Shown here piece by piece: positions 1-64,000 of a stretch of DNA of 64,000 nt. This DNA comes from an uncultured Coriobacteriaceae bacterium. GTDB lineage: Bacteria; Actinomycetota; Coriobacteriia; Coriobacteriales; UMGS124. Positions within the stretch are counted from its first letter, which is position 1; the number at the start of each line of letters is the position of its first letter. Where the stretch lies: the NCBI GenBank assembly GCA_900539345.1, contig UQBS01000007.1, positions 8,246-72,245 of the forward strand. The letters run 5' to 3'. Made by a program: the position numbers and the translations under genes. The notes under the pieces are model-generated. The model searched no databases, was not told where the DNA came from, and saw only the letters and a list, made by a program, of their open reading frames with translations.

Positions 1-219
1 CCCACTATCGAAGACGACGTGACCATCTACTCCAACGCCAGCGTCCTGGGCGGCCAGACCGTCGTGGGCAAGGGCGCCATCATCGCGGGCAGCGCCTTTG
101 TCACCGAGTCGGTGCCGGCCTATGCCCGCGTGAGTCTCAAAAACCAGGAGGTCGTGGTGCGCACACGCTCCGACGCCAAGCCCGCTCAGCCCGAGCCTGC
201 TCCCACCTGGGAGATTTAA
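1..219 (+). CDS. Hexapeptide-repeat acetyltransferase, serine O-acetyltransferase (CysE/EpsC)-like; C-terminal fragment with its 5' end outside the window
   Basis: The frame is open from base 1 (PTIEDD...) and continuous with ORF 19..219. TIYSNASVLGGQTVVGKGAIIAGSAFVTESVP is a left-handed beta-helix hexapeptide pattern typical of CysE-type enzymes. Confidence 0.55.
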   Translation, partial: PTIEDDVTIYSNASVLGGQTVVGKGAIIAGSAFVTESVPAYARVSLKNQEVVVRTRSDAKPAQPEPAPTWEI

Positions 220-327
220 ACTATCCAACAAGGTTCTGGCGCTTCTTTGGAGAAGGCCGGAGGCGCATATCCTCCGGGTATCATGTACGCACATGTACAC
301 GTCGATTTATCCCAAGGAATGAGGAAC

Positions 328-1029
328 ATGTCGTCTCTTTCACTGAGCAACAGCCATGAGCAGCGTCTGGAGGAGCGCTCGGTCGCCAATGCACACGGCC
401 AAATCGTCTCCGACCGCACCTACAACATGGTTCTTGGCCTCACCGTGCTGTGGGGTCTGGGCATCAACGCCATCATGTGCGCCACCATGGGCGACTTCGC
501 GATGAGCATGAACCCCATCGCTTTCACGATTTTTTACCTGGTGTGCTGCATCGCCGGCCTTCTGATTGCCTACAAGTCGGACAACCCGCTTATCAGCTTT
601 GTGGGCTACAACATGGTCGTCATCCCGCTGGGCCTAGAGATTGCCTGCATCGTTGCCATGGTGGGCGGCATCAACACCGACATCGTAATGTACGCCTTCG
701 TGGACACGCTCCTCATCACGGGCATCATGGTCATCGCGAGCCTGGCATTCCCCAACTTCTTCGCCAAGATTGGCGGCCTGCTCTTCGCCGGCCTCATCGG
801 TGTGCTTATCGTCTCGCTTATCACCATGCTCATTGGTGGCAGCGGCGTTTGGATTTCGGTCATCTGCGCCGTGCTCTTCAGCCTCTACATTGGCTTCGAC
901 TACTGGCGCAGCCAGCAGTACGCCAAGACGATCGATAACGCCGTCGACAGCGCCATCGACATCTACATGGACATCGCCCTGCTCTTCATCCATCTCGTTC
1001 AGATTTTCGCAAACAACAACAGGGACTAA
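328..1029 (+). CDS. BAX inhibitor-1 / YccA family integral membrane protein
   Basis: ORF 247..1029 starts at TTG in the track. An in-frame ATG at 328 is preceded by AAGGA. The protein has multiple hydrophobic helices, and the C-terminal GFDYWRSQQYAKTIDNAVDSAIDIYMDIALLFIHLVQIF resembles the BI-1/YccA signature. The start codon is uncertain. Confidence 0.72.
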   Translation: MSSLSLSNSHEQRLEERSVANAHGQIVSDRTYNMVLGLTVLWGLGINAIMCATMGDFAMSMNPIAFTIFYLVCCIAGLLIAYKSDNPLISFVGYNMVVIPLGLEIACIVAMVGGINTDIVMYAFVDTLLITGIMVIASLAFPNFFAKIGGLLFAGLIGVLIVSLITMLIGGSGVWISVICAVLFSLYIGFDYWRSQQYAKTIDNAVDSAIDIYMDIALLFIHLVQIFANNNRD

Positions 1030-1058
1030 TCGCCCATCTCACATCGCGCCACGTCCTT

Positions 1059-1095
1059 AAGGCTGTCTGCCACCTCTGGCAGACAGCCTTTTTTC
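1059..1095 (+). terminator. Rho-independent terminator after the BI-1 gene
   Basis: AAGGCTGTCTGCC (1059-1071) pairs with GGCAGACAGCCTT (1078-1090) and is followed by a T6 run. Confidence 0.7.
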
Positions 1096-1288
1096 ATGCC
1101 GTGCGGCAACCCCATCGCATCCCATTTTGAACGCGTCGTCAGGCCAGCCCGGCCCCGACTCCGAAGCCACCAAGTCCCTTCCGCAATCGAGGAGTCCCCC
1201 TCCCCTTGCGCCCCCGAGCCCAACGCCCTTAAAGCCCCCAACGCGATTCGCGGCCGAGCGGGTCTAGAAGCCCCCCACGCATGCAAGA

Positions 1289-1371
1289 GGCTCCCCGAAT
1301 GGTCCAAGCGCAGTTTTGCAGCCGCGCCCTTCGCGGCGAAACTGTTTGAGCATTGGACCATTCGGGGAGCC
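1289..1371 (+). repeat. Family-B long hairpin element, copy B1
   Basis: A perfect 18-bp inverted repeat, GGCTCCCCGAATGGTCCA / TGGACCATTCGGGGAGCC, encloses the core GCGCAGTTTT-[GCCGCG cccTT CGCGGC]-GAAACTGTTTGAGCA. The same core recurs at 6233-6314. It lies 29 nt downstream of the icd stop codon. Confidence 0.8.
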
Positions 1372-1399
1372 CCCGGAAGACACACGAGCAGAAAGGCTT

Positions 1400-2602
1400 C
1401 TAACCCCTCAACCTCCCCGCAATCGCCCCGATGAAGTCGCGCGTATTGAGCGTCGTGGGGTTTTCCAGCGTCGTGATGCGCGCAAGGTCGCCCGTCATCT
1501 CGCCGGCCTCGATGGTGTCGATCGTGGCCTTCTCCAGGCGGTTTGCAAAGTCAACGAGCTCAGACAGCCCGTCGAGCTCGCCGCGCTTGCGCAGGGCGCC
1601 CGACCAGGCAAAGATGGTGGCCACCGAGTTGGTCGAGGTCTCCTGGCCGGCAAGGTGCTTGTAGTAGTGGCGCTGCACCGTACCGTGAGCGGCCTCGTAC
1701 TCGAAGGTGCCATCGGGGCTCACGAGCACCGAGGTCATCATGGCAAGCGAGCCAAAGGCGCTCGACACCATGTCGCTCATAACGTCGCCGTCGTAGTTCT
1801 TGCAGGCCCAGATGAAACCGCCTTCGGCCTTCATGACGCGCGCCACGGCGTCGTCGATGAGGGTGTAAAAGTACGTGATACCCGCCTCGTCAAAACGAGC
1901 CTTGTACTCGGTGTCAAAGATCTCCTGGAATATATCCTTGAAGCGGTGGTCATACTTCTTGGAAATGGTGTCCTTCGTGGCGAACCAAACGTCCTGCTTG
2001 ATGGCAAGCGCGTACTCGAAGCAGCAGTGGGCGAAGCTCTCGATGGAGCCATCGAGGTTGTGCATGCCCTGCACCACGCCCGGCTCCTTGAAGTCGTGCA
2101 CCAGCTCGCGCGTCTCAGTGCCGTCCTCAGCCGTGTAGACAAGCTCCACCTTGCCGGGGCCGGGAATGCGCATCTCGGCGTTGCGGTACACATCGCCATA
2201 GGCGTGACGGGCAAGCGTGATGGGCTTGGTCCAGTTGCGCACGCAAGGCTCGATGCCCTTGACCACGATGGGCGTGCGGAAGACGGTGCCGTCAAGCATG
2301 GCGCGGATGGTGCCGTTGGGGCTCTTCCACATCTGCTTGAGGCCGTACTCCTCCACGCGCGCGGCATTGGGCGTGATGGTGGCGCACTTCACGGCCACAC
2401 CCAGGCGCTTCGTGGCGAGCGCGGAGTCCACCGTCACCTGGTCGTCGGTCTCATCGCGATGCTTGAGGCCCAGGTCGTAGTACTCGCTCTTGAGGTCGAC
2501 GAAGGGGCAGATGAGCTCATCTTTGATCAGCTGCCAGATGATGCGAGTCATCTCGTCGCCGTCCATCTCAACAAGCGGCGTGGTCATCTGAATCTTTGCC
2601 AT
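1400..2602 (-). CDS. icd: NADP-dependent isocitrate dehydrogenase (eukaryote-like subfamily II, about 400 aa)
   Basis: A 400-aa [34 protein letters not shown]...VKCATITPN...NYDGDVMSD matches the IDH1/2-type family end to end. AGGAG lies upstream of the ATG at 2602. Confidence 0.95.
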
Positions 2603-2731
2603 GCGAGGTCTCCTTCCAGGTGCTCAGACAATGTCCCCGCCCATGATACGTTGCCGACGCCCCAGGCCCACCGCGCATCCCCCACCCGTCACCTGTTCGA
2701 AACCAAGTACCACAGTGGCTCCGTATACAGG

Positions 2732-3013
2732 CTATATCCCAAGGAGGTCCGCATGCGTTCCAGTACGCGCGGCGGTGAGAATAAGGTTGTTGCCATCGAT
2801 TCGATAGATTAAGAGCCAATCAGGCTCGATATGGCATTCCCTATGTCCGCGATAGTTGCCAACAAGCTGATGGTCTCTCATTGCCTCCGGAAGAGCTTGG
2901 CCCGCGCAAAGGAGCCGCAGCGTTTCTTCAAGTTTGCTCATATTTCGGCCACGCTTCCTTGCGAGCTTATAGTCCTTCTTGAACTGAGCGGTGTACTCAA
3001 GCGCGTACACCAT
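2732..3013 (-). CDS. yafQ: Type II toxin, YafQ/RelE-family mRNA interferase
   Basis: A 93-aa ORF. YKLARKRGRNMSKL...HQLVGNYRGHRECHIEPDWLLIYRI...RTGTHADLLG is collinear with E. coli YafQ. It starts 3 nt after the antitoxin stop codon. Confidence 0.85.
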   Translation of the reverse strand: MVYALEYTAQFKKDYKLARKRGRNMSKLEETLRLLCAGQALPEAMRDHQLVGNYRGHRECHIEPDWLLIYRIDGNNLILTAARTGTHADLLGI

Positions 3014-3016
3014 AGC

Positions 3017-3313
3017 CTACTCCTCGTCCAGGGAAGCCATCATCGCCTCGACGCTGTCAAAAGGACCGGTAACGTTACGGCCCGTCACTGCATCGTCCAT
3101 TGCCGCAAGCGTCTCAGGCGAAAAGCCTTCAGGATTCGCTGAATCAAAGGGCAGGCCGCCTCTGCGATTGAACGCAGAAACAAACATGCGCAAGGCATTG
3201 GCCGGCGTCGTTCCAATGGCCGAACAGGTTTTGAGAAACTGCTCTTTCTCCGACTTCGTCACCTTAGTAGAAAGAGGCGCATTGACCAGTACTGCTGAGC
3301 CAGGCATTAGCAT
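3017..3313 (-). CDS. dinJ: Type II antitoxin, RelB/DinJ family
   Basis: A 98-aa ORF with an N-terminal ribbon-helix-helix-like segment (STKVTKSEKEQFLKTCSAIGTTPANALRMFVSAFNRRGGLPF), positioned immediately upstream of yafQ. Confidence 0.8.
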   Translation of the reverse strand: MLMPGSAVLVNAPLSTKVTKSEKEQFLKTCSAIGTTPANALRMFVSAFNRRGGLPFDSANPEGFSPETLAAMDDAVTGRNVTGPFDSVEAMMASLDEE

Positions 3314-3347
3314 CGCCGCCTAAAACGAACGGAAGTAATTTAGAATA

Positions 3348-3380
3348 TATGCTATTGTATCCTATTAGAAGCTAATAGCA
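3348..3380 (-). promoter_or_regulatory. Candidate operator and promoter of the dinJ-yafQ operon
   Basis: In the AT-rich stretch upstream of dinJ there are nested inverted repeats: CTATTAG (3362-3368) N3 CTAATAG (3372-3378), inside GCTATT...AATAGC. This is the typical position for antitoxin autoregulation. Confidence 0.4.
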
Positions 3381-3444
3381 ACTCTTTCCTTATAGACCAG
3401 TCAAGCCCACCAGTTTTGAAAACCTGGGATGCATCCAGTTCATG

Positions 3445-4575
3445 TCACCGACTTTTACGATGCTCGATTACGTACTCAGCAGCAGACTTCACATAAGAGG
3501 GATTGAACCACAACCAGATGTGCTCATCGAGGTAATCTTCTATGACCTTGTTGACCTCCTGTAGGCACTCAATCTTGTCGGAATCGAAGCAGAGCACCGG
3601 AAGAGGTCTGTTGGCGTGGACGTAGTTGCATCTAAAACCATACCCAATGCCCAACATGAGATATGTGAGCGGGGTGCAACGAGGGCGATTGCTGCTCGCT
3701 GTTTTACTGTCTTTGTTCTCCATTACTGAAACCCACGAGTCAATTACCCTGTTATCAAGAGGTTTCACCCCGTGCTGTCTGCAAGATGAACGAACAAACC
3801 GCGTAACGGCCTTGTTGTTGTCGTCCTTTGGCAAGAGCCAGAGGCACTTTTGTTCCTCCGGTACCTCTCTATCCAACCACATAGCCAGGCAGTCAATACA
3901 GTTGGATTCACCGTAAGGCTTGGAGGACTTGCCGAGTAGCAGCCAAACAGCATTGGCCAGGAATCCATAGATGCCGTTCAATGCCATCCAAAGATTGACG
4001 AACCGATCTGCGACATTCTCCTTGCTCTTGGCGAGAACAAGGGCCCATAGCGAGCTGAACAAACGCTCGTACGTAATCTCAGCCTCGGGCCCCAACTTGC
4101 ATTTACCCGCTTTGCTGCTATTGAGATACCAACGGACTCTATCAGGTTCGATACTTATTCCTCCAGAAGCAGCAGGCAGACGCATCGCGATGCAGTCGAG
4201 TCCACAAGGCTCGCTTTCTATAAGCATGCCTTGTGGACTCTGCCGCTGAATACAAACCCTCGCCCAATAATTCCCGTTAATCAATCGTCCATATCTAAAT
4301 GCATGAAGCGCCGACGCCTTCAGAATCCCATCGCGAATGAGAAGCCCGCGCAGCCCCAGGCGAGCCATCTCATCCGCTTCTTTCTGCTCCTCGCCAGCTG
4401 CAATGTTCGCGTCAAACGACAGGGAAGCATAGCCTTCGGAAAGCATGAGAGATATTCCGGTCATCCTACCAAATGCGTAAGGCTCATAGACATAGTCCCA
4501 ACCCGTCATCTGGAATGGTTGGACGTAAGCCTCAGCATCCCGGCAGATTTGAAATTCAACGCGACCTTTCGCCAT
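3445..4575 (-). CDS. Hypothetical protein with a C-terminal HEPN-like Rx4H motif (possible Abi/defence-type RNase; function unproven)
   Basis: A 376-aa ORF with an ATG start in the lower-GC islet. The C-terminal helical region carries FVNLWMALNGIY and GFRCNYVHANRP; the R and H codons lie at 3631-3633 and 3616-3618. It starts 33 nt downstream of the preceding gene. Confidence 0.6.
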   Translation of the reverse strand: MAKGRVEFQICRDAEAYVQPFQMTGWDYVYEPYAFGRMTGISLMLSEGYASLSFDANIAAGEEQKEADEMARLGLRGLLIRDGILKASALHAFRYGRLINGNYWARVCIQRQSPQGMLIESEPCGLDCIAMRLPAASGGISIEPDRVRWYLNSSKAGKCKLGPEAEITYERLFSSLWALVLAKSKENVADRFVNLWMALNGIYGFLANAVWLLLGKSSKPYGESNCIDCLAMWLDREVPEEQKCLWLLPKDDNNKAVTRFVRSSCRQHGVKPLDNRVIDSWVSVMENKDSKTASSNRPRCTPLTYLMLGIGYGFRCNYVHANRPLPVLCFDSDKIECLQEVNKVIEDYLDEHIWLWFNPSYVKSAAEYVIEHRKSR

Positions 4576-4608
4576 GATTGGATGGTCCGCGAATGCCGAG
4601 TCAAATCT

Positions 4609-5679
4609 TTACTTCACACTATCTGAAGACTCAGCTGAGGCAACCCATATAACAGGACGGACTCCCAGAATAGCGTCCGGCCACCACTCTCCGTCACCAG
4701 TATCCGTATTGTAGGCATCATAGAGGTGCACTACTCCCAACGTAAACCCCGCTTCATCCCCATGGATTGCCCACCACCAAGGTATATTCGCCCACTTTTC
4801 ATCATCTTTTACGCCATTTTCGCGAGCATATGAGGTCAGTTCAACTGGATAGAGCATGGGCCGATATGTATCAACATCTGAAAATGTAAGAAGCGAAACC
4901 GTATCCTTTAAGTCATAAGCAGGGCCTATAAACTTCTCGTCCTCTGCTCCTGAACCCAAGTTCTCTTCCAGTAGTTCAGACCTTTCCTCAGCCGTAAACG
5001 ATTCTTCAAGAAACACACCATTTAGCCAGGCACGAAGGGTTGATGTACACCATAGACTGAACGAATGCTCATCAAACGGTTTCCCGTCAATTACGTCCTT
5101 CGTTACCAGCAGCGTCCCTTCATCGGTCCTATCGAGAACAATCCACTCGAGAGGCTCGGCGCCGTTTGATTCGTTACCGTCCTGTTCGTAAGAGCCATAC
5201 TCAACAATGTCGCCAATCTGAGCGTTTCGGACTTTTTGGACAGGGTTGTCGTTAGCAATAGCAGTTCGGGCGGCAATAACGGCAACAACCGCAATGACAC
5301 AAATCACCAGCGCAACAATGACCATCCTGATGCGCTTGCGCTTTGCCCTATACAGCGAGACAGCGCTCTCCGTCAGCGTCTTCAATTCATTAGAATGCTC
5401 ATCATCGCTGAAACGAAGGGCGTTCTTATACGACTGATGGCCCGTATAGTCCAATGCAATCGTGCCAAGGCCTTCTTGGTTCTTGACATGAACCTCAGCC
5501 ATAAGCTGAGCCAGATATGCGTCAGCACACTCTGGGTCAATATCGAGGACGTCGGAACAACGGGCAAGAGCCTCTTGCCATTTGCCTTCTTCGAGAAGCA
5601 GGTCAATCCTTCGCAAAAGCGTATCGATGCGAGTCTTTGGGGTCGCTTCGTTTTCGGTCGTTGACATGGAGGTCCTCAT
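4609..5679 (-). CDS. TPR-like / single-TM / DUF6273-domain protein
   Basis: A 356-aa ORF. The N-terminal helical repeat (GKWQEALARCSDVLDIDPECADAYL) is followed by one TM helix (IRMVIVALVICVIAVVAVIAA). After that comes GDIVEYGSYEQ...PLEWIVLDR...LRAWLNGVFLEESFTAEE, characteristic of DUF6273. An alternative ATG lies at 5667. Confidence 0.72.
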   Translation of the reverse strand: MRTSMSTTENEATPKTRIDTLLRRIDLLLEEGKWQEALARCSDVLDIDPECADAYLAQLMAEVHVKNQEGLGTIALDYTGHQSYKNALRFSDDEHSNELKTLTESAVSLYRAKRKRIRMVIVALVICVIAVVAVIAARTAIANDNPVQKVRNAQIGDIVEYGSYEQDGNESNGAEPLEWIVLDRTDEGTLLVTKDVIDGKPFDEHSFSLWCTSTLRAWLNGVFLEESFTAEERSELLEENLGSGAEDEKFIGPAYDLKDTVSLLTFSDVDTYRPMLYPVELTSYARENGVKDDEKWANIPWWWAIHGDEAGFTLGVVHLYDAYNTDTGDGEWWPDAILGVRPVIWVASAESSDSVK

Positions 5680-5715
5680 CTCTCGGCATGGAGCCTAATC
5701 CCAAAATGCCGCTTC

Positions 5716-5742
5716 AGAGTACCCCCCCCCCTCGCTTGTCAA
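5716..5742 (-). promoter_or_regulatory. Candidate promoter with a G10 homopolymer spacer
   Basis: On the minus strand the sequence reads TTGACA (5742-5737), AGCGA, G10 (5731-5722) and TACTCT (5721-5716). The spacer is 15 nt. The site lies about 35-50 nt upstream of the 5679/5667 start codons. Confidence 0.4.
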
Positions 5743-5898
5743 CGGCTATTCGTGCTTCAGTCGCAAATAGCCCGTCAAGCATTCCAGCTTGGACTGCAAG
5801 GCATTCGCGCACGAAAGTCCACCCTCAAACGAGCAATAGGAAGCATCACACGATTGCATCTATCAGCGCATAGAGCTCTCGCAGGATTGTTCGATTAG

Positions 5899-6129
5899 TT
5901 AAGCGGCTTGCCTGGCAAGCGCGTCCACAAGTTCCTTCTCCGAGGACACAAACTCATACGGCTCATACTCGCCGTATGCGGAAGACCTGGTAATGGTTAC
6001 CAACTGCAAGTCATTTGAACAGAAGCACTCTTCAATGCGACGTTTCATTTCAACCAAGTCCTGCCCAGCGCGCGTCCGCATTGCCAGGCAACCTGTTCTA
6101 CTGAACCACATGACGACAAGGTGGCACAT
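5899..6129 (-). CDS. Small hypothetical protein (76 aa)
   Basis: The ATG at 6129 is preceded by GAGGAG with an 8-nt spacer. I recognise no family. It lies in the lower-GC islet. Confidence 0.45.
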   Translation of the reverse strand: MCHLVVMWFSRTGCLAMRTRAGQDLVEMKRRIEECFCSNDLQLVTITRSSAYGEYEPYEFVSSEKELVDALARQAA

Positions 6130-6232
6130 ATCCCAATCTCCTCTTAAAACCGACTTCCGAGCGAATTCCCCCTGACTCGTAGAACCCACGGAGCGCCTGT
6201 CCTATGGCACGGGCTCAACGCTTATCAAACGT

Positions 6233-6314
6233 GGGCCGAAGGGCTGTTCAGGCGCAGTTTTTCGGCGCGGGTTATGCGCCGAAACTGTTTGAGCACTGAA
6301 CAGCCCTTCGGCCC
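6233..6314 (+). repeat. Family-B long hairpin element, copy B2
   Basis: A perfect 19-bp inverted repeat, GGGCCGAAGGGCTGTTCAG / CTGAACAGCCCTTCGGCCC, encloses GCGCAGTTTTT-[CGGCGC gggttat GCGCCG]-AAACTGTTTGAGCA. The core is shared with copy B1. Confidence 0.8.
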
Positions 6315-6356
6315 TAGGTGCGCATGGCAATCAGAGGCCGCCTCAATCGCTTGCAC

Positions 6357-6392
6357 AAAAAAAGGGCCCGAGGATTGCTCCTCGGGCCCTTT
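6357..6392 (-). terminator. Rho-independent terminator of the TRAP operon
   Basis: GGGCCCGAGGA (6364-6374) pairs with TCCTCGGGCCC (6379-6389). On the minus strand the hairpin is followed by a T7 run. Confidence 0.75.
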
Positions 6393-6427
6393 CGTAGCCA
6401 GCGTATGCAGATTGTCGCAAGCGCTTG

Positions 6428-8410
6428 CTATGCCGCAGGCAGGGCTTCCTTCTTCTTTGCCGTGAGGTACTGGAAGGCCACGACAGCCACGGCGACGGCG
6501 ATGCCGACGACGTCGCTTGCAATGCCGGGAATCATGGCGCACAGGCCACCGACGACAAGCGCAATGCGCAGCACGGGGTTGATCTTCTTGAAGAGGTGGC
6601 CGTTGAGGGCCGCCGCGATGCAGAAGAGGCCGAGCAGGGCGGTGACGCACACGAGCGCCATCTCAAACACCGATGCGTCGCCTTCGAAGAGCATGATCGG
6701 GTTGAAGGCGAAGATGTAGGGCACGATGAACGCCGCAATGGCGAGCTTCGTGGCGTTGACGGCGGTCTTCATCGGCTTGGACTTGGCGATTGCGCTGCCG
6801 GCGTAGGCGGCCAAGGCCACGGGCGGCGTGATGTCGGCCACGATGCCGAAGTAGAAGACGAAGAAGTGCGCGGCAACCACCGGGATGCCCAGCTGAATGA
6901 GGATGGGCGCACACGTGGAGGCCATGATGCAGTAGTTGGCCGTGGTGGGAACGCCCATGCCCAGAACGATGCAGCACACCATGGTGAGCAGCAGGCCCAG
7001 GATGGTGGCGTCACCGGCGATGGCGACGATACCGTTGATGAGCACGGAGGCAAGACCGGTCAGCGTGATGCAGCCAGCGATAAGGCCGGCCATGGCGCAG
7101 GCAACGCCCACCGACACGGCGCTCTTGGCACCGGCCTGGAAAGCCTCAAAGGCCTGCTTCAGGGCGAACATCGTGGTCTCGGCAAACACCTGGCCAATCG
7201 TCTGGCCCTCGGCACGCTCATGCAGGTTGTTCAGAAAGAAGTTGACATACCCGATGAGGAAGGCAGCGAAGATGGAGATGGCGGCCGACCAAGCCATGGT
7301 GCGGGCACCCGACGCGACGAGCCACACGAGCAGCACAAGCGGCAGCAGCAGGTAGCAGTTCTTGCCCAGATAGCGCCACGTGGGCAGGTCCTCACGCGAA
7401 AGGCCCTTGAGCCCGAGCTTCTTGGCCTCGAGGTGCACGGTGATGAAAATGCCGGCGAAGTACAGCACGGCGGGCAGGATGGCCTTGGCAGCCACGTCGA
7501 TGTAGGGAATGCCCATGTACTCGGCCATGAGGAATGCCGCCGCACCCATGATGGGGGGCATGATCTGGCCACCGGTGGAAGATGCTGCCTCAACGGCGCC
7601 GGCGAACTCGGGCTTGAAGCCGGTCTTCTTCATCATGGGGATGGTGACGGAGCCCGTGGTGACGGTGTTGCCCACCGAGGAGCCGCTCACCATGCCGCAC
7701 AGGGCGCTCGAGATGACAGCCACCTTTGCAGGGCCGCCGCTCGACCAGCCAGCAAGGCGGTTGGCCAGGGAGATGAAGAAGTTGGCGATGCCCGTGCGCT
7801 CCAGGAACGCGCCGAAGATGATGAAGAGCACGATGTAGGTGTAGCACACGTTGATGGGCGTGCCGATGACGCCGTTCACGCTGTAGAACAGGCGGCTGAT
7901 GATGTACTGGAACATCTTGAACGGGTCGGAGTTGTAGCCGCTGCGCCAAACCACGACGTAGATGAGCAGGGCGGCAACCACGATGAGAATCGGGATACCC
8001 ACGCAACGACGGCACAGCTCGAACAGCACGAGAATGCCCACGACGCCCATGACGATGAGCGGCAAGTCGATGCGGTTGTTCATCATGATGATGTCGTAGG
8101 CGTTGAACGCAAAGTAGAAGAACGAGCCTGCGCCCAGCACCATGAGAACGATGTCGTACCACGGGATGCGGTTGGGCTTGACGTGGTGCTTGTCGGCCGG
8201 GTAAATCAAGAAGCCGATGATAATGATGCAACCCAGGAACAGCGACAGGCGCGTCTCGGGCAACACGGTGCTGAAGAGCGTCATGTACAGGCAGTACACG
8301 GAGAACGCCGCCATGATGCAGCCGACAATGGTCTTGGGGATGCCCTGCCACACGCGTGTATTCGACTCGCGGTCGTACTTCTTCATCACCGCGTCGACAT
8401 CAGTCTGCAT
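6428..8410 (-). CDS. TRAP transporter fused (DctQ-DctM type, 4TM/12TM) permease, TAXI class
   Basis: A large polytopic ORF (689 aa in the track) with the architecture of TAXI-associated fused permeases. The likely ATG at 8410 (MQTDVDAVMKKYDRESNTR) follows GAGGAA. Confidence 0.88.
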   Translation of the reverse strand: MQTDVDAVMKKYDRESNTRVWQGIPKTIVGCIMAAFSVYCLYMTLFSTVLPETRLSLFLGCIIIIGFLIYPADKHHVKPNRIPWYDIVLMVLGAGSFFYFAFNAYDIIMMNNRIDLPLIVMGVVGILVLFELCRRCVGIPILIVVAALLIYVVVWRSGYNSDPFKMFQYIISRLFYSVNGVIGTPINVCYTYIVLFIIFGAFLERTGIANFFISLANRLAGWSSGGPAKVAVISSALCGMVSGSSVGNTVTTGSVTIPMMKKTGFKPEFAGAVEAASSTGGQIMPPIMGAAAFLMAEYMGIPYIDVAAKAILPAVLYFAGIFITVHLEAKKLGLKGLSREDLPTWRYLGKNCYLLLPLVLLVWLVASGARTMAWSAAISIFAAFLIGYVNFFLNNLHERAEGQTIGQVFAETTMFALKQAFEAFQAGAKSAVSVGVACAMAGLIAGCITLTGLASVLINGIVAIAGDATILGLLLTMVCCIVLGMGVPTTANYCIMASTCAPILIQLGIPVVAAHFFVFYFGIVADITPPVALAAYAGSAIAKSKPMKTAVNATKLAIAAFIVPYIFAFNPIMLFEGDASVFEMALVCVTALLGLFCIAAALNGHLFKKINPVLRIALVVGGLCAMIPGIASDVVGIAVAVAVVAFQYLTAKKKEALPAA

Positions 8411-8571
8411 TTCCTCGGCAGGAAGGGCGGTCTGGCTGGAATCTGCCACTTGTTTACACCTCCAAGAGTGTGAAAACGGATAGGTCACAAAACGCAAGGG
8501 AAGCCGCTGCAGTCAGGAGCAACCGCAGCGACTTCCGATTGTAGCGCAAGGAGAATTGGGAGAAGGCGAAG

Positions 8572-9630
8572 TTATTTCGTCTCTACCTCGAAGCCCTTCT
8601 CCTTGAAATACTTTGCCGCGCCGGGGTGATACGGCACGGACGTGATGGAAGCACCGTTCTCAACGCTGAGCTCAGCATACTTGGCATGGCTGTCGGTAAG
8701 GTCGGCGGCGTTGTCGAAGATGTCGGCGCACAGCGTGTAGATGGCATCCTCGGAAACGGTGTCAGCAGCGATGATGACTGCGCTCACAGCGACAGTGGTG
8801 ACGTCCTCGTCGACACCCGCATAGGTGCCGGCCGGGATGGTGGCAGCCTGGTAGTACTCAGAGGTCTCAAGCAGGCCGGAGACGTGCTCCTCGTCCAGGG
8901 AGACGAGATAAGCGGTCTTGGACGTGGAGAGGTCGGTGATAGCCGTGGTGGGAGCACCGGCGACGATGAAGGCGGCGTCGATCTTGCCGTCCTTGAGGGC
9001 ATCGGCGGAGTCGCCGAACGACTGGTAGGTGGGCGTGATGTCGTCCTCGGTGAGACCGTAGGCGCCCAGGACGTCGATGGCGTTGAAGTACACGCCCGAA
9101 CCGGCAGAGCCGATGGAGACGTTCTTGCCCTTGAGGTCGGCGACGGTCTTGATCTCGGGGTCGCAGGTGACGATCTGGACGGTCTCCTGGTAAAGGGCGG
9201 CAACCGTGGAGAAGCAGTCGACGGCGCCATCCTTCGCGAAGAGGTTCGTGCCAGCGTAGGCGTAAGCCATAACGTCGGACTGGCAGAAGGCAAGCTCGGC
9301 GTCGCCGTCCTCGATGGCGATGACGTTGGCCTGCGAGCCGTTGCCCACGAGAGCCGTCACCTTGATGTCGGTGTTGTTGGTGGCGTGCTGGGCGATGACG
9401 GAGCCGAAGGCATAGTAGGTGCCCGACTCGCCGCCGGTAATGAAGCGCAGGTCGGCGGTCTTGTCGCCAGAAGCCTTGGTGTCAGTGTCGGCAGCCTCGG
9501 TCTTAGCGGCATCGTCCTTCTTCTCCTCGGTCTTGGCGGGCTCGGTGGTCTCACCGCAACCGGCAAGAACGAGCGACATACCGGCAACACCGGCCAGGGC
9601 GAGGAACTCTTTCCTGGAAACCTTCTTCAT
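8572..9630 (-). CDS. TAXI-family TRAP transporter solute-binding lipoprotein
   Basis: It has a lipoprotein signal peptide (...SLVLAGCG). RFITGGESGTYYAFGSVIAQ and ANVIAIEDGDAELAFCQSDV are typical of the TAXI/Imp family. It is adjacent to the fused permease. Confidence 0.88.
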   Translation of the reverse strand: MKKVSRKEFLALAGVAGMSLVLAGCGETTEPAKTEEKKDDAAKTEAADTDTKASGDKTADLRFITGGESGTYYAFGSVIAQHATNNTDIKVTALVGNGSQANVIAIEDGDAELAFCQSDVMAYAYAGTNLFAKDGAVDCFSTVAALYQETVQIVTCDPEIKTVADLKGKNVSIGSAGSGVYFNAIDVLGAYGLTEDDITPTYQSFGDSADALKDGKIDAAFIVAGAPTTAITDLSTSKTAYLVSLDEEHVSGLLETSEYYQAATIPAGTYAGVDEDVTTVAVSAVIIAADTVSEDAIYTLCADIFDNAADLTDSHAKYAELSVENGASITSVPYHPGAAKYFKEKGFEVETK

Positions 9631-9911
9631 CTTGAGCGCTCCTTTTCATAATGTTTGGAATGCCAACGAGAATAGACGGACTCGTACGGCAGCACATGAA
9701 ACCAGATGATCTTGCTCATTGTTGTGCGCTGTCTGGATGCAAGTTTATGAGAAAAGAGCGCCTCTGACATCACCGTTAATGCATTTTTAACGCTCCAATA
9801 CTCTATTTGTGCCGTTCACATGGCTTTTTGCATCCTTTTGCCTGCCAAAGTGCATGCACTGTGAAGCTTTCTTACACTTAGGCGCCCACCACAACATCGA
9901 AAGGCTCCCGC

Positions 9912-10846
9912 GTGAACACGGACACCCTCGGCATCTTCACTCAGATGGTCGTGCTCTTCCTCATCATCGGCACCGGATACGGCTGCAAAAAAGCGCGCCT
10001 CACAACGGCTGCCTTTGACAAAGGCCTCTCCAACCTGGTGCTGTCGGTCACGCTTCCCGCTATGATCGTGGGATCGGTGCTCAACTCCACCCAGCTGCCT
10101 GGCCGCACGGACATCGTGGCGGCCTTCCTCTACTCATGCGTGGCTTATGCACTCATGATTGTGGTCGCCCTGGTCCTCACCGCCCTTATGCGCGCGCCCG
10201 TCGGCAGGCACGGCGTCCTGCGCTTCATGATGGTGTTCGGAAACGTCGGGTTCCTGGGCTTCCCTGTCATCTCGGCAATCTGGGGCAGCGACGCGCTCAT
10301 CTACGCCGCCATCTTCAACCTGCCCTTTAACTTCCTGTGCTTCACGGTGGGTGCCTGGTTCATCGCCAGCGACCACAGGGCCAGGGCATGGAGAAGGTCA
10401 CGTGGCGCACCTTTTGCACGCCCACTATCCTGTCATGCTGCGCGGCCATTGTGCTGGCACTTCTGGGCATCCACAACGTGCCCGTGATCGGCTCGGCGCT
10501 CGACACGCTCGGCACCATGACCACGCCGGCCGCCCTGCTCGTCGTAGGATCGCAGCTGGGCAACCTTGCCCCGCGCGAGCTTGTGGGAGACGCGCGTCTC
10601 TGGGCCAGCTGCGCGGCCAGGCTTGCGCTCATGCCCCTGCTCAACTGGGTTGTTCTCAGCCTCATTGTGGACGACCCGCTCATCCTGGGCATTCTCGTGG
10701 TCACCACGGCCATGCCCGTGGCAAACGTGGGCACGATGCTGTGTCAGAAATACGACGCAGACACCCCCACCGTGCTGCGCGGCACCTTCTGGACCACGTT
10801 GCTGTCGCTTGTGACCATCCCCGTGCTCTTGCTTGTGATGGGCTAA
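9912..10846 (+). pseudogene. AEC (auxin efflux carrier) family transporter, interrupted by a frameshift
   Basis: The N-terminal half is in the frame of ORF 9912..10487 (...FLGFPVISAIWG...FTVGAWFIASDH). The C-terminal half is in the frame of ORF 10337..10846 (EKVTWRTFCTPTILS...PAALLVVGSQLG...). The frames switch near 10371-10392, and a missing single base would restore one roughly 310-aa protein. Confidence 0.72.
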
Positions 10847-10937
10847 CGAGCCATCTCTGCCTGCCGCCAGCAAATCGTACACAGCTTTCAAGGCGAGAAA
10901 TCTTGAAAGTACTCCTTTGATGTTGTATCCTTATTGC

Positions 10938-10955
10938 GATTAATTACTAATTATC
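10938..10955 (+). promoter_or_regulatory. AT-rich imperfect palindrome, possibly a Fur/PerR-type box
   Basis: GATTAATTACTAATTATC lies 25 nt upstream of the Fur-family gene start. It is the only AT-rich block in this GC-rich region. The palindrome is imperfect. Confidence 0.3.
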
Positions 10956-10979
10956 TCAAGCGGCTTTCCGGGAGGACGT

Positions 10980-11372
10980 ATGCCAGCAAGAAACACCGTA
11001 CAGCGCAGCGTCATCGAAGCCGAGCTGCGACACTTGGCGAACCACCCCACCGTCGACGAGGTGTACGCCGCCGTGCACGAGGAGCACCCCAGCATCAGCA
11101 AGGCGACGGTGTATCGCACGCTCAACATGCTCTCCGATGAGGGTGCCATCAGCCGTGTGAAGATCAACAACGGCGCCGACCACTTCGATCACACCGCCTT
11201 TTTCCACTATCACGTGCGGTGCCTGGGATGCGGCAAAGTCGACGACGTCATGATTCCCATACTCGCAGGCATTGAGGAGACCGCCAGCGCCGCCAGCGGC
11301 TACCACGTGGTAAGCCACACCCTGCAGTTCGACGGCTACTGCCCCGCCTGTCAGGCAAAGGAACAGGATTAA
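10980..11372 (+). CDS. Fur-family metalloregulator (Fur/PerR/Zur; subtype not resolved)
   Basis: A 130-aa ORF. NTVQRSVIEAELRHLANHPTVDEVY...ISKATVYRTLNMLSDEG...HYHVRCLGCGKV...DGYCPACQ shows a winged helix plus two CxxC pairs. GGGAGG lies upstream of the ATG. Confidence 0.9.
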   Translation: MPARNTVQRSVIEAELRHLANHPTVDEVYAAVHEEHPSISKATVYRTLNMLSDEGAISRVKINNGADHFDHTAFFHYHVRCLGCGKVDDVMIPILAGIEETASAASGYHVVSHTLQFDGYCPACQAKEQD

Positions 11373-11565
11373 CGAGCGCTTGAGGGAAGGAGGGTATCCT
11401 ACGCCTGCCCAAGTCCTCGTACCGAGGGCAGCGGGAAACCGGGGCACGGGGCGCTTCGCGCCTTGTGCCCCTTCCCTTGCCCTCACTGCGGGGGACAGGC
11501 TTCGGAAACCCTCCTTCCACGCACGTCTATCCTGTAAGAAGCGTTTAATCAACCCGCGCAACGCC

Positions 11566-11832
11566 GCGCATCAGGTTCCGCGACCCATTAAAAAGCAGGC
11601 TCTCAGGCGCAAGGCGCGCAGGTGCGATGTGCGCGGTGCGGGCCTTTGGCCTACTGGAGTACATGAGGCACCGTGCATGGAGCGCTCTTTGCGACAAGTC
11701 CCGTAGAGAACGCGGCGGATCGGGTTCCGCAATCCACTAAAAAGCAGGTTCTCGTCCGCAAGGCGTCCAGAGGCGATGCGTACTGGAGTACGTGAGCCTC
11801 TGGAGAACGCAGCGGACGAGGTTCTGCATCAC
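11566..11832 (+). repeat. Family-A modular hairpin repeat, locus A1 (a 3' fragment, a long unit and a short unit)
   Basis: The short unit spans 11736-11832. Its parts are ACTAAAAAGCAGGTTCT, CGTCCGC, AAGGCG, TCCAGAGGC, GATGCGTACTGGAGTACGTGA, GCCTCTGGA, GAACGCA, GCGGACG and AGGTTCTGCATCAC. It abuts the stop codon at 11833. Confidence 0.85.
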
Positions 11833-12228
11833 TTACGCGTAGATCTCTTTTTCCACGACGAGGTCGTTCTTGATTTTCCCCACCAGCTTGTTGAGCGCGT
11901 CGATGCAGCGCGGACGGATATCAGCGCCAATCATGACGTACATGATGGAGTCACCCACGTTGAGGGCGCCCTCGTTGAGCCACGTGCGGACGTAGTACAC
12001 GCCAGGCCAGCTGAGAGCCTCCTTCTCAGCGGCGGCCACGCCCTCGGCATCGTAAGAGAACTCAACCTGGGCGACCTCGCCCAGACCCTCAACACCCTCG
12101 CGCACCTGCTGCTTGGGCGTGATGCGCACCACGCCGTTGTGCGTAAGGAACATGCCGCACTGGGCGGCCTTGGGGTCGGCCTTGGCCTCTTTGAGCCAGG
12201 CATCCATCGAAGGTTCGGGCTTTGCCAT
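11833..12228 (-). CDS. MoaE-fold (molybdopterin synthase large-subunit-like) protein
   Basis: GMFLTHNGVVR...EFSYDAEG...GALNVGDSIMYVMIGADIRPRCIDALNKLVGKIKNDLVVEKE follows the MoaE pattern (TFxGxVR ... HRxGxLxxGD ... KE). The likely ATG at 12228 follows GGGAG. No moaD gene is adjacent. Confidence 0.5.
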   Translation of the reverse strand: MAKPEPSMDAWLKEAKADPKAAQCGMFLTHNGVVRITPKQQVREGVEGLGEVAQVEFSYDAEGVAAAEKEALSWPGVYYVRTWLNEGALNVGDSIMYVMIGADIRPRCIDALNKLVGKIKNDLVVEKEIYA

Positions 12229-12268
12229 ATCCATACTCCCTTTGGTCTCATACACACTTGACGGTTAT

Positions 12269-12306
12269 CAAAAACGCCGCCTGACATTGTACCCGTCAGA
12301 CGGCGC
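12269..12306 (-). terminator. Terminator after the HEAT-repeat gene
   Basis: CGCCGCCTGAC (12275-12285) pairs imperfectly with GTCAGACGGCG (12295-12305). On the minus strand the hairpin is followed by TTTTT. Confidence 0.55.
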
Positions 12307-12428
12307 AAAAGAAGCGCATATGCGAAACTAGAGGTCAACGCAACCCGAGCATGAATCCACACAGGGGACCAAGCCGCACATTCAACTCGATAGCGGCGCA
12401 TGCGTGCAGGACCGCGTTGAACGCCCTT

Positions 12429-13394
12429 CTACTCGAACGTGGCAAGCGCTTGCGTCACGAGGGGGGCCAGGACATCCGGAAGCGCGGAGACGGAAGCGTC
12501 AAAAGCCGAAAGGGTCGCATGGGCCTTGCCGTCGTGGATGCGCGCGAGGCTCTCCACCGCATAGCGAGCCCCCCACTCGGCCTCGCCGGCAAGGGCGCCC
12601 TCAAGCACCGCCTGCACCTGGTCACGCGAAGCGCTCTGCGCACCACAGGCAAAGCCGAGGGCCCACACCGCCGTGGAAGAGACATCCGAATCAGGGTCGG
12701 TAGCACAAACGAGCAGGGCAGACAGCACACGCTCCCCCACGCCCTCGTTGCGCTCGCAGCGGCGGGCCAGAGCGTCGAGCGCTGACACCTTCACAAGCGC
12801 GTCCTCCTCCGCCTGGGACAGGCGCTCAAGCAGAAGCTGCTCGCCGGCCTCGTCGTCGGTGGCAGCCAGAGCGGCGCAGGCGTTTGCACGCACGCGGACC
12901 ACATCGTCTTCGAGAAGCACGGTGAGGGCATCGGTCGCACGGGCATCGCGCAGCGTGCCCAGCACGGCGGCAGCATCGGCGCGCACACCGTCGTCGGGGT
13001 CGAACGCCATGACGGCGATGGGCGTAAAGAGCTCGGCGCGCTCGGCGTCAGTCAGCCCCGCATGGGCCACCACGTTGGCAAGGCCCCACAGCACACCTGC
13101 GCGCACACCGGCGCACTCGTCATGGCGGTGGGACAGAAGCGCGCCCACGCACGCAGCGTCGGCCTCGCGCGCGAGCGCCTGACAGGCCAGGGCACGCACG
13201 CCCTCCTCGGCATCCTCCAGCGCACGGCAGAGCAGCTCGGTGGACACCGGGCTCTTGATGCGCCCCAAAGCCACGACGGCGCTCTTGCGCACGCGCACAT
13301 CGGAATCGGTCAGCATGGGCTCCAAAGAGCGCGCACGCTCGTCAGGCGTGCGGCCGTCGTCCGGGCGCACCGCTGTTTCGTCAGTCTCGGCCAT
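12429..13394 (-). CDS. HEAT-repeat (PBS-lyase-type) protein
   Basis: A 321-aa ORF with repeated D..VR..A...LG modules (VRKSAVVALGRIKSP, GVRALACQALAREAD, VRAGVLWGLANV, GVRADAAAVLGTLRD, VRVRANACAALAA). Confidence 0.78.
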   Translation of the reverse strand: MAETDETAVRPDDGRTPDERARSLEPMLTDSDVRVRKSAVVALGRIKSPVSTELLCRALEDAEEGVRALACQALAREADAACVGALLSHRHDECAGVRAGVLWGLANVVAHAGLTDAERAELFTPIAVMAFDPDDGVRADAAAVLGTLRDARATDALTVLLEDDVVRVRANACAALAATDDEAGEQLLLERLSQAEEDALVKVSALDALARRCERNEGVGERVLSALLVCATDPDSDVSSTAVWALGFACGAQSASRDQVQAVLEGALAGEAEWGARYAVESLARIHDGKAHATLSAFDASVSALPDVLAPLVTQALATFE

Positions 13395-13435
13395 GGGGCC
13401 CCTTTCCGTAGGTCAAAGTCATACCCACGCACCAT

Positions 13436-13479
13436 ACCAAAGCGGGGCGCCGCCCGCACACTCCCAAGCAGCGCCCCGC
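13436..13479 (-). terminator. GC-rich hairpin, a possible terminator downstream of clpB and the repeats
   Basis: GCGGGGCGC (13442-13450) pairs with GCGCCCCGC (13471-13479). On the minus strand it is followed by TTTGGT. The T tract is weak. Confidence 0.4.
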
Positions 13480-13501
13480 AATCTATCTCTCAAACACCGC
13501 A

Positions 13502-13770
13502 CTTAAAAGCGCAGGTTCTGCATCACTCTAAAACGCAGGTTCTGGCCTGCAAGGCGCGCGATGCCAACGTGCGCGGTGCGGGCCCCTGACCTACTAGAGT
13601 ACTCTAGGCATCGCGCATGGAGCGTTCTTCGCGACAAGTCCCGTGGAGAACGCAGCAGGCCAGGTTCTGCATCCTCTAAAACGCAGGTTCTCAGGCGCAA
13701 GGCGCACGGAGCCGATGTGTACTGGAGTACATGAGGCTCCGTGGAACACAGCGCCTGAGGTTCTGCGTCG
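13502..13770 (+). repeat. Family-A modular hairpin repeat, locus A2 (an uninterrupted flank motif, a long unit and a short unit)
   Basis: The flank motif without a hairpin lies at 13502-13526. The long unit spans 13527-13674 (outer stem GGCCTGC/GCAGGCC, inner stem CGCGATGCC/GGCATCGCG). The short unit spans 13675-13770 (outer stem CAGGCGC/GCGCCTG, inner stem CACGGAGCC/GGCTCCGTG). It abuts the clpB stop codon. Confidence 0.88.
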
Positions 13771-13772
13771 CT

Positions 13773-16427
13773 TTACTCGACCGAGTCGGGCTCGACGGGG
13801 ACGTCTTCGGGGCTGGCCGCCCTCTGCGCACGAGCCTTGGCCGAGGCCTCCTCGTCCTTCTCGACCACAATGTTGCCGTCGTTGTCGACGTCGACGCGCA
13901 CCACGTCGTTCTCAGAGAGCTTGCCGTCGATGATGAGGTTCGCGATGCCGTCGACCACCTTGTTCTGGATGAGACGACGTAGCGGACGGGCGCCAAACGC
14001 CGGATCGAGGCCGCCCAGGCTGAGGGCGTCCATGGCACTGGGCGTCACGGTCATGCTGAGACGCTCGCGAGCAAGGCGTTCGCGCACGTCGTCAAGCTGC
14101 AGGTCGACAATGCGCTCGATGTCGGCGTAGCCCAGCGAGTTGAAGTACACCACATCGTCGATACGGTTGACGAACTCCGGGCGGAAGGCCTGCTTGAGCA
14201 CCTCTTGCATCTTCTGCTGCAGCTCGTCTTTGCCCGTGGTCTCCAGAATGAACTGCGAACCCAGGTTGCTCGTCATGATGATGATGGCGTTCTTGAAGCT
14301 CACCACGCGGCCCTGGCCGTCGGTAAGCCTGCCGTCATCGAGCACCTGGAGCAACACGTTGAAGACGTCGGGGTGCGCCTTCTCAAGCTCGTCGAGCAGC
14401 ACCACGGTGTAGGGATGACGACGTACGGCCTCGGTGAGCTGACCGCCCTCGTCGTAACCCACGTATCCCGGAGGGGCACCGATGAGGCGCTGCACGCTGA
14501 ACTTCTCCATGTACTCGCTCATGTCGATACGCACCATGGCGCGCTCGTCATCGAACAAGGCTTCTGCCAGCGCCTTTGCCAACTCGGTCTTACCGACGCC
14601 GGTGGGACCCATGAACAGGAAGCTGCCCAGGGGACGGTCGGGGTCAGACAAGCCTGCACGAGAACGACGCACGGCGCTCGCCACGGCGTGGACGGCCTCG
14701 TCCTGACCGATGACGCGCTCCTTGAGGTGCTCCTCGAGGTGACGGAGCTTCTCCATGTCGCCTTGCATCATCTTCGACACGGGCACGCCCGTCCAGGCGC
14801 TCACCACAGCGGCGATCTCGTCTGCGGTGACCTCCTCCTTGAGGTTAGCGCCGGCCTCCTGCTTGGCGCGCAGGCGCTGCTCGGCGTCGCGGTAGTCGGC
14901 CTCAAGCTTGGGGATCGTGGAGTAGCGCAGCTCGGAGGCACGCATGAGGTCGCCGGAACGCGTGGCGCGCTCCTCTTCGCTGCGGGCTTCGTCAATCTGG
15001 CTCTTGAGCTGCTGCACCAGGTCGATGATGCCCTTTTCGTTCTGCCAGGCCGCCTTGGCGGCGTCGAGCTTCTCACGGGCATCGGCGATTTCGTGGCGCA
15101 GGGTCTGCAAACGCTCGGCGCTGGCCTCGTCGTCCTCCTTCATGAGCGCCTGCTCCTCGATCTGCATCTGAGTGAGCTGGCGCTCCTGGGCATCGATGTC
15201 GCTGGGCATGGAGTCGAGCTCCATCCTCAGGCGGCTGCCGGCCTCATCGACCAGGTCGATTGCCTTGTCGGGCAGGAAACGGTCGGTGATGTAGCGGTCG
15301 GAGAGCTGGGCTGCGGCCACAAGCGCAGAGTCGGTGATACGCACGCCGTGGTGGATCTCGTACTTCTCCTTGATGCCACGCAGGATGGAGATGGTGTCCT
15401 CCACCGTGGGCTGGTCGACCATGACGGGCTGGAAACGCCTGGCAAGAGCCGCGTCCTTCTCGATGTACTTGCGGTACTCGTCAAGCGTCGTGGCGCCGAT
15501 GGCATGCAGCTCGCCACGGGCAAGGGCGGGCTTCAAGATGTTGGAGGCATCCATGGAGCCACCCGAGGCGCCGGCACCCACGATGGTGTGCAGCTCATCG
15601 ATGAACAGGATGACGTTGCCGCCAGCCGCCGCGACCTCCTTGAGCACGGCCTTCAGGCGGTCCTCGAACTCGCCACGGTATTTGGCGCCTGCCACCATGG
15701 CGCTCATGTCGAGCTCGATGAGCTCGCGGTCACGCAGGGTCGAAGGCACGTCGCCGGCAACGATGCGCTGCGCAAGGCCCTCGACGATAGCCGTCTTGCC
15801 GGTACCGGGCTCACCGATGAGCACGGGGTTGTTCTTCGTGCGGCGCGAAAGCACCTGCACCGTGTGACGAATCTCCTCGACACGACCGATGACCGGGTCG
15901 AGCTTGCCCTCGCGGGCCAGGTCGGTCAGGTTGCGACCATACTGCTTGAGCGCCTCGAACTGGGGCTTGCTCTCGGCGTCGGTCACGCGCGAGTCACCGC
16001 GGAGCTGCTCGTAGGCGTCCTGCACGCGCTTGGCCGTCACGCCGGCGTCGTTCAGGATGCGACCGGCGTCGCCCTTGTCGCCTGCAAGCGCGATAAGCAG
16101 GTGCTCGGTGGTGGCAAACGAGTCGCCCATCTTCGAGGCGAGCTTCTGCGAAGCGTCGAGCACGCGCATGAGCCCCTGGCTCATGCCGGCCTGGGAGCCG
16201 CCGCTCACGCGGGGCTGGCTTGCCAGCTTCTCGTCAACAGTAGCCTTGAGCTGGGCGGGGTCGGCGCCCACACGCTCGATGATGGCATCGAGGTTGCGCT
16301 CGGAGCTCTCAAGCAGGGCCTTCAGAAGGTGAAGGCTTGTGACCTCGGAAGCCTCCATGTCGGAGGCAACGCCCACGGCTTCCTGCAAAGCGGCCTGGGC
16401 GGTCATTGCGAATTTGTCAATCCTCAT
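13773..16427 (-). CDS. clpB: ATP-dependent chaperone / disaggregase ClpB
   Basis: The product has two AAA+ modules ([15 protein letters not shown] and [15 protein letters not shown]), a middle coiled coil and a Clp N-domain. The likely ATG at 16427 gives MRIDKF. The ORF frame overlaps the hspR stop codon. Confidence 0.96.
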
Positions 16428-16432
16428 ATGTG

Positions 16433-16882
16433 TCACCCATCCTTCTCGGTGCCCATATCCTTCTTCTCAAGGTCGGACACTCCCGCCAGCAGCGCCAGCG
16501 GGCTCTTACCGCCCTCGGCATACGGCATGAGGGCGGTGATGGTCTCGCGCATCCGGTACTCGTGGACCTGCTCGCGCAGTTCCTTGATCTCGGCGCGCAA
16601 CTGCTCTATCTCGGCGTCGCGCTCATCCATCTGGGTCTTCATGTCCAGGATGCGCACAACGCCAGCAAGGTTGATGCCCTCGTCGGTCAGACGACCAATG
16701 AGGTCGAGCCGCTCGATATCGGCCTGTGAGTACAGGCGCGTGTTGCCCGAGCTGCGGCGCGGGTTCACCAGACCCTTGCTCTCGTAGATGCGCAGGGTCT
16801 GGGGATGCATGCCGGTGAGCTCGGCGGCAACCGAGATCATGTACAGCGGGCGGTTTCTCTCGTCGTCGTTTCTCGAGGGCAT
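16433..16882 (-). CDS. hspR: MerR-family heat-shock repressor HspR
   Basis: [46 protein letters not shown] is a MerR helix-turn-helix. The gene sits in the classical actinobacterial position after dnaJ. Confidence 0.85.
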
Positions 16883-16888
16883 CTTGGA

Positions 16889-17845
16889 TTACCTCTTATC
16901 CTTGAGCGCGCCGCGAGGGTCACGCTTGTCATGGTCGCGCAGGCGCTCGAGTGCCTCGCGTTCCTCATCGGTCAGGTTGCGGGGCACAGCGATGGCAATC
17001 TTCACGTAGAAGGAGCCGGTCGAGCCCTTGTGCTTCACGTCGGGGGCGCCCATGCCCTTGAACCTGAAAACCTTGCCAGACTGGGTGCCGGCGGGAATCT
17101 TGAGCTTGAGGTCCTTGCCGTTAGGGGCAGGCACAACGACCTCGGCACCCAGGCACGCCTCGTACACACTCACAGGCAGGTCCATATGGATGTCGGCCCC
17201 GTCGCGGGTGTAGAAGGGGTGCGCCGCCACGCGCGTGGTCACCACGAGGTCGCCGCGGGCTCCGCCCTGCGAGCCATACTCGCCGCGCTCACGGTAGCGC
17301 AGCTTGCCGCCGTCAACGGCACCTGCGGGAATCTTGACGGTGAGCGTCTCGGTCGTGCCCGTGGAGGGGATGCGGTAGCTCACCTTGCGCGAGACGCCCT
17401 CCAGAGCCTCCTTGAACGAGACCTCCACGCTCATGGTCAGGTCGCTGCCGCGCTGCGGACGGGGCTGGCCCCAGCCGTTGAATCCGCCGAAACCGGTGGT
17501 CTGCGGATCCCACTCGGTGCCAAAGGCGCCTTCGCCATGCAGGATGGAGTCGATGATGGACTGCCAGTCCATACCCGCCCCACCCGTGTAGCTGTAGCTG
17601 CCGCCGGCGCCGGGGTTTCCACCCATGAACGCACCGTACTTGAGCGCCTTGTCGTACTCCGCACGCTTCTTGGGGTCGGAGAGGACCTCGTAGGCCTGGC
17701 TGACCTGCTTGAACTCCTCTTCGTCTCCGCCTGCGTCAGGGTGAAGCTTCACGGCAAGCTTGCGGAACGCCTTCTTGATTTCGTCGTCGGATGCCTTTTC
17801 GTCGACACCCAGAACTTCGTATAAGGTTTTCTGAGTCGATGCCAT
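16889..17845 (-). CDS. dnaJ: J-domain co-chaperone (DnaJ/CbpA type, no Cys-rich zinc-finger region)
   Basis: The ATG at 17845 is preceded by GGAGG. The J domain reads [34 protein letters not shown]-like linker and two C-terminal beta domains follow. No CxxCxGxG repeats are present. Confidence 0.85.
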
Positions 17846-17875
17846 GTTGAAGAACACCCTCCTTCCAAGAGTAGG

Positions 17876-18026
17876 TTGCGGAACCTGATGCGCCACGTTG
17901 CGCGATACCTAGAGTACCGCCGTAGGCCAAAGGCCCGCACCGCGCACGTCGGCATCGCGCGCCTTGCGCATCAGAACCCGCGTCGGTAAAGGCGAAACCT
18001 GATGCGCGGTCTTGCGCAGGCATCAG
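17876..18026 (-). repeat. Family-A modular hairpin repeat, locus A3 (inverted orientation; a long-type unit and a degenerate mini unit)
   Basis: The parts are GCGGAACCT, GATGCGC, ..., GGCCAAAGGCCCGCACCGCGCAC, ..., GCGCATC and AGAACCCGCGT. The middle module is the reverse complement of the A1/A2 long-unit module GTGCGCGGTGCGGGCCTTTGGCC. It lies between grpE and dnaJ. Confidence 0.8.
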
Positions 18027-18147
18027 GGGGCCTTTGGGAATGCCTCTTGAGCTTGACAAAGGCCGCGTCGGAAGAACTCTCCGGCGCGGCCTTTGCTCGT
18101 CTACGTTGGTGCGTCTCCTTAGAAGCGCAACGCCCTACGGCCTTGCG

Positions 18148-18800
18148 CTACTCCTCGGTAGCCGCAGGTTGGGCCGGGCCGCCCTTGGCAACCGTGACCA
18201 TCGCGGTGCGGATGACGCGTCCGCCCATGCGATACCCCTTCTGGTACACGTCCTTCACGGTGTTGTCGGGCACCGTGGGGTCGGGCACCTGGGCGATGGC
18301 CTGGTGGTCGTTCATGTCGAACGGCTGGCCGGCCGGGTCGATGGCTTCAACGCCCGAGCGATGCAGGGCGTCGATAAGCTTGTCGTACACGGCACGAACG
18401 CCGCTCACGAACTCACCGTACGCGCCTTCCGGGTTGGACTGGGCGGCGTGGTCAAGAGAACGCTCCATGTCGTCGACCACAGGGAGGAGCTTCATGACGA
18501 GGTCCTCCGTGGCGCGAGCCTTCTCGTCCTCACGCTCGCGTGCGGTGCGCTTGCGGAAGTTGTCCCACTCGGCCTGCAGACGCAAGAACTTGTCGTTGGC
18601 GGCAGCGGCGTCGGCGCGTGCCTTCTCGATGTCTGCCATCGAGAAGACCTCGTCGACCGCGTCGGCAACGGCCTGCTCGTCTACCTGCTGGCCGTCTTGC
18701 TCCTCAGCCTCGATAACCTGGGCCTCAACGGGCATCTCCTCAACGGGGAGCGCCTCGTCGGCACCCTGAGTCTCGGGCTTGTTTCCGTCGGCGGGCATCA

Positions 18801-18801
<1 letters not shown>
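18148..18801 (-). CDS. grpE: Nucleotide exchange factor GrpE
   Basis: A 217-aa ORF. FLRLQAEWDNFRKRTARERE...LLPVVDDMERSL...GYRMGGRVIRTAMVTV matches GrpE. Its ATG overlaps the dnaK TAA stop codon (TAATG). Confidence 0.92.
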
Positions 18802-20720
<1,919 letters not shown>

Positions 20721-20798
20721 GATGTAACCTCTCTTCAATAGATGGCGGGCCTCTTCCACCGCTTCTCCGGTGGGGTTACCCTTCCTTGATCGAAAGGC

Positions 20799-20804
20799 AT
20801 TATA
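20799..20804 (-). promoter_or_regulatory. Possible -10 box (TATAAT) upstream of dnaK
   Basis: The minus strand reads GGGATATAATGCC about 80 nt upstream of the dnaK ATG. I found no convincing -35 box at 17-nt spacing. Confidence 0.3.
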
Positions 20805-20886
20805 TCCCGTTTACTGCGGGGGCATACAAAATCTAAGTCTCTTCATATAACATTTTTTGATTGTGATTCTGAAAGGGCTTCAAACC

Positions 20887-21453
20887 ATGGGAAACGGGAC
20901 AAAAACGCAGGCACAAGGCACAAGACTGCCCGAAGCCAATGTGGAGGCCATCTACATGGAGCGCACAAACGACGAACTCGAGAGCCTCGCCGAGGAAGGG
21001 TTCATCACATCGGGCAACGCGTTTTGCCGCGTGCTGCTCGTAAAGGGAAGGCCCGGCCCGGCAGAGGCAGGCGGCGGCGACTTGCTGTCCGGCGCAGACG
21101 GCGAAGCCCTGCGGGCGGGGCTTGCGCGGCTGGGCTGGAAAGAGGGTGACTGGGCCGGCCTCGCGACGTTTTTAGGACAGGACGGCTTTCCCCAGGCCGA
21201 CCCGGCCGACCTGGCCGTGGCCGTGGAGGTGTTCGACCCAGAGTGCGTCGTGGCGCTCGACTCCCCCGCCGCCCGCAACCTGGCCCTTGCCTGGGGGCTG
21301 CCCGAGCCGCTGCCGGCAGGCAAGGTCGAGCGCGTGTTCGGCCGGCGCGTCTTGGCAATGGGAGGCTTCGAGGCTGCCTTGGCCAGCCAAGACGGGAAGA
21401 AAGAGATGTGGCGCCGACTTCGCCAGCTCCCCCCTCTCCCCTCCCCTTTATAG
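20887..21453 (+). CDS. Uracil-DNA-glycosylase-superfamily-like protein with degenerate active-site motifs
   Basis: CRVLLVKGRPGPAEAGGGDLLSGADGEALRAGLARLGW...PECVVALDSPAARNL is collinear with family-4 UDG (VGEAPGxxED..GxPFvGxAGxLL...vvaLG..A). However, GEAPG and PF are replaced. The start codon is uncertain. Confidence 0.45.
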   Translation: MGNGTKTQAQGTRLPEANVEAIYMERTNDELESLAEEGFITSGNAFCRVLLVKGRPGPAEAGGGDLLSGADGEALRAGLARLGWKEGDWAGLATFLGQDGFPQADPADLAVAVEVFDPECVVALDSPAARNLALAWGLPEPLPAGKVERVFGRRVLAMGGFEAALASQDGKKEMWRRLRQLPPLPSPL

Positions 21454-21455
21454 AG

Positions 21456-21654
21456 TTGCGGAACCTCGTCCGCTGCGTTCCGCGGAGTCTCATGTACGTC
21501 CAGTACACATCGACTCCGCGCGCCTTGCGGACGAGAACCCGCGTTTTGGCAGGCGGAACCTGATGCGCTGGCATGTGGTACGCTGCGGCTCCGCGCGCTT
21601 TGCGCATCAGAACCTGCGTTTTGGTGGGCGGAACCTGGCCTGCTGCGTTTTGGG
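21456..21654 (-). repeat. Family-A modular hairpin repeat, locus A4 (inverted orientation; a short unit, a truncated unit and a fragment)
   Basis: The short unit spans 21458-21549 (outer stem CGTCCGC/GCGGACG, inner stem CGCGGAGTC/GACTCCGCG, apical TCATGTACGTCCAGTACACATC). A GATGCGC...GCGCATC unit and a GGCCTGC fragment follow. The locus starts 3 nt after the TAG stop codon at 21451-21453. Confidence 0.85.
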
Positions 21655-21727
21655 TGTGAGATACAGCAAAGGCCGCTCGGTTGCCCGGGCGGCCTTTGGG
21701 TGGTGCAGATGTCCTAGAAAGTCGAAG

Positions 21728-21910
21728 TTACTCGGCGATCTCGGTGATGGCGCCGACCGGGCACTCGTCCTGGCAGTTGGCGCAGCCGATGCAGTCGCCC
21801 TCGTTGACGACGGTGCAAACGTTGTCCTGGAGCTCGATGACGCCAGCGGGGCATGCGTCGATGCAAGCGCCGCAGCCGATGCAATCAGAAGCAGTGATAA
21901 CAGGATGCAT
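21728..21910 (-). CDS. 2x[4Fe-4S] ferredoxin (60 aa)
   Basis: It carries two CxxCxxCxxxCP motifs (CIGCGACIDACP and CIGCANCQDECP). Confidence 0.9.
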   Translation of the reverse strand: MHPVITASDCIGCGACIDACPAGVIELQDNVCTVVNEGDCIGCANCQDECPVGAITEIAE

Positions 21911-21963
21911 GGATCTTCCTCTCCTCGTTTAGCCCGCCAACTCTAGCAGACCAAGTTCCTCTC

Positions 21964-22140
21964 ACCAAAACGCGGCCCCCGCACAACACGCGAGCGTCCG
22001 CTCAAGACGCGGCTCTCACGCGGCGCATCAGGTTCCGCCCATTAAAACGCGGGTTCTCGTCCGCAAGGCGCCGGGAGGCGATGCGTACACATGGTACGTG
22101 AGCCTCCCGGGAACGCAGCGGACGAGGTTCCGCTACATCC
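21964..22140 (+). repeat. Family-A modular hairpin repeat, locus A5 (a degenerate unit and a short unit)
   Basis: The short unit spans 22041-22140. Its parts are ATTAAAACGCGGGTTCT, CGTCCGC, AAGGCG, CCGGGAGGC, GATGCGTACACATGGTACGTGA, GCCTCCCGG, GAACGCA, GCGGACG and AGGTTCCGC. It abuts the stop codon at 22143. Confidence 0.85.
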
Positions 22141-22142
22141 TA

Positions 22143-22337
22143 CTAGTCGTCGTCGTCGCAGATCTCGGTGATGGCGTTGACCGGACACTCCTCCTGGCAC
22201 TCGCCGCAGCCCTTGCACTCGGACTCGTCAACGACGGTGCAGAAGCCGTCGTCGATCTCGATGGCGCCCGTGACGCACACGTCAACGCAGGCGCCGCAGC
22301 CGATGCACTCGTCAGTGTCAATAATGGGGTAAGGCAT
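22143..22337 (-). CDS. 2x[4Fe-4S] ferredoxin (64 aa), paralog of 21728..21910
   Basis: The ATG at 22337 follows GAGAGGAG. The motifs are CIGCGACVDVCV and CKGCGECQEECP, and the protein has an acidic DDDD tail. Confidence 0.9.
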   Translation of the reverse strand: MPYPIIDTDECIGCGACVDVCVTGAIEIDDGFCTVVDESECKGCGECQEECPVNAITEICDDDD

Positions 22338-22451
22338 GAGTCTCTCCTCTCTCAACGGGCACAGGGCCCGCAAATACTTTCCGAACACGGTAGCCCGTAT
22401 TCCCGGCTGCAGTGCCTCCATACATCGCAGCCGTCAACGGCGGGTAGGGTA

Positions 22452-22469
22452 GCATGATTCTCCTCATGC
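22452..22469. promoter_or_regulatory. Perfect inverted repeat GCATGA-N6-TCATGC in the fdx/nikR divergent region (candidate operator)
   Basis: GCATGA lies at 22452-22457 and TCATGC at 22464-22469. The half-sites resemble the ATGA/TCAT core of the E. coli NikR box, but the spacing differs. Confidence 0.3.
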
Positions 22470-22628
22470 ACAAGTACCCCACAAAAATTCACGGCGAGTG
22501 GCATGAAGACTTTTTTGTACGGGAGGCTCGGGTATCGAGAACCCCACCTCGCCTACAAAGGATAGTGCTACGATGGCGCGGCTTTTTCACTCTCTGCCCG
22601 CGATGAGCTATCAACGGAGGACCAAGAC

Positions 22629-23057
22629 ATGTCTAGCGACCTCGTACGCTTCAGCGTCGCCATGCCAGCACTGCTCCTCAACGAGTTCGACCGCTACACC
22701 GCCCAGCGCGGCCTTTTGGTGAACCGTTCCGAGGCAATCCGCAACCTCATACGCGACGCCCTGGTCAACGAGGAGCTCGAGGACCCGGCCGCACCGGTCG
22801 TGGGGTCCATCACGCTCGTGTACGACCTGAACACACCCGAGCTCATGGCCAAGATCGCCGGCGTGGAGTCCAACTACCCCAGCGAGGTCATCTCAACCAC
22901 GCACGTCCATCTCGAGCAGGGAAGGCGCATGGAGACCATCGCCGTGCGCGGTCTGGGCTACAAGGTCAAGGAGCTCTCCGACTGCCTCGCCGGCATCAAG
23001 GGCGTCTCGCACTGCAAGCTGACCGTGGTGGCGACCCTGTCGAAGATCGGAGGGTAG
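22629..23057 (+). CDS. nikR: NikR-family ribbon-helix-helix regulator
   Basis: The N-terminal ribbon-helix-helix reads VRFSVAMPALLLNEFDRYTAQRGLLVNRSEAIRNLIRDAL. The C-terminal ACT-like domain contains STTHVHLE. The gene is directly upstream of hypF. Confidence 0.78.
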   Translation: MSSDLVRFSVAMPALLLNEFDRYTAQRGLLVNRSEAIRNLIRDALVNEELEDPAAPVVGSITLVYDLNTPELMAKIAGVESNYPSEVISTTHVHLEQGRRMETIAVRGLGYKVKELSDCLAGIKGVSHCKLTVVATLSKIGG

Positions 23058-23059
23058 GC

Positions 23060-25528
23060 ATGGCACGAATCCATGTGCATGTGAGCGGCATCGTGCAGGG
23101 CGTGGGCTACCGGCCCTTCGTCTGGAAGCTCGCCACCTCACTGGGACTCGCCGGCTGGGTGAAAAACTCCAGCGACGGCGTGCACATCGAGGCAAAGGGC
23201 GACCCCGCGGCACTCGACCGCTTTGTGCTCACCCTCTCCACCCAACACCCGGCGGCCGCACGTGTGGACACCGTGCACGTCGACTCCCTCGACGACGGCC
23301 ACATCGCGCCCGCCGGCTCCCATGAGGAGCTGCGGATGACGGGCGGAGTGCCCGGCAGCGACTTCCGCATTGTGGAGAGCTCGGCCCAAGAGGACCTCAC
23401 GACGCTCGTGAGCCCGGACATCGCCACGTGCCCCGACTGCCTGCGCGAGCTTTTTGACCCAGAAAACCGCAGGTACCACTACCCGTTTATCAACTGCACC
23501 AACTGCGGGCCACGCTTCACCATCATCGACGAGCTCCCCTACGACCGCCCTCGCACGTCCATGGCGGGGTTTGCAATGTGCCCGGCGTGCGCCCATGAGT
23601 ACGCCGATCCGGCTGACAGGCGCTTCCATGCCCAGCCCGACGCATGCTTCGCCTGCGGACCGCAGCTCACCTGGCGCACCGCCGAAAAGCCGGGATGCGT
23701 GCTACGCGGAAGCGACCTCGCATCGTCGGACGACATCATCGCCCGAGCGGCGCACATGCTCCAAGACGGCGGCATCGTGGCCGTCAAGGGCCTGGGCGGC
23801 TTCCACCTTGCCTGCGACGCACGCAACGAGGCAGCCGTACGACAGCTGCGCGAGCGCAAGCACCGCCCCACCAAGCCGCTGGCCGTGATGTTTGCCGACC
23901 TCAATGCCCTGCGCCAAGTGTGCGAGGTGAGCGACGCCGAACGCGCCCAGCTCATAAGCCCCCGCACCCCCATCGTGCTGCTGCGCCGCAAGGACACGGC
24001 GAGCGTGCCGGAGAATCTGGCGATTGTGCCGAGCGTGGCGGGCGACCTGCCCGAGCTGGGAGCCATGCTTCCTTACACGCCCCTGCAGCACCTGCTGCTG
24101 CGCGCCGTGGGAACACCCCTGGTGATGACGAGCGGCAACCTCGCCGACGAGCCCATCATCTGCGACGACCAGGTGGCCGTGTCGCGCCTCATCGACGTGG
24201 CCGACGCCTGGCTGGGCAACAACCGCCCCATCCTGGCTCGCTACGACGACTCTGTCGTGCGCGTGGAGGGCGGCCGCACGCAGGTCGTGCGCCGCGCCCG
24301 CGGCATCGCCCCCACGCCCGTGAAGCTCCCCAACCCGCCCGGCATCGACCCGAACGGCGCGAGCCTGCCCTGCGTACTTGCCTGCGGCCCCGAGCAGAAG
24401 GCCACCTTCTGCCTCACGCGTGGCGAGGAGGCCTTTGTCAGCCAGCACCTGGGCGATTTGGAGAATGCCGACTCCTTCGATGCCTGGCGCCGCACGCTCA
24501 GCAAGTACGAGGGGCTTTTCGGCCTGGCCCCCAAGGTCCTGGCCTGCGACATGCATCCCGAGTACCTCTCGAGCAAATGGGCGCGCGACCTGGCCGACAA
24601 GGAGGGCCTGCCCCTGTGCGAGGTGCAGCACCACCATGCCCACATCGCCTCGACGCTGGCGCAGGCAGGCGTGTGGGACCATGTGGTGGGCGTCGCCCTC
24701 GACGGGACCGGCTACGGCCCCGACGGACGCATCTGGGGCGGCGAGGTCATGGTGTGCGACCAGGTCGACTTCACCCGCGCGGCCCACATCGCCTACTGGC
24801 CCCTGCCCGGAGGCGCCGCTGCCGTGCGCAAACCCCTGCGCAACGCTTACGCGCTGCTTGCCCAGGCAGGTCTTGGCGACAGCGCCTGCGCCCACAACCT
24901 GGCCAACAAGATGGGCATCGAGGGACCGGTCGTGCTTCAGATGATCGCCCGCGACCTCAACTGCCCCCTGACGAGCTCGGCGGGCAGGCTGTTCGACGCG
25001 ATCGCCGCCATCCTGGGCCTCGTGGACGTAGCGGGCTACGACGGCGAGCCGGCATGCCTGCTTGAGGCGGCGGCCTCGCACGCCCCGGCCTGTACGCCCG
25101 ACGAGGTCGCACACTACAGGCTCACCGTTCGCCACGCCAACGAGGCCGACAGCCACGGCGAGCAGGACGAGTCGCTCGTGCTCGACCCCGGCGCAATGCT
25201 CGCCAACCTTCTGGAAGACCTGGAGGCAGGCGTTGACGTGCAGGTCCTGGCCAGGCGTTTCCACGAGGGCTTTGCCGCAAGCGTGGCCGACGTCGCCGCC
25301 GGCGTTGCCCATGCCGCAGGCCTCACCAAGGCGGCCCTGGGCGGCGGCGTCTTCTCCAACCGCATCGTATGCGAGCTGGTGAAGCGCTCCCTGGAGGCGG
25401 CGCACCTCAAGGTGTACCTGCCCACCAGCCTGCCCCTCAACGACGGCGGCATCTCCTACGGGCAGGCTGCCGTGGCCCGCGCCCGCATGGCATCTGCCAT
25501 TCTCAATCAAGCAAACGAACAGGAGTAG
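23060..25528 (+). CDS. hypF: [NiFe]-hydrogenase maturation carbamoyltransferase HypF
   Basis: The product has an acylphosphatase domain (IHVHVSGIVQGVGYRPFV) and two zinc-finger pairs (CPDCLRE...CTNCGPRFTI; CPACAHEY...CFACGPQL). YrdC-like and Kae1-like domains complete it. Confidence 0.95.
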   Translation: MARIHVHVSGIVQGVGYRPFVWKLATSLGLAGWVKNSSDGVHIEAKGDPAALDRFVLTLSTQHPAAARVDTVHVDSLDDGHIAPAGSHEELRMTGGVPGSDFRIVESSAQEDLTTLVSPDIATCPDCLRELFDPENRRYHYPFINCTNCGPRFTIIDELPYDRPRTSMAGFAMCPACAHEYADPADRRFHAQPDACFACGPQLTWRTAEKPGCVLRGSDLASSDDIIARAAHMLQDGGIVAVKGLGGFHLACDARNEAAVRQLRERKHRPTKPLAVMFADLNALRQVCEVSDAERAQLISPRTPIVLLRRKDTASVPENLAIVPSVAGDLPELGAMLPYTPLQHLLLRAVGTPLVMTSGNLADEPIICDDQVAVSRLIDVADAWLGNNRPILARYDDSVVRVEGGRTQVVRRARGIAPTPVKLPNPPGIDPNGASLPCVLACGPEQKATFCLTRGEEAFVSQHLGDLENADSFDAWRRTLSKYEGLFGLAPKVLACDMHPEYLSSKWARDLADKEGLPLCEVQHHHAHIASTLAQAGVWDHVVGVALDGTGYGPDGRIWGGEVMVCDQVDFTRAAHIAYWPLPGGAAAVRKPLRNAYALLAQAGLGDSACAHNLANKMGIEGPVVLQMIARDLNCPLTSSAGRLFDAIAAILGLVDVAGYDGEPACLLEAAASHAPACTPDEVAHYRLTVRHANEADSHGEQDESLVLDPGAMLANLLEDLEAGVDVQVLARRFHEGFAASVADVAAGVAHAAGLTKAALGGGVFSNRIVCELVKRSLEAAHLKVYLPTSLPLNDGGISYGQAAVARARMASAILNQANEQE

Positions 25529-25532
25529 CACC

Positions 25533-25808
25533 ATGTGCCTGGCAGTTCCTTCTCAAATCACCTCTCTGGACGACAACGGCATGGCCCAGGTCAGCGTCAT
25601 GGGCGTGACGAGGCCCTGCTCGGTGCGCCTCGTGCCCGACGCCAAGGTGGGCGACTTTGTGCTCGTGCACGCAGGCTTTGCCATCCAGCGCATCGAAGAG
25701 CAGGACGCCCGCGAGACGCTCGCGCTGCTCGAGGAGATGCCCGACCTTCTTGGCGACGAGGTGCCCACCCCCGATGAGGCGCAGGATTCCTGCGCCACGT
25801 GCGCCTAG
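25533..25808 (+). CDS. hypC: Hydrogenase assembly chaperone HypC/HupF
   Basis: MCLAVPSQI... provides the N-terminal Cys2. VGDFVLVHAGFAI is also present. The ORF is 91 aa. Confidence 0.9.
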   Translation: MCLAVPSQITSLDDNGMAQVSVMGVTRPCSVRLVPDAKVGDFVLVHAGFAIQRIEEQDARETLALLEEMPDLLGDEVPTPDEAQDSCATCA

Positions 25809-25817
25809 GAGGCCCAC

Positions 25818-26906
25818 ATGGACCTCAAGCAGTTTCGCGACCCCAAACTCGCCCACGAGCTCATCGAGCTCATCGGCAAGATTTGCAAAGGCCGCACCAT
25901 CAACCTCATGGAGGTCTGCGGCACCCACACGGTAAGCATCGGGCGCTACGGCCTGCGCAGCGCCATGCCCGAGGGGCTCAAGCTCCTCTCTGGCCCAGGG
26001 TGCCCGGTGTGCGTGACGTCCAACCACGACATCGACTGCGCCATCGCCATGACCCGCGTGCCCGACGCCATCGTGGCGACATTCGGCGACATGATCCGCG
26101 TGCCCGGCAGCACCACCACGCTGGGGGCCGAGAAGGCCCAGGGTGCCGACGTGCGCGTGGTGTACGGCCCTCTCGACGCGCTCGACATCGCACGCAAGAA
26201 CCCCACGCGCCCCGTCATCTTCATCGGTGTGGGCTTTGAGACGACGACGCCCGTGGTGGGCTCGGCCGTGCAGATGGCCTGCGAGGAGGGTCTGTCCAAC
26301 TTCTACCTCTACTGCGCGCACAAGTCCACGGCGCCGGCGCTGGCCGCCATTGCCAACGACCCCGACACGCGCGTGGACGGCTTCATCCTGCCCGGCCACG
26401 TCTCCACCGTGACCGGCCTGGCGCCCTACGAGTTCCTTGCGCGCGACTTCAAGACGCCCGGCGTGGTCACGGGCTTCGAGCCGGTGGACATCCTCTCGGG
26501 CGTGGCGCGCCTGGTGGCCATGGTGGCCGAGGGCACCCCGCGCATCGAGAACGCCTACGGGCGCGGTGTCGACAACTGTGGCAACCTGGCAGCTCAGAAG
26601 GTCATCGAGGACGTCTTCGAACCCTGCGACGCCGTGTGGCGCGGCCTGGGCCCCATCCCCATGAGCGGCCTGCGCCTCAAGGGCGCCTATGCGGCGCACG
26701 ACGCGATGAAGGCCTTCTCCCCCGAGGTCGAGCCCACCCGCGAGACGCGCGGCTGCCGCTGCGGCGACGTGCTGCGCGGCATCATCACGCCCGACCAGTG
26801 CCCCCTGTTCGGCCGCGTCTGCAACCCTGAGGAGCCCACGGGCCCGTGCATGGTCTCCAGCGAGGGCTCGTGCGCGGCGTACTACAGGTACCGCGAACAC
26901 AACTAA
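25818..26906 (+). CDS. hypD: Hydrogenase maturation factor HypD
   Basis: MEVCGTHT, GPGCPVCVT, FETT and the C-terminal CxxC...PxxPxGxCMVSxEGxCxAYY motifs are present. Confidence 0.95.
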   Translation: MDLKQFRDPKLAHELIELIGKICKGRTINLMEVCGTHTVSIGRYGLRSAMPEGLKLLSGPGCPVCVTSNHDIDCAIAMTRVPDAIVATFGDMIRVPGSTTTLGAEKAQGADVRVVYGPLDALDIARKNPTRPVIFIGVGFETTTPVVGSAVQMACEEGLSNFYLYCAHKSTAPALAAIANDPDTRVDGFILPGHVSTVTGLAPYEFLARDFKTPGVVTGFEPVDILSGVARLVAMVAEGTPRIENAYGRGVDNCGNLAAQKVIEDVFEPCDAVWRGLGPIPMSGLRLKGAYAAHDAMKAFSPEVEPTRETRGCRCGDVLRGIITPDQCPLFGRVCNPEEPTGPCMVSSEGSCAAYYRYREHN

Positions 26907-26952
26907 TCGGCCAGACCGCGGCCGCACCTTACGAGAAAGGCATCCAAGCGAC

Positions 26953-27975
26953 ATGCAGAAAGACACCGAGGTACGTCTGGGCCATGGCTCGGGCGGCGCG
27001 ATGATGAAGCGCCTCATCGACGACCTGTTCCTTGACGAGTTCTCCGACGAGGCCGCCCTTCCCGGCGACGACGCGGGCGTCGTGCCCCTGGGAGGCGAGC
27101 GCATCGCCATGAGCACCGACTCGTTCGTGGTGACGCCGCAGTTCTTCCCCGGCGGGGACATCGGCCGCCTTGCCGTGTGCGGCACGGTCAACGACGTGGC
27201 CACCTCGGGCGCCCAGGTGAAGTACCTCTCCTGCGGCTTCGTGCTCGAAGAGGGCTATCCCATGGACAAGCTGCGCCAGATTGTGCGCACGATGGCTGAG
27301 ACCGCCGCCGAGGCGGGCGTGTCCATCGTGACCGGCGACACGAAGGTCGTCGAGCGCGGCCACGCCGACGGCGTGTTCATCAACACCGCAGGCGTGGGCC
27401 TTGTGCCGGCCGGCGTCAACCTGTCGGGGCGCAACTGCAAGCCCGGCGACAAGGTGCTCGTCTCCGGCACCCTGGGCGACCACGGCATCTGCATCATCTC
27501 GCAGCGCGAGGGCCTCGCCTTCTCCACTACCCTTACCACCGACGCAGCGCCTCTCAACCACCTCATCGCCGCCGTGCTTGAGGCGGCGCCTCACACGCGC
27601 GCCTTCCGTGACCCCACGCGCGGCGGCCTTGCCTCCACGCTCAACGAGTTCGCCGAGGCCAGCGGCGTGGACATCGTGGTGGCCGAGGACGACGTGCCCG
27701 TGCGCGACGAGGTGCGCGGCGCCTGCGAGATGCTCGGCTACGACGTGTTCCAGGTAGCCAACGAGGGCAAGATGGTGGCCGTTGTGCCCGCCGACGAGGC
27801 CGACGCCGCGCTTGCCGCCATGCGCGCAAGCCGCTATGGCGAGAACGCCGCGATTATCGGCGAGGTCTGCGAGCCCGCCTGCGAAGGCGGCCACACCGTT
27901 CGCCTGAGGACCGCGTTTGGTTCCACACGCATTCTCGACATGCTTGTGGGAGAGCAGCTCCCCCGCATCTGCTAG
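26953..27975 (+). CDS. hypE: Hydrogenase maturation factor HypE
   Basis: It has the PurM-like fold (GHGSGG...DDAGV...) and the C-terminal PRIC motif. Confidence 0.95.
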   Translation: MQKDTEVRLGHGSGGAMMKRLIDDLFLDEFSDEAALPGDDAGVVPLGGERIAMSTDSFVVTPQFFPGGDIGRLAVCGTVNDVATSGAQVKYLSCGFVLEEGYPMDKLRQIVRTMAETAAEAGVSIVTGDTKVVERGHADGVFINTAGVGLVPAGVNLSGRNCKPGDKVLVSGTLGDHGICIISQREGLAFSTTLTTDAAPLNHLIAAVLEAAPHTRAFRDPTRGGLASTLNEFAEASGVDIVVAEDDVPVRDEVRGACEMLGYDVFQVANEGKMVAVVPADEADAALAAMRASRYGENAAIIGEVCEPACEGGHTVRLRTAFGSTRILDMLVGEQLPRIC

Positions 27976-28042
27976 CATTTCACTCACGTCTGGCCCGTAT
28001 ACACCGAGGCCATGTTCGACGACCTTGATTGGAGAGTCTGCC

Positions 28043-29764
28043 GTGACTCGCAAAAACATCGCACAAGCGCCGTGCCCTGCCGAGAAACTCGTGGCAGAGC
28101 ATGTGCCCTCCCGCATGCACATCAAGGACAGCACGCTGTATGACTTCAGCGAGGTTGCCCTGGACAGTGCGCGCAACTTCATGGGTTGGACCGACCTGGC
28201 AAGCAACCCTCCCACCCCGATCGACCAGATCGAGGAGTTCGCTCGCGGCGTGGCCGACGACGACATCAACTACGTGGGTCTTCTCGGCGAGGGCGGCAGC
28301 TCTCAGGCTCCCATGACCATCACGAAGCTCTGCGCCGCCCTGCACCCCCGCGTGCGCTTCTCCACGCTCGACTCCCTGTCGCCCGTGTACGTGAGGCAGA
28401 TCCTGCACGGTGTGGACTACGCGCATGCCATCTTCATCGTGTCGAGCAAGTCAGGCGGCACCCTTGAGACGCTCTCGCTGTACCACGTCATCTGGGAGGA
28501 CGTGGTCCGCGAGCTCGGCGAGCAGGAAGCTGGCAAGCACTTCGTGGCCATCACCGACCCGGGCAGCGACCTGGAGAAGCTCGCCCGCGAGCGCTCCTTC
28601 CGCGGTGTGTTCCTCGGCGAGCCCACCGTTGGCGGGCGCTTCTCGGCGCTGTCGGTCTTCGGCCTGGTACCGGCGGCCTTGTGCGGCCTGGACGTGCGCG
28701 ACATGGTGACTCGCGCCGCCGAGATGGAGCGCATGTGCTCCCAGGACAGCCTGAACAACCCCGCCGTTCAGCTGGCGAGCTTCCTCATCACGAACCTCTC
28801 CCCCGCCTCGGCCAATTGCTTCACCTACATCTCGCCCCAGCCGGGGCGCGTCTTCGGCCTGTGGATGGAGCAGCTCATCGCAGAGAGCCTCGGCAAGGAC
28901 GGCAAGGGCGTCGTGCCTCACATCGAGATCGACGTCAACCTGCTCAACCACCATCAGCCCATGCACCCCGTGGTGGTGTACCACACCAACGCCGACTCCA
29001 CGTTCGACCGCGAGGCTTCGATGCTCTCGCCCAACGTGCCGCAGCGCTCCTACATGCTCGAGGACCCCATGGACATCGGGCGCCACTTCGTGCTGTGGGA
29101 GTACGCCACCGCGTTCATGGGCTGGCTCATGGAGGTCCCGCCCTTCAACCAGCCCGACGTGCAGGCCGCCAAGACCAACACGAAGGCGATTCTCGCAGGT
29201 CATTTGCCCGACCGCACGCATCGCCTGGCCGAGCCTTGGGTGTGCGCCGAGTATTCCGACGAGTTCGCCTCGCAGACGGGCATCGTCGACCCCACGCAGA
29301 TGCGCTCCGTGGACTCGGTGATCGACGCCTTCATGAGCCTGGTTGAGCCTGGCTGCTGGATCTCGGTCAACGCGTTCCTCCCCTTCACGGGCGAGCGCCG
29401 CGGCCCCATGGAGGTCATCCGCCACACACTCGCACGCCATCTGAGGGTGCCTTGCTCGCTTGAGATCGGCCCTCGCTACCTTCACTCGACCGGCCAGCTC
29501 CAGAAGGGCGGCGAGAACACCGGTCTCTTCCTCATTCTCTCGGGCAACGAGGTCAACGACCTTGAGGTCCCCGGCACCCAGTACAGCCTGGGCCAGCTCG
29601 AGGTCGCACAGAGCAAGGGCGATCTGGAGACGCTCTCGGCCAAGGGGCGCCGGGCGCTGCACCTGCACATGATCGACACCGACGCCGACACCCTGTGGAG
29701 GCTGGCACACGCCTTTGAGGAAGCCGGAACGAGAATCGCCATCAAGCGCGCCCTGGGCAAGTAG
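28043..29764 (+). CDS. pgi: Glucose-6-phosphate isomerase-like (SIS/PGI family) protein
   Basis: A GTG at 28043 follows GGAGAG. GLLGEGGSSQAP and FIVSSKSGGTLETLS form the PGI sugar-phosphate-binding motif. YLHSTGQLQKGG lies near the C-terminus. The start codon is uncertain. Confidence 0.7.
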   Translation: MTRKNIAQAPCPAEKLVAEHVPSRMHIKDSTLYDFSEVALDSARNFMGWTDLASNPPTPIDQIEEFARGVADDDINYVGLLGEGGSSQAPMTITKLCAALHPRVRFSTLDSLSPVYVRQILHGVDYAHAIFIVSSKSGGTLETLSLYHVIWEDVVRELGEQEAGKHFVAITDPGSDLEKLARERSFRGVFLGEPTVGGRFSALSVFGLVPAALCGLDVRDMVTRAAEMERMCSQDSLNNPAVQLASFLITNLSPASANCFTYISPQPGRVFGLWMEQLIAESLGKDGKGVVPHIEIDVNLLNHHQPMHPVVVYHTNADSTFDREASMLSPNVPQRSYMLEDPMDIGRHFVLWEYATAFMGWLMEVPPFNQPDVQAAKTNTKAILAGHLPDRTHRLAEPWVCAEYSDEFASQTGIVDPTQMRSVDSVIDAFMSLVEPGCWISVNAFLPFTGERRGPMEVIRHTLARHLRVPCSLEIGPRYLHSTGQLQKGGENTGLFLILSGNEVNDLEVPGTQYSLGQLEVAQSKGDLETLSAKGRRALHLHMIDTDADTLWRLAHAFEEAGTRIAIKRALGK

Positions 29765-29773
29765 GAGACCCGC

Positions 29774-30577
29774 ATGAAGAACGTCGCGATTGTGACGGGG
29801 GCCACCTCGGGCGTGGGCCGCGAGTTTGTACAGCAGCTCGATGAGATGCTCTATGGCTCCATCGACGAGATCTGGGCGGTGGCGCGCAGTGCCGAAGGCC
29901 TCTCTCAGCTGTCTGAGACGGCCCAGACGCCCGTACGTGCCTTTGCGCTCGACCTGACCGACACCAGCGCCCCGCGCCAGCTGGAAATGGCGCTGGAGCT
30001 GGAGCAGGCGGCACAAGGTGTGAACGTCGCTTGGCTCGTCAACAGCGCAGGCTCAGGATGGTTTGGGGGTTACCAGGACATGGGCAGCTCGGCTGTGCGC
30101 CGCATGGTTGAGCTCAACTGCCTGGCCCTTGCCGACATCACCTCGGCAGCCCTCCCCTATATGACGCCAGGCTCGCGTATCGTGAACATGTCTTCCATTG
30201 CGGCGTTTTTGCCTCTTCCGGGCATGGCGCTCTATGCGGCGACGAAGCGCTTCGTGCTTGACCTCACGCACGGTCTCAACGAGGACCTGCGCGGCACGGG
30301 CATCAACGCCTGCGCCGTATGCCCCAAGGCGATACGCACGGGCTTCTGGGACGGCGCAGGCTCCGACGAGGCCAAGGGCATGGGCTTCTTCTTTGGCACG
30401 GAAGACGTTGCCGACGTGGTGCGCAAGGCCATCCACGCCGTGCAGATGGGCCGCGGCAGCGTCGTCACTTCGCCCGACATGAAGCTTGCCTGCGCTGCCT
30501 TCAAGGTGATGCCCTACGGCATGCTCTGTGGGCTCACCAAGGCGGCTCTGGCAGCCCATCGGTCACTGGCCTACTGA
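29774..30577 (+). CDS. SDR-family oxidoreductase
   Basis: VAIVTGATSGVGRE is the TGxxxGxG motif. NMSSIAA...YAATKRFV supplies the YxxxK catalytic motif. Confidence 0.85.
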   Translation: MKNVAIVTGATSGVGREFVQQLDEMLYGSIDEIWAVARSAEGLSQLSETAQTPVRAFALDLTDTSAPRQLEMALELEQAAQGVNVAWLVNSAGSGWFGGYQDMGSSAVRRMVELNCLALADITSAALPYMTPGSRIVNMSSIAAFLPLPGMALYAATKRFVLDLTHGLNEDLRGTGINACAVCPKAIRTGFWDGAGSDEAKGMGFFFGTEDVADVVRKAIHAVQMGRGSVVTSPDMKLACAAFKVMPYGMLCGLTKAALAAHRSLAY

Positions 30578-30620
30578 GAACGGGCGCCACGACACTCGCT
30601 CTTCCTCCATACCGATGCAC

Positions 30621-30652
30621 AAAAAAAGGGTCCGCATATGCGGGCCCTTTTG
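30621..30652. terminator. Bidirectional rho-independent terminator between the SDR gene and slyD
   Basis: An A7 run precedes GGGTCCGCAT/ATGCGGGCCC (30628-30647), and TTTT follows it. Confidence 0.7.
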
Positions 30653-30694
30653 CATGGCGTAGATAAGCGCACACAAGCGCCGTATATCCGAGGC

Positions 30695-31177
30695 TTAGTG
30701 GCAGCCGGAGCAGCCGCCGCCGCAATCGCCGCAGGAACCGCCGCAGCAGGACTCGGGAGCCTCCTCGCGGCTGACAAGCTCGAGCTCGAACGTCAGGGCC
30801 TTGCCGGCGAGGTTGTGGTTGAAGTCAAGGTACACCTTGCCGTCCTCGATCTTCTCAACCAGAGCAGGCATGGGATAGCCGGCGGGGTTGCGGAAGTAAA
30901 CGGTCTGGCCCACGGGAAGCTGCTCGTAGTTGGGCACGGACTCGCAGGGGATGGCCTGCACGAGACGCTCGTCACGCTCGCCGTAGGCATCCTTGGGCTC
31001 GAAGCGAGCCGTCTTCTTGTCGCCGGGCTGCATCTCAGCGACAGTCTTCTCAAAGCCGGGGATGACCTGGTGGGCACCCTCGACGAACGTGATGGGCTCG
31101 TTGCGGTCGTAGCTGCAGTCGAACTGCGTGCCGTCGTCGAGCGTGCCGCGGTAGTGGACGGAAACCTGAGTTGCCAT
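30695..31177 (-). CDS. slyD: FKBP-type peptidyl-prolyl isomerase SlyD with a Cys/Gly-rich metal-binding tail
   Basis: VSVHYRGTLDDGTQFD...GAHQVIPGFEKTV...YLDFNHNLAGKALTFELELV gives the FKBP and IF domains. The tail is CCGGSCGDCGGGCSGCH. The ATG at 31177 follows GGGAGAG. Confidence 0.85.
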   Translation of the reverse strand: MATQVSVHYRGTLDDGTQFDCSYDRNEPITFVEGAHQVIPGFEKTVAEMQPGDKKTARFEPKDAYGERDERLVQAIPCESVPNYEQLPVGQTVYFRNPAGYPMPALVEKIEDGKVYLDFNHNLAGKALTFELELVSREEAPESCCGGSCGDCGGGCSGCH

Positions 31178-31459
31178 TGAGCTCTCTCCCATTCCGCACG
31201 GGGCCTATCCCCATGCTGTATCCATTAGAACGCAACGTAGATGCAGGCAGCGCGCATCCAAGGGTCCAAAGGCCCAAGCCATGCGTGAACCTATGTGTAC
31301 CCCGCCCGGCTCATGCCAGACAAGAAGTAACGCATGAAACACCCGCGTCAAACAAAACAAAGCATGCGCTACCATAGCATATGCAACGCAGCTAAAGCCC
31401 TGCAACCGGGCAAGAATTGCCCGAATGACGCGCAGGATACCACCTTGTGCCAAAGCGAA

Positions 31460-32458
31460 CTAATACTCGCCACCATGTGCGTTGCCGAACTTGTCGGCAG
31501 CCTCTGCAAAGTTGGGCTGCTGCAACGCCCATGTGACGAACTCGGGCGTATCGACAACCAAGAAGTCGGCCTCATAGCAGGCAAGCAACGACTCGTCGGC
31601 ACTTCCGGGTTTGAACACGGGGCGGTCGGGCAAATACGGCGGCACATAGCTGGGGCTGGCAAGAAAGAACGCAGCCCCTGGGCACAGGCGCGCGAGGCCA
31701 TTGAGGGCGCGCTTGGCGGCATCCAGGCGGCCGAGCTTGTAGAGCAGCACGCTGCGCGCGATGTGCATCCAGCAGCTGCCCTCTCGGCCATAGCGCACAT
31801 CGAGGGCGTTGAGCCCTTCCTCGTCCTCAAGACGCGCGTACAGCAGCGCGGCGGTGTGGCGCACGCCCTGTCCGTCGGCAGGAGCCTCGTCAAGCATCTC
31901 GCAAGCCAGATTGAGCGCCTGGCGATAGCAAGCCGCCTGCACGAGCAGATCGAGCCTGCGGGCACGCATGCGCAGGTAAGGGCGCATGAACACGGCATCC
32001 CACGGGTCGGCCACGGCATCGTCGTAGAGCGCCGAGCGCTGCTCGCACCACTGACGGGCCTCGGCCTCAAGCCCGCTGAGCCCATCGATGGCCTGCTCGA
32101 ACGTGTCGGCCATGATGATGACGTCGAGTGTGCGCGCGTCGTAGCAGTGTGGGTCGCACTCGATGCAGCGAGCTAACAGCGCATGGGTCTGAGGAAGCTT
32201 CGAGGGCGGTTTACGGGGCGCGTCGGGGGCGGTCCCATACATCGCGTCGAGCTCGTCGTCAATGTCGCGCTGGGCGCGTGCCACAGCCTTCTCAAGCAGG
32301 AGCAGCGCCTTGTCCTCGTCGTCCTTCACGAGGGTCTCAGGCGAACGCATCGCCTGGCGCGTGAAGTCTGCCATGCGAGCGGCGTCGGTGGCCAGGCTCG
32401 GGTCGTCCTTGACGGCCTTGCGCAGAAGGCGCTCGGTGAGTTCTGCCGCTACAAGCAT
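31460..32458 (-). CDS. Hypothetical helical-repeat (TPR-like) protein, paralog 1
   Basis: The ATG at 32458 (MLVAAELTERLL) overlaps the upstream gene's stop codon by 10 nt. It shares FMRPYLRM...LLYARLEDEEGLNAL...LLYKLGRLDAAKRAL with the neighbouring gene. Confidence 0.65.
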   Translation of the reverse strand: MLVAAELTERLLRKAVKDDPSLATDAARMADFTRQAMRSPETLVKDDEDKALLLLEKAVARAQRDIDDELDAMYGTAPDAPRKPPSKLPQTHALLARCIECDPHCYDARTLDVIIMADTFEQAIDGLSGLEAEARQWCEQRSALYDDAVADPWDAVFMRPYLRMRARRLDLLVQAACYRQALNLACEMLDEAPADGQGVRHTAALLYARLEDEEGLNALDVRYGREGSCWMHIARSVLLYKLGRLDAAKRALNGLARLCPGAAFFLASPSYVPPYLPDRPVFKPGSADESLLACYEADFLVVDTPEFVTWALQQPNFAEAADKFGNAHGGEY

Positions 32459-33483
32459 GTCTGGTCTCCCCCTTCCCGTTCCTGTGCCGCCTGGGCACGC
32501 GACTCCTCCAGCACACGAGCCGCCTCCACATCGGGGTGCATCGATATCCATGAGCTCAGAGGGCTCGAGAAGTCCCCGCAGTTCTCATCGAGCACGACGG
32601 CCGCCTCGCTCACCGCGATGAACAGCTCGTCGTCGCTGCCCTCCGCATACTCAAGGTGACCGAAGAGACCGGCGGGCAGTTCGTCCTGGTAGGCAAGGGT
32701 GACGCCAGCCTGGGGATAGGTGCGCATGATGGCATGCAGCTCACGCTCGGCCGCCTCGAAATCGCAGCGCTTGTAGGCCAAGAAAAGCTCAGCCAAGGCA
32801 AACCAGGCGTTGTCGTCGCCCGGATAGCGCTCACGCAGCGCATGGAAGCCCGCCTCGTCCTCGAGCTTCACGTAGTCGAAGGCCGCCACCTGCCTGAACC
32901 CGGCAACGTCGTCATGGTCGGCATCGAGCATCTTGAGACAGACCTCGAGCGAGGCGCGGTAGCGTCCCAGGCTCAGCTGCTCGTTGGCTATGTCGAGCAT
33001 CCAGCGCAGGTAGGGCTTCATGTACGGCCCCATGCCCATATGTCCCTGCATAGGCATGGCATGCACGGCGCGCGCTCGCTCGGCACACTCGTCATGCACG
33101 CGCTCGGCTCCCTCAACAAGGAAGTCGAGCATCTCCTGGCGCGTGGGGCGCTGGAGGTTCTTCTGGATGCGCAGCGCGTCATGGCAAGCAGGGTCGAGCT
33201 TGAGGGCCTCGTCGACCATGGCGGTGGCCTCTACGGTGCTGCGGTTGACGTCGTCCTGGGTTTTCGCCTCAATGACCTGGTGGTCAAAAATCTGGGCGGC
33301 TCGGCCGGCGAGGGCAAAAGCACGGTCGGCATCCGTCTGCGGCAGGGCATCGCGGTCCTTGGCATATCGCTCGGGAAAAGCCGAGAGCATGGCGACAAGG
33401 TTGGGGTACTCCTTTGCCGCCGTGGAGGACGCCCAGCGCACGGCCAGGCGTTCAAAGTCTTCAGAAGCAGGAACCATGCTCAT
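32449..33483 (-). CDS. Hypothetical helical-repeat (TPR-like) protein, paralog 2
   Basis: A 344-aa ORF. The ATG at 33483 follows GGGGGA. It shares YMKPYLRW...FDYVKLEDEAGFHAL...LFLAYKRCDFEAAEREL with paralog 1. Confidence 0.65.
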   Translation of the reverse strand: MSMVPASEDFERLAVRWASSTAAKEYPNLVAMLSAFPERYAKDRDALPQTDADRAFALAGRAAQIFDHQVIEAKTQDDVNRSTVEATAMVDEALKLDPACHDALRIQKNLQRPTRQEMLDFLVEGAERVHDECAERARAVHAMPMQGHMGMGPYMKPYLRWMLDIANEQLSLGRYRASLEVCLKMLDADHDDVAGFRQVAAFDYVKLEDEAGFHALRERYPGDDNAWFALAELFLAYKRCDFEAAERELHAIMRTYPQAGVTLAYQDELPAGLFGHLEYAEGSDDELFIAVSEAAVVLDENCGDFSSPLSSWISMHPDVEAARVLEESRAQAAQEREGGDQTCL

Positions 33484-33541
33484 CGCGGGTCCCCCTTTCG
33501 GTACAACGTTGGGTGGATCAGAAAAATCGAGAGCAGGCGCG

Positions 33542-35278
33542 TCAGCCGCGCGGCAAGGTCATGGTGAGAACGACGCCGCCGCCCAGGCGCTTGCGTTGCT
33601 TGATGGTACCCCCGTGGGCATACACGGCAAGCGCCGCTACATAGAGGCCATACATGAGCCTGTCAAGGCGCATGACGCGTTGACGGTTGAGACCAGCCTC
33701 GCGGTTCGACTCTGAGCGACCTGCCTCAGAAGGCAGGCACATGGCCTGCAGGAGCACCTCGATCGGAGCTTTGTCGTTCTCCTCGATGCGAGGCCTGTCG
33801 AGCAAGGCGTTGCGCAAAAGAGCTGCGCGCTTCTTCTCGTAGACGAACTCGGTGCCCATGCCCGAGGCTGCGGGAGCACTTTCAAAGGCACCCAAATCAA
33901 GCGGGCAGAGCTCCTCGGGGCGGTTGTCTTGCACGACGAGAACGACGTCGGTCTCATTGGCGCGCACGGAAACCTCGACGACGCCGCCCTTGGCGACGCA
34001 GCCGCAAGCGCATTCCAAGATGAGCGTGACCGCAAGGCGCACAAGCGGCACGTCAGCCACGATGACGGGCGTGGACTGGCCCGGCACCATCTGGAGCACC
34101 TTGCCTGCCAGGCCGCTCTTGAGTACGTCGACCACACCTGCCGCCTCGGCGGCCAGGTCGCACTGGGCCTGAGGCTCGGCGGACAAGGTCGCCTGCACGC
34201 GATCGAGCATGATCTGCATGCGCGAGGTCTCGTCGGCCACTGCGCGCTCAAGGGCCTCGCGCTGCACGACATACTCGGGGCGCACCGTAAGGAGCGCGTC
34301 GCCCAAGGCGTGGACGGTCTGAATGGAAAGGGAGTCGTCGCGCAGCATGAGGTCGGCAAAGGCGCTGCGCACGCGCGTCGCGTGCATGGCGCGCAGGTCG
34401 CGACGGTGCTTGACGGCAAGCGACTGACGTTCGAGGGCGAGCTTGATTTGGTCGGCGATGGCGTCGAGGAATTCGAGGTCGTCGGCGGTGAAGTGGCTGC
34501 CCTTGACAGCGACGGCCAGCACGCCCTCCATGCCCGTCTGCGAAATAAGCGGCAGGTAGATGATGTCGGACTGCTCGTGAAAGTCGGTGAGAGCGCCGGC
34601 ACGGGAGCCGTTTTCAAACACCCAGTGCACCACGTACTTCTCGATGAGCGAGTTGAACGTGTCCTCGCCAAGGTCGCCCTCCACCACGTTGACCGTGGCG
34701 TCACGGCGTGCGCGGTCGGTATTTTCGGAATCAAACGGATCGGCCAGGTACATGGCGCATGAACGCCCAAAGAGGCTCACGACGCTCTGGAGCGCCGTGT
34801 CGACCGTCTCGGCAAGGCCATGCGCATAAAAGAAGCTGCCCGTGAGGTCGAACAGGGCCTCCGTGCGCCTGCGAGACGCGTCGTGAGCGTCGGCCTCCTC
34901 GCCGAGTCGCACGACGAGCGCGCCGAGCACAACGGAGATGACCATGAAGAGGATGAAGGTGAGGAGGCTGGCGCGATGGTCGATGCCAAGGTCGTAGTAG
35001 GGACGCACGAAGCGCCAGTCCTGGATGAGCGCGCCGATGCAAGCCGCGACAATCGTGGGCAAAAAGGCACGCGAGAAGAAGGCAACGGCAACCGTGCCCG
35101 CCAGGAAGGCCAGGTAGGTCACGCCCTCTGCAAAACCGAACTCGTAGGCAGCATAGGCGGCTGCGGTCGCCGCAATGAGGCAGGCGCACGTGATGAGCCA
35201 CGTGCGAGGCCGCCTCACGCGGTGAACGCGTCCGGCTTGGCTATCTTTAAGAGCATCGGAAGGAAAAGCCTGTGACAC
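33542..35278 (-). CDS. KdpD-C-terminal-like sensor kinase homolog (DUF4118 membrane domain, GAF-like, HisKA/HATPase-like) with degenerate catalytic motifs
   Basis: The GTG start lies 2 nt after the flavodoxin-like gene's stop codon. It has four TM helices of the DUF4118 type. The H-box position reads RSAFADLMLRDDSLSI (R where the phospho-His is expected). The N box reads LILECACGC. The G boxes read VQDNRPEEL and YAHGGTI...GGGVVLTMTLP. Confidence 0.7.
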   Translation of the reverse strand: MSQAFPSDALKDSQAGRVHRVRRPRTWLITCACLIAATAAAYAAYEFGFAEGVTYLAFLAGTVAVAFFSRAFLPTIVAACIGALIQDWRFVRPYYDLGIDHRASLLTFILFMVISVVLGALVVRLGEEADAHDASRRRTEALFDLTGSFFYAHGLAETVDTALQSVVSLFGRSCAMYLADPFDSENTDRARRDATVNVVEGDLGEDTFNSLIEKYVVHWVFENGSRAGALTDFHEQSDIIYLPLISQTGMEGVLAVAVKGSHFTADDLEFLDAIADQIKLALERQSLAVKHRRDLRAMHATRVRSAFADLMLRDDSLSIQTVHALGDALLTVRPEYVVQREALERAVADETSRMQIMLDRVQATLSAEPQAQCDLAAEAAGVVDVLKSGLAGKVLQMVPGQSTPVIVADVPLVRLAVTLILECACGCVAKGGVVEVSVRANETDVVLVVQDNRPEELCPLDLGAFESAPAASGMGTEFVYEKKRAALLRNALLDRPRIEENDKAPIEVLLQAMCLPSEAGRSESNREAGLNRQRVMRLDRLMYGLYVAALAVYAHGGTIKQRKRLGGGVVLTMTLPRG

Positions 35279-35279
35279 A

Positions 35280-35840
35280 TCAATACTTTCTCATGGGGAT
35301 AAGCCTGACTTTAGGGCCGCGGCCAAGCATCAGAGGCGCCGTACCGCGGACCCAAGCATCGACCTTGTCCCAGTCGCGATAGTCGCCTTCGGCGAGCGGG
35401 TAGACGCGAAGCGCCAGCTTCTCCATGTTGGTGAAGCCTTCGGTTCGCTTCCAACCAGGGAAGACGACGCTTGCCTTGGGATGCAGGCCGTGCGCCGTTT
35501 CGTGCATAACGGTATCGAGATCTCGCTCAGCAAGGCCCTCCGTCTGAGGTGAGGCGGCGCGCAGGCCTACCGAAAAGAGGGCAAGCGGGTGCTTGTCGAG
35601 AAACTCCGCGTTGGCAGTGAGCCAATCGCGCGCTTCCTTGTGGAACTTACCCATCCTCACGCCGCTGCCAAAAACCACGGCGTCGATGTCAGAGGGAATG
35701 GTGGGCATTTCCTCGACACTTACAACTTGGGGGCGAACGCCGTATGCGATGAAGTCGGTTCCGATGCGTTTGGCGATAGTGGTGGTGCAGCCAGAAAGTG
35801 TCGAATACGCAATGAGTACCTTCTCCATGCGATGAAGCAT
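35280..35840 (-). CDS. Flavodoxin-like (flavodoxin_5 / HemG-like) protein
   Basis: The ATG at 35840 follows AGGAG. KVLIAYSTLSGCTTTIAKRIG and DAVVFGSGVRMGKF are typical flavodoxin-fold motifs. Confidence 0.68.
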   Translation of the reverse strand: MLHRMEKVLIAYSTLSGCTTTIAKRIGTDFIAYGVRPQVVSVEEMPTIPSDIDAVVFGSGVRMGKFHKEARDWLTANAEFLDKHPLALFSVGLRAASPQTEGLAERDLDTVMHETAHGLHPKASVVFPGWKRTEGFTNMEKLALRVYPLAEGDYRDWDKVDAWVRGTAPLMLGRGPKVRLIPMRKY

Positions 35841-35954
35841 GCAATCTCCTATTCCCCTGCGGGCAACATAAGACGAACCCATATTGTAACGCACAAAAAA
35901 GGCCACCCGCGCGAGGCGGGCAGCCTTTGCCAAACGAAAAGCCGAAAGTTTCGA

Positions 35955-36536
35955 CTAGTCCTCAATCTGGATGGAATTGCCCATGACGACAGGCATCAGC
36001 AGGCAGATGGCATAGACGAAGAAGGCGAGACCGGCCATGGTGGAAGACATGGAGGAGTCGAGAACGACGCCCAGGGCCAGGCAGACCATGACGAGGGACA
36101 GGATGATCTCGATGGCCATGCCCTTGTAATGCAGAGCCTTGGTGGAGAAGGCACCAAAGAGAACGCCCAGGCCGCAGAAAGCGATGAACAGGGCGATGAC
36201 CCACTCGAAGGAGAGGGTGCCGACGAACGGGTCAACAATGGCGCCGACGCAAGCGGTGAGAGCCATGATGCCCGAAATCACCAGGTAGCCGGAGATGGTC
36301 TTGGAGCCACCAGCGTTCTTCCAAGCAGCGATCTGGCAGATGCCGGCAACAGCCATGACGACAGCACCGATGAGCTCACCGGCGGGCCAGGTGTAGCCCT
36401 CGGGAAGCTGCGGGTTGTGCATGGCCTCGGGCAGGATGCTGTGACCGACGAAGCAAATCACGCCCATGACGACCAGCAGTACGGCGCTGACGACGAGGCC
36501 CATGCGCGCCCAGCCGATCCTCTTACCAAACTCCAT
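35955..36536 (-). CDS. Multi-pass membrane protein (possibly DUF308/HdeD-like)
   Basis: The ATG at 36536 opens a roughly 193-aa ORF with about six hydrophobic helices. The family assignment is tentative. Confidence 0.5.
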   Translation of the reverse strand: MEFGKRIGWARMGLVVSAVLLVVMGVICFVGHSILPEAMHNPQLPEGYTWPAGELIGAVVMAVAGICQIAAWKNAGGSKTISGYLVISGIMALTACVGAIVDPFVGTLSFEWVIALFIAFCGLGVLFGAFSTKALHYKGMAIEIILSLVMVCLALGVVLDSSMSSTMAGLAFFVYAICLLMPVVMGNSIQIED

Positions 36537-36708
36537 GGTAGAACCCCTTTCCTCCACGCCCGAAGGCGTGCTCCCGGCCGCTTTTCGACCGCGGTACAGA
36601 ACTTTCCTGAGCAAGTATTCTATAGCTATTGTCAAAAAACAACAGTCTCAGCGCGCATGCTCACGCGCTTTATCCAAAAATGCACGCATAAAACGATATC
36701 TGCGGCAC

Positions 36709-36739
36709 GAAAAAGGCCCCCGCAGGCAAAGCGGGGGCC
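36709..36739 (-). terminator. Rho-independent terminator
   Basis: GGCCCCCGC (36715-36723) pairs with GCGGGGGCC (36731-36739). On the minus strand it is followed by TTTTT. Confidence 0.7.
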
Positions 36740-36775
36740 TCCGGAGGGCAAATTTGGCAGTGTGCCTGCGTAAAC

Positions 36776-37897
36776 TTAGAGCGCTTCGATCTTGTCGGCC
36801 CAGAGCGCCATGTTGGTACCGTCGTAGACAAACTCGCCGTAGACGTTGATGTTGGAGCCCACATCGTAGGAACTCTTGATATCGACGGGATAGAAGTACA
36901 CGGTGAGCTGGTTTGCGGCGTTGTTGGGGTCGGAGACCACCATGGAGGACAGGCTGCCGTCGTCGGCCATGTTGATGGAGGCGACAGTGCAGTTCAGACC
37001 AACCTGCTTGGTGCTCCACTTGGCCGGCTCGGTAAGCAGGTTCTCGCCGAAAACGGGCCATTCGTAGGTGGTGGCAAGCGTCAGCAGGGCACCCTTGGCG
37101 TTGTTGAGGTTGGAGTACGCCTCGCTGCGCTGGCTGGACGTGGCAGACGTGTCGGCGAGCACCGTCTCAGCAGCCGTCACGGCCTGGCGGAGGTTGTAAG
37201 CGGTGTAGCGCGTGTAAGGGTGCGTCTCACGCTGCTCGTCGAGAGCCGCGTTGGAGTCGTCGACGAGGGCCTGAAGCTGGCTGACATCCGAAGAGACAGC
37301 CGGGGTGCCGGGGTCGCCAGCCTGGTTCGCCTTGCAGGAACCAATGGCAAGCGTGAGCACGACGACAAGGGCCACCAGCACAATGACCGCAACCCAGAAC
37401 GAGGTGCGCTGGGTGACCGGACGCACGAGGGTGCCGCAATGGGGGCAGCGCGACTGCAGGTGGTCGACGGGGTGGCCGCACATACGGCACGGCGCACCGG
37501 TACCCACATAGTCGCCATCCTCGTACTCCACGGCACGGGACTGGGCGATGCGAGACGAGACAGCGCCCGCCACGCCGCTGAACGCACCGGCCACGGCGCC
37601 GCCGGCGGCCTTCAGGCCGTTGAGGACAGGGTTGCCGGCGCCAGCGGCGGGAGCCTGTCCCTGACGCCTCGTAGGTGCGGGGCGCTGACCAGCGTCGACG
37701 CTCTCACGCACGGGACGGCGACCAGCCGACTCACGCACGGGACGCTCGCCACGCACGCGAGGCTCACGGGGCTCGCGCTGAGGCGCGGCGCCGCGCTCCT
37801 GCATGCCGGGGTCATAGCCGTTGCCGTCATCGTAGTGCTGCTCCTGGCAGGGAGCCGCATAACCGTTGTCATACTCTTCGTATCGATCGTCCCTCAT
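36776..37897 (-). CDS. Zinc-ribbon / single-TM protein with an extracytoplasmic C-terminal domain (hypothetical)
   Basis: The ATG at 37897 follows GGAGG; the track ORF begins at an upstream TTG. The protein has a disordered R/P/E-rich N-terminus with the repeated motif RPVRES. A CRMCGHPV...CPHCG zinc ribbon, one TM helix and a roughly 190-aa outside domain follow. Confidence 0.62.
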   Translation of the reverse strand: MRDDRYEEYDNGYAAPCQEQHYDDGNGYDPGMQERGAAPQREPREPRVRGERPVRESAGRRPVRESVDAGQRPAPTRRQGQAPAAGAGNPVLNGLKAAGGAVAGAFSGVAGAVSSRIAQSRAVEYEDGDYVGTGAPCRMCGHPVDHLQSRCPHCGTLVRPVTQRTSFWVAVIVLVALVVVLTLAIGSCKANQAGDPGTPAVSSDVSQLQALVDDSNAALDEQRETHPYTRYTAYNLRQAVTAAETVLADTSATSSQRSEAYSNLNNAKGALLTLATTYEWPVFGENLLTEPAKWSTKQVGLNCTVASINMADDGSLSSMVVSDPNNAANQLTVYFYPVDIKSSYDVGSNINVYGEFVYDGTNMALWADKIEAL

Positions 37898-37959
37898 AAC
37901 GGGACCTCCGCATCTCGAACAATTGGGGGCTCTGTTCGCTCTCGCCAAATCGTAAGAGT

Positions 37960-40900
37960 CTATCTTAAATCATCGAGCATGCCCGCCAAAACCCATCCAT
38001 AAGAACTCACCGAAGCCCAACGAGAGCCAAGGCCTTCGACATAGGGGCACCAGCCGGCCAGCCAAGAGGAGAAGCGCGGGTCGACCAGGGGGTGCTTGAG
38101 CAAGCTCGTGTTGCCGGCGTAGTCGGCCATGCGCGGGTCGGCGTAGAGGCGCAGGTGCTGCACCTGGGCGCGCAGTCCCTCGCGCACCGAGGCGAACGTG
38201 TGGCCGGCAGCGCCGTCGTCGGTGGCGCCCAGGCCGGAGAAGTTGCACTGAGTGGGGTCGACCTGGCCTCCAAAGCGCAGGTAGCCGGTCTCATTCATGG
38301 CCTGCACGTACACCACGCCCGGGTCGACGCCCTCGTCGCGCGCCTCTTCGTAAAGAATCTTGCAGAACTCCTCGATGGTGGCCGCGCCCTTGTCCTTGTA
38401 CACATCGGCAGGGTAGGTCGCCCCAGAGGCCTTGTAGTCGGCGACCATGTCGGCAACCGTGACCTTGCTGTTTGCGTTCATGATGGGGTGCAAGGCCGTG
38501 GAGAACTCAACCGTGGCAAAGGCCTGCTTCTCCGCGTCTGCCGTGGGAGCCGCCCACACCTGCGCGACATAGTCGCCTGCGGCCAGCTGCGAGCGGGCGA
38601 GCTCGACTGCCCACGTACCCTTGGCCTCGCCAGCCGAGGAGAGGTCGAGGTCTTCGACATAGCGGGCGATGAACCACTGGGCAGTCGTGGCGTCGGAGCC
38701 TGCCTTCCAGATGGCGATGCTCACCGCACCTGCGGGCTTTACCTGGCCCGACGGGATCCAGAACTCATAGCCCGCTCCCTCGTCGGTCATCCTGCACGAA
38801 AGGGCGGTTACCTCAAAAGGGGCGTTTTCGCCACCCCCGTTGTCGGGCGCGGACCAACCGATGACACCCGAGAAGACGTCGAACATCTTTGCTGCCTGGG
38901 CGCGGGTGGCAGATTCCTTGGGGTTGAGCAGCGCAATGCCGGTGGTCGTATCGCCGGTGAGGATGCCCTTGGCGTTGCACCAGGCAAGCGCGTCATAGGC
39001 GAAGTCGCTCACCTCGTCGGCATCATAGAACGCGTCGATGGAGCCAACGTACACGTTGAGCCCGCAGCCCTTGGCATAGCGCCACAGCATGGTGGCGAGC
39101 TCCTCGCGGCTCACCGTCTTGTCGGGACGGAAAAGGCCGGCATACTCGCCGTCCTTGTAGCCGGTGACGATCCCCTGCTGGTAGGCCCACTCGATTGCGG
39201 CGGTATACCACTGCCCGAGGGCGACGTCGGGGAAGCTCGACTCCATGCCGTAATTGGAGGGGTCGGTGGTGGAGGTGCTCGAGGGGTTCGCGATGCGGTA
39301 GAGCATCGTGGCCACCATGCCGCGCGTCATGGTCTCTTCCGGGCCAAAGGTACGGCACACCCCGTCGTCATCGGAGAAGCCGGTCATGATGCCGGCGTCG
39401 ACCACATGCGCCACATAGTCCAGGTACCACTCGCCAGCTTCGAGGTCGTTGAAGCGCTTGACCTCGCCCGTGGTGGAGACACTCGCCAGCACGGAGTTGG
39501 CGGCGCTTGCCACATACCCGTCGAAGCGCAAGGTACCTACGACCACGTCTGCGGGAAGCTTGAAAGAAGCCTCCCAGGTCGTACCATCGACCTTGGTCAT
39601 CTCAAGCGAATGCATGGTGCCGTCGGGGAAGGTGACGTCAACATAGAAGTGGGCAGCGCCGGACAGGCCGGTGGAACCGCCAAGCGTCACGGTGCGCGTG
39701 GCGCCGTCGATGTCGGCAACGTGCAGCTCGCTCAGCGACAGGCCGGAGTTGTCCTTGTCCTTGGACAGACCAAAGAAGTCGGCGATGCCCTTGGCGTCGG
39801 CAACGCCGAGGTCGTGCAACGCCGTGTCGCTTGAGAGGAACTTGTAATCGTCCTTGCCGGAGATGAACGCATGCTCGACGATGATACCGGGGACGTTGTT
39901 CTTCTTGGTGTTGCGGATGATGGAATAGTAGTCGCGCTCGTTGCCAGAGCCGTCGATGTAGGTGTCGTTTTCCTTGATGCCGCGGTCATACAGGCCCAGG
40001 GCGACAAGGCGATCCTGAATGGACTGCGCGAGGTTCTCGCCGTCCTGGGTGACGGTGGTGATGCCGGCGCTGTAGTTGGGGAACCACACCTCGGCACCAT
40101 GGGAATTCGACGTGTCGGCCGAGTTGATGTGGATGCTCACGAACACCGAAGCGCCCGCAGCAACGGCATCGGCGACGCGGCGCTTGAGGCATTCGGCCTC
40201 GTTGTGGTCGTAATCGGTGAAGTAGGGGCAGTCGCCCGAATCGTCGCGCGTCATGTAGACGCTCACGCCGGGGTAGGTCTCCAGCTCATCGCGGCATGCC
40301 TGGGCGATCTTGAGCGTGAGTTCCTCTTCTCGCAGGTCTTGGCCCTGGGCGCCGGGAGACTGGTTGTCATGACCGGGATCGAGGGCAATGACAAGGCCGG
40401 GAAGCTTCGTTGTAGCCTGGCCCTCGGCGTCGGAGGCGGCATCGACGGCCATGGCGTTGAGCATGACGTCGGAGACGCCCGCGACGTCGAGCGCGTCCTC
40501 GACGCTCTGGGCTTCCACAAGCTCGCCTGCGGCGTCGATGGTATAGGCGGTGAGGTCGGCAACAGGTTCAGTCGCCTGGGTGACCTCAAACACATACGCG
40601 CTGGTAGAAAGCGCAAAGTCCACCGCATGCTCGCTACCGTCGGCAAGGGTGTACGAGAGGGACCTCAGAGACGAGGTTCCCTGGCCGAGCAGCGCCGTAT
40701 CGATATTGAAGAGCATGGCCTCCATGTCGATGGCAGAAACCTCAACCTCAACGTCACCGTAAGGCGAGGAAAGGGTGAGCTGGGCAGACACGACCTGGCT
40801 CGCCTCATCGGCAAGCATGAGCGCGACCTGCTGGGTCTGGCCCTCCTCCAAGCTCGCCAGGGAAACGTACACCAAGGAGAGTGCCTCTTCGGGAGCGAGG

Positions 40901-41292
40901 GGTGCCTCGGGGGTCGCGTCGTCTGGCGATGCAGAGTCATCGGAAGAAGCAGGCTCGCTGGGCTCGGGGGTCGGCTGCTCTTCCTCGGGTTGGTCCGCAG
41001 GCGTCTGCTCGCCCTCCTGCTCATCGGCGGGATCGGGCTGGGGCTCGGCGTCGACATCGCCCTGGGCGGTGTCATCCGAAGGGGCATCCGGGGCCGGCTC
41101 GGCAGGAGCGGATGCATCTGCGCCCTCTTGATCGGTTCCCGCCTGGGCGGCGGGGGTCGAAGCGACCTCGTATGCCGGGGCCTGACCGGCCTCATCGGCA
41201 AGCGCCTGAGCGGCGGGCATGAATCCGCTGAGGATCATCGACCAGCTCACGAGGCACGAAAGGGCAAGATTGGCAACGGGATGTTTTGTCAC
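37960..41292 (-). CDS. SLH-anchored bifunctional peptidoglycan hydrolase (MurNAc-L-Ala amidase plus C-terminal glucosaminidase)
   Basis: The GTG at 41292 follows AAGGAG, and a signal peptide is present. The Amidase_3 domain (LDPGHDNQ...FVSIHINS...IIVEHAF) is encoded at about 39840-40400. Three SLH repeats (FNDLEAGEWYLDY..., FPDVALGQWYTAAIEW..., FYDADEVSDFAYDAL...) are encoded at about 38865-39453. The glucosaminidase-like end (VYVQAMNETGYLRFGG) is encoded at about 38090-38380. Confidence 0.88.
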   Translation of the reverse strand: MTKHPVANLALSCLVSWSMILSGFMPAAQALADEAGQAPAYEVASTPAAQAGTDQEGADASAPAEPAPDAPSDDTAQGDVDAEPQPDPADEQEGEQTPADQPEEEQPTPEPSEPASSDDSASPDDATPEAPLAPEEALSLVYVSLASLEEGQTQQVALMLADEASQVVSAQLTLSSPYGDVEVEVSAIDMEAMLFNIDTALLGQGTSSLRSLSYTLADGSEHAVDFALSTSAYVFEVTQATEPVADLTAYTIDAAGELVEAQSVEDALDVAGVSDVMLNAMAVDAASDAEGQATTKLPGLVIALDPGHDNQSPGAQGQDLREEELTLKIAQACRDELETYPGVSVYMTRDDSGDCPYFTDYDHNEAECLKRRVADAVAAGASVFVSIHINSADTSNSHGAEVWFPNYSAGITTVTQDGENLAQSIQDRLVALGLYDRGIKENDTYIDGSGNERDYYSIIRNTKKNNVPGIIVEHAFISGKDDYKFLSSDTALHDLGVADAKGIADFFGLSKDKDNSGLSLSELHVADIDGATRTVTLGGSTGLSGAAHFYVDVTFPDGTMHSLEMTKVDGTTWEASFKLPADVVVGTLRFDGYVASAANSVLASVSTTGEVKRFNDLEAGEWYLDYVAHVVDAGIMTGFSDDDGVCRTFGPEETMTRGMVATMLYRIANPSSTSTTDPSNYGMESSFPDVALGQWYTAAIEWAYQQGIVTGYKDGEYAGLFRPDKTVSREELATMLWRYAKGCGLNVYVGSIDAFYDADEVSDFAYDALAWCNAKGILTGDTTTGIALLNPKESATRAQAAKMFDVFSGVIGWSAPDNGGGENAPFEVTALSCRMTDEGAGYEFWIPSGQVKPAGAVSIAIWKAGSDATTAQWFIARYVEDLDLSSAGEAKGTWAVELARSQLAAGDYVAQVWAAPTADAEKQAFATVEFSTALHPIMNANSKVTVADMVADYKASGATYPADVYKDKGAATIEEFCKILYEEARDEGVDPGVVYVQAMNETGYLRFGGQVDPTQCNFSGLGATDDGAAGHTFASVREGLRAQVQHLRLYADPRMADYAGNTSLLKHPLVDPRFSSWLAGWCPYVEGLGSRWASVSSYGWVLAGMLDDLR

Positions 41293-41354
41293 CGTGTGCT
41301 CCTTACTTCTCGTATGGCTCCGCAAGACGCACGGCGGCGTATGCGGAAAGTCAA

Positions 41355-41393
41355 CAAAAGCACCTGGCATGGTACCATCCCCATGCCAGGTGC
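41355..41393 (-). terminator. Rho-independent terminator
   Basis: GCACCTGGCATGG (41360-41372) pairs with CCATGCCAGGTGC (41381-41393). On the minus strand it is followed by TTTTG. Confidence 0.7.
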
Positions 41394-41472
41394 ATGATTC
41401 CGCAATTGGAAAAACAGCGTTCCGTCCCTGCCGCGCCGTTATTGTATACAGCCAAAATGCCTGGTCAGAAGG

Positions 41473-43224
41473 CTACAAGACATCGCGTACGAGAACCGTG
41501 AGGATTTTTGCCATCTGAGCGCGCGTGGCGTAGCCGTGAGGGTTGAGCAAGGGATAGCCGTAGGTGGTGTCGCCGGTGATAATGCCGTAGAGGTTGCACC
41601 AAGAAAGACCATGCAGGGCGTAGTCCGACACGGCCCACGCGTCATCGAACCCGCTGATGTCGCCCATCTCGGAGCCCATGCCCAGCATGAGGGCATAGCG
41701 GTGCACCATGGTGGCAAGCTGCTCACGGGTCACGCAGTCATCAGGACGGAAGTAGCCCGTCTCCTCGCCGTACTCGTCGCGCTCACCGGTCACGATGGAG
41801 TTGTGATAGCACCACTCAACCACGCCAGCGTACCACTTATCTTCCCAGACGTCATAGAAGCAATCGCCTGCACCCTGAGGCGTGTAGCCCGTGGCATGGC
41901 GGCACAGAACCGCCGCCACCTCGGCGCGGCTCACCGCATTGTCAGGCCCGAATAGGCCCGTGTCCGAATAGCCGGTCATAAGACCGGCGTCGCGCACATA
42001 CGCAACGTAGCCCGCGTACCAGGCGTCTGCATCAACATCAGGAAAGCCGGGCTTGTTGTCAGGCACAGGCGGGTCCACGGGCTCGTCGCCACCCTCAACC
42101 AGCTTGACGCCGCCCAGCCAACCGCAGCGCGGAGCAACGACGTCGTCGTAGCTCGCAACCCAGCGCTCAAGGGGAACCATGCGGATGTAGCCGAGGTTGT
42201 CGACTACCTGGCCCTCTCCGTTCTCGTCTTTGCCGATGTAGATGCCCACGTGACCGTAAATCTGTCCGTCGTTGGTCCAGTTGTGCGAAGGCGTGGCAAT
42301 GATCATGCCCGGCTTGATGTAGCTGATATCGGAAATGGTGCACCAGTCAGCATACATGTCGCAGGCGTTGCCCCAGAAGAGACCAACACCAGCCTGGTCG
42401 TACACCTCGGTAACCCAGCTCGCGCAGTAGCCCTCGCCCGTAGACGACACCGTGACGCACGCCTCGAGAACCGCGGCAAGCAAGCTGCCGGGATAGGCTT
42501 CGGTAATGACGCCCGACGCGATAATCTCGCGCAGCCTGGTGCGCGTGGCCTCGGTTATCTGGGCAAACTCGTCTTCGCCGGCGCCTTCAGGCTTGCCTTC
42601 GCCCGAGGGCTTGTCCTTCGCGCTGTCGCCGTCTTGCCCCTCGGGCTGGGACGTCTCGCCCTGTGCTTGATTGGCGGTCTGGTCAGCCTTTGCCTTCTCG
42701 TCAGCCTCGGCCTGCGCACGCGCGGCAAGCTCGCGGTCGTATTGCTCAGTCAGCGCCTTCACCTCGGCGTCGGCCTCGTTGAGCGCCTGGGTCGCCTCAT
42801 CTTGACGGCGCTTAACCTCAGCAAGCTGGTCGCTCTTCTGAGTGCGCAAGGTTTCAAGCTCAGCCTTCTGGGCTGCGAGGTCGGCTTGGCGAGTCTCAAG
42901 CTCGGCAAGAACCTCTTCGTCGGCCTGCTCAGCAGGCACGGCAAGGAGGGCGTCTATCTCTCCTTGGATGTCGGCAATTTGCTGGGCCTTGGCATCAATC
43001 AGGCCAAGCGTTGACTCAAGCTCGACACAAAGCTGCTGGTATTGGGCAACAAGCTCATCAATCAGCGCCTTAAGGCCATCGTAGCGCGACCGTGCATCGG
43101 CAAGGGCGGCAGCAGTTGCATCCACGTCGGCACGCGCAATCGAGGAAAGCACGCCCAAACCGCAGGCCCCCAACAGCGAGAGTCCTGCCGCAACAGCAAA
43201 GGAGCGACGTGAAAGCAAGTTCAT
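41473..43224 (-). CDS. SLH-anchored coiled-coil / CHAP-like cysteine peptidase (PcsB-like architecture)
   Basis: The ATG at 43224 opens a protein with a signal peptide and a long coiled coil. The Cys/His module reads GYCASWVTEVY...GNACDMY...GHVGIYIG...VVDNLG. Three SLH repeats are encoded at about 41476-42045. Confidence 0.78.
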   Translation of the reverse strand: MNLLSRRSFAVAAGLSLLGACGLGVLSSIARADVDATAAALADARSRYDGLKALIDELVAQYQQLCVELESTLGLIDAKAQQIADIQGEIDALLAVPAEQADEEVLAELETRQADLAAQKAELETLRTQKSDQLAEVKRRQDEATQALNEADAEVKALTEQYDRELAARAQAEADEKAKADQTANQAQGETSQPEGQDGDSAKDKPSGEGKPEGAGEDEFAQITEATRTRLREIIASGVITEAYPGSLLAAVLEACVTVSSTGEGYCASWVTEVYDQAGVGLFWGNACDMYADWCTISDISYIKPGMIIATPSHNWTNDGQIYGHVGIYIGKDENGEGQVVDNLGYIRMVPLERWVASYDDVVAPRCGWLGGVKLVEGGDEPVDPPVPDNKPGFPDVDADAWYAGYVAYVRDAGLMTGYSDTGLFGPDNAVSRAEVAAVLCRHATGYTPQGAGDCFYDVWEDKWYAGVVEWCYHNSIVTGERDEYGEETGYFRPDDCVTREQLATMVHRYALMLGMGSEMGDISGFDDAWAVSDYALHGLSWCNLYGIITGDTTYGYPLLNPHGYATRAQMAKILTVLVRDVL

Positions 43225-43375
43225 CAATGGTGCGCCCTTCCGACAACAATCAGGTGTACGAGCGGGGCCAGTCTACACCATGCCAGAGCAACGCGCATCG
43301 CATAGAGGCACGAGACGCCCTGCGGCACCCGAGCGCGACACAAACAGACGATAAGAATGGCCACAACCCGAAACA

Positions 43376-43414
43376 CGCGCGCCCCGCACTCCAGGTTCGA
43401 GGGCGGGGCGCGCG
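43376..43414 (-). terminator. Perfect 12-bp GC hairpin between two SLH genes (possible terminator)
   Basis: CGCGCGCCCCGC (43376-43387) pairs with GCGGGGCGCGCG (43403-43414). The loop is ACTCCAGGTTCGAGG. The T tract is weak. Confidence 0.4.
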
Positions 43415-43591
43415 CTAGTTGGGGAGTAGGGCCCCGAGTGACGGGCTCCCCTACTAGGTCAGGCTGAAAGACTCAAACTCAGCGGAGCCGAGACCCGAGC
43501 CGGTACCAGATACAAAGGCAGGCTCGGAGCTTGCAGACTCGGAGGGCACGGCGGGCTGCACGGGTTCGCCGGGGACCGCAGGCCCGGAGGG

Positions 43592-46500
43592 CTACTCGGG
43601 CTCAGCAGACTGCTCGGATTGGTCAGGGTTCGCAGGCGTGGCGGGCTCACTGGGCTGGTCCGGAATCGCAGGTTCTGCAGGCTGCTCGGACTCGCCGGGG
43701 ACCGCAGGCTCGGAGGGCTCGGCGGGATTGCTGGGCTGCTCGGGCTCGGCGGGAGCCGCGGGCTCGCTGGGCTGGTCCGGGTTCGCAGGCTCGCCAGGCT
43801 GACCGGGCCCTGCGGGCTCGCTGGGCTGCTCGGGCTCGGCGGGCTGCTCGGGCTCGGAGGGCTCGTCCTTGGCGCCCGCGCCCTCGAGGTCGGCGGGCAG
43901 GCCGGTGGCGCCGAGCCAGGCGGTCAGGGCTTCGAGACAATCGGCACCCAGGGGGCAGCCGCGAAGCGCCAGGCGCTCCAGGGCGGGCATGCAGGCGGGG
44001 TCGAGCGAGGAGACCTGGGTCCCCGAGAGGTCGAGGAAGCGCAGGGCGGAAAGCCCCCCGAGGGCCTCGTCGCCCGCGAGCCTGAGCTCGGCGACGCCGC
44101 TGCCGGAGGCGTCGAGGGAGGCGAGCCCGCAGCCGCGCTCGAGCGAGAGGGACTCCAGGCGCGTGCGGCCGTCGGGGTCGGGGGTGCCGGCCTGGGCGTC
44201 GCCGTCCCAGGAGAGGTCGGCGCTCACGACGTCCGCGCCCTCGATCTGGGCGGGAAGCGCGAGGTCCGTGGCCTCTCCCCTGTAGGCCGTCACATACACG
44301 CCCGCGCCCACGTAGCGGCCGCCGAGCTCGGCGTACTCGCGGTCGAGCACGTAGGCCTCGCCCGCGGCGTCGACGGCACCCTCGGGCACGGCGAGGTAGG
44401 TGAGGCCGTTGAGCTCACCGGCAACGGCCGCGGGGGCCGCAGCGGGCTGCTGGGCCACGTCGGCGACAGGTCTGTCCTCAGCCTCGGCGTAGGGGCTCAG
44501 CTCGCCACCCGCCAGCTTGTCCATCTGGGTGAATATCTTGGCAGCCTGGGCGCGAGTCGCTGTGCCCTGCGGCAGCAGCAGCGGCTTTGCGTCGCCCACA
44601 AATCCGGTGAGCACGCCCGACGCACCGCACCACACCATCGCGTCGCGAGCCCAAGGTGAGACCGCCCACGTGTCCGAGGCGGCATTGAAGGAGGCCGAGG
44701 GCGGGTTGGCCGTCTTGACGCCGGCCCACTTGGCGAAGCGGTAGGCCATCGTGGCGAGCTCCTCGCGGGTCACCTCGTTGTCGGGCAGGAAGCACCCGGC
44801 GTTGGGGCCGGAGGTGTAGCCGGTGACGATGCCCTTGGACATGCACCAGGCAACGGCCTCATAAGCCCAGTGGCCCTGAACATCCCAAAGCGCACCGGAC
44901 GAGCAGGCAGGGCTGCCAGCGACGCGCCACAGCACGGTAGCCACCATGGCGCGGGTCACCGCGGAGTCGGGCTCGAAGTAGCCCGTGTAGTAGATACCGG
45001 CGTCGTCCTTCAAGCCGGTCATGAGGCCGCGCTTTGCCGCCTGGGTCACCCAGTCGGTGTACCACTCACCTGCCGGCACGTCCTTGAAGCTCGTGGGCGG
45101 CACCTGCTCCCACTTGGCGTAGAGCGTGAGGTTGCCCTTCACGGCCGAGTTGAAGTCATAAGACCTGGTAAGACCCTTGTCGGCATACCAGCCCTTGAAA
45201 TAGAAGCCTGACTTCGCGGGGTCGGCAGGCCTGGATGCCTTGGCGCCGTACGTGACGGACTGCGCTTTCACGGACGTGCCGCCGTTCGAGTTGAAGGTCA
45301 CCGTGTACCCGTTGGGTGCCCACTTGGCATAAAGTGTGATGTTGCCCTTAACCGGCGCATTAAAGTTGTATGCCTTCGTCAGCCCCTTGTCGGAGTACCA
45401 GCCCTTGAAGGTGTGACCGGCGCGCGTGGGGTTGGCAGGCTTGGACACTGCCTTGCCCTCTTCCACAGAGGCCGTCGTCTGGGAGCATGTGCCTCCGTTG
45501 GCGTTGAAGACCACCGTGTACGTTGCGAGGTAGCGCCACTTTGCATACACGGTCTTGTTGGACGTGATGGGCACCTTGAAATCAAACGGCGTGGTGCAAG
45601 AGCCGGTGGTGTACCAGCCGTCAAAGACATAGCCGCCACGCGTGGGGTCAGCAGGCTTCTTGAGCGTGTCTCCGCTCCTCACCTTCTGCGTCGAAATGAC
45701 GTCGACATCATAGTTCCACCTGTTATATGTGCCAAAGGTGACGGTGTAGTACCGATAGGCAACGGGGGTGGTGACGGACTCCAGGATGCTTCCGCCGCCC
45801 ACGCTCGCACTCAGCGTGAAGCTGCCCGGCGCCTTGCCACTCACCGTGACGGTCTTCGGATTGAAGCTTGCCGCCGAGGAGCCGTCGAGCGACCAGGTCA
45901 CACAGCTGTCGTCAATCTTCGACACCCAGCTCGCATAGGTGCCGCCGATGTGCGCGAACAGGCCGAAGCGCTGCGACTCGCCGACACCCAGGCTCTCGTT
46001 TGCGGCAACGATGCTCGTACCAGCCGCGTTGACCAGGTACACCGAGAACGTGGCACCCAGCTCTGCCAGGGCGGAGGACATGTAGTTGACATCCATGACC
46101 AGCGTCTTGTCGGCCTGCTTATATGCCGGGGACGCGGCAGTCGTGCCAAAGCACTGAACCCAGAACGTGCGGCCCGACACCGTGACGCAACCGATGCCGA
46201 TGGAGGTGCTGTCCGCGCTCAGGATATTCGCCTTGTGGCCCGAAGAATTCATCCACTGGTCCATGACGCCCTGAGCCGTTGTGGAGCCCACGGCGATGTT
46301 CTCGCGGGTCATCTTGGAACTGGCAGTGAAGCACTTTTGACCCGTGGGGCGTGTGTGGTCGAACACGATGGAGGTCTCGGCGGCGCGCTGCATTGCGACC
46401 GCCAAGAGGTCGGTATCCATCGTGAGCGCGGACAGTCCCTGCTTGGCGCGCTCCTGATTTACCAGGTCGAGCACTTCGAACGCCTTAGAGTAGCTTACTT

Positions 46501-48403
46501 GCGCCTCCACGGACAGGGTGCCGTCGTACTTGTAGTAGCCGTCGACCTGCTCATCAAGATACGAGGGGTAGCTGGGGGTGAAACCGCAGCCAAAGAACGC
46601 CTCGTTGGAGACAAACCTGAGGTCGGAGCCAAAGGGAAAGCCCGTGATGGGCGCGTAACGGAACGCATACCTATAGATGTACTTGAGGTTCTGCCCGCCT
46701 GTTACACGTGCAAGCTGCTTGCAGTCGCCGAACGCGCCATAGTTGATCTGCACCAGGCTCGAAGGCAGGTCGATGCTGGTGATGGCCGAACCAGCGAAGC
46801 ACGCGTTGCCGATAGTGCGCAGGCTCGACCCCAACGTGACGCTTGCCAAGTTCGGACAGCTGAAGAAACACTCCCAACCTGCGCATTCGCCCAGCTCGGC
46901 CACATTGTTGCTGATACGGACGCCGCGGAGCTGGTTGCAGTTTGAGCAGATATAGCCCTGCACGCACGTCACCGAGTCGGGCATGTCAAGGCTCTGGATG
47001 GCCGTGCCGTACAGGCAGTACTGCTCCATCCTGGTAAGGCCTTGGGGCAGCACGATGTTGGAGAACGTGGCGTTGTTGCACATCGCGTAGGAACCGATGG
47101 TCGTCACGCTGGACGGCACCGTGTATGTGCCGCCGCCCAGATTAGACGTCTGAGCGTAGAGGATGGTGCCGTCGCGGGAAAGCAGGGCGCCGTTCACTAC
47201 CTTGTAGTTCTTAGCATTGGAGGGAGCCACGAACGTCACGGGCGGGCAACCGCCGCACGGGTTGTAATGCTCCGTCACCTGATAGGTGTTGCTGCCCGAA
47301 ATCACGTTGCCCACGTACACCATGGGCTCGAGGTTGACGTTCAGCGTCAGCTTCGTGAGGAGCGAGTTGCGAAACGCGTCGTGCCCGAGCGTCTTCACGT
47401 TTTGGGGAATAACGAACGACGCGATGGGCGTATTCTCAAATGCGCACTCACCGATGCTCACGAGCTGGGAGTTCGAGGGAAACGTGATCTTGGAGACCTT
47501 GGTGTAGCTGAAGCACGAGGCACCGATTTCCTTGATGGTGGCGGGGAACGTGACCGAGGTCACCGTCTTGGGCAGGCCACCGCCATAGAAGTTCACACCG
47601 TATATCTGCTTGCCGTCGAGCTTTGCCGGCAGCGTAATGGAACTCGCCGAGCCATAGTAGCCGTCGAGGACGTAGACCGTGTTGCCGCTGTCGTCCTTGG
47701 ACTCATAGTAGCTCCAGTCCCCCGAGTACACCGTGGCCGAGTAGGCAACGGGGACGTTGGCTGCAGAGTCGTCGGCGGAGCCGTAGCCCATGGGGGCAGA
47801 GCTCCCCTCAGGCTCCGCGTCGGCTGCAACGTCGTATTCGGGCACCTGAGAAGGGTCGCTCGTGACGGAGCTGCCGGCTGGGAACATCTGAGACGAGGCA
47901 CCCGCATCCTCACGGCTGGCCGCCTCACCGATAAACGCCTGTTGAGAGGAGGCATCGGGCCCGGGGATGAAACCGGGGTTCGCGGCGACGGTTATGCCTG
48001 ATGCTGATGCGTCGGCACCGGGTTCAGGGTCCGCAGAGCCGGCGGTGCTGATTTCAGAAACGGCAGAGCCAGCGGCATCTGGCTTGGAGATGACAGGGTC
48101 AGCAATGCCGGGCTCGGAGACGGTAGAACCCGCGGCATCGGGCTCGGGGGCAGCCGAATCTGTGGCGCCGTCGGCCACATCCGTCCGTGAGATGTCGGTA
48201 TCGGACCCGGAAGCGGGGTCGGGGCTTACAACATCGACCGGCCTTTCTACCTGGGAACTCGCATCCACCTTCACCTGCGACACAGCAGGTTCCTCCGCCC
48301 AGGAAGGCGAGCTCAGGACCCCAAGACACAACGTGACAGCCAGCCCGGCAACAAACACCGCAAGCAGCCGGCGAGCCGCTCCCCCAACACGAAACACATC
48401 CAC
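43592..48403 (-). CDS. Giant SLH-containing surface protein (BspA-type LRR, CAP/SCP domain, three Listeria-Bacteroides Flg_new repeats, internal triple SLH, second LRR, Pro-rich tail)
   Basis: The GTG at 48403 follows GGAGG, and a signal peptide is present. The LRR region is encoded at about 46500-47650. The CAP domain (LVNQERAKQGL...GHKANIL...FWVQCFG) is encoded at about 46145-46490. The YTVTFNSNGG...GWY...YAKW repeats are encoded at about 45095-45740, and the SLH repeats at about 44515-45088. Confidence 0.85.
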   Translation of the reverse strand: MDVFRVGGAARRLLAVFVAGLAVTLCLGVLSSPSWAEEPAVSQVKVDASSQVERPVDVVSPDPASGSDTDISRTDVADGATDSAAPEPDAAGSTVSEPGIADPVISKPDAAGSAVSEISTAGSADPEPGADASASGITVAANPGFIPGPDASSQQAFIGEAASREDAGASSQMFPAGSSVTSDPSQVPEYDVAADAEPEGSSAPMGYGSADDSAANVPVAYSATVYSGDWSYYESKDDSGNTVYVLDGYYGSASSITLPAKLDGKQIYGVNFYGGGLPKTVTSVTFPATIKEIGASCFSYTKVSKITFPSNSQLVSIGECAFENTPIASFVIPQNVKTLGHDAFRNSLLTKLTLNVNLEPMVYVGNVISGSNTYQVTEHYNPCGGCPPVTFVAPSNAKNYKVVNGALLSRDGTILYAQTSNLGGGTYTVPSSVTTIGSYAMCNNATFSNIVLPQGLTRMEQYCLYGTAIQSLDMPDSVTCVQGYICSNCNQLRGVRISNNVAELGECAGWECFFSCPNLASVTLGSSLRTIGNACFAGSAITSIDLPSSLVQINYGAFGDCKQLARVTGGQNLKYIYRYAFRYAPITGFPFGSDLRFVSNEAFFGCGFTPSYPSYLDEQVDGYYKYDGTLSVEAQVSYSKAFEVLDLVNQERAKQGLSALTMDTDLLAVAMQRAAETSIVFDHTRPTGQKCFTASSKMTRENIAVGSTTAQGVMDQWMNSSGHKANILSADSTSIGIGCVTVSGRTFWVQCFGTTAASPAYKQADKTLVMDVNYMSSALAELGATFSVYLVNAAGTSIVAANESLGVGESQRFGLFAHIGGTYASWVSKIDDSCVTWSLDGSSAASFNPKTVTVSGKAPGSFTLSASVGGGSILESVTTPVAYRYYTVTFGTYNRWNYDVDVISTQKVRSGDTLKKPADPTRGGYVFDGWYTTGSCTTPFDFKVPITSNKTVYAKWRYLATYTVVFNANGGTCSQTTASVEEGKAVSKPANPTRAGHTFKGWYSDKGLTKAYNFNAPVKGNITLYAKWAPNGYTVTFNSNGGTSVKAQSVTYGAKASRPADPAKSGFYFKGWYADKGLTRSYDFNSAVKGNLTLYAKWEQVPPTSFKDVPAGEWYTDWVTQAAKRGLMTGLKDDAGIYYTGYFEPDSAVTRAMVATVLWRVAGSPACSSGALWDVQGHWAYEAVAWCMSKGIVTGYTSGPNAGCFLPDNEVTREELATMAYRFAKWAGVKTANPPSASFNAASDTWAVSPWARDAMVWCGASGVLTGFVGDAKPLLLPQGTATRAQAAKIFTQMDKLAGGELSPYAEAEDRPVADVAQQPAAAPAAVAGELNGLTYLAVPEGAVDAAGEAYVLDREYAELGGRYVGAGVYVTAYRGEATDLALPAQIEGADVVSADLSWDGDAQAGTPDPDGRTRLESLSLERGCGLASLDASGSGVAELRLAGDEALGGLSALRFLDLSGTQVSSLDPACMPALERLALRGCPLGADCLEALTAWLGATGLPADLEGAGAKDEPSEPEQPAEPEQPSEPAGPGQPGEPANPDQPSEPAAPAEPEQPSNPAEPSEPAVPGESEQPAEPAIPDQPSEPATPANPDQSEQSAEPE
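43595..43870 (-). repeat. Degenerate tandem repeats encoding a Pro/Glu/Ser-rich tail (P-x-E-P type)
   Basis: The DNA shows variants of GGGCTCGGCGGGCTGCTC. The protein reads PSEPEQPAEPEQPSEPAGPGQPGEPANPDQPSEP... Similar tracts are encoded at about 40890-41150, 51135-51425 and 54060-54440. Confidence 0.8.
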
Positions 48404-48632
48404 GCGAACCTCCAATCGATCACAACAACACGCACTTTGCCGGCGCACATGATACGCCACATCGAAACTGCGAGATTGTAAAAAGTGAGACGGTCCGAAC
48501 GCGAGGGTCGATCAGCTTAACCGCCTGAAAACGACGCGTCCCCACCCCTCTAGCAAAGGCGCTCGCTTCTCCTTTTCTCTTTGGCGACCAATTCGAGGGC
48601 GAAACGCGAGGCGGTAAGCTGCCCACCCTCAA

Positions 48633-48680
48633 ACGCAAAAAGCCCGCCGGGCGAGGGGTGCTCCCCTGCCTGGCGGGCTT
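48633..48680 (-). terminator. Rho-independent terminator
   Basis: AGCCCGCC (48641-48648) pairs with GGCGGGCT (48672-48679), with inner pairing as well. On the minus strand it is followed by TTTTTGCGTTT. Confidence 0.68.
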
Positions 48681-48705
48681 GTGTGCGGTATCGGTGTGCG
48701 GCGTC

Positions 48706-51696
48706 TTACTTCGCGAAGAGCCTGCCGACGCCTGAGATTCTGTCGTAGTTGTAATTGGTGGAGTTGTGCAAAGTCGTGATGTAGACGCCGCCCGAGGGAA
48801 GTGCCTGGATGATCTGGTCGTTGCCCAGGTAGATGGCCACATGACCCGGCCAGAACACGAGGTCGCCACGGCTCATCTGCCACTTGCTGATGCGCTGGAT
48901 CTTGCCGTAGTTCCACAGGTTGTTGGCGTCGTGGCTGTGCCAACCGTCGCTGCCCGAATCCCAGTGGCAGATGGGGTCGAAGCACTTGATGTAGTCGTCG
49001 TCCTTGGTGTCCATGCCCACGGCATAGCAGCACTGCATGACGAGGCCCACACAGTCCACGCCCACACCCGGCGCACACGCGTAGTTCCACACATACGAGG
49101 TGCCCAGGTACTCATAGGCGCGCGCGATGAAGGCCTCGACGCAGTCCTGACGCGTGGCGGCGGCGCCGATGCGCGAGGGAGTCATGTACGACAGGATGCC
49201 GCGCGAGGGGCTGTGCGGCGAGACGTTGTAGGTGCTCACCTGGTACATGTCGCTGGGGTTCTGCCAGCCAATCTTGCCCGAAGGAGCGTAGAGGATGCGC
49301 TGGGCACGGTAGTCCTCGTGGCCCTCGGGGTCGATGACCTTGGCGTAGAACCAATAGTAGTCCTCCGCCGGCAGGGTCACGCTCAGCGACTCGCCACCCA
49401 TCTGGGAGCCAACCAGAGTCGCGGAACCCTCAGCCCAACCGCGCTTCCATGTGTACTTGAACGAATAACCCTCGGTGCTCGGAGCGTCGAGAATAGCCGC
49501 AACCGTCCAGCTTGCGTCGCCGGCGGAGCCGACCTTGGCTCTCTCGAGCTTCCATACCTGAACAACGCTCGACGCCATGTGAGCCGTGCCGTAGGCATCG
49601 GTGACCTTGACGTACACGGTGTATTTACCAGGGGTGTCGAAATCCAGGTTCACAGATGAACTGGACCCAGCGTCGCCCGTCCACGTGCTGCCATCAGAGC
49701 AGACCCAGGCAAACTGGTACGTAAGCCCCGAGCCGGAACCCGAGACGTTCGCCGTGGCCTTGGTGGAACTGCCGGCCTTGAGGTAGGCGTTTGCCGTGCT
49801 CAGGCCGGAAAGCGACCAGCTAGCCTGCTGCATCGTGGCGCCCGCCAGCACATCGCGCGAAAGCACAGTAATCATCTTGGCGGCCTGGGCACGGGTGGTG
49901 GCCGCCTGCGGGTTGAGCAGGGCGACGCCCGTGGTGGTGTCGCCCGTCAAGATGCCGGCAGCGTTTGCCCACTCCATGGCGTCAACAGCGTACTCGCTCA
50001 CCTGGTCCGAGTCGTAGAAGCCCGAGATGTCCGCGCTGCCCGACCCCTTGCCGCAGCGCTGGGCGAAGCGATAGAGCATGGTAGCGAAATCCTCACGAGT
50101 GATGGGGTCGCCCACGCCGAACTTGCTGGTAGCAAAATAGCCGGTAGAGATGCCGTTCTCATAGGCCCACTCAACGGCAGCCGTGTACCACTGCCCTGTC
50201 TCGACATCGGAGAAATGCGAGGTCGAGCTCGATGCAGAACCCTTGGCATAGCGATAGAGGATGGTCACAACCTGCTCGCGCGAAATGCCGTCGTTGGGAC
50301 CGAACAGGCCGTCGTCGGAATAGCCGCTCATGAGGCCGTTATCTACCACGTAGTCGATATAGCCGCCCTTGACGTACCAGGAATCGACAGGCGTATCGGG
50401 AAAGCGTGCCTCGTGCTTGTTGTCCTCGCCAGCAAGGGAGTCGGTGGCCGTGCCCATCTTGACCGGGGCAGTCGCGGCACAGATGCTCAGGGCATCGCCG
50501 GCCTGCTCAAGCGCGTCGGCAAGGGCGCTGCGCGCGGAGACCACGGAGGCAGCAGCGGCATCCGAAACGCCAGCGTTGTCATCTGCAGGATTAAAGGCGC
50601 CAGCGAGCATCTGGGTTGCGGCCTCGCCAAGCCAGGCGAAGTCGTACTGCTCGAAATCCGAAGGCAGAGCGAGCTCCACCACAACGATGGGCATGCCGTC
50701 CTGCGCCGCAGGAAGCTCGCAGGCAAACTCCCCACCGGCGAGGTTGGCGTGCACCTCAAGAAGCAGGTCAGCGCCCGACTCCTTGGCAAGAGCGATGCGG
50801 GCGGCGAGCTCATCTTGAGCAGAGGCGCCGGGAGCGATGGCCTGCGAGCTCGAACGAAGCGTGCCGACGCTCAGGCCCTGGACATCCTGCACGGAGCGCG
50901 CAAGCTGCTGGGTCAGTGCAAGCGTGAGGTTGGCCTCAGTGAGATCGCCCAGAGCCGTGCCTGCATGCTCGCCGTCATGGGCGGCATCGAGTGCGGCCTT
51001 GAGCGCGGCACCCTCAGAGGCACGCGCGGGAGCAGCAGCGGCAAGAGCCTCGGAAAATGTGGCGTAAGCCGTCTTGCCCTCGGGCGTCACCACGTAATAT
51101 TTGAGCGTGCAGGTGCCGGCAAGCTTGGTGTCGGCGGGCGCATCGGGGGCAGAGGGGTTCTCCGGCTCTGCAGGCTTGGTGGGCTCGCCGGGCTGGGTGG
51201 GCTCCGTCGGCACCGCAGGATCGATGGGCTCGGTAGGCTCGGCCGGGTCTGTCGGCTGACTGGGGTCGGTGGGGTCCGTCGGCGTTGTGGGCTCGCTGGG
51301 CTCGGCCGGATTCACGGGAGCCACAGGATCGGTAGGGTCTACTGGCGCCGCAGGTTCGCCGGGCACGGTAGGCTCACTCGGCCCAGCAGGGTTCTCCGGC
51401 GTTGTGGGCTGATCAGGGCTCTCCGACCCAGAGACACCCGTGGACTCGCCGGGCAGTGCGCCACCATCAGAGCCAGTCGTCACAGCAGAGTCGCCCGACA
51501 CCGTTGTCGCTGCAGCCCCCTGCACATCGTCTTGTGCCGCAGCGCCAGCGACGGGCACACCCGCCTGCACCTGATCGGCGTTCGCCAAAGACACGATAGA
51601 GGTGCCCGCAATGCCCAAAGAGGCCACGAGGCCCATCGCGCACAAGGCGAGCTTGATACGAGCGGTCAATTGTCCAGCTGGTTTCATCTGCCCCAT
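48706..51696 (-). CDS. SLH-anchored NlpC/P60 endopeptidase with an N-terminal divergent Amidase_3-like domain
   Basis: It has a signal peptide and a Pro-rich linker. The amidase-like module reads LDAAHDGEHAG...LLLEVHAN...VVVELA. Three SLH repeats are encoded at about 49845-50402. Two Ig-like modules follow. The NlpC/P60 end reads YVWNYACAPGVGVDCVGLV...GDLVFWPGHVAIYLG. The start is either 51696 or 51687. Confidence 0.85.
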   Translation of the reverse strand: MGQMKPAGQLTARIKLALCAMGLVASLGIAGTSIVSLANADQVQAGVPVAGAAAQDDVQGAAATTVSGDSAVTTGSDGGALPGESTGVSGSESPDQPTTPENPAGPSEPTVPGEPAAPVDPTDPVAPVNPAEPSEPTTPTDPTDPSQPTDPAEPTEPIDPAVPTEPTQPGEPTKPAEPENPSAPDAPADTKLAGTCTLKYYVVTPEGKTAYATFSEALAAAAPARASEGAALKAALDAAHDGEHAGTALGDLTEANLTLALTQQLARSVQDVQGLSVGTLRSSSQAIAPGASAQDELAARIALAKESGADLLLEVHANLAGGEFACELPAAQDGMPIVVVELALPSDFEQYDFAWLGEAATQMLAGAFNPADDNAGVSDAAAASVVSARSALADALEQAGDALSICAATAPVKMGTATDSLAGEDNKHEARFPDTPVDSWYVKGGYIDYVVDNGLMSGYSDDGLFGPNDGISREQVVTILYRYAKGSASSSTSHFSDVETGQWYTAAVEWAYENGISTGYFATSKFGVGDPITREDFATMLYRFAQRCGKGSGSADISGFYDSDQVSEYAVDAMEWANAAGILTGDTTTGVALLNPQAATTRAQAAKMITVLSRDVLAGATMQQASWSLSGLSTANAYLKAGSSTKATANVSGSGSGLTYQFAWVCSDGSTWTGDAGSSSSVNLDFDTPGKYTVYVKVTDAYGTAHMASSVVQVWKLERAKVGSAGDASWTVAAILDAPSTEGYSFKYTWKRGWAEGSATLVGSQMGGESLSVTLPAEDYYWFYAKVIDPEGHEDYRAQRILYAPSGKIGWQNPSDMYQVSTYNVSPHSPSRGILSYMTPSRIGAAATRQDCVEAFIARAYEYLGTSYVWNYACAPGVGVDCVGLVMQCCYAVGMDTKDDDYIKCFDPICHWDSGSDGWHSHDANNLWNYGKIQRISKWQMSRGDLVFWPGHVAIYLGNDQIIQALPSGGVYITTLHNSTNYNYDRISGVGRLFAK

Positions 51697-51865
51697 CCGT
51701 TTCAATCGTCACGAGCAGCCCCGGCCCGAAGGCCGGGGCATAACTCTCACATGCGTCAAGGGTACCAGCCCTCGCGGCGGATGGGGCGAGCAAAAACAAA
51801 CTAACGGAGTGTTTCAAACGCTCCATAAACCCAAAAATCAACAACAGGTGCGTTTCTGCCCCCGC

Positions 51866-54595
51866 TTAGTACACGTACACCGTGGTTCCCGAGGGGATGG
51901 TCTCGTAAATCCACTTGGCGTTGGACGTCTCCAGGCGCACGCAACCGTGCGACAGGTGCATACCCAGACGCGTGTCCTTCGGAGCGCCGTTGGTGTAGTA
52001 CGTGGTGGAGTGGAACAGGTAGTCGCCGTAGAACTGCGTCCAGTAGTAGCAGCGCACACCATAGGAGTCGAAGTAATACCCGCGGCTATCCACGGAGAAC
52101 AGGCCCTTCACCGTGGGTGTGTAGTATGTACCGGGCGAGCACAGCCAAAGCGCGCCCTCTTCCCAGCCGTAAGGCATCTTGTAGTACACGCCAACCAGGC
52201 ACGACTCGGTGTCCACAGCAAGCAGCCACTCGGTGGGGCTAGTAAGGTTGCGAATCATGTTGTACACGTAGACCGAATCGCCCGAAATGACCTTCACGCG
52301 CGTGCCGGCATAGCTCTGATGTCCCTCAGGGTCGGTCACCTTGGCATACAGCCAATAGAAGCCATCGGAGTCGAGCCAGACCGTCTTGCTGGTGTTGGTG
52401 CTCTTCTCCCTGCCGAGCGTGGCGGCCGTATCCTCGTACATGCCCTTCTTCCACACATACTCATAGGTAAAGCCGCTGTTCGAGGGGGCCGTGTGGTTGA
52501 CGCCGATGGTCCAGGTGTGCATGTCCCACTCAGAGGTGGCCGTGGGCGCAAGGGCCTGCCACACGATGACCTCGGCGGACTGGATGCGGCTGATGCCGTT
52601 GGAGTCGGTTACCTGGCACCACAGCGTGAAGGTGCCCGAACCGCCCAGATAGTAGCTGAAACTCGCGTCCTTCTTGGAGCCGCTGCGCCAGGTCTCGCCT
52701 GCCGTGTTGTACCAGCCGTACTCATAGGTAAGGTCCGAGGTCGAGCCGCTCACCTGGGGTGTCGCGGTGATGTTGCCGCCGGCAATGAGATAGTGGTTGG
52801 GCGTAGACAGCGAGGAGTACGTCCAAGCAGGGCCCTGCAGCTGGGCGCCGTTGAGCGTGTCGCGCACGAGCACCGTAAACATCTTGGCCGCCTCGGCACG
52901 CGTGGTGTTGTCCTGGGGCTTGAGGCGCGCGGGCGTCTGGGTCTTGTCGCCGGTGATGATGCCCCTGCCGTTGGCCCACCTCATGGCGTTCCAGGCATAG
53001 GCGTTTACCTCATTGGCATCAGGGAAGGACGAGATGTTGCCGAGGTTGCCGCCCACGCCGCAGCCCTTGGCGAAGCGATGCAGCATCGTGGCAAGATCCT
53101 GCCTGGTAACAGGGTCATTGGGACCAAACAGACCCGTGCCGATGTAACCCGTGGTGATGCCGTTTTGATACGCCCACTCCACAGCAGCGGTGTAATACTC
53201 ACCCGTGGGCACGTCGTAGAAGTGCGTGGTAGTGCCATAGCTGGAGGGGTTGGTCGTGGCGTCGCTCGAGGGGTTGGCGTAACGGTACAGGATGACGAGC
53301 ACCTGAGCACGGCTGATCTGGTCCTGGGGACCAAAGTTGCCAGCGTCGGCACCCGTGGTGTATCCCGTCATGAGGCCGGAAGACGTCACATAGTCGAGCC
53401 AGCCCTCTGTTACATACCACTCGTTGGCGGGAGTGTCCTTGTAGAGATAAGGCTCCGTCGAAAGGACATTGGGCTCGGTGGGAGCAGGAACGACTTCGAA
53501 CTCGCCAAAGCCAAGGGAGAGAAGCTTCTCGGCCACTGCCTGCTCGATCTCAATTGCAGAGCCATCGAGAACCTTGGCGGCCTCGTCCTTCTGGAAGAGC
53601 CACAGGCGGGCGTCTGTGGGCAGGTTCATCTTGCCGGAAGCGTCCTGGGCAGAGGTTTCCTGCGCGGCCGTCGAATCGGCGGCGTCGGGCGCGTCCTCGG
53701 CATCGGCCGGCACAGATGCCTCCTGGGCAACCTCAATCACATAGGCAGCAGCGTCGGCCAGGAAGTCCACCACGCCGCGCGACCCGTCGGCGAAGGTCAC
53801 CTCAAGCTGCACGAGCTGGGCCTGGCCCACGCCCAAAGACTCCGTGGCAAGGTCGAACACGAGAAACCTGCCGTCGGTGCGCGTGGACTCAAAGGTCACA
53901 TCGCCCAGCGCGCCTCGCACGGTCAGAACGCCCTTTACGAGCTGCGCGTTCTCGTCCTGCAGGGCAATGGCGAGCGGCACCTTGTCACCCAGCACGGGAG
54001 CGGCATGGCTTGTGTAGGCAAAGTTCAAGAGCTCAACGGGGGCAACAGCGTCAACCTCGGTGTCGCCGGCAGGCTTGTCGGCAGCATCATCCTTCTCAGC
54101 GGGCTTATCTGCGGTGCTGCCATCGCCCTCAGCGGGCTTGTCCGTGCCGGCGGCAGCACCGTCACCCGGGGCAGAAGGTTGGTCGGAACCAGCGTCAGCG
54201 GAGTTGTCAGGCGTTGCAGGAACATCAGGCTGGGCAGGCTCGCCAGGCACAGGGACCCCAGGCTGGTCGGGGTCGCCCGTCGCAGGTGCGTCGGGCCCAG
54301 CGGGCTGCTCAGGCTCAGGGGAAACAGGAGCGTCGCCAGGCGCGGCAGGCTGCTCGGTATCACCCGAGGCGTCCGGAGCCCCAGGCGTCACGTCATCGCC
54401 ATCGCCTTCCTGCTCGCCACCGTTGCCGGCGTCGGGCCCCTGCTCCTGCTCATAGCCCGCAGCACCAGACTCGGACGCATCGTCGGCCCAGGCAGAGCCC
54501 ATACCAGGTACCATGCAGGCTAGAGCAAACACGCAAGACAACACCAGTACAAGCAGTGCATACACCGTGGCTCTCGAGCTTCTGACCTGCCTCAT
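51866..54595 (-). CDS. SLH-anchored L,D-transpeptidase (YkuD domain)
   Basis: The ATG at 54595 opens a protein with a signal peptide and a Pro/Asp-rich linker. Three SLH repeats are encoded at about 52850-53440. Two Ig-like modules are paralogous to those of the neighbouring gene. The C-terminal region carries HSTTYY...GMHLSHGCVRL, the YkuD catalytic motif. Confidence 0.85.
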   Translation of the reverse strand: MRQVRSSRATVYALLVLVLSCVFALACMVPGMGSAWADDASESGAAGYEQEQGPDAGNGGEQEGDGDDVTPGAPDASGDTEQPAAPGDAPVSPEPEQPAGPDAPATGDPDQPGVPVPGEPAQPDVPATPDNSADAGSDQPSAPGDGAAAGTDKPAEGDGSTADKPAEKDDAADKPAGDTEVDAVAPVELLNFAYTSHAAPVLGDKVPLAIALQDENAQLVKGVLTVRGALGDVTFESTRTDGRFLVFDLATESLGVGQAQLVQLEVTFADGSRGVVDFLADAAAYVIEVAQEASVPADAEDAPDAADSTAAQETSAQDASGKMNLPTDARLWLFQKDEAAKVLDGSAIEIEQAVAEKLLSLGFGEFEVVPAPTEPNVLSTEPYLYKDTPANEWYVTEGWLDYVTSSGLMTGYTTGADAGNFGPQDQISRAQVLVILYRYANPSSDATTNPSSYGTTTHFYDVPTGEYYTAAVEWAYQNGITTGYIGTGLFGPNDPVTRQDLATMLHRFAKGCGVGGNLGNISSFPDANEVNAYAWNAMRWANGRGIITGDKTQTPARLKPQDNTTRAEAAKMFTVLVRDTLNGAQLQGPAWTYSSLSTPNHYLIAGGNITATPQVSGSTSDLTYEYGWYNTAGETWRSGSKKDASFSYYLGGSGTFTLWCQVTDSNGISRIQSAEVIVWQALAPTATSEWDMHTWTIGVNHTAPSNSGFTYEYVWKKGMYEDTAATLGREKSTNTSKTVWLDSDGFYWLYAKVTDPEGHQSYAGTRVKVISGDSVYVYNMIRNLTSPTEWLLAVDTESCLVGVYYKMPYGWEEGALWLCSPGTYYTPTVKGLFSVDSRGYYFDSYGVRCYYWTQFYGDYLFHSTTYYTNGAPKDTRLGMHLSHGCVRLETSNAKWIYETIPSGTTVYVY

Positions 54596-54847
54596 ATGGG
54601 TCTCCGTTTCCCCTCGGAATTCGCATTCGCGACACCGTCATGTATGTACAACATCTTAGCGCATGAAAGGGCGCGGCGGGCACTGCATAGCACCCTTTGC
54701 CCACGGACGGCGCAGCTCGCGCCGCCGGGCCCGCAACCCTTGCCGTTATGGGGGAGCCGAGGCTTGCGCGCTTCCAGCGCGGGCACATGCTGCTAGGATA
54801 TGCAGGTCAAACATGCCCTTTGCGGGCTTTGAGGAAGGACCGGCCCC

Positions 54848-57820
54848 ATGCCCAGAGTCTCGATTGTGATCACCGCGCGCAACGTCGCCGACCAGCTGCC
54901 CCGTTGCATCGCCAGCCTGTCTGCGCAGACCTTCGGCGACTTCGAGGCGATCGTGGTGGACGACGCCTCCAAGGATGGCACGTCCTACGTTGCCCAAGGC
55001 GCCACCAAGCGCGACCCGCGCTTCCAGATGCTCCAACAGCCCCACGGCAAGGGCGTCCACCTGGGCCGCATGGCTGGCGTCGAGCGCGCAAGCGGCGACT
55101 ACCTGCTTTTCCTCGACGGCGCCGATGAGCTCGAACCCACCATGCTCGAACAGCTCGTCAGACGCATGAATGAAGCAGGCTGCGACATGCTCCGCTTTGG
55201 CGCAGGTGTCGAGAGCACCCCTGCCGGTCACAGCACGCGCCTTCAAGAAGGCGACATTGAGCTGGACCTTTGCACCCGAGACAATCAATCCGATCCTGCT
55301 TGGTGCGTCTCGAGCCACCTCTTCTCCACCCCGCTCGCACAGCGCGCCTTCGCCACGATGGCGACCGAGCGCCTCGACGGCACGCAGGACATCTACGAGA
55401 TGACGGTACTTGCCTGCAAGGCACACGTGGCGGACGCCGTCGCGGACATTGCCCTCCCCCACCCGCACGCCGAGGACGAGACGGCTCCCGCCCTCACACT
55501 CAAGCAGTTCGAGTCCCTCTGCCAAAGCCATGCGAGCTGCATCGACGCCTGCCAGTCGTGGCTCGGCGCCTGGGATGGCCCCTCGGCGCAAACCTGCCTG
55601 CATGCCACGCGCCAGCGCTGTGCAACCGCCCTGGCAGATGCCTGGCTTACTTGCCTGCCGGAAGAAACAAAGGCCGACGGGGCAGAGCTGCTCGCCCACA
55701 CCATCGGGCGCACTGCCAGTGCCGCCCAACTCTTCCGTCTTGCAGGTAACCGCATGGAGGCGGCCCTGCGCAAGGGCGAGACGCTCGACGAGACAGACCC
55801 CGCAAACGACTGGCTCACCTGGGCCGACGGGCTCGCCGCACAGGCGGGGCAGACCACAGACAGAGACGCCTACCTCATCCGCCTTCGCCGCCGCGCCCAA
55901 GACTTCCTCAAGGACCTGGAAGAGCGCCGCGGCCTTAGCCGCTTCGAGGGGCGCGACATCCGCATCTTCGTGAGCACGCACAAGCCGGTGGACACCTTTG
56001 CCAGCGACATCCTGCAACCGGTGCAAGTGGGTGCCGCCAGGGCCGCCAAGCGCTTCTCCTTCTGCCTACAAGACGACGCAGGAGAGAACATCTCGCAGCT
56101 CAATGCCCAATACTGCGAGCTCACGACGCAATACTGGGCCTGGAAGAACACCGACTCGCCCTACGTGGGCTTCTGCCACTACCGCCGCTACTTCGACTTC
56201 TCCGACACGCGCCACGAAGAAAACGCCTTCGGCGAGGTCATGGACGGGCGCATCTGCGCGCAGACGCAGGAGAAGTACGGCCTTACCGACGAGGCCATCG
56301 AGGCAGCCATCGAGGGCTGGGACGTCGTGACCACCGAAGTCAAGAAGCTCTCCTCCTTCCCCGGTCGCACACCCACGCCCCACAAGCAATACGCGGCAGC
56401 GCCCAGCCTGCATATCGAGGACCTCGACCGTGTCGTGGCCATCCTCAAGGAGAAGAACCCCGACTACGCGCAGGACGCCGACGCCTTCCTCGCCGGCCCG
56501 CAGAGCTGCTTCTGCAACATGTTCGTGATGAAGCGCGCCATCTTTGACGAGTATTGCGCCTGGCTCTTCCCGATCCTGGAGGAGTTCTGCCGCCAGACTG
56601 ACATGTCCCGCTACAGCCGCGAGGCACTGCGCACCCCCGGCCACCTGGCCGAACGCCTGCTCAACATCTTCCTCATGCACGCCGAGCGCACGGGGCGCGG
56701 ATGGAAGCGCAAGCAGGTGCAGTGCGTGCACTTTGAGCATCCCGAGCCCGCGCCGCGCCTTGGGCAGCCCCAAGCGCCGCAGCCCTGGAGACCCACAATC
56801 CCCGTGGTCTTCGCGGCCGACGACAACTACGTCCCCATGCTCACCACCACGATCCACTCCGTGCTTGCCAACGCCTCCGACGCCTACTTCTACGACGTCG
56901 TGGTGCTCCAGAACGGCATCACGGCCGACCACCAGCGCATCATGCGCGCGTTCCTCGAGGCCAGCGGCAAGGCAAGCGTGCGCTTCGCCGAGGCGGGCAG
57001 CCTGGTGGACAAGTACAACCTGCGCACCAACAACGCCCACATCGGCATCGAGACGTACTTCCGCTTCCTCATCCAGGAGCTCATGCCCTGGTACAACAAG
57101 GTACTCTACCTCGACTCCGACCTCGTGGTGGAGGGCGACATCTCCCAGCTCTGGCAGGTCGAGCTCGGCGACAACCTCCTGGCAGCCGCTCACGACATCG
57201 ACTTTTTGGGCAACCTCAACGCCCCGGGCAGCGATCACACGAGCTACAACGAGCGCATCCTCCACATGAAGGACCCCTACAACTACCTGCAGGCCGGCGT
57301 GCTTGTGCTCAACACCGAGCAGATGCGCCAGCTGCACCCCATGGAGGAGTGGCTCAAGCTCGCCTCGAACAACGCGCTCATCTACAACGACCAGGACGTG
57401 CTCAACGCTGCATGCGAGGGCCGCGTGACCTACCTGGACTGGCACTGGAACGTGATGCACGACTGCGGCGATCGCGTGAACAAGGTCTTCTCGTTCGCCC
57501 CTGCCGAGGCGTTTGCCGCCTACAACGCCTCGCGCACCGAGCCGCTCGTCATCCACTATGCGGGCCTCGAGAAGCCCTGGAAGTATCCGGGATGCGACTT
57601 TGCCGAGCGCTACTGGCACTATGCGCGGCAAACGCCGTTCTACGAGCTCATGCTTGCGGCCCTGTCGGGCAAGGCGGGCATGACCGCCCCCAAGATGCAC
57701 GAGAAGGTGGTCGACCCCAAGAACCCCATCCGTCGCATCGTTGACCCCATCTGCCCGGTGGGCTCCAAGCGCCGCGAGACGCTCAAGGCGATCGGCCGCA
57801 AGCTGCGCGGCCGCAACTAG
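54848..57820 (+). CDS. Triple-domain glycosyltransferase (GT2, DUF4422, GT8)
   Basis: The GT2 domain reads VSIVITARNVADQLPRCIASL...VVDDASKDGT...LFLDGADEL. The DUF4422 domain starts near aa 370 (IRIFVSTHKPV...YCELTTQYWAWKN...GFCHYRRYF). The GT8 domain starts near aa 650 (IPVVFAADDNYVP...LYLDSDLVV...NAGVLVLN). Confidence 0.82.
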   Translation: MPRVSIVITARNVADQLPRCIASLSAQTFGDFEAIVVDDASKDGTSYVAQGATKRDPRFQMLQQPHGKGVHLGRMAGVERASGDYLLFLDGADELEPTMLEQLVRRMNEAGCDMLRFGAGVESTPAGHSTRLQEGDIELDLCTRDNQSDPAWCVSSHLFSTPLAQRAFATMATERLDGTQDIYEMTVLACKAHVADAVADIALPHPHAEDETAPALTLKQFESLCQSHASCIDACQSWLGAWDGPSAQTCLHATRQRCATALADAWLTCLPEETKADGAELLAHTIGRTASAAQLFRLAGNRMEAALRKGETLDETDPANDWLTWADGLAAQAGQTTDRDAYLIRLRRRAQDFLKDLEERRGLSRFEGRDIRIFVSTHKPVDTFASDILQPVQVGAARAAKRFSFCLQDDAGENISQLNAQYCELTTQYWAWKNTDSPYVGFCHYRRYFDFSDTRHEENAFGEVMDGRICAQTQEKYGLTDEAIEAAIEGWDVVTTEVKKLSSFPGRTPTPHKQYAAAPSLHIEDLDRVVAILKEKNPDYAQDADAFLAGPQSCFCNMFVMKRAIFDEYCAWLFPILEEFCRQTDMSRYSREALRTPGHLAERLLNIFLMHAERTGRGWKRKQVQCVHFEHPEPAPRLGQPQAPQPWRPTIPVVFAADDNYVPMLTTTIHSVLANASDAYFYDVVVLQNGITADHQRIMRAFLEASGKASVRFAEAGSLVDKYNLRTNNAHIGIETYFRFLIQELMPWYNKVLYLDSDLVVEGDISQLWQVELGDNLLAAAHDIDFLGNLNAPGSDHTSYNERILHMKDPYNYLQAGVLVLNTEQMRQLHPMEEWLKLASNNALIYNDQDVLNAACEGRVTYLDWHWNVMHDCGDRVNKVFSFAPAEAFAAYNASRTEPLVIHYAGLEKPWKYPGCDFAERYWHYARQTPFYELMLAALSGKAGMTAPKMHEKVVDPKNPIRRIVDPICPVGSKRRETLKAIGRKLRGRN

Positions 57821-57923
57821 ACGAGGACACGCGGCGACCCCGCGGCCGCGACCGTAACTAGGCGCGGACGCCGTCGCCCCGCGGCCGCGACCCCCAGCCC
57901 TGCTCATGCCCGACACAAACAAA

Positions 57924-57968
57924 GGCGCCGAGGAAGGCCTGCGATGCAGGTTTCCTCGGCGCCTTCTT
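57924..57968. terminator. Bidirectional terminator hairpin between convergent genes
   Basis: GGCGCCGAGGAA (57924-57935) pairs with TTCCTCGGCGCC (57952-57963). It is flanked by AAA on one side and TTCTT on the other. Confidence 0.6.
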
Positions 57969-58000
57969 GCTGCGCGAGTATGTGACGGGTCCAAGCTCCC

Positions 58001-59869
58001 CTAGCGACAATCCTGCACCGTGGGGGTAATACGCACCATGAGGTCCTCGGTTGCCTCAGGCGACGTGGTCACCGTGAAGTTGATGATGGCCGGATGGTCG
58101 ATCTGGTTGTGAACCTGGCCGGTTGCAACCTGGAGGCCCTTGTAGCTGCCATCGGGCCAGGGGATGAAGTTGTCGTTGTGGTCGACATAGGCGATGCTGC
58201 CGCCGGCGGGCGCATAGATGGTCAGGCGCTCGAGCATGTCGTCGGCGCTGTACTTCTCAGGGTTGGTGCCCACCATATAGTCATTGCAAACGGCTATTTC
58301 ATCCTGCGTCGCCGTGTTGGAAAGCGTGAGCGAGCACTCGTAGGTCTTGGAGCCGTCGCGATTGGTCTTGCCCTCGTCGATGGTGAAATCGAGGTCGAGC
58401 CACCACTCCATCTTGGACCACGAGGCGTTGTCCAAGAAGATGCCGAGCTCGGGCTTTGCCGGGTCGTAGTTGATCTCACCGCCCGCGCCGAGTGCCGAGA
58501 ACGTTGCCTGCTCGGCAGAATCAGCAAACCACGTGTAGAGGTGATACTGATCGATGGCGTCGGAAATGGTCTGCTCAAGCCCCGAGAAGCTCATCGAGGA
58601 GAAATTGGCCATGATGCAGTCGAGCGCCGTGGAAGCCGCCTGCGCAAAGTAGGCGTCCATGGCCTCGGCGTCGTCCATGTAGTTCCAGTACGTGTCGTGC
58701 AAAAGCACGCGCACCGTGTTCGTGCCGTCGAGGCGGGTGCCATCGTACATCTGTGCGCCGCCCGTGAGCGCCATGAGCATCTGAAGCAGCACAGGATCAA
58801 GCGCGATGATGCCGTCGACATACTCGCCCTGGAACGTCGCCCACAACTGGCCCCAGATGTCGCAGACACGCGGGAAATCGGGGATGAAGCAGGTATTGCC
58901 TGCAATGTAGCCGACCGAGTCGCTGTACAGCTGAATTTCCTCGTCGGAAAGGGGCACGCGGGCCCACTCGTCGTCGCTGGGGATGTAGTCGTAGACGGAG
59001 CACACGTCGCCAAGCATGACGGCACCGTTGCTCACGCTCACGCGACAGGCCTGACCAGCAAAGCCGCCCAGGGAGCGAATCTCGACGTTGTTGAGGGCCA
59101 TGACGACATACACGCGGTCGCCCTGGGCGCCCAGCATGTTGGGCAGCACGTCGAGCAGCGCCGAGACCTTGTCCATCTTGCCGGCAAGAGGCGCGACCTT
59201 CTCCTTGGCCTGGTCAACGATCTTGGCAAGCTGGGCGATGTGGAGCTTACCGATGCCGTTGACGGTGTCGACCGCCTCGGTGAGTGCGGGCATGACCCTC
59301 TTCACCGCGTCGACGACCGTCTGGAGCGTCGGAAGGTCGATCTGAGTCTGGTCGTACTCGTTTTTGGTAATGAGCGTGTCGAGCGAGACGCCGTTGAGAT
59401 CCTGCGACAGAGGAATGAGGGCGTCCTCGACAAGGTCGCCGAGCATGCTTACAAGCGAGCGGGCCGCCTTGACGTCGCTGCCGACAACAGGCACAAACTC
59501 GGCGGCACTCCACAGGGGGCCTTCAAGCTCGCTCTGGAAGTCTTTAATCTCAGCGGACGTCTTGACCGACAAATCGTAAGCGCTGGTGAAATCCATGCTC
59601 TTGAAAGCATCAAGAGTCTGATTGAGCAGGTCGGACACGCTGCTCGCCTTTACCTTGAGGTCGTCGATGACCCCACTGGCCATGGCAGGTGTTGCGGCGC
59701 CGACAACCGCGACCGCTGCCACACACACGCCGCCAATGACGAAAGCGCGACGCGAATGCGGCTTCTTGCTTGAGGAATACGCGGAGTGGCGCGTCTGATA
59801 ATAGGCTTCGTTGCGACCATAGTCGCCGGCATCAGGATGGTTCGGGTCCTGCTTGAAGTGAGCGGACAT
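58001..59869 (-). CDS. DUF4012-domain membrane-anchored protein (common in actinobacterial cell-envelope polysaccharide loci)
   Basis: The ATG follows GGAGGG. The protein has an N-terminal TM helix and then ...EFVPVVGSDVKAARSL...NNVEIRSLGGFAGQ..., typical of DUF4012. Confidence 0.72.
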   Translation of the reverse strand: MSAHFKQDPNHPDAGDYGRNEAYYQTRHSAYSSSKKPHSRRAFVIGGVCVAAVAVVGAATPAMASGVIDDLKVKASSVSDLLNQTLDAFKSMDFTSAYDLSVKTSAEIKDFQSELEGPLWSAAEFVPVVGSDVKAARSLVSMLGDLVEDALIPLSQDLNGVSLDTLITKNEYDQTQIDLPTLQTVVDAVKRVMPALTEAVDTVNGIGKLHIAQLAKIVDQAKEKVAPLAGKMDKVSALLDVLPNMLGAQGDRVYVVMALNNVEIRSLGGFAGQACRVSVSNGAVMLGDVCSVYDYIPSDDEWARVPLSDEEIQLYSDSVGYIAGNTCFIPDFPRVCDIWGQLWATFQGEYVDGIIALDPVLLQMLMALTGGAQMYDGTRLDGTNTVRVLLHDTYWNYMDDAEAMDAYFAQAASTALDCIMANFSSMSFSGLEQTISDAIDQYHLYTWFADSAEQATFSALGAGGEINYDPAKPELGIFLDNASWSKMEWWLDLDFTIDEGKTNRDGSKTYECSLTLSNTATQDEIAVCNDYMVGTNPEKYSADDMLERLTIYAPAGGSIAYVDHNDNFIPWPDGSYKGLQVATGQVHNQIDHPAIINFTVTTSPEATEDLMVRITPTVQDCR

Positions 59870-60082
59870 CGTCCCTCCGTTTCATATCTTTGGCGCCAGG
59901 AGACCCCAATGAACATGTACCTGACCGCACGTGCGGCCAAACCAGTATTTTATCGAGGCCCGAACACAGCAAACAGGCCCCCTGGGCAAACCCCACCATA
60001 TCAGCTCAGCGCGGTGACGAGCCTGTGGGGAGAACGTGGCCGGCGTGTGAAGAGGCCCCATGGCGTAAGCAAGAAAGGCGGC

Positions 60083-61267
60083 CTACACCTCACGCGAGGC
60101 CTCTCGCCCCTCATACACGGCAAGCAAAGGTTTGAACACATGCGAAAGGCTATACCTCGCACTTGTCGCAACGGCATGCTCGCCCATCTCGGCCAGCATC
60201 GCTGGGTCGGCGAGCAGGTGCTCGACGCACGAGCAGAATCCGGCGGCGTCGCCCTGGTCGAAGAGCAAGCCGTTCACGCCGGGCTCAACAAGGTCCACAT
60301 GACCCTTTACGGAACTTAAAACCGCAGGCAGACCACAGGCAAATGCCTCAACCACATGAAAGGGCAGCCCCTCGTAGCGGCTTGCCGAGACGCATGCGTC
60401 ACTTGCCGCGCGCCACAGGGCAAGACCGGCGGCGTCGAGATGCCCCGGCATCGCAACCCGTCCCTCAACCCCAAGCTCACGGACAAGATCGAGGCATGCC
60501 TGCTGCTCAGAGCCCCTGCCGGGCAAAGCGAGAACCACGCGCTCGGGCAGATTTGGGAGCGCCTCGATCAATAGGCGCTGGTTCTTGCGCTGGGAAAACT
60601 CGGCGACGCACAGGCACACGAACGCGTCGTCGCGCATGCCCAACGCACGACGGGCAGAAGCCCGCTCGCAGGCGCTAGCAGGATGCAGACCGTCGAGCAC
60701 AACGCCCATGCCCGGCGTTTCCACCACCTGTCCCCGACAGAGCCTGTGCTCACGAGCAATGATGGCGTCTTGGCGGTTCATGACCACGATTTGGTCGGTC
60801 ACGCCGGCGCAAAGGCGCTCGGCAGCAAGCAGGGCGGCCCTGCGCAAAAACGACGCGTCGGCATCAAAGAGATACCCGTGCACGGTATTCACCACACGGG
60901 GGCGCACCCCCTTGTCGCGCCAGGCGGCCTCCATGATACCCAGGCGCACAAAGAACGCCGCGAGGGAGGTGTGCGTCAGCACGATATCGAAGCGCTCGCG
61001 CAGCTGCAAGCGCGACACCTCACGGGCCACGGCAAAATTGCGCGGCGAGGACATGGACTTCACGAAGTCGGCAGGTATGCAGCACACGCCCTGCGGCATG
61101 TCGGCGGCCACCGGGTCGCCCCCTGCAAGCAGGGTCACATCGAATCCGTCGGCACGTAAGGCCTCGATATAAGGGAGGTGGAAGCTTCGCAGATGGCCGA
61201 ACGTCGAGGCAGCATACAGCACCTTGCGGCCGCTGCAGGCGCATTCCGACTTGCCGCGCTCGTTCAT
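60083..61267 (-). CDS. GT4-family (GT-B) glycosyltransferase
   Basis: The ATG at 61267 follows GGAGGAGG. RYEGLPFHVVEAFACGLPAVLSSVKGHVDLVEPGVNGLLF is the GT4 E-x7-E region. Confidence 0.85.
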   Translation of the reverse strand: MNERGKSECACSGRKVLYAASTFGHLRSFHLPYIEALRADGFDVTLLAGGDPVAADMPQGVCCIPADFVKSMSSPRNFAVAREVSRLQLRERFDIVLTHTSLAAFFVRLGIMEAAWRDKGVRPRVVNTVHGYLFDADASFLRRAALLAAERLCAGVTDQIVVMNRQDAIIAREHRLCRGQVVETPGMGVVLDGLHPASACERASARRALGMRDDAFVCLCVAEFSQRKNQRLLIEALPNLPERVVLALPGRGSEQQACLDLVRELGVEGRVAMPGHLDAAGLALWRAASDACVSASRYEGLPFHVVEAFACGLPAVLSSVKGHVDLVEPGVNGLLFDQGDAAGFCSCVEHLLADPAMLAEMGEHAVATSARYSLSHVFKPLLAVYEGREASREV

Positions 61268-61421
61268 ATCGCCCCTCCTCCCCTGCTTGAACTGTGTCCC
61301 CATCTTAGAGGATTGGCGTTCATTGGGCGTCTGCGGCGACGGTATGCAAAAATCCCCTAAAATGAAAGGTTACTCTATCGCAATCGCACGGCACTATGCG
61401 CCATGCACCGAAGGGAACCTT

Positions 61422-62822
61422 ATGGTAAGACCCGGACGCCGGGCGTTCAGCATCATGTCGTACTTCACCGACATCCTCATCGCCCCCATCTCCATGGCCA
61501 TCGCATTCTGGCTGCGCTTCTGCCTTTTCTCAGGCGAAAACCCCATCGGCACGATGACCGAGCATGTGCTGTGGGTCACCGCCTTCTCGCCGCTGTACGT
61601 CTTCTTCTATGGCCTTTTGGGCGTGTACGACCGCCACCGCACCGTCGAGACCTCGCATAAGCTCGGGCAGCTCGTTGCGGCGAACACCATCACCACCATG
61701 CTCTTCATCGACTGCATCTTCGTACTGCGCGTCATAGACTTCTCGCGCTGGCTCGTCGTGTTCTACTGGATTATCTCAGCGACCCTGTCATGCCTAAAAG
61801 AGCTGGCAGTCACACATATCCTCAAATCCATCCACCGCTCAGGCCGCGACCTGCGCAGGGTCGTCATCGTGGGTTCGGGGGCGGGGGCCTGCACGTTTGC
61901 GCACGGCATCGCCGCACATCCCAGCACCGGACAGGTCGTGGTGGGCAACATCGGGGAGGCGTCGATTGAGGACATCAGGCTGCTAGGATCATACGCTGAC
62001 ATCGATCATATCCTCGACGCCACCCTACCCGACGAGGTCGTCATCGCCATCGATGCCAAAGAGCAGGACTTGCTCGATCCCATCCTCATCGCCTGCAAGC
62101 GCAGCGGCATCAAACTGTCGATTCTGCCTGCATACTACCAGTTCCTCTCCAGCAGGCCCTCAATCAGCATCGAGGGCGGCGTGCCGCTCATCAACGTGCA
62201 GCGCGTCGTGCTCGACAACCTGGGCTTCGCCTTCCTCAAGCGCCTCATGGACGTGGTGGGATCGGCCGTGCTCATCGTGTTGACTTCGCCCATCATGCTC
62301 GTGGCGGTCATCGGCACCAAGCTCTCCTCCCCCGGCCCGGTCCTATTCAAGCAGGAGCGCGTGGGACGCAACCGCAAGCCGTTCTACATGTACAAGTTTC
62401 GTTCGATGCGCGTAAACGTGCATGAGGCGGACGGCTGGACTGTCGCCGGCGACCCGCGCCGTACGGCCTTCGGCGCCTTTATGCGCCGTTACTCCATCGA
62501 CGAGCTGCCCCAGCTGTTCAACGTGCTCAGGGGTGACATGAGCCTTGTGGGCCCTAGGCCCGAGCTTCCCCAACATGTGTACGACTTCAAGGGCAGCGTG
62601 CCGCTGTACATGCTGCGCCACCAGGTGCGCCCCGGCATGACGGGCTGGGCGCAGATCAACGGCCTGCGCGGCGACACCTCCATCGAGGCCCGCGTGGAGT
62701 ACGACCTGTACTACATCGAGAACTGGTCGTTCATGTTTGACCTGCGCATTCTCTTCACCACGCCGTTCAGGGGCATCGTAAACAAGCAGGAGCCGCTCGT
62801 GAAGAAGAGCGCCAAAAAATAG
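61422..62822 (+). CDS. Polyprenyl-phosphate sugar phosphotransferase (WbaP/EpsB-type priming enzyme)
   Basis: The protein has N-terminal TM helices. The bacterial sugar-transferase domain reads KRLMDVVGSAVLIVLTSPIML...YKFRSM...DELPQLFNVLRGDMSLVGPRP. The start codon is uncertain (61422 or 61455). Confidence 0.88.
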   Translation: MVRPGRRAFSIMSYFTDILIAPISMAIAFWLRFCLFSGENPIGTMTEHVLWVTAFSPLYVFFYGLLGVYDRHRTVETSHKLGQLVAANTITTMLFIDCIFVLRVIDFSRWLVVFYWIISATLSCLKELAVTHILKSIHRSGRDLRRVVIVGSGAGACTFAHGIAAHPSTGQVVVGNIGEASIEDIRLLGSYADIDHILDATLPDEVVIAIDAKEQDLLDPILIACKRSGIKLSILPAYYQFLSSRPSISIEGGVPLINVQRVVLDNLGFAFLKRLMDVVGSAVLIVLTSPIMLVAVIGTKLSSPGPVLFKQERVGRNRKPFYMYKFRSMRVNVHEADGWTVAGDPRRTAFGAFMRRYSIDELPQLFNVLRGDMSLVGPRPELPQHVYDFKGSVPLYMLRHQVRPGMTGWAQINGLRGDTSIEARVEYDLYYIENWSFMFDLRILFTTPFRGIVNKQEPLVKKSAKK

Positions 62823-62846
62823 GCCGGGCACGCGACAGACGCAAAC

Positions 62847-62895
62847 AAAAATGGGCCGGACGGGAGCTGCGAGCTGCATCCCGTCCGGCCCATTT
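62847..62895. terminator. Bidirectional terminator hairpin
   Basis: GGGCCGGACGGGA (62853-62865) pairs with TCCCGTCCGGCCC (62879-62891). It is flanked by AAAAA on one side and ATTT on the other. Confidence 0.65.
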
Positions 62896-62909
62896 GCATA
62901 TCTCGGGCA

Positions 62910-64000
62910 CTATCCTCGTTTGAGCGTGACCTGCTTGCCGCGAGCGTACGTCTCGCTCCAGGCCCACTCGAACTCATCGCCTGCCATCGGAGCAGCCGCG
63001 TCTACCTCGCCATATTGCAGCTCGGTGTAGCCCACATAGCGCGCAAGGTTGACCTCGAGCACATAGGTGTCGGACGTGCTGTACCGACCGCTGGCTCGCG
63101 AGGCGATATCGAACGTCTCGCGCGTGGCGTAGCCATGGGAATCCTGCGCGCGCACGGCAAACAAGAGCCCCGAGGCATCGGTACGGGCACGGTCGGCGAA
63201 AACATAGAGCTTGTTGTCACGCAGACACACCTGGATGCCCTCGTCGTCGTTGACGCACATCAGGGCCGCCTCGTTGAGCGGCAAAGCCTGGATCCGCCCA
63301 GGCAACGTCGCCTCACTCACGGCAATGACGATGAGAAGCGCCGCGAAGGCAAGTGCGGTGATACGCACGGCTTTGGGAAGGCCCGCGACACGCTGAATGA
63401 ACGACGTGCGAGCCGGCACCTGGGCAACATCGCCCGAGCCCTCGCGGCCCGTTGGGGCAGCGACCTGCTCTGAGGCGAGTGAAGCCTGCTCAGCCGCCTT
63501 GTCTGCCGCAGGCTGCGAGGCCGGCTTGGGAGCCTCGTCGATGAACAGCGGCGGCAGCTCGTCTTTACCCGGCAGCTTCTTGGTGTTGAGATACTTCTCG
63601 TAGGCGTCGCACAGGCCCTGCACGTTGTTGCCAAAGGCGACCTGGTTGCCGTGGTCGAGCCAGAGAATCTTGTTGCACAGCGAGCGCACTTGGCCCGTGG
63701 AGTGGCTCACGAGCAGCGTGGTGGCACCGCCCGCGATGATCTCGCGCATCTTCGCCTCGCTCTTCTTGCGGAAGGCGCCGTCGCCCACCGAGAGCACCTC
63801 GTCGAGGATGAGCACCTCGGGGTCGACAAGGCTTGCGATGGAAAACGCCAGGCGGCTCTTCATGCCGCTGGAGAGCTGCTTGAAGGGACGGTCCTCAAAC
63901 CCGCGCAGCTCGGCGAAGTCGATGATGGAGTCGTAGGTCTCGTCGACAAACGCGCGGTTGTAGCCCAGCATGGCGGCACGCAGGTAGGTGTTCTCGCGCA
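62910..64000 (-). CDS. Polysaccharide/teichoic-acid export ABC ATPase (TagH/Wzt-like) with a TM helix and C-terminal extracytoplasmic domain; the N-terminus lies outside the window
   Basis: The frame stays open to base 64000 (...RENTYLRAAMLGYN). The ABC signature is LSSGMKSRLAF and the Walker B motif is ILILDEV. A linker, one TM helix (ITALAFAALLIVIAV) and a roughly 150-aa outside domain follow. Confidence 0.82.
   Translation of the reverse strand, partial: RENTYLRAAMLGYNRAFVDETYDSIIDFAELRGFEDRPFKQLSSGMKSRLAFSIASLVDPEVLILDEVLSVGDGAFRKKSEAKMREIIAGGATTLLVSHSTGQVRSLCNKILWLDHGNQVAFGNNVQGLCDAYEKYLNTKKLPGKDELPPLFIDEAPKPASQPAADKAAEQASLASEQVAAPTGREGSGDVAQVPARTSFIQRVAGLPKAVRITALAFAALLIVIAVSEATLPGRIQALPLNEAALMCVNDDEGIQVCLRDNKLYVFADRARTDASGLLFAVRAQDSHGYATRETFDIASRASGRYSTSDTYVLEVNLARYVGYTELQYGEVDAAAPMAGDEFEWAWSETYARGKQVTLKRG

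Follow-up and report, generated by a model that had tools for sequence, protein, structure and literature searches.

An uncatalogued family of gene-end palindromes with a fixed centre and free, paired arms in more than one bacterial phylum

The REP, BIME and REPIN elements of Enterobacteria and Pseudomonas are high-copy extragenic palindromes located within operons and at 3' gene ends; they function as single strands and persist in their genomes over long periods. REP copies within one genome have a stem sequence and a 5' tetranucleotide of the GTAG type in common, and these differ between species. Integron attC sites conserve structure over sequence, with extrahelical bases, a variable apex and a folding strand that is antisense to the preceding open reading frame (ORF). 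Correia/NEMIS elements and other MITEs are short palindromic repeats, interspersed in the genome, that yield long hairpins when transcribed, and MITEs carry conserved terminal inverted repeats and target-site duplications. M. tuberculosis carries 147 copies of the Tuberculosis Rho-independent terminator (TRIT; Gardner et al., 2011; PMC3152330). TRIT has been reported only in Mycobacterium and is most often positioned near −8 with respect to the stop codon; its authors proposed that a factor binds the conserved double-stranded motif (PMC3152330). Template switching in inverted repeats homogenises the arms and inverts the spacer (PMC8604942; see also PMC7202029).

The two hairpins analyzed here belong to a large uncatalogued family of intergenic hairpins found in more than one phylum. 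The members are interspersed gene-end palindromes with ‘inside-out’ conservation, in which the centre is fixed and the arms are free; we hold both the family membership and this evolutionary behaviour with high confidence. Like REP elements, the hairpins are extragenic, multi-copy and situated at gene ends. In contrast to REP, their stems are locus-specific in the Coriobacteriales, where the arms differ between copies, and the central junction is identical across phyla; stems are shared within a genome only in PVC-like MAGs, and no RAYT-like gene was seen in the loci examined. Like TRIT, with which we compare them by description, they form an actinobacterial multi-copy hairpin family at gene ends with conserved sequence and structure. 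TRIT, however, is conserved along its stem, whereas in the present family the stems are free and only an internal junction is fixed; moreover, the present hairpin begins after the stop codon, and its better-folding strand is antisense to the gene. Unlike Correia/NEMIS and other MITEs, the family has neither conserved terminal inverted repeats nor a target-site duplication. TIR-like inverted repeats (ATGTTTGAG/CTCAAACAT) flank only a subset of the copies in one MAG. A classification as MITE was rejected on the grounds that the outer ends are the variable part and that no target-site duplication is present where a filled site (L133) can be compared with the window strain.

In the window (the whole stretch of 64,000 nucleotides analyzed), the hairpins lie at 1289–1371 (copy 1) and 6233–6314 (copy 2), both on the plus strand and with a common core in the same orientation, as an earlier note on this DNA had described. 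The core pattern GCGCAGTTTT-N(8-30)-GAAACTGTTTGAGCA matches exactly twice in the 64 kb (1308–1352 and 6252–6295, both plus strand). Dinucleotide shuffles of the window never match it (0.00 matches), so the resemblance of the two cores stands out from the shuffled background against which the note had proposed to score it. The R1 covariance model likewise recovers copy 1 (82.9 bits, E = 1.5e-18) and copy 2 (89.2 bits, E = 4e-20) and nothing else in the window.

Copy 1 is built from a 5' outer arm, GGCTCCCCGAATGGTCCAA (1289–1307); the invariant 5' half of the junction, GCGCAGTTTT (1308–1317); a variable apical hairpin, GCCGCG/CGCGGC in the predicted fold (1318–1337); the invariant 3' half of the junction, GAAACTGTTTGAGCA (1338–1352), comprising the AACUG helix strand, a UUGA bulge, GC and a bulged A; and a 3' outer arm, TTGGACCATTCGGGGAGCC (1353–1371). 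The 5' half of the junction is 100% identical in co-oriented orthologues. Copy 2 has the same layout, with outer arms at 6233–6251 and 6296–6314, junction halves at 6252–6261 and 6281–6295, and an apical hairpin at 6262–6280 that differs from that of copy 1 and is still paired. In both copies the outer arms are 19 nt long and 100% complementary. Each copy is predicted to fold into a single hairpin (−59.8 and −63.8 kcal/mol; z = −9.7 and −10.1), with the core paired as CAGUU/AACUG plus GC/GC; the 3' strand bears a bulge of 4–5 nt (UUGA) and a lone bulged A. The perfect arms, the inner hairpins that change while remaining paired and the core helix that leaves a conserved bulge had all been read correctly from the letters. 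By sequence inspection, a candidate outer helix may enclose copy 1, formed by TAGAAGCC (1265–1272, plus strand) and its complement GGCTTCTA (1395–1402, plus strand), the latter including the reverse complement of the icd stop codon (1400–1402); it is present in six orthologues, where it is invariant and hence without covariation support.

Both copies sit just downstream of minus-strand genes, as had been noted, and Pfam and the coordinates agree on which. Copy 1 has its 3' side toward the stop codon of icd (1400–2602, minus strand; Pfam Iso_dh, 1.2e-52), and 29 nt lie between the stop (1400) and the hairpin. Copy 2 likewise has its 3' side toward the end of a fused TRAP transporter permease (DctM; 6428–8497, minus strand; Pfam DctM, 5.7e-91), at a distance of 114 nt from the stop codon (6428), and within this interval lies the permease's canonical terminator hairpin (6361–6392, an inverted repeat followed by a T-run on the minus strand), which is kept in strains that lack copy 2. 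Between the two genes is a strain-variable segment (2720–6360) that consists of copy 2 with some 45 nt of flanking DNA and an island of 3.5 kb carrying relB/yafQ, a hypothetical gene, DUF6273 and DUF6718, and that is absent from strains whose icd is 99% identical. No recombinase gene was seen beside either copy among the annotated neighbours in the window.

Beyond the window, a scan of one genome per species with the pattern GCAGTTT-N(8-32)-AAACTGTTTGAGC returned at least 118 loci; about 46 among those listed have the full architecture, and the remainder are chance matches inside genes. Applied to these loci, the R1 covariance model found 16 more copies with variant cores, among them CTGTCTGAGC, GCGAGTT and CAGTTC/GCTG with a compensating change, and a scan of metagenomes added approximately 50 copies with GC contents of 37–67% from further lineages. 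Pattern and covariance-model searches thus yielded more than 100 further copies, which disposes of the possibility, raised in the earlier note, that none exist. Many of the counted copies are orthologues or paralogues, and the statistics below therefore rest on roughly 30–40 independent loci. Beyond the search pattern itself, all true copies have GC before GCAG, TT after GCAGTTT and A after GAGC, giving a junction of the form 5' GC-G-CAGUU ... AACUG-UYUGA-GC-A 3', in which the 5' strand usually has two additional U. The outer stem is of free sequence and about 19–37 bp long across the family, and the apex can be nearly absent, with just a triloop left, or extend into a nested palindrome about 100 nt long.

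The carriers fall into two main groups. One consists of Coriobacteriales, both MAGs and isolates (Olsenella, Atopobiaceae, Coriobacteriaceae). Further copies come from two ‘cleanbin’ assemblies, one labelled Alistipes and one Acutalibacteraceae; the GC content of their motif-bearing contigs is Coriobacteriales-like, and several of these contigs are orthologous to loci in Coriobacteriales MAGs. The other group is PVC-like and consists of three MAGs labelled Planctomycetia or Omnitrophota, two of which have syntenic proteins in common at 55–73% identity and so belong to one lineage. In addition, one high-GC organism known from metagenomes has a minimal version in tandem arrays.

The family does not correspond to a described repeat in the collections searched. 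The window has no match in Rfam 15 at gathering thresholds; with permissive settings (E ≤ 10), copy 1 retrieves only sub-threshold eukaryotic miRNA and snoRNA families and Dictyoglomi-1, and six other loci, some from other lineages, give nothing above threshold. No copies were found in the viral contigs and the phage and plasmid collections searched, and the literature searched for the core sequence and for Coriobacteriia repeats held no relevant description. The core string does appear in unrelated papers as chance occurrences, apparently primers. By eye, the order and spacing of the conserved nucleotides fit neither a hammerhead, a k-turn, a boxA, a Y-RNA nor an attC site.

According to the earlier note, the arms of the two window copies were completely different and could not have drifted from a common ancestor. 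Neither statement holds. Copies 1 and 2 agree at 8 of 19 arm positions, and the arms of each fit a position weight matrix (PWM) of the family's arms better than their own shuffles do (leave-out scoring; p = 0.0006 for copy 1 and p = 0.010 for copy 2). The 5' arms of the Coriobacteriales have a recognizable consensus, GGGCCCCGGTATGGTTCAG, and a mean pairwise identity of 9.8/19, compared with 5.3 when shuffled. In an alignment of 41 sequences, 22 of the 24 outer-stem pairs vary on both sides, a covariation score reached in 0 of 500 shuffles; this bears out the alternative the note had offered, namely subfamilies under strong structural constraint.

The icd locus shows the divergence at close range. 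Strains with 90–99% identical icd carry the hairpin at the same place, 26–31 nt after the icd stop, and the 5' arm of copy 1 is homologous to the arms of the icd orthologues. Four arm haplotypes at this locus (GGGGCTCCCCGAATGGTCCAA, GGGGCCCCGGTATGGTCCAA, GGGGGCCGAGGAACGGTTCAA and GGGGCCTCCTGAATGGTCCAA) are homologous to one another and each is perfectly paired. Across six icd orthologues, the mean pairwise identity is 0.98 and 1.00 for the junction halves, 0.71–0.74 for the arms, 0.75 for the apical hairpin and 0.71–0.80 for the spacer and flank. That the junction is nearly invariant while arms, apex and flanks diverge indicates that it is under purifying selection at this locus, and the arms change about as fast as the unconstrained neighbouring DNA without ever losing their pairing. 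After other genes, too, arms diverge between species yet stay paired, and the same positions after the same genes are occupied in different species, as expected of vertical inheritance. Copy 2 has orthologues in two other contigs (L132 and L135), again with homologous arms. The window itself comes from a gut Coriobacteriia, whose icd is 85–87% identical to that of Slackia, Adlercreutzia and Atopobiaceae. The arms are therefore shown to be diverged homologues that stay paired rather than unrelated sequences.

How arms can change at the rate of their flanks and still be perfectly paired would be explained by template switching within the palindrome. The compensated differences between arms have a transition-to-transversion ratio of 115:67, a value that does not separate conversion from selection. 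Fold-back copying, which the earlier note had suggested as the way the arms are generated, thus divides into two claims: as the origin of the arms it is contradicted by their homology, and as a means of keeping them paired it is plausible, given change at the flank rate and the flip of the core described next. Arm homogenisation and spacer inversion are both seen between orthologues, as in the inverted repeats in which template switching has been described (PMC8604942, PMC7202029). Template switching is a general mutational process, however, and leaves the invariance of the junction and the existence of the family unexplained.

In two independent assemblies of one species (L065 and L132; icd 93% identical), the core is inverted relative to the gene. 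The arm there, AAGCTCCCGGTACGGTCCAG, is homologous to the window arm GGCTCCCCGAATGGTCCAA, so that the core has flipped between unchanged arms. In seven contigs (the window together with L119, L120 and L126–L129), all with identical or 99% identical icd, copy 1 has the same orientation, and the flip is therefore an evolutionary event and not phase variation. An identity as inverton was rejected for the same reason: close strains share one orientation, and the flip occurs only in a species with 93% identical icd.

Copies are also gained and lost. Across genera, the spacer between nrdD and nrdG contains a half-deleted copy, a second palindrome nested in the apex, or one to two copies. Strains of 94% identity have a segment of about 155 nt with a hairpin between the Bax1-I and hexapeptide-repeat genes, which the window strain lacks; this comparison of a filled site (L133) with an empty one revealed no target-site duplication. 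Copy 2 and its 3.5-kb toxin-antitoxin island are missing together from 99%-identical strains, and a more distant species has copy 2 without the island. Depending on the strain, one of three different toxin-antitoxin islands immediately adjoins the hairpin in the TRAP–icd spacer, and no second hairpin site was found at the other end of these islands. The patchy spread across phyla, the genome-specific apices and the tandem, nested, half-deleted and absent copies fit a selfish element at least equally well.

Several observations distinguish the two strands. By symmetric scoring, the outer stems hold 41 G·U against 7 A·C oppositions on the GCAGUU...AACUGUYUGAGCA strand (72:9 by an earlier scoring), and this strand, hereafter the GCAG strand, is the more stable one in 13 of 14 PVC-like copies (by a mean of 9.4 kcal/mol) and in 20 of 28 Coriobacteriales copies. 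Mutation biases linked to transcription or replication would, given co-oriented genes, favour G·T on the sense strand of the gene. Because this is the opposite of what is seen, we take the wobble asymmetry to reflect selection on the GCAG strand to fold, and we consider it likely that the element acts as a folded single strand, that strand being the GCAG strand.

The placement of the GCAG strand is oriented as well. With gene calls that weigh codon-position GC, its 3' side faces an opposite-strand stop codon in 42 cases (median approximately 20 nt) and a same-strand start codon in 11, six of these at 17–53 nt, while 40–460 nt separate the 5' side from the neighbouring gene. Allowing for orthologues, there are about 30 independent loci in which the hairpin is antisense after a stop codon and about 4 in which it is sense, and the metagenome loci have the same placement pattern. 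The neighbours are diverse housekeeping genes (pdxA, mfd, recJ, priA, lon-like, leuBCD, icd, nrdDG), and no gene recurs beside the element across lineages except through housekeeping synteny (leuBCD, mfd and similar). At copy 2 and at two further loci (L184 and L144) the hairpin is set apart from the gene by a canonical terminator. A number of copies are found in 5' UTRs, some 20 nt ahead of the start codon; at one locus (L035), two hairpins in opposite orientations separate a ZTP-riboswitch-controlled gene from a purH-like gene, probably within one operon; and in one lineage the copies are tandem and sense-oriented.

No promoter accompanies the hairpins in a recognizable way. In 72 non-redundant copies, −10-like TANNNT motifs have no positional enrichment (47 forward against 53 reverse upstream, 49 against 41 downstream), with the qualification that promoters of high-GC Actinobacteria are hard to recognize. 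Since the GCAG strand is antisense to the flanking genes at most sites, RNA of this strand would have no evident source there, a point against action at the RNA level. A Shine-Dalgarno-like or purine-rich tail after the hairpin is not significant (p = 0.08). For want of a promoter signal, an independent sRNA gene could not be demonstrated. Extra TGTTTGAG sites in the flanks were dismissed as protein-binding sites because they accompany only four copies, all from the PVC-like organism.

Which kind of element is this? A selfish or domesticated non-autonomous mobile element, comparable to REP/REPIN-RAYT or IS200/IS605, would depend on an enzyme specific for single strands, with its gene elsewhere in the genome, that moves or copies the hairpin after recognising the junction on the GCAG DNA strand; element and enzyme would have spread jointly across phyla. 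Such an origin would account for an identical core with a patchy distribution over Coriobacteriales and PVC-like MAGs, for high local density and tandem copies, for apices (and, in the PVC-like MAGs, arms) that are similar within a genome and point to recent expansion, for the inverted repeats that flank some copies in one MAG, for the nested, half-deleted and presence/absence states, and for strand-specific folding without a promoter. It is hard to reconcile with the lack of conserved termini and of a target-site duplication at the one clean filled/empty comparison, and neither a split or autonomous copy nor a recurrent neighbour gene was found in about 1.5 Mb of loci, nor any copy in phage and plasmid collections. 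Moreover, the core is under purifying selection across species while the flanks decay, which is unexpected for dead insertions, and the bias of about 9:1 in orientation to the gene exceeds what replication-linked insertion would give. We regard a mobile element as somewhat unlikely, though it is the chief rival of the explanation favoured below. The search for a split element, with junction halves enclosing cargo, had returned only isolated 3' halves that are chance matches inside coding sequence. A related proposal makes the core alone the inserted unit and has the arms made de novo at each site by fold-back copying of local sequence. The arms of Coriobacteriales are indeed perfect and locus-specific, and the core flip shows that template switching operates on these palindromes; but the arms have a family consensus and homology between loci and orthologues, the filled/empty difference is a segment of about 155 nt instead of a core plus one copied arm, and in PVC-like MAGs the arms clearly belong to the repeated unit. 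Target-derived arms, which the earlier note had also entertained, would be expected to match nearby DNA, and neither window arm has a match elsewhere in the window at up to three mismatches. De novo arms are thus extremely improbable.

Two further readings were weighed. As a TRIT-like terminator, or a stabiliser of the 3' end of the upstream gene's mRNA, the hairpin would act as the reverse-complement RNA within the transcript of that gene. In most cases it begins 2–35 nt past the stop codon; downstream of icd it is the only hairpin up to the terminator of the next gene; the 10 nt that follow the hairpin in Coriobacteriales are richer in T on the gene-sense strand (2.45 against 1.1 on the GCAG strand); the distal arms in a PVC-like MAG are A-rich and U-rich, as in bidirectional terminators; the flipped orthologue at L065 is followed by TTTTTG; and TRIT itself offers a precedent (PMC3152330). 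Against this, the wobble and stability asymmetry favours the opposite strand, the canonical terminators that precede the hairpin at copy 2, L184 and L144 leave it outside the normal transcript, the Coriobacteriales have no real U-tract, and termination would do harm at the copies some 20 nt ahead of start codons and at those within the probable ZTP-controlled operon; this function is unlikely. A classical intrinsic terminator was rejected separately, there being no U-tract in Coriobacteriales and no call of the hairpins in a terminator scan. A single-stranded recombination or integration site resembling attC, which would mark insertion hotspots for small cassettes, draws on the folded strand, antisense to the preceding ORF as are attC bottom strands, on an apex that varies in length, on the extrahelical bases and on the three different toxin-antitoxin islands that adjoin the hairpin in the TRAP–icd spacer. 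The base of the stem, however, is free and lacks RYYYAAC/GTTRRRY, and the conserved boxes are internal and of opposite polarity, with GTT on the 5' and AAC on the 3' side of the internal helix and an extra stem of 19–37 bp outside them. Furthermore, there are no R''/R' core sites and no cassette arrays, the neighbours being syntenic housekeeping genes; the islands have no second site at their other end; and no integrase is nearby. An attC-like site is accordingly very unlikely, and an integron attC proper was rejected for its missing R boxes, cassettes and nearby integrase.

The best overall explanation, which we favour tentatively, is a boundary hairpin comparable to REP/BIME or TRIT that depends on a factor. 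We arrive at it from where the element lies: it borders transcription units, its 3' side points to the neighbouring gene, and it is usually antisense to that gene. Copies are inherited at fixed intergenic positions, where their arms diverge but stay paired, a step that the comparisons above establish directly. The pairing would be kept by template switching within the palindrome together with selection for a long duplex, and template switching would copy changes from arm to arm and occasionally flip the core. The invariant bulged junction may be the docking site of a sequence-specific factor, for which the arms would need to supply only about two turns of duplex. The helices of the junction are conserved in sequence without covariation, which argues for direct read-out over pure structure, and the docking reading has its precedent in TRIT, a conserved gene-end hairpin with a proposed factor (PMC3152330); a protein-docking boundary function is possible, and we hold it with low confidence. 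The element would work on the strand leading toward the gene end, whether as RNA or as DNA that is briefly single-stranded, and might serve as a barrier, a processing site or a stability site at the edge of the transcription unit. Copies in 5' UTRs, inside operons and in tandem sense arrays count against the boundary-hairpin reading, as do the missing promoter signal and U-tract and the lack of any gene that recurs beside the element across lineages. In its most specific form, which we find rather doubtful, a putative protein (a single-strand nucleic-acid enzyme or an RNA-binding protein) would read the junction and have been exchanged together with the hairpins between Coriobacteriia and the PVC-like bacteria, and the hairpins would constitute a strand-specific class of boundary elements that, for example, stop or process transcription entering genes from their 3' ends. 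Such a class would differ from REP/RAYT systems and from classical terminators in acting on the strand antisense to the preceding gene.

If the boundary-hairpin reading is true, a bulged helix of 25 nt is maintained letter for letter at many gene ends in each genome while its surroundings are free to change, and the identical helix is found both in human-gut Coriobacteriia (Olsenella/Atopobiaceae, Coriobacteriaceae and relatives of Slackia and Adlercreutzia) and in environmental bacteria unrelated to them. The family also offers a clean natural example of palindromes whose arms evolve at the neutral rate, remain perfectly paired and occasionally have their centre flipped, and its covariance model could be used in genome annotation to mark these sites and avoid miRNA-like miscalls or ORFs drawn across the sites. 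For the Coriobacteriia, a poorly studied and medically relevant group, the boundary-hairpin reading, if correct, would imply an undescribed trans-acting partner and a further layer in the organisation of transcription units.

The TRAP permease-icd intergenic spacer (window 2720-6360) is a strain-variable hotspot, as comparison with the corresponding loci L126-L128, L132 and L133-L135 reveals. In the window it contains relB/yafQ, a hypothetical gene, DUF6273 and DUF6718, with hairpin copy 2 (6233-6314) near its TRAP permease end. Strains whose icd is 99% identical lack both the relB/yafQ-DUF6718 content and hairpin copy 2, and other strains carry different toxin-antitoxin pairs in this spacer, each directly adjoining a hairpin copy.

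The spacer between the Bax1-I and hexapeptide-repeat genes also varies in hairpin content. Strains with 94% identical icd carry an extra hairpin copy there, on a segment of ~155 nt that is absent from the window strain (window 1-250 against L133:6700-6950 and L134:9155-9430). The two strains that carry this hairpin encode an identical icd protein, yet their hairpin arms differ by three compensated pair changes. Around copy 1 (window 1289-1371), TAGAAGCC (1265-1272) and GGCTTCTA (1395-1402) could form an outer helix that encloses the hairpin and includes the icd stop codon. The two segments were found in six orthologues and are invariant in all of them, so the comparison neither supports nor refutes the outer helix.

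Other repeats are present in the window. A second family of nested hairpins (11585-11834, 13525-13773, 17878-18014, 21458-21650 and 22039-22133) is unrelated to the core-hairpin family of copies 1 and 2. Its members have outer arms similar to GCAGGTTCTCGTCCGC/GCGGACGAGGTTCTGC, preceded by CCAYTAAAAA, which enclose inner stems and a variable middle; an Rfam search of window 11400-14000, which covers part of this family, returned no match at E <= 0.1. Further along, repeat families D1, D3, D5, D7 and D10 represent a minus-strand gene segment that occurs as five to eight diverged paralogues (38880-53230), and families D2 and D4 correspond to a tandem repeat with 9/18/27-nt periodicity (43540-43860, ~43.5-43.9 kb).

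Among the carriers of the core hairpin are 'cleanbin' assemblies labelled Alistipes onderdonkii (L007, L010, L101, L104, L112) or Acutalibacteraceae (L044, L065, L082). These assemblies include contigs with a GC content of 56-65%. For several of the contigs (L007, L044, L065, L101, L104), orthology to Coriobacteriales loci can be demonstrated, so the bins appear to be contaminated or mislabelled.

Hairpins at other loci lie close to further elements. One long intergenic region (L192:4060-4290) has four CTCAAATCCGGATTTGTGTG-like sites (palindromic AAATCCGGATTT) between hairpin copies, which look like a transcription-factor binding-site array. At L035, a ZMP/ZTP riboswitch (5095-5185, 55.9 bits) is followed by a gene and then by two hairpins arranged back to back and a purH-like gene.

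Elsewhere, the hairpin is part of a larger unit or itself contains another palindrome. In the 'Omnitrophota'-labelled MAG (L006, L017, L031, L078), two more dispersed repeats, AAAAAGTTGACACTTTTTTTA and GATTGCCGCGTC...CTCCTCGCAAAGACAGATGGGATG, lie beside the hairpins, and the repeated unit around them exceeds 200 nt. In the metagenome contig L173 (GC 40%), the hairpin sits within a tandemly repeated unit of ~300 nt, flanked by direct repeats of ~90 nt. In copies from the nrdD-nrdG spacer (L080:300-448, L104:774-919), the hairpin apex has a second long palindrome nested inside it. Since this palindrome has its own arms of ~19 bp and a different centre, CCGCTTATGCATGCAAGCATGCAACGCG, these loci suggest that the hairpin apices accept further palindromic insertions.

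Follow-up and report, generated by a model that had tools for sequence, protein, structure and literature searches.

Repeat-mediated contingency loci are textbook features of pathogens such as Neisseria, Haemophilus, Campylobacter, and Treponema, and none of the literature that we searched describes such loci in Coriobacteriia. In Neisseria meningitidis porA and Treponema pallidum tp0126, a poly-G tract between the -35 and -10 elements sets the level of expression, with an optimum at a spacer of 17 nt (PMC7864442, PMC3639595). For porA, which encodes a surface-exposed protein, slippage within the G run shifts the spacer and with it expression (PMC3639595; PMC7864442). The poly-G of tp0126, which encodes an OmpW homologue, is 7–11 nt long, its length varies both within and between isolates, and transcription is best when the spacer is 17 nt (PMC7864442); the tracts of tpr genes likewise lie between the -35 and the -10. 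Among actinobacteria, the tract HPT_37 of Propionibacterium (Cutibacterium) acnes, upstream of PPA1943, also lies between the -10 and the -35, and its C5/C7 variation changes the length of the spacer and is associated with a 2-fold difference in expression (PMC4746626).

At the sequence level, the locus described here shares this arrangement. In the 64-kb stretch of DNA that we analyzed (the window), a run of ten G's separates a -35-like from a -10-like hexamer upstream of a gene for a predicted surface-exposed protein, as in porA and tp0126. Unlike porA, the host is one of the Gram-positive, high-GC gut Coriobacteriia, the downstream genes form a two-gene accessory module, the lengths observed are mostly below the optimum, and the locus is known from sequence alone. 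Whereas heterogeneity in T. pallidum was established by fragment analysis and its effect by reporters, our data consist of polymorphism between assemblies. The P. acnes tract also differs, since it is short, clade-fixed, and located before a housekeeping gene, whereas the tract in the window is a long, apparently hypermutable run before the genes of an accessory islet.

We propose, with a probability that we put at roughly 60%, that the tract is a hypermutable promoter spacer of the porA/tp0126 type and serves as a slippage-driven expression switch for the two-gene module. The G10 would form most of the spacer of a sigma-70/sigma-A-type promoter (TTGACA...TACTCT), and this promoter would drive an operon encoding a TPR-TM-DUF6273 membrane protein and a 376-aa protein with an Rx4H motif. 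Slipped-strand mispairing at replication would add or remove G's, and the resulting changes in spacer length would alter transcription, such that expression of the operon would be heritable, stochastic, and reversible, with either ON/OFF or graded states. Switching within populations would probably be frequent. Most likely, the mechanism is one already known from loci of the porA and tp0126 kind, and what appears to be new is its occurrence in Coriobacteriia, before an unstudied gene pair. In an abundant but little-studied group of the human gut, the locus is a specific case on which stochastic control of gene expression can be tested.

A poly-G tract between promoter-like hexamers

The first-pass annotation of this DNA had placed G10 as the spacer of a TTGACA/TACTCT pair, and direct reading of the minus strand, GCCG-TTGACA-AGCGA-GGGGGGGGGG-TACTCT-GAAGCGG, agrees with it in both sequence and coordinates. 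The -35 hexamer is perfect (TTGACA, 5742–5737, minus strand) and the -10 hexamer is of the TAnnnT type (TACTCT, 5721–5716, minus strand), as the annotation held. Between them, the spacer (5722–5736, minus strand) consists of a fixed AGCGA (5736–5732) followed by G10 (5731–5722). Coordinates likewise bear out its length, which is 15 nt in the window, and the 33-nt gap between the two downstream genes. The whole arrangement is located 49 nt upstream of the ATG of the first of these genes (gene 1), which has GAGGA as its Shine-Dalgarno (SD) sequence. The tract falls in the 231-nt gap between gene 1 and a small gene encoding a 76-aa DUF6718 protein (5899–6129, minus strand; Pfam DUF6718, E 5e-25), which lies upstream of the promoter.

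The tract is exceptional for its surroundings. As had been noted from the letters of the sequence, a 10-nt run is conspicuous in this homopolymer-poor DNA: it is the sole homopolymer longer than 7 nt in the 64 kb, and the next longest G/C run in the window is 6 nt. An analytic estimate from Markov chains trained on the window minus the tract gives an expectation of 0.17 (order 1), 0.03 (order 3), 0.014 (order 4), or ~0.0002 (order 5) G/C runs of ≥10 nt per 64 kb. By this measure, the genome avoids G/C homopolymers and the tract is a real outlier within it, exceeding the length at which a homopolymer can slip (~8 nt or more).

The hexamers are less unusual when taken singly. Perfect TTGACA occurs 16 times on the two strands of the window against 15 expected, which is the chance rate. 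TTGACA followed by TAnnnT at a distance of 13–19 nt occurs twice against 0.7 expected, and the tract site is the sole intergenic one. A default promoter scan, which admits only spacers of 16–18 nt and thus leaves the tract promoter with its 15 nt unreported, detected no further -35/-10 pair within the 231 nt between the DUF6718 gene and gene 1.

On the plus strand, the tract appears as a C10 run in the coding frame of an antisense ORF (5517–5873), an arrangement that would allow translational phase variation. We rejected this reading, since each length of the tract puts the C-terminal half of the ORF in a different frame and the diverged allele does not keep the ORF intact.

At the RNA level, there is no gathering-threshold Rfam match to a known RNA family anywhere in the window, and the predicted fold of the 5′ UTR is no better than those of shuffled sequences (z = -0.2). 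We noticed that GTTGACA (5743–5737, minus strand) is the exact reverse complement of TGTCAAC (5666–5660, minus strand), which overlaps the start codon and codons 2–3 of gene 1, and that the G run is able to pair with CCUCC between the SD sequence and the AUG. In a transcript reading through from upstream, these two pairings would occlude translation initiation.

Tract length polymorphism on identical backgrounds

Comparison of the tract across strains, a check that the first-pass annotation had suggested and in which an invariant length would have spoken against the switch, revealed that its length varies. Through exact-protein look-ups, we collected 21 further distinct contigs carrying the locus (22 including the window) from gut metagenomes, among them Hadza, VALL22, MERR22, BRIT20, and TEEM22 assemblies, and from Logan contigs. 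Pure runs of G8 to G11 are present, as are the interrupted runs G6TG3, G9TG3, and G10TG3, and the spacers of the slippery-tract contigs range from 13 to 19 nt. The shortest, AGCGA-G8, gives a spacer of 13 nt in a single contig (L017). Five contigs have G9 and a spacer of 14 nt, four as AGCGA-G9 (L001, L002, L009, and L010) and one as AGTGA-G9 (L024). Spacers of 15 nt are formed by AGCGA-G10 in three contigs (the window, L005, and L016) and by AGCGA-G6TG3 in one (L006), and AGCGA-G11 gives 16 nt in two (L007 and L008). The longer spacers are 18 nt (AGCGT-G9TG3; two contigs, L013 and L015) and 19 nt (AGCGA-G10TG3; two contigs, L012 and L014). Exact-pattern scans of JGI metagenome contigs and IMG/VR, using the flanks of the tract with a variable gap, gave no match.

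Among the 16 slippery-tract contigs, the tract is polymorphic on otherwise identical sequence. In an alignment of 16 closely related sequences (15 loci and the window), it is the sole indel-variable site from -120 to +2300, one 70-bp deletion aside. Backgrounds that differ in tract length with zero SNPs were compared over 1.2–2.4 kb: the G10 of the window and the G9 of L001/L002 are separated by no SNP over 2.4 kb, and the G11 of L007/L008 and the G9 of L009/L010 by none in gene 1 and the leader that precedes it. The pairs L012/L014 and L013/L015 are one SNP and one G apart. Since at least 3 or 4 length changes have occurred in a tract of 10–14 nt, compared with a handful of substitutions in ~6 kb, the mutation rate of the tract is 2–3 orders of magnitude higher per site.

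Every length given here is a consensus call from a metagenome assembly of short reads, and some contigs have only 3–4x coverage (L009 and L010). Could the differences be sequencing or assembly errors at a difficult homopolymer whose true length is fixed? Most of them are ±1 nt, and error grows with tract length just as slippage does, such that the stability of an interrupted allele cannot discriminate between the two. However, pure tracts span 8–11 nt and the 5′ part of the interrupted tracts spans 6–10 nt, and differences of 2–4 nt are above consensus error. Moreover, calls agree in pairs that come from different assemblers or samples (L007/L008, G11; L012/L014, G10TG3; L013/L015, G9TG3; L009/L010, G9), although some pairs may be re-assemblies of one sample, in which case agreement within the pair reflects the reproducibility of the call. 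Well-covered contigs also differ from one another, with G9 in L001 (17.5x) and G10 in L005 (9x). We therefore regard a purely artefactual origin as highly improbable.

Assemblers break contigs at heterogeneous or poorly covered sites. L013 and L015, which come from different assemblies, share their first base, which lies 7 nt upstream of the tract, and both have, within positions 1–30 of the contig, an A-to-T change at the last fixed base of the spacer (CAAGCGT...). Their common starting point suggests read-level heterogeneity or a drop in coverage at the tract.

How would these lengths translate into expression? RNA polymerase tolerates a spacer of about 17 ± 1 nt. Under the proposed switch, the G10 of the window (15 nt) and G8/G9 (13–14 nt) would be low or OFF states, and the expressing states would be G11–G13, G9TG3 (18 nt), and a fixed 18-nt allele described below, with G11 (16 nt) partially active at the lower edge of the tolerated range. 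Most slippery-tract contigs (10–12 of 16) have spacers of 13–15 nt and none has one of 17 nt, and there is no G12 or G13 allele among the 22 contigs. If the switch model is right, most of the sampled populations would thus be low or OFF.

The same distribution can be read as erosion. It is possible that the tract is a real mutational hotspot and not an adaptive switch, in which an ancestral 18-nt spacer became pure G and one-way contraction is silencing a costly module that is being lost. The pure-G alleles all fall below canonical spacing (13–16 nt, none at 17–18 nt), most strains are without the islet, and the second gene of the module (gene 2) is broken in L007 by a 70-bp frameshifting deletion. 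In addition, dN/dS among the closest haplotypes is 0.3–0.5, above that between the deep alleles, although raised values are expected from segregating variants among near-identical sequences and very few substitutions are involved. Against one-way loss, change is bidirectional: a single haplotype includes both a longer and a shorter tract (G11 and G9), and related haplotypes carry G6TG3 and G10TG3. Long pure tracts also persist in several diverged haplotypes, L024 included. On balance, we consider erosion of a dying module unlikely.

Diverged alleles and a conserved leader

Two alleles at the same chromosomal site, one represented by L018–L023 and the other by L024, have a gene 1 that is only 66% identical in amino acids. 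Synonymous divergence between these alleles and the window is high (dS 0.8–2.6 across both genes, 1–1.8 for gene 1), and dN/dS between alleles is 0.1–0.2, with both genes under purifying selection. These values imply that both genes are functional and that the alleles separated long ago; under such selection, there is something at the locus to regulate.

The -35 hexamer is invariant in 19 of the 19 contigs that reach its position, the 66%-identity alleles included, and the -10 hexamer is invariant in all alleles. The L018–L023 allele keeps both hexamers exactly and separates them by an A-interrupted spacer of 18 nt, AGTGAGAAGGGGGGAGGG (interrupted GAAG6AG3), which is identical in 6/6 contigs. 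The locus thus provides a natural allelic series on identical backgrounds together with a natural fixed 18-nt control allele.

Alignment of the alleles delimits a conserved leader of 115 nt (5668–5782, minus strand), which comprises an upstream block, the promoter, the 5′ UTR, and the SD sequence GAGGA (5677–5673) and forms the left edge of the shared module. The leader is 87–90% identical (10–13% diverged) between alleles whose gene 1 is 74–77% identical in nucleotides. Its two longest invariant blocks are CGTTGACAAG, which holds the -35 hexamer, and GGGTACTCTGAA, the longest, which holds the -10 hexamer. All indels in the leader are inside the spacer. At -116 the homology breaks off in each of four upstream contexts; since these four sequences, which are unrelated, abut the leader at this point, the leader marks a recombination boundary of the module.

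Although invariance of the hexamers is by itself weakly significant (P about 0.07), the hexamers are unchanged at dS > 1, the indels of the leader are confined to the spacer, and the non-slippery allele has the canonical 18 nt. Functional -35 and -10 elements with a working distance of ~17–18 nt would be expected to leave such a pattern at TTGACA and TACTCT, which supports the promoter reading of the first-pass annotation. We infer from these comparisons that the hexamers probably constitute an active promoter.

An alternative is that the main transcription comes from elsewhere, either from a -10-only promoter or by read-through from the DUF6718 gene; the tract would then be part of the DNA upstream or of a 5′ leader RNA, and its length would have little effect or would act at the RNA level. 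Many actinobacterial promoters lack a -35 consensus. A second TAnnnT, TAGGCT, lies downstream of TACTCT at 5697–5692 (minus strand) and is TAAGCT or TAAGTT in other alleles, such that TAnnnT is kept in all alleles while its middle positions vary. There is also no convincing terminator between the DUF6718 gene and the tract. However, the alleles that are without DUF6718 have a strong terminator ~250 nt upstream of the promoter, after the TRAP gene. With respect to an RNA-level role, the predicted fold of the 151-nt read-through RNA does pair the -35 segment with the start-codon region, but this fold is no better than those of shuffled sequences (z = -1.6). Moreover, it would be difficult to account for a perfect TTGACA that is kept across dS > 1, with a distance to TACTCT of exactly 18 nt in the non-slippery allele, if it had no -35 function. 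Transcription mainly from another start thus seems to us quite unlikely, and we favor the TTGACA/TACTCT promoter.

The two-gene module and its islet

Gene 1 (4609–5667, minus strand) encodes a single-pass membrane protein of 352 aa with a TPR-like N terminus, a TM helix at residues 110–140, and a C-terminal DUF6273 domain. It begins at the ATG at 5667, just downstream of the GAGGA, and public gene calls also give 352 aa, not 356. The DUF6273 assignment made in the first-pass annotation was correct: the product matches Pfam DUF6273 (PF19789) at residues 188–347 with 34.5 bits against a cut-off of 23.5. Fold similarity places it in the same family, since the AF2 model has pLDDT >90 in the DUF6273 domain and the folds most similar to it are those of 9qa6, the T. 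ramosa IgA peptidase, and of DUF6273 proteins from phages. The match to TPR_19 scores 21.7 bits, under its cut-off of 25. A KRKR cluster lies on the N-terminal side of the TM segment, which, with the TPR-like part N-terminal and DUF6273 C-terminal to the helix, indicates that the DUF6273 domain is extracellular.

In gut phages, DUF6273, which has been described as a C-type-lectin-like fold, functions as a receptor-binding domain diversified by DGRs (PMC10743442; bioRxiv 10.1101/2024.10.15.618418). The IgA protease of Thomasclavelia ramosa likewise has this domain at its N terminus (PMC12402451). DGR-type diversification of the gene 1 domain is unsupported, as the islet is without a reverse transcriptase, divergence is spread along the gene, and dN/dS is 0.1–0.2. 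We found no close relative of gene 1 in species-representative genomes, where the only match was a Lachnospiraceae protein at 46%.

Gene 2 (3445–4575, minus strand) begins 33 nt downstream of gene 1, presumably in the same operon, and encodes a cytoplasmic protein of 376 aa without a TM segment. It belongs to an uncharacterized family that comprises 202 or more clusters (50% identity; representatives at E ≤ 1e-3), in which W196, N200, Y203, Y312, R315, C316, and H320 are invariant. R315 and H320 form an Rx4H motif, in the context YxFRCNxxHANKP, that is invariant in 48 family members and conforms to the HEPN Rx4-6H pattern. Neither the gene 2 product nor its relatives have a match in Pfam, NCBIfam, or PADLOC, a profile search against PDB sequences found nothing, and a Foldseek search of PDB with the AF2 model (pLDDT 82) gave no match below E = 0.2. 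The HEPN-like label that gene 2 received in the first-pass annotation therefore stands for the invariant motif but gained no fold or HMM support from these databases, and we use it as a motif-level statement. Between alleles, the dN/dS of gene 2 is about 0.16.

Gene 2 is mosaic. Between haplotypes with just 8 nt of difference in gene 1, gene 2 differs by ~130 nt (L005, L006, and L012–L016), and in L005 the divergent block is limited to codons 86–165, where amino acid identity is 0.80 compared with 0.98–0.99 elsewhere. This mosaicism points to recombination between deep alleles within one gene. In L007 (4093–5153, equivalent to window ~3370–4575), the 70-bp deletion splits gene 2 into ORFs of 61 and 246 aa, and the pure tract of this same contig is among the longest (G11, 16-nt spacer). 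The combination of a broken gene 2 and a long tract may hint that expression of the module is costly.

Among nine distant members of the gene 2 family from metagenomes, a DUF6273 protein is the neighbor in 3/3 informative loci, which argues that the pairing of the two genes is not accidental. In two of these three loci the partner is a protein of ~850 aa with the architecture TPR-TIR_2-TPR-TM-DUF6273 (L027, 1027–3585; L032, 2269–4929), which shows that a cytoplasmic TIR domain can be part of the membrane partner. Both of these relatives of the module are in low-GC hosts. No homopolymers are present upstream of the distant relatives, and the tract is therefore lineage-specific.

What might the module do? 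Stochastic control is common for costly defense genes. The locus resembles phase-variable defense and restriction systems, and TIR or HEPN anti-phage systems such as Thoeris (ThsB), in that the relatives of gene 1 contain TIR_2, gene 2 contains Rx4H, and the module is accessory, lies beside a toxin-antitoxin pair, and is proposed to be under stochastic control. Unlike Thoeris-type systems, gene 1 of the window is without a TIR domain and the window proteins have no match to a catalogued defense system in PADLOC-DB v2; the TIR-bearing relatives have only marginal ThsB-like matches (E about 1e-3). In the viral contigs searched, we found no relative of either protein that would indicate a viral origin.

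From an extracellular lectin-like domain, a cytoplasmic TPR part with or without TIR, and an Rx4H partner, all in an accessory islet beside a toxin-antitoxin pair, we infer that the module may be a surface-sensing conflict or defense system. A more specific proposal, which we make tentatively and regard as doubtful, is that the switch governs an undescribed two-component transmembrane conflict or defense module, in which an extracellular DUF6273 sensor on a TPR scaffold (with TIR in relatives) would act through a cytoplasmic Rx4H effector. If this were true, a gut member of the Coriobacteriia would possess a surface-sensing system for immunity or phage interaction that is phase-variable, and the class would have its first described contingency locus. 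With a lectin-like membrane protein and an Rx4H protein (and TIR in some relatives) under a type of control typical of surface and defense functions, the pair is a reasonable functional candidate.

The module lies in an islet of ~3.6 kb (2723–6358) with a GC content of ~51–55%, compared with 63%, inserted after the terminator of a TRAP permease gene and before IDH. In ten contigs from this species, with junctions placed by alignment, IDH follows the TRAP permease gene and its terminator at a distance of 198 nt, without an islet in the gap; the islet is accessory and strain-specific. Its host had been assumed to be actinobacterial, and the flanking IDH, which is 85–87% identical to Slackia and Adlercreutzia proteins, fits this assumption and places the host in Coriobacteriia (uncultured, human gut).

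At the right end of the islet is a type II toxin-antitoxin pair (2732–3313, minus strand), identified by family HMM matches of two adjacent small genes. The RelB antitoxin (3017–3313) scores 30.4 bits in Pfam against a cut-off of 22.4. The YafQ/ParE-type toxin (2732–3013), whose 93-aa product has precomputed YafQ_toxin and ParE_toxin matches, is separated from the antitoxin gene by 3 nt. The pair has a promoter-like site of its own, TTGCTA-16-TACAAT (3381–3354), 41 nt upstream of relB. Across strains, the antitoxin occurs in variants of 96, 98, and 106 aa. The DUF6718 gene is also a variable part of the islet and is absent in L006, L012, and L018.

A perfect 19-bp inverted repeat, GGGCCGAAGGGCTGTTCAG / CTGAACAGCCCTTCGGCCC (6233–6251 / 6296–6314), lies within the islet close to its left end, following the TRAP terminator (6361–6392); its arms are separated by 44 nt, with a smaller nested hairpin. 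This repeat could be a relic of integration or recombination, or a small structured element.

Follow-up and report, generated by a model that had tools for sequence, protein, structure and literature searches.

Family A is, on the evidence of its sequence, a previously uncatalogued hairpin-forming DNA repeat of gut Coriobacteriaceae. It is an interspersed palindrome arranged in tandem arrays, like the REP, REPIN and BIME elements, and is not a stand-alone structured RNA gene. Its unit is a nested imperfect palindrome that can fold into one long hairpin from either strand, and the compensatory changes in its stems are real. The reading adopted here, with moderate confidence, is that family A is a lineage-specific interspersed repeat that would work like the proteobacterial REP/REPIN/BIME elements, being constrained in structure and recognised as a folded single strand.

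To our knowledge REP/REPIN-type elements have been described almost exclusively in proteobacteria, and how they function and spread is still debated. Family A offers a new handle on this debate from a gut actinobacterial lineage that is abundant but little studied. The anatomy of the unit is exceptionally clear, with invariant bulges set within freely covarying stems, while a sharp placement rule, an apparent age gradient in the arrays and variation between strains provide further handles. Two questions become testable, namely which protein reads such hairpins, and whether the hairpins matter to the mRNA or to themselves only.

The initial annotation of this DNA had allowed that no further copies might exist in the genome, and the search for them instead returned more than 108 loci among the matches listed, nearly all in about ten Coriobacteriales/Coriobacteriaceae assemblies from uncultured gut bacteria, with at least 11-18 loci per genome among these matches. 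All copies are intergenic, and the family is, among the matches listed, high-copy, extragenic and restricted to its lineage. About 12 matches fall in unrelated taxa, among them a cyanobacterium, Mycobacterium, Halorubrum and Streptomyces, and are isolated and due to chance; one of them (L005) is in fact a coding tandem repeat. Rfam gave no match at the gathering score for the whole window and only chance-level matches (E 0.8-8) at permissive thresholds for positions 11300-22400, and plasmid and phage collections gave no match to the unit. Literature searches found nothing relevant on REP, palindromic or hairpin repeats in Coriobacteriaceae or Collinsella, and nothing applicable, in the papers covered, on REPs or MITEs at stop codons.

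Unit anatomy and the five arrays of the window

The short unit is 85 bp long, and units with the modules M1 and M2 are about 110-140 bp. Its parts follow one order in all five loci of the window (the whole 64-kb stretch of DNA analysed): a flank, the outer stem, the linker AAGGCG, the inner stem, the apex, the second inner arm, the GAAC linker, the second outer arm and AGGTTCYGC. The two flank motifs had at first been treated as lying outside the stem; the motifs themselves hold, but GCRGGTTCT pairs with AGGTTCYGC, with R covarying with Y, so that the whole unit is one long hairpin. Within it the GCG of AAGGCG pairs with the CGC of GAACGCA. The fixed unpaired features are an AAG/A internal loop, a GAA bulge and a wobble-flanked T:T mismatch, and the GA/A at the base of the apex and the GGTTC cores of the flanks are fixed as well. 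The outermost tails of the element differ (AAAC and GTGRGTT), the inverted match being limited to the paired GCRG...CYGC.

The initial annotation had described this module at five places, three in one orientation and two inverted, and a read-out of the sequence finds all five as described, together with the covariation of the apical stem (GCGTAC/GTACGT versus GTGTAC/GTACAT), the small set of outer stems (CGTCCGC, CAGGCGC, GGCCTGC and GATGCGC) and the two modules of the long forms. The four inner-stem pairs that it quoted lie at exactly the positions given and are perfectly complementary:

11766-74, TCCAGAGGC, with 11796-804, GCCTCTGGA: perfect complement
13705-13, CACGGAGCC, with 13735-43, GGCTCCGTG: perfect complement
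22071-79, CCGGGAGGC, with 22102-10, GCCTCCCGG: perfect complement
21481-89, CGCGGAGTC, with 21512-20, GACTCCGCG: perfect complement

The flank motif AACGCRGGTTCT, with at most one mismatch, occurs nine times in the window against 0.51 expected, a count reached by none of 100 shuffles, and eight of the nine occurrences are inside the five loci. Matches to a covariance model built on 105 units and run over the 64 kb are confined to these loci; the four full copies score 99-107 bits, and just 26-30 bits when read on the opposite strand. Each locus is a tandem array of one or two full units and one truncated or degenerate unit, as listed here with the covariance-model scores:

11559..11581, plus strand: array A, gene-distal solo half, AACGCC-GCGCATC-AGGTTCCGC, with just the 3' linker, outer 3' arm and 3' flank
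11590..11730, plus strand: array A, long unit with M1 (GTGCGCGGTGCGGGCCTTTGGCC) and M2 (CATGGAGCGCTCTTTGCGACAAGTCCCGTAGA); weak match at 11595-11674, 13.3 bits
11739..11827, plus strand: array A, gene-proximal intact short unit, outer stem CGTCCGC, inner stem TCCAGAGGC; 102.5 bits
13442..13479, minus strand: ordinary terminator-like hairpin followed by TTTGGTATGG, past array B along the clpB transcript
13505..13521, plus strand: array B, collapsed unit AAAAGCGCAGGTTCTGC, the 5' flank joined straight to the 3' flank
13530..13670, plus strand: array B, long unit, outer stem GGCCTGC/GCAGGCC, inner stem CGCGATGCC/GGCATCGCG, with M1 and M2; 22.5 bits
13678..13766, plus strand: array B, intact short unit, outer stem CAGGCGC, inner stem CACGGAGCC; 99 bits
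17878..17987, minus strand: array C, medium unit, outer stem GATGCGC, inner stem CGCGATGCC, M1 only; match at 17880-17979, 55.5 bits
17993..18008, minus strand: array C, distal solo half, GCGCATC-AGGTTTCGC
21458..21547, minus strand: array D, intact short unit, outer stem CGTCCGC, inner stem CGCGGAGTC; 106.7 bits
21553..21622, minus strand: array D, internally truncated unit, outer stem GATGCGC, 5' inner arm CGCGGAGCC, inner 3' arm gone; match at 21553-21617, 36.5 bits
21628..21651, minus strand: array D, distal solo half, AAAACGCA-GCAGGCC-AGGTTCCGC
21950..22038, plus strand: array E, degenerate old unit(s) ending in a solo half, GCGCATC-AGGTTCCGC, at 22023-22038
22044..22133, plus strand: array E, intact short unit, outer stem CGTCCGC, inner stem CCGGGAGGC; 102.3 bits

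The short unit of array A is separated by a 5-nt spacer (ATCAC) from TTA 11833-11835, the stop of a minus-strand MoaE-like gene (Pfam MoaE), and the long unit of the same array is chimeric, its outer arms CAGGCGC and GCGGATC being non-complementary. In array B a 6-nt spacer (GTCGCT) leads to TTA 13773-13775, the stop of the minus-strand clpB gene (ClpB domains), and the terminator-like hairpin at 13442-13479 beyond the array places it between the clpB stop codon and the native terminator. Array E reaches the stop of a minus-strand ferredoxin gene (CTA 22143-22145) across a 9-nt spacer. The short unit of array D is 4 nt from TAG 21451-21453, which ends a plus-strand gene of 198 aa that is called in every one of the related loci L109-L118. 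Array C is the exception to the stop-codon rule, as it lies between grpE and dnaJ (GrpE and DnaJ domains), 32 nt 5' of the dnaJ ATG and in mRNA sense.

Covariation and constraint on the fold

In 105 distinct short units 93.6% of paired cells are complementary, compared with 79.9% after shuffling and 26-52% with the partners slid out of register. Both sides have changed at all nine inner-stem pairs, at five of the seven outer-stem pairs and at 18 of the 32 pairs overall, and the covariation score (0.416 against 0.176) was equalled by none of 500 shuffles. Unpaired linkers are 93-100% identical and stems 68-71%, a contrast that persists in 77 units collected without any linker sequence requirement. 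The early claim that unpaired parts are conserved and paired parts covary is thus borne out; the covarying pairs survive the addition of copies, and the stems do not reduce to a few clonal subfamilies, since 31 inner and 12 outer types occur in 56 combinations. A companion claim, that this is a folded nucleic acid rather than a decaying repeat, stands as regards constraint on the fold but is not supported as a contrast, many copies being truncated, collapsed or chimeric.

Covariation alone cannot separate RNA from single-stranded DNA, nor selection from gene conversion or hairpin-templated repair. Family A could be a passive repeat under no structural selection, with stems kept by hairpin-templated (quasi-palindrome) repair and by gene conversion of both arms at once, and arrays arising as VNTR-like by-products of slippage. 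Outer, inner and apical modules do occur in many combinations, whole units are swapped between strains, chimeras are joined at the linkers, and solo halves are explicable by deletion between internal direct repeats (AACGCRG). Template-switch repair would, however, erase the asymmetric bulges and the T:T mismatch too, yet these are invariant in 105 of 105 units, and the bulges are also kept in units collected without sequence requirements. G:U intermediates are present at low frequency at covarying pairs, as stepwise compensation predicts, and the passive account leaves the placement at stop codons and the fixed orientation described below unexplained. It is therefore considered quite unlikely, and the conservation of the asymmetric bulges argues for constraint on a folded single strand.

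Placement at stop codons and turnover of the arrays

A callable ORF adjoins 79 arrays. In 67 of these the ORF is encoded on the opposite strand and its stop codon is separated from the AGGTTCYGC end by 0-12 nt (3-16 nt from stop codon to AGGTTC), which places the arrays in 3' UTRs in a fixed orientation. Contact with stop codons, at first claimed for three copies (clpB, the ferredoxin gene and the MoaE-like gene), is thereby extended to a family-wide rule. Arrays D and E are separated by about 300 nt and point in opposite directions, each behind its own gene; orientation is thus set by the gene and not by the direction of replication. The commonest spacer between stop codon and array is 6 nt (20 of the 67 arrays), and its sequence is similar to the inter-unit junction TTT-TAG-TGGGTT-GCGG. 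The C-termini of adjoining proteins are native, for example GyrB ...ARYLDI. Adjoining genes include core or housekeeping genes such as the dnaK operon, clpB and gyrB; arrays were also considered as a marker of one functional gene class, an idea set aside as the genes are diverse and share no common theme. About 10% of arrays instead have the opposite sense and closely precede a ribosome-binding site (array C in the window and locus L002).

In mRNA sense a unit forms a highly stable hairpin with GCGG/CCGC as its closing pairs and G-UUUU(U)-A behind it, and it is far larger than typical intrinsic terminators, with up to four units in an array. From these sequences, transcribed units are probably also a 3' hairpin on mRNAs. 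Family A may even be a host-functional RNA module of the 3' UTR (an intrinsic terminator, a block to 3'-to-5' exonucleases or a structure that couples to the termination of translation) that recombination spreads and selection keeps, a possible though doubtful explanation. The unit starts inside the ribosome footprint of the stop codon, and its structure could therefore couple to translation termination. REPs stabilise upstream mRNA, and Liang, Rudd and Deutscher are said to have found in 2015 that translation is reduced when a REP lies within about 15 nt of a stop codon. Such a module fits the fixed orientation close to stop codons, the preservation of the ORF-nearest unit as the intact one, an mRNA-sense hairpin of -46 kcal/mol, and the dnaK-operon copy (array C), which is flipped into the orientation without the trailing U run. 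The energies also speak against it, since the mean over 105 units is -53.6 kcal/mol for the as-written strand and -46.2 kcal/mol for its complement, and the better-folding strand is the non-mRNA strand in 103 of 105, because conserved G:T wobbles turn into A:C mismatches in mRNA sense. Among non-Watson-Crick cells (G:T 47, A:C 30, other 46) the mismatches are not G:U-biased in mRNA sense; the asymmetry of G:U and A:C was considered as an indicator of the functional strand, and 47 against 30 gives no clear strand signal. Native terminator-like hairpins come after the arrays, and a simple terminator scan did not call the units as terminators. The lack of a common theme among adjoining genes tells against the module as well, and a presence of 0-3 units among near-identical genomes is hard to square with a tuned function.

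The arrays are polar. All units are on the same strand in 100 of 104 arrays, and most arrays have an intact unit next to the stop codon and a truncated solo half at the far end, such halves being the last element of the array in 31 of 32 cases. Counted by rank from the stop codon, perfect units make up 47 of 67 at rank 0, 13 of 52 at rank 1 and 1 of 26 at rank 2. Distal remnants are common across strains and proximal units differ; the distal solo half of array D, for instance, is common to 8 of 10 related genomes, with an 8-bp variant in one (L113: AGGTTTCGC). Among contigs whose 60-aa ferredoxin is identical, the spacer at this one site ranges over 100-458 nt, equivalent to 0-3 units, and chimeric units have arisen among these genomes by recombination at conserved linkers (L109 against L110, a difference explained by deletion between the AACGCA linkers of adjacent units). 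A tendency of neighbouring units to avoid identical stems was looked for and dismissed, 13 of 110 neighbour pairs sharing an outer stem against 16 expected. With such variation among near-identical genomes the arrays are markers for strain typing, and they are a likely cause of assembly breaks and of mis-annotated gene ends in Coriobacteriaceae MAGs.

Indels between strains are bounded by a direct repeat of AGGTTCYGC, not by TA, and could therefore reflect recombination or slippage instead of transposition. No clean insertion event defining the ends of the element was found, all the 'empty' orthologous sites examined carrying family scars. These observations bear on the reading of family A as a MITE moved by a TA-duplicating DDE transposase (IS630/Tc1-like, as for the Correia elements of Neisseria) with the TA of TAA and TAG stops as its target. 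Solitary units with no solo half have TA on either side (L003 and L021), TA also stands within the conserved inter-unit junction TTT-TA-G, and 61 of the 67 adjoining stops are TAG or TAA. Stop usage nevertheless matches the background (TGA 9% against 15%, not significant), and a special type of stop codon at arrays was rejected on the same figures. The termini are not mutual inverted repeats past GCRG...CYGC, a solo half is present at nearly every array, and neither a transposase nor a longer parent was found in the sampled loci, all of which makes a DDE origin very unlikely.

Proposed mobilisation and comparison with known systems

The REP-like reading would account for these observations as follows. 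Only the fold and a few asymmetric unpaired features would be constrained; stem sequences would merely be required to pair, and could thus drift by compensatory change and be reshuffled among copies. Units pile up head to tail in 3' UTRs, starting 0-12 nt past the stop in a gene-fixed orientation, with intact and apparently youngest units at the stop-codon side and a truncated, apparently old unit at the far end. They are gained, lost and recombined rapidly, breaking and joining at the conserved linkers and AGGTTCYGC repeats. The existence of the family, its fold and covariation, the placement rule, the polarity and strain-level turnover of the arrays and the chimeras are demonstrated by the results above, whereas the parts played by a protein and by the mRNA are inferred. 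A protein that acts on the folded single strand may make its contacts at the conserved unpaired features; it would most plausibly be of HUH/Y1 type, by analogy with REP-RAYT, and would seed copies strand-specifically beside TAR stop codons or an existing AGGTTCYGC end. Transcribed hairpins, each followed by GUUUUA, might serve as 3' barriers or weak terminators on the mRNA.

A more specific proposal, which we regard as unlikely, is that family A is a mobile hairpin directed to stop codons: its units would be inserted directly 3' of TAR stop codons, or of their own AGGTTCYGC/TAR end, by an enzyme (HUH-type or other) that works strand-specifically on folded DNA. Arrays so built would be polar, their newest unit always in contact with the ORF, and the host would have co-opted them as 3'-UTR elements coupled to translation termination. 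We know of no description of either form of targeting, or of an age-ordered repeat array other than CRISPR, for bacterial repeats.

No RAYT- or IS200/IS608-like ORF was found by phmmer with IS200, IS608 and YafM queries in 0.86 Mb (the window and 118 loci), a soft negative for Y1 transposases. A search for an autonomous parent element, as 5' and 3' halves with matching arms 250-4000 nt apart, gave chance pairs only, and ORFs bracketed by arrays comprised only ferredoxin, HEAT/MoaE and shadow ORFs, with no transposase. The lack of a RAYT in the 0.86 Mb counts against the REP-like reading, as do the lack of an autonomous element, of a clean insertion and of a GTAG head, the same-facing units and the roughly 10% of arrays upstream of ribosome-binding sites.

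Family A resembles the attC sites of integrons in that structure is kept and stem sequence is not, unpaired bases would set the active strand, and the element starts where an ORF ends. Extrahelical bases conserved in a folded site directly behind ORFs, and genes bracketed by arrays, would suit gene cassettes marked by attC-like or other sites of site-specific recombination. The bracketed genes are, however, core genes, and the sites follow housekeeping genes (dnaK, clpB, gyrB) at many loci scattered across many contigs. The units are in tandem with no ORF in between, the cores (GTTCT/GTTCC, within GGTTCT and AGGTTCYGC) are not GTTRRRY/RYYYAAC, and neither an integrase nor cassettes accompany them, so that membership is rejected and this origin appears extremely improbable. 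The Correia elements and other MITEs are of similar size, nearly complete palindromes with long and internally deleted short forms, and are co-transcribed with neighbouring genes. They have true terminal inverted repeats, a TA duplication and insert regardless of stops, whereas the termini of family A are asymmetric, with no demonstrable TA duplication.

The MIRUs of mycobacteria, also high-GC actinobacteria, are tandem, strain-variable (VNTR-like) intergenic repeats that are oriented with transcription and abut stop or start codons. By description they are set apart from family A as direct repeats without a long hairpin that are thought to carry small overlapping ORFs. The REPs and BIMEs of E. 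coli share with family A a few stem types with conserved linkers, a location in 3' UTRs and within operons, and a unit number that varies between strains, and E. coli REPs affect mRNA 3' ends. In BIMEs short REPs (Y, Z1, Z2) alternate, whereas in family A complete long hairpins face the same way within an array. Family A has no sequence similarity to them and no GTAG-type head at the hairpin foot, and it is not a member of the E. coli type.

The REPIN-RAYT system differs in its REP head of 16-25 nt, the conserved parts of family A being internal bulges, linkers and the hairpin foot, and family A differs in turn in its actinobacterial (Coriobacteriia) host, in the absence of a RAYT from the 0.86 Mb searched, and in its strict stop-codon placement, fixed orientation and polar arrays. 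The two are alike as extragenic hairpins of about 100 nt with conserved motifs and compensatory stem changes, vertically persistent in tens to hundreds of copies, in which singlets decay and tandem clusters carry an extra half-element (Bertels & Rainey 2011, PMC3116915). In REPINs, as described, the REP motifs are conserved, compensatory changes are common in the hairpins, and there are tandem clusters 'plus an additional REP sequence'; the features of their structural definition, a long hairpin from an inverted doublet with conserved motifs and compensatory changes, are all found in family A (PMC3116915).

Anatomy and polarity of Family A units

Family A occurs at five loci in the window, and at every site it forms a tandem array of hairpin units, never a single element, laid out as an intact short unit followed by a long, truncated or chimeric unit and then a stub. 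Direct reading of the window sequence reproduced the module order of the initial annotation at all five stretches, and the four stem pairs quoted there are perfectly complementary and lie at their assigned coordinates. The flank motif AACGCRGGTTCT has 9 matches at ≤1 mismatch in the window compared to 0.5 expected (0 of 100 shuffles gave 9), eight of which fall inside the five loci, and a repeat finder returned the same families in direct and inverted form.

Family A arrays in the window
11559-11827, plus strand: array A, after the MoaE-like gene
13505-13766, plus strand: array B, after clpB
17878-18008, minus strand: array C, between grpE and dnaJ, with the dnaJ start downstream
21458-21651, minus strand: array D, after a 198-aa gene
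21950-22133, plus strand: array E, after a ferredoxin gene

A covariance model, proposed initially as a check, was built from 105 units and run on the window with filters off, and matched the Family A sites only. The full copies score just 26-30 bits on the opposite strand and the element therefore has a defined polarity.

Covariance model matches in the window
Four full copies: 99-107 bits
17880-17979: 55.5 bits
21553-21617: 36.5 bits
Long forms: 22.5 and 13.3 bits

The order of modules stands, but the parts first named as flanks are themselves paired. GCRGGTTCT pairs with AGGTTCYGC through six Watson-Crick pairs, two G:T wobbles and one invariant T:T, and the R of the flank covaries with Y (G-C 80 vs A-U 16 pairs in the 105 aligned short units). 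The CGC of linker GAACGCA likewise pairs with the GCG of AAGGCG, leaving an AAG/A internal loop and a GAA bulge. Each unit thus folds as a single long nested hairpin, with a mean folding energy of -53.6 kcal/mol on the canonical strand (as first written) and -46.2 kcal/mol on its complement. The optional module M1 (GCGCGGTGCGSRCCTTTGGYC) can lie on the 5' side of the apex and its reverse complement on the 3' side, and where both are present they pair (L013, a locus outside the window); thus the short form is a deletion derivative of a longer palindrome. A further optional module, M2 (CAYGGAGCG..TTTGCGACRAG.CCCG.GG), occurs on the 3' side only. The outer arms of unit 11590-11730 do not match (CAGGCGC vs GCGGATC).

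Covarying stems and fixed linkers

Pairs were counted over four helices in an alignment of 105 distinct short units. Standard pairs account for 93.6% of cells, compared to 79.9% in column shuffles and 26-52% when partners are slid by 1-3 columns, and the covariation score is 0.416 against 0.176 in shuffles, none of 500 being as high. Both sides have changed in 18 of 32 pairs, including all nine of the inner stem and five of seven in the outer stem, with G:U intermediates at low frequency among the covarying pairs. Column identity is 93-100% in the linkers whereas it is 68-71% in the outer and inner stems. As the original search pattern had prescribed the 5' flank and linker, units were re-collected by perfect arm complementarity and the 3' flank alone. 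GCRGGTTCT and AAGGCG were present in 77/77 and GAACGCR in 66/77, so that the constancy of linkers beside varying stems is not an artefact of ascertainment. The stems are not explained by a few clonal subfamilies, the alternative named in the initial annotation, as inner stems fall into 31 types, outer stems into 12 and apices into 39, and outer and inner stems occur in 56 combinations. The modules are only partly linked (mutual information 1.60 bits vs 1.15 by chance). Avoidance of identical stems between neighbouring units was ruled out (13 observed vs 16 expected).

The case for selection rests most strongly on the invariant bulges, because hairpin-templated repair or gene conversion could maintain perfect stems unselected, yet would remove the bulges too. 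Constraint is read as acting on the fold and a few asymmetric unpaired features, with the stems free to covary and be reshuffled.

Placement at stop codons and turnover of arrays

Family A follows a placement rule that goes beyond what was seen initially. Neighbouring genes were called by ORF length and GC3 in canonical orientation, and in 67 of the 79 arrays with a callable ORF the 3'-side ORF is encoded by the other strand, and 3-16 nt separate its stop codon from AGGTTC. The AGGTTCYGC end is 0-12 nt from the stop codon, most commonly 6 nt (20/67), and past the other end of the array the next gene lies at widely varying distances (11-391 nt). The adjoining proteins (GyrB ...ARYLDI, ClpB, Hsp20, ferredoxin ...DDDD) end in native C-termini. 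Arrays A, B, D and E obey the rule; D adjoins the TAG that ends a 198-aa plus-strand gene, and every related contig has a call for this gene. As D and E face opposite ways, each after its own gene and about 300 nt from the other, orientation is set by the gene and not by replication direction. Ordinary terminator-like hairpins lie beyond the arrays (e.g. 13479-13442 after the clpB array), hence the arrays fill the stretch from the stop codon to the native terminator.

The conserved gene adjoining array D (20857-21453, plus strand; 188-198 aa) is divergent from dnaK, convergent with the ferredoxin gene and without a match in Pfam; its last codon and stop vary by strain with the adjoining array spacer (TTA-TAG, TTG-TAA, CTA-TAG). 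TAG appears to be the commonest stop in this lineage (TAG 51%, TAA 34%, TGA 15%) among 475 long high-GC3 ORFs, crudely called near arrays in the window and in L001-L118, the loci fetched from outside it. This is unusual for an actinobacterium of 63% GC.

A second class, about 10% of arrays, occupies 5' untranslated regions or spacers within operons, in mRNA sense and just ahead of a ribosome-binding site. It includes array C and L002 1085-1163, with the start of a PP-loop ATPase gene downstream, and these arrays end AGGTTCCGC-AACCTACTCT followed by the ribosome-binding site and start codon.

Perfect units become fewer with distance from the stop codon. A solo half (AACGCR, outer arm, AGGTTCYGC) is the last array element in 31/32 cases, thus n full units go with n+1 copies of the 3' half.

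Units ranked outward from the stop codon
Rank 0: 47 perfect, 20 imperfect, 0 solo halves
Rank 1: 13 perfect, 18 imperfect, 21 solo halves
Rank 2: 1 perfect, 9 imperfect, 16 solo halves

Exact lookup of the window's 60-aa ferredoxin returned ten contigs in which both flanking arrays differ widely. The fdx2-fdx1 spacer measures 100, 100, 214, 227, 232, 320, 349, 379, 406 and 458 nt, equivalent to 0-3 units, and array D ranges from a solo half alone up to two or three units; these genomes have distal remnants in common but differ in their stop-proximal units. In the window the tandem ferredoxin paralogues (21732-21886 and 22156-22310) share 78% DNA identity and each is followed by its own hairpin array. 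Indels between strains have the AGGTTCYGC direct repeat at their borders. Deletion between AACGCA linkers in adjacent units accounts for chimeric units (L109 vs L110), and solo halves would be the expected leftover if the stretch between the unit's two internal direct repeats, AACGCRG, were deleted.

Orthologous sites that look "empty" are not naive but carry recognisable scars, for example GAGTTCGCAATATCACTTTG, which is similar to GAGGTTCCGCAACCTACTCTG, or TAG-T-TCAGAATCT-GCCTCCCGG-CTTG (flank and inner arm). Family A is therefore old in this lineage, and arrays collapse, with possible re-expansion in place.

Scarred, empty-looking sites
L010, L061, L073, L075: PP-loop ATPase gene, in its 5' UTR
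L002: after the Hsp20 stop codon

The units may have an RNA role within the mRNA. In mRNA sense they read stop codon, GTGRKT, GCRGAACCT, hairpin, AGAACCYGCG, UUUU(A), with a stop-to-hairpin spacer similar to the inter-unit junction TTT-TAG-TGGGTT-GCGG. The position inside 3' UTRs, fixed orientation, U run after every hairpin, intact ORF-proximal unit and reversed orientation within the dnaK operon favour such a role. However, the non-transcribed strand gives the better fold in 103/105 units, since the conserved G:T wobbles turn into A:C mismatches in the mRNA, mismatch types in mRNA sense show no preference for G:U, near-identical genomes differ greatly in unit number and the adjacent genes share no theme. 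Family A is not a stand-alone structured RNA.

Distribution and nature of Family A

A scan of 185,579 species genomes with the pattern GCRGGTTCT-N7-AAGGCG-N9-RAYGYG gave at least 108 matching loci, among them the further copies that the initial annotation had proposed to look for. Among the matches listed, all but about a dozen single chance matches in unrelated taxa (L005 is a coding repeat) belong to some ten assemblies of uncultured human-gut Coriobacteriales/Coriobacteriaceae, with at least 11-18 loci per genome. Two carrier assemblies, CAVJGP (L012, L031, L034, L041, L070, L074 and others) and CAVEWV (L001, L020, L030 and others), are "cleanbin" assemblies labelled "Alistipes onderdonkii" and "Acutalibacteraceae bacterium"; their many copies lie beside Coriobacteriaceae-type genes and they are probably mislabelled bins with wrong taxonomy. 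Rfam and the plasmid and phage collections gave no match and a literature search found nothing corresponding, so that Family A is uncatalogued as far as searched.

A second hairpin family on the same principle has two copies in the window (1290-1370 and 6234-6313, plus strand) and none in the fetched loci. A small variable hairpin lies between conserved linkers A(A/G)GCGCAGTTTT and GAAACTGTTTGAGCA(C/T)TG, and the long outer stems are wholly different yet complementary (GGCTCCCCGAATGGTCCA.../...TGGACCATTCGGGGAGCC vs GGGCCGAAGGGCTGTTCAG.../...CTGAACAGCCCTTCGGCCC). Several paralogous coding modules (4-8 repeats, 60-80% identity) span about 14 kb at 38881-53221, and a GC-rich tract at 43542-43860 has copy spacings in multiples of 9 nt, mostly 18-36; both are probably parts of genes that encode large, repeat-rich surface proteins, and neither is related to Family A.

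Covariation and fixed linkers bear out the structure-level constraint claimed initially, but the claim that this is not a decaying repeat is not supported for what is a REP-like family with abundant decay. The constraint may come from a protein that reads the folded single strand, possibly an HUH/Y1 enzyme targeting the TAR stop codons or the AGGTTCYGC ends. The 0.86 Mb of loci and window yielded no HUH/Y1 gene with approximate query sequences, no array-bracketed ORF apart from ferredoxin and housekeeping genes, and no parent element. Integron attC sites were rejected (wrong cores, no cassettes, sites after housekeeping genes), and a TA-duplicating DDE MITE is unlikely (asymmetric termini, strain indels not TA-bounded, stop-codon usage at background).

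Family A is most likely a REP/REPIN/BIME-like interspersed repeat. The most economical reading, as with REPs, would be selfish DNA that affects mRNA 3' ends as a side effect. The family would be of more interest were it shown to target stop codons or to act as RNA in a way coupled to translation termination. The closest described thing is the REPIN, an extragenic hairpin of roughly 100 nt with conserved motifs (PMC3116915). New in Family A are the actinobacterial gut lineage, the invariant bulges inside hypervariable stems and the stop-codon-anchored, gene-oriented, polar arrays.

Follow-up and report, generated by a model that had tools for sequence, protein, structure and literature searches.

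The window, by which we mean the whole 64,000-nt stretch of DNA analysed, carries at 13502-13770 an array of palindromic repeat units beside the 3' end of clpB. The array and its surroundings comprise the following features.

13442..13479, minus strand: G+C-rich, terminator-like hairpin with TTTGGT after it; in clpB sense it lies downstream of the array
13502..13526, plus strand: collapsed distal unit (the "leader"), in which the L flank CTTAAAAGCGCAGGTTCT is joined to the R flank AGGTTCTGCATCAC through one heptamer, without a hairpin
13527..13674, plus strand: long unit of 148 nt, with L flank at 13527-13543 and R (AGGTTCTGC) at 13662-13670
13544-13550, plus strand: stem s1 (GGCCTGC) of the long unit, which pairs with 13654-13661
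13551-13556, plus strand: AAGGCG of the long unit, followed by stem s2 (CGCGATGCC)
13572-13591 and 13616-13645, plus strand: optional modules I and III, respectively, of the long unit
13646-13656, plus strand: GAGAACGCAGC of the long unit
13675..13772, plus strand: short canonical unit, 96 nt plus linker, with L at 13675-13691, R (AGGTTCTGC) at 13758-13766 and linker GTCGCT at 13767-13772; between these flanks it has s1 CAGGCGC (13692-13698), AAGGCG, s2 CACGGAGCC, the apex GATGTGTAC-TGGA-GTACATGAG, GAACACAGC and s1' GCCTG
13773..16436, minus strand: clpB open reading frame, with Pfam Clp_N, AAA and ClpB_D2-small on the called gene

The motif at 13502-13526 runs uninterrupted as CTTAAAAGCGCAGGTTCTGCATCAC, and AGGTTCT brackets two hairpin units at 13527-13674 (148 nt) and 13675-13770 (96 nt), just as the original prediction had described. 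In both units, a long inverted repeat is preceded by ...GCAGGTTCT and followed by AGGTTCTGC... Removal of the hairpin and one heptamer was said to restore the continuous motif, and it does: the long unit becomes TCTAAAACGCAGGTTCTGCATCC, with 22/23 identical columns, and the short unit TCTAAAACGCAGGTTCTGCGTCG, with 20/23. Within the window, GCAGGTTCT has 8 matches versus 0.61 expected, AGGTTCTGC has 7 versus 0.48, and an 18-mer allowed up to 3 mismatches has 6 versus 0.02. As RNA, the long unit folds at -80.1 kcal/mol (z -6.5) with its heptamers paired, and the short unit, which scores 99.8 bits against the covariance model (E 1e-23), folds at -57.3 kcal/mol (z -7.5). The leader folds no better than shuffled sequence (z -0.7) and is kept nearly unaltered in all 10 clpB-locus alleles, including one with zero units. 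Only 6 nt separate the clpB stop codon (TAA, 13773-13775) and the R end of the last unit, and stop codon and linker co-vary among strains, with TAA accompanied by GTCGCT and TAG by ATCACT. The terminator-like hairpin at 13442-13479 is identical across all strain alleles and, as it lies beyond the array, places the array between the clpB stop codon and the hairpin.

Five loci of this repeat family occur within the window. In addition to the clpB locus, these are:

11556..11832, plus strand: second array, with leader ..GCGCATC-AGGTTCCGC (11556-11581), a degenerate long unit (11586-11734), a short unit (11735-11827) and linker ATCAC
17875..18003, minus strand: one unit, which contains module I and has a leader of R type, 55.5 bits
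21455..21651, minus strand: third array, inverted, with a unit (21455-21548), an internally deleted unit (21553-21625) and leader AAAACGCAGCAGGCCAGGTTCCGC (21628-21651)
22003..22140, plus strand: fourth array, with a collapsed unit (22003-22038), a full unit (22040-22133) and a linker, 102.7 bits

An array had been placed downstream of fur. The gene whose stop codon adjoins the array at 11556-11832 is MoaE-like (11833-12228, minus strand), and the earlier placement holds only in that the fur and MoaE-like genes converge. The same arrangement had also been claimed for inverted loci and was seen at 21455-21651 in minus orientation, where the array starts 4 nt past the TAG of a 198-aa gene (20857-21453, plus strand). 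The array at 22003-22140 abuts the stop of a ferredoxin gene (22143-22421, minus strand); its collapsed unit consists of L, s1, s1' and R, with the hairpin interior gone. The unit at 17875-18003 departs from placement at a stop codon: it is sense-oriented and has the grpE terminator on one side and the dnaJ ribosome-binding site on the other.

A unit consists of an 85-nt imperfect hairpin and an A-rich linker of 10-13 nt. In its own orientation, it begins with yTAAAAC, GCrGGTTCT, s1 (7 nt, variable), AAGGCG and s2 (9 nt, variable) and continues with GAyGyGTAC-loop-GTACryrAG, s2', GrGAACGCrGC, s1' and AGGTTCyGC. Across the hairpins of 88 distinct short units, 96% of cells pair and 15 pairs change on both sides (412 cells). 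The covariation of these units was 0.406, compared with 0.171 for shuffles (0/500), and sliding the partners gave no more than 0.084. Variability is greatest in the stems, where it is compensated, and loops and bulges are conserved. The family is a mosaic, with 162 distinct cores among 182 complete units, and s1 arms are mismatched in 49 of the 182 (27%). Conserved G.T pairs give the two strands unequal folds: the element's own strand, antisense to the gene that it abuts, is 4-14 kcal/mol more stable than the gene-sense strand.

Folding and covariation both show that the AGGTTCT heptamers form the inner part of a 9-bp basal stem, in which GGTTC stands opposite GGTTC as a conserved G.T/T.T/T.G bubble. 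Family-wide, 182 complete units from about nine related gut MAGs have GGGTTCT (137/182) and AGGTTCC (142/182) as their usual flanks; the two flanks of a unit are identical in 29/182. Positions at which the flanks differ covary, with G-C in 131 units, A-T in 29 and other combinations in 22 (Fisher, odds ratio 40, p 1.5e-16), and both pair types are found inside single genomes. Because the flanks covary as base pairs, the heptamers lie inside the basal stem. Thus, what had been proposed as a 7-bp duplication of target DNA belongs to the termini of the element, an outcome that the original prediction itself had set against duplication.

A pattern scan returned 94 stretches, nearly all from about nine uncultured human-gut Coriobacteriales/Coriobacteriaceae MAGs, with 241 nhmmer matches grouped in 126 arrays of 1-7 units, a census skewed to consensus-like copies because the scan pattern and regexes fix parts of L and R. 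Viral contigs, plasmids and phages contained no copies of the repeat. The mosaic palindromic repeats form a family that is chromosomal and confined to one lineage. Among terminal units, 82/111 (74%) have the stop codon of an opposite-strand ORF within 0-12 nt (mode 6), versus 1.5% of random positions, and arrays hold a fixed orientation relative to the abutting gene. Arrays lie between the stop codon of a gene and the gene's own terminator, a native terminator-like hairpin being present beyond the array. Stop-codon type was considered as an insertion target and showed no preference (TAG 27, TAA 24 and TGA 6 beside arrays versus a background of 139, 153 and 43). In a scan for canonical terminators, taken as a G+C-rich hairpin with a U-tract of 5 T or more in 8 directly after it, the units, whose GTTTTAG-like tails have 3-5 T, were not called. 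The calls were limited to the native hairpin past the clpB array, together with minor incidental stems within array leaders and at the end of one unit. At the gene-distal end, 95/112 arrays start with a collapsed (R-type) remnant, and collapse breakpoints differ from locus to locus. The gene-proximal unit is the best preserved, with s1 perfect in 68% versus 53% of the next unit (p 0.09).

A comparison of related strains for filled and empty sites had been suggested, and such presence/absence polymorphism exists. The clpB locus has at least 10 alleles with 0, 1 or 2 units, along with chimeric units and modules that are present or absent. Modules I and III of the long unit differ in presence among strains, and strain L120 differs from the window in the 20-nt module I. 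By the SNPs that flank the clpB locus, strains form two clades separated by 4-6%, and no filled allele with data is closely related to the empty one. The neighbouring locus at 11556-11832 displays a similar range of unit number in at least six strain alleles, one of them empty. Strain L003 (98% identical) is without the middle unit of the array at 21455-21651 and has three units at the ferredoxin locus (22003-22140 in the window). Strains L108 and L117 (~99.9% identical) differ by 4 mismatches in 5.3 kb and by one clean 96-nt unit, an indel bounded exactly by TAA on one side and the next linker on the other, whose junction has only 1 nt of homology. This is the only pair that could be polarised, and parsimony makes L117 the strain that lost the unit. 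Throughout about 20 strain alleles, what changes is either a whole unit, with its L, R and linker, or an internal module of 20 or 30 nt, and never the hairpin alone.

Units of at least six stem types occur among strains at one locus. Adjacent units are of the same stem type far more rarely than by chance, 5 times versus 20.2 +/- 3.7 expected, and the leader has the stem of the next unit, as local duplication would have it, in 16 cases versus 10.9 expected, which is not significant. Patchwork exchange among units yields chimeric units and altered module content. Neither heterotypic neighbours nor an indel junction with 1 nt of homology is an obvious outcome of plain homologous recombination or of slippage. 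Overall, dozens of gut-metagenome alleles reveal units and sub-modules that come and go between strains that are otherwise 99.9-100% identical.

Collectively, these data make it probable that the region is one array of a lineage-specific family of chromosomal, interspersed, mosaic palindromic repeats of the same kind as REP/BIME and REPIN. As in the REPIN/RAYT systems of Pseudomonas and Enterobacteria (PMC3116915, PMC3337134), two conserved inverted arms with a variable centre form a long hairpin that is present in hundreds of extragenic copies, with tandem clusters (to about five), remnants kept in place, flanking A and T runs and vertical, lineage-restricted inheritance. REPINs likewise have tandem clusters and excision remnants, and their A/T flanks have been read as terminator co-option (PMC3337134). 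In contrast to REPINs, the family here has no GTAG-type conserved 5' tetranucleotide and no dominant master sequence, it is strictly oriented to the abutting gene, and its stems vary while loops and bulges are conserved. Moreover, no RAYT was found in 0.8 Mb of family-bearing DNA by motif regex: HUH...Y and YxxxNP patterns on six-frame ORFs gave no candidate, and one loose match was a Bax1-I membrane protein.

Like the REP/BIME of E. coli, the arrays are mosaic palindromic clusters with defined linkers at gene 3' ends and vary in unit number among strains. A large share of E. coli REPs lies within 15 nt of an upstream stop codon (Liang, Rudd and Deutscher 2015, as cited in PMC12306157), and the terminal units here are similarly close, with 74% at 12 nt or less. 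Differences from E. coli are that 85-nt hairpins occur in direct tandem rather than as 35-nt REPs in alternating orientation, and that the host belongs to a high-G+C Gram-positive lineage. A 20-40-nt palindrome of E. coli type, with a GTAG 5' end and alternating orientation, is absent from the family, whose flanks are yTAAAAC and AGGTTCyGC.

Other repeat families share single features. The BOX element of Streptococcus pneumoniae is modular (boxA-boxB(n)-boxC), and the MIRU of Mycobacterium are non-palindromic tandem repeats beside stop codons that arise by local duplication and contain small ORFs. Optional internal modules and copy number that varies among strains are common to these and our repeat, as is, for MIRU, an intergenic position next to stop codons; there is no sequence similarity, and the units here are hairpins with unlike neighbours. 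MITEs such as Correia elements, which have a TA duplication, are also short, non-coding, palindromic and dispersed, with filled and empty sites among strains. Unlike in MITEs with target-site duplication, the bracketing repeat here is part of the stem, terminal inverted repeats beside a variable duplication are lacking, and units form head-to-tail arrays with common junction sequences. A MITE-type insertion with identical target duplication was rejected on the majority flanks, GGGTTCT and AGGTTCC, which are not identical, and MITE-type unoccupied targets on the occurrence of fused L/R motifs, within 0.8 Mb of family-bearing DNA, only at the clpB locus and the retention of one remnant in empty alleles. 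A TA/YTA duplication at unit junctions was also rejected, YTA being at the matching place in only about 40% of internal linkers.

Turnover of these mosaic repeats would come from recombination or gene conversion among their many copies, aided by hairpin-stimulated deletion. An enzyme of RAYT type, specific for single-strand hairpins, would be the natural candidate for the seeding of new loci, but none was seen in the 0.8 Mb searched by motif regex. We infer transcription, strand and any mRNA effect of the arrays: lying between stop codon and terminator, they would be transcribed as the 3' UTR of the gene, with long hairpins each followed by GUUUU. By analogy, the hairpins would probably affect mRNA 3'-end stability, read-through or the release of terminating ribosomes. 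REPs less than 16 nt from a stop codon are reported to lower translation and stall ribosomes (Liang, Rudd and Deutscher 2015, as cited in PMC12306157). Should this effect on terminating ribosomes extend to the present family, the arrays could change the expression of clpB, ferredoxin genes and others, since most lie no more than 12 nt from a stop codon. Neither the literature searched nor Rfam yielded a repeat family of this kind for Coriobacteriales. The formation of tandem REPIN/BIME clusters has been described as lacking a mechanistic explanation (PMC3337134), an open question on which the family supplies a natural data set.

A more specific mechanism, possible yet unlikely, is that each unit (with or without linker) is a REPIN-type non-autonomous single-strand transposon. 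A trans-acting enzyme that recognises structure, HUH/Y1 (RAYT-like) or of another type, would cut and paste it as a folded single strand, with insertion directly 3' of a TA(A/G) that resembles a stop codon in the gene sense. Hairpin-binding recombinases read bubbles and loops of this sort, as in IS200/IS605 and attC sites. Here, the stem covaries freely except at an invariant G.T/T.T/T.G bubble and at an internal loop that is both conserved and asymmetric (AAGGCG versus GAACGCAGC), and one strand folds better than the other. The clean one-unit indel with 1 nt of homology, the six or more stem types at one locus, the heterotypic neighbours, and unit ends in ..TTTTA(G) that mimic the stop codon they follow all point in the same direction, as does vertical, lineage-restricted inheritance like that of REPINs (PMC3337134). 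Against an enzyme stand the lack of a Y1 transposase motif in 0.8 Mb (motif regex), the presence of no gene except a ferredoxin between the inverted arrays, and the ~40% share of internal linkers with YTA. Furthermore, orientation follows the abutting gene rather than replication direction, the L117 state is by parsimony a deletion rather than an insertion, and patchy conversion inside units is explicable without an enzyme.

There is a small chance that the arrays come from an undescribed strand-specific hairpin recombination system, which would add and remove whole heterotypic units directly at stop codons. It would recognise the bubble and internal loop of the gene-antisense strand, in the manner of attC sites or IS200/IS605 ends. 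If so, the family would represent a new class of non-autonomous element in Actinomycetota, targeted to stop codons without a RAYT, and its heterotypic neighbours, near-blunt one-unit indel and rapid import of stem types would be signatures of an enzyme and not of general recombination.

We also consider it doubtful that the unit is primarily a functional structured RNA, either a cis-acting 3'-UTR element selected for its fold (a stabiliser, an attenuator, or a site bound by RNase III or a protein) or a small RNA, antisense or independent, made from the better-folding strand, with repetition secondary. Compensatory variation is strong, fold energies are low on both strands (z -5.6 to -8.3 for short units; -2.9 for the long unit on the gene-sense strand), orientation and distance to the stop codon are fixed, unpaired motifs are conserved and the gene-proximal unit is best kept. 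In contrast, Rfam gave no match in the window at gathering score and only chance-level matches in a permissive E-value search (E >=0.33). Wobble pairs in the variable stems (G.T 30 versus A.C 20, p 0.2) do not differ significantly and leave no RNA-strand signature; the overall G.T excess lies at invariant positions and is therefore uninformative on pairing. Close strains have 0-3 units at one gene, which indicates no fixed requirement, one-sided 20-nt modules break the fold, and more than a quarter of units have mismatched arms. The better fold of the antisense strand also sits awkwardly with a purely mRNA-level role.

The insertion footprint of the original prediction is very improbable. There, the hairpin alone is a small palindromic mobile element that enters a 20-nt target with a 7-bp duplication, or is precisely excised, and the continuous motif is the unoccupied or restored target. 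AGGTTCT does surround both clpB-locus hairpins, collapse restores 20-22 of 23 positions, filled and empty alleles are found, and one slippage between two heptamers would yield the continuous motif. Since GGTTC (5 nt) is a direct repeat flanking nearly every hairpin, covariation alone would leave a 5-bp duplication possible. Arguing against a site-specific GGTTC duplication are the absence of a free motif from 0.8 Mb and of any hairpin-only change from about 20 strain alleles. A genome-wide census of the motif had been suggested; the uninterrupted motif occurs only at the clpB locus, both in 0.8 Mb of family-bearing DNA and in the window. The empty clpB allele has one motif rather than three, and collapsed units elsewhere are broken at other points. 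The motif at 13502-13526 is most plausibly what is left of a unit from which the entire hairpin between two direct GGTTCT copies has gone. To that extent its earlier reading as an excision product stands, but the motif is not regenerated in the empty allele, where the same fixed distal remnant is present as everywhere else.

An ordinary tandem repeat (VNTR/MIRU-like) built by local duplication or slippage, or a CRISPR-like or integron attC-like array, is scarcely credible: copy number does differ among strains, but the family is dispersed over more than 100 loci and its heterotypic neighbours are the opposite of local duplication. The repeat-"spacer"-repeat layout had been judged superficially CRISPR-like, rightly so, as the "spacers" are structured palindromes with common conserved motifs; the only CRISPR-repeat match was at chance level (E 9.4), and genes called within ~10 kb are housekeeping. 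Like our arrays, integron attC sites follow stop codons, and the strand on which they fold is the gene-antisense one. The arrays nevertheless lack R''/R' core sites (RYYYAAC...GTTRRRY) and cassette ORFs, their ends are direct rather than inverted (GTTTTAG per junction in gene sense), and they follow housekeeping genes such as clpB and ferredoxin.

Arrays are also likely assembly breakpoints, as one scaffold is gapped inside a unit and many contigs end in arrays. Among strains, they constitute hypervariable markers.

The sequence at 13502-13770 matches exactly the repeat-hairpin-repeat layout of the original prediction. A continuous motif at 13502-13526 (CTTAAAAGCGCAGGTTCTGCATCAC) is followed by two units, 13527-13674 (148 nt) and 13675-13770 (96 nt), each a long inverted repeat between ...TCTAAAACGCAGGTTCT and AGGTTCTGC... 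Removal of a hairpin plus one heptamer (AGGTTCT) regenerates the continuous motif, as had been claimed, with 22/23 and 20/23 identity for the two units. Counts of the flank motifs in the window far exceed expectation (8 versus 0.61 expected, 7 versus 0.48 and 6 versus 0.02), and the same element occurs there at five loci:

11556-11832, +, array by a MoaE-like gene (neighbouring locus)
13502-13772, +, array by clpB (13773-16436, -)
17875-18003, -, element locus
21455-21651, -, element locus
22003-22140, +, element locus

In its own orientation, the 5' half of a unit reads yTAAAAC, GCrGGTTCT (left flank motif, L), stem arm s1 (7 nt), AAGGCG and stem arm s2 (9 nt); the apex is GAyGyGTAC, a 4-5 nt loop and GTACryrAG; and the 3' half reads s2', GrGAACGCrGC, s1' and AGGTTCyGC (right flank motif, R), with a linker of 10 or 13 nt from R to the next unit. 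Units are mosaic, with three optional modules:

13572-13591, 20-nt module on the 5' side of the apex
complement of the 20-nt module, on the 3' side of the apex in other units
13616-13645, 30-nt side hairpin preceding GAACGC

Where a module is present on one side only, the hairpin has a 20-nt bulge. The 182 regex-complete units comprise 162 distinct cores, and s1 arms are mismatched in 49, indicating mosaic, chimeric units. Hairpins in related loci L008 (4422-4482, -) and L018 (4491-4743, -) have the family inner core (AAGGCG..apex..CAACGCGGC) within another 10-bp outer stem (GCGCTGTGGC/GCCACAGCGC) and lack GGTTC flanks; here the inner core seems separable from L and R. Higher-order duplications occur inside arrays of L009 (2101-2485, +), where a half unit, CCCCGACTGCCC and a full long unit are repeated twice, and of L071 (3679-4287, -), where identical units reappear every 365 nt.

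Placement and orientation of arrays are fixed, with the R end of the last unit adjoining the reverse-complement stop codon of the gene. By crude gene calls (long ORFs with high GC3), an opposite-strand ORF stops 0-12 nt away (mode 6) in 82 of 111 terminal units versus 1.5% of random positions. Stop-codon usage there equals background; thus, arrays have no preference for TAA, TAG or TGA. In the gene sense, a unit is a hairpin followed by a GUUUUAG-like sequence. A native terminator-like hairpin lies beyond the array at clpB (13442-13479) and the ferredoxin locus (21668-21700); therefore, arrays would occupy the 3' UTR. One of the exceptions to the stop-codon rule is 17875-18003 (-), a single sense-oriented unit with the grpE terminator on one side and the dnaJ ribosome-binding site on the other, kept at the same spot in L003, L079 and L082. 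Arrays would be co-transcribed as 3'-UTR hairpins and, by analogy with stop-proximal REPs, may influence the stability of 3' ends, attenuation or the release of ribosomes. Such effects of REPs <16 nt from stop codons are attributed to Liang 2015 in a passage of PMC12306157.

Searching for DnaK, Fur, MoaE-like and HEAT proteins of identical sequence gathered approximately 20 strains; related sequences come from metagenome assemblies throughout. At clpB, at least 10 alleles were distinguished, and they share one leader (the collapsed gene-distal remnant of a unit):

0 units, leader directly followed by ATCACT-CTA-clpB: L100, L104
1 unit: L109, L111, L117
2 units: window, L108, L110, L116, L114, L115
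2 units in swapped order: L105, L107

Units here belong to just two stem types, within both of which the 20- and 30-nt modules are variably present, and the arms are chimeric in two alleles. At the neighbouring locus there are at least six alleles, one of them empty, with at least six unit stem types and differing leader stems. Polymorphism involves whole units and modules. Between L108 and L117 there are 4 mismatches in 5.3 kb and a clean 96-nt, one-unit indel (L108 970-1065) directly after TAA, with boundaries following TAA and GTTTTA, junction microhomology of 1 nt and a G/A difference beside the junction. Because the two-unit allele is common to L110, L116 and the window, parsimony makes this indel a loss. 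The 20-nt module CGCGGTGCGGGCCTTTGGCC of L120 (flanks 99% identical) is absent from window unit 11735-11832, and L118 (flanks identical to the window) has a scaffold N-run exactly at that spot. Relative to the window, L003 lacks one unit at 21455-21651 and carries two extra at 22003-22140. Array turnover is faster than point mutation. Across internal unit junctions of all loci, neighbours are heterotypic, sharing an s1 stem type in 5 cases versus 20.2 +/- 3.7 expected, which could reflect purging of homotypic neighbours or foreign-unit acquisition.

Turnover may be driven by exchange among copies and hairpin-stimulated deletion, possibly with homotypic neighbours purged. We keep open an enzyme-driven single-strand mechanism, which would fit the invariant mismatch bubble and asymmetric internal loop, the near-blunt L108/L117 indel and the better folding of the gene-antisense strand (-57.3 versus -53.0, -80.1 versus -65.8 and -61.5 versus -53.4 kcal/mol), but a motif search of 0.8 Mb revealed no RAYT-like gene.

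The heptamer is part of the hairpin stem, not a target duplication. Among 88 distinct short units, the structure including heptamers has 96% of cells paired, with compensatory, both-sided changes at 15 pairs (412 cells) and covariation of 0.406 versus 0.171 shuffled (0/500) and <=0.084 for slid partners. Heptamers also pair in independent thermodynamic folding. Positions at which they differ are opposite each other in the hairpin (GC[x]GG versus TTC[y]GC), as G-C in 131, A-T in 29, A-C in 16 and G-T in 6 (odds ratio 40, p 1.5e-16), and both pair types are present within single genomes. The 13527-13770 units are of the A-T type, in which AGGTTCT looks the same on both sides because it is quasi-palindromic. 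Both arms carry GGTTC, a direct repeat of 5 nt whose two copies face each other as an invariant G.T/T.T/T.G bubble; thus, covariation alone is insufficient against a site-specific 5-bp (GGTTC) duplication. Arguing against that duplication, the uninterrupted motif is found at no other place in 0.8 Mb or the window, no strain comparison shows a hairpin-only change, and breakpoints of collapsed units differ at other loci. The 7-bp target duplication originally proposed fails: of 182 regex-complete units, 137 carry GGGTTCT as the left heptamer and 142 carry AGGTTCC as the right one, and the two match each other in just 29. A MITE with target duplication is rejected on the same counts and on the heptamers being stem. 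CRISPR array, attC array and canonical terminator were each rejected as the identity of the repeat arrays.

An R-type unit remnant begins 95 of 112 arrays at the gene-distal end, with a degenerate one in most others. Remnant forms run from ...GAACGCAGC-s1'-R, via L+s1+s1'+R (22003-22038), to an L-R fusion at 13502-13526. Intactness tends to be highest in the proximal unit (s1 perfect in 68% versus 53% in the next unit, p 0.09). We read 13502-13526, fixed across all alleles seen, as an old unit whose hairpin was lost by deletion between two direct GGTTCT copies. Only in this form does the predicted precise excision survive; changes between the strains compared are never hairpin-only.

An exact-pattern scan of one genome per species matched 94 stretches, all except three chance hits from ~9 uncultured human-gut Coriobacteriales/Coriobacteriaceae MAGs. 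Pattern-scan loci and the window together gave 241 nhmmer hits in 126 arrays of 1-7 units, a census biased by scan pattern and regexes that fix parts of L and R. Two of these MAG bins, labelled Acutalibacteraceae and Alistipes onderdonkii (CAVEWV01, with L016, L019, L021 and others; CAVJGP01, with L018, L038, L071 and others), hold dozens of copies and are probably mis-binned contigs in public records. No copies were found in viral contigs, plasmids or phages, Rfam had no matching family, and a literature search found no account of such repeats in the Coriobacteriales lineage. The family is new and lineage-specific, but of an already known kind, REPIN and REP/BIME elements being closest. Like these, the family forms hairpins from conserved inverted arms, has a high copy number outside genes, occurs in tandem clusters, lies close to stop codons, shows vertical lineage restriction and leaves in-place remnants; the 13502-13526 remnant parallels those described for REPINs (PMC3337134). 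REP size, the GTAG end and alternating orientation are not shared by the Coriobacteriales units, and no RAYT-like gene, as accompanies REPINs, was seen in the 0.8 Mb searched. Because features agree only in part, we regard the repeats as working like the REPIN/BIME family without filing them under either. Their main value is a rich natural allele series that bears on the formation of tandem clusters of hairpin repeats.

Another long-hairpin repeat, unrelated to this family, has two copies in the window (1287-1373 and 6234-6313, +) and none among 117 fetched loci; variable ~19-bp outer stems surround a common core, GCGCAGTTTT[T/G]C..inner hairpin..GAAACTGTTTGAGCA. Chance heptamer-motif matches stem from coding-type imperfect tandem repeats at 43560-43800 (+; ..GGCTCGCTGGGCTGGTCCGGnTTCGCAGG..), which probably encode a repetitive low-complexity protein.
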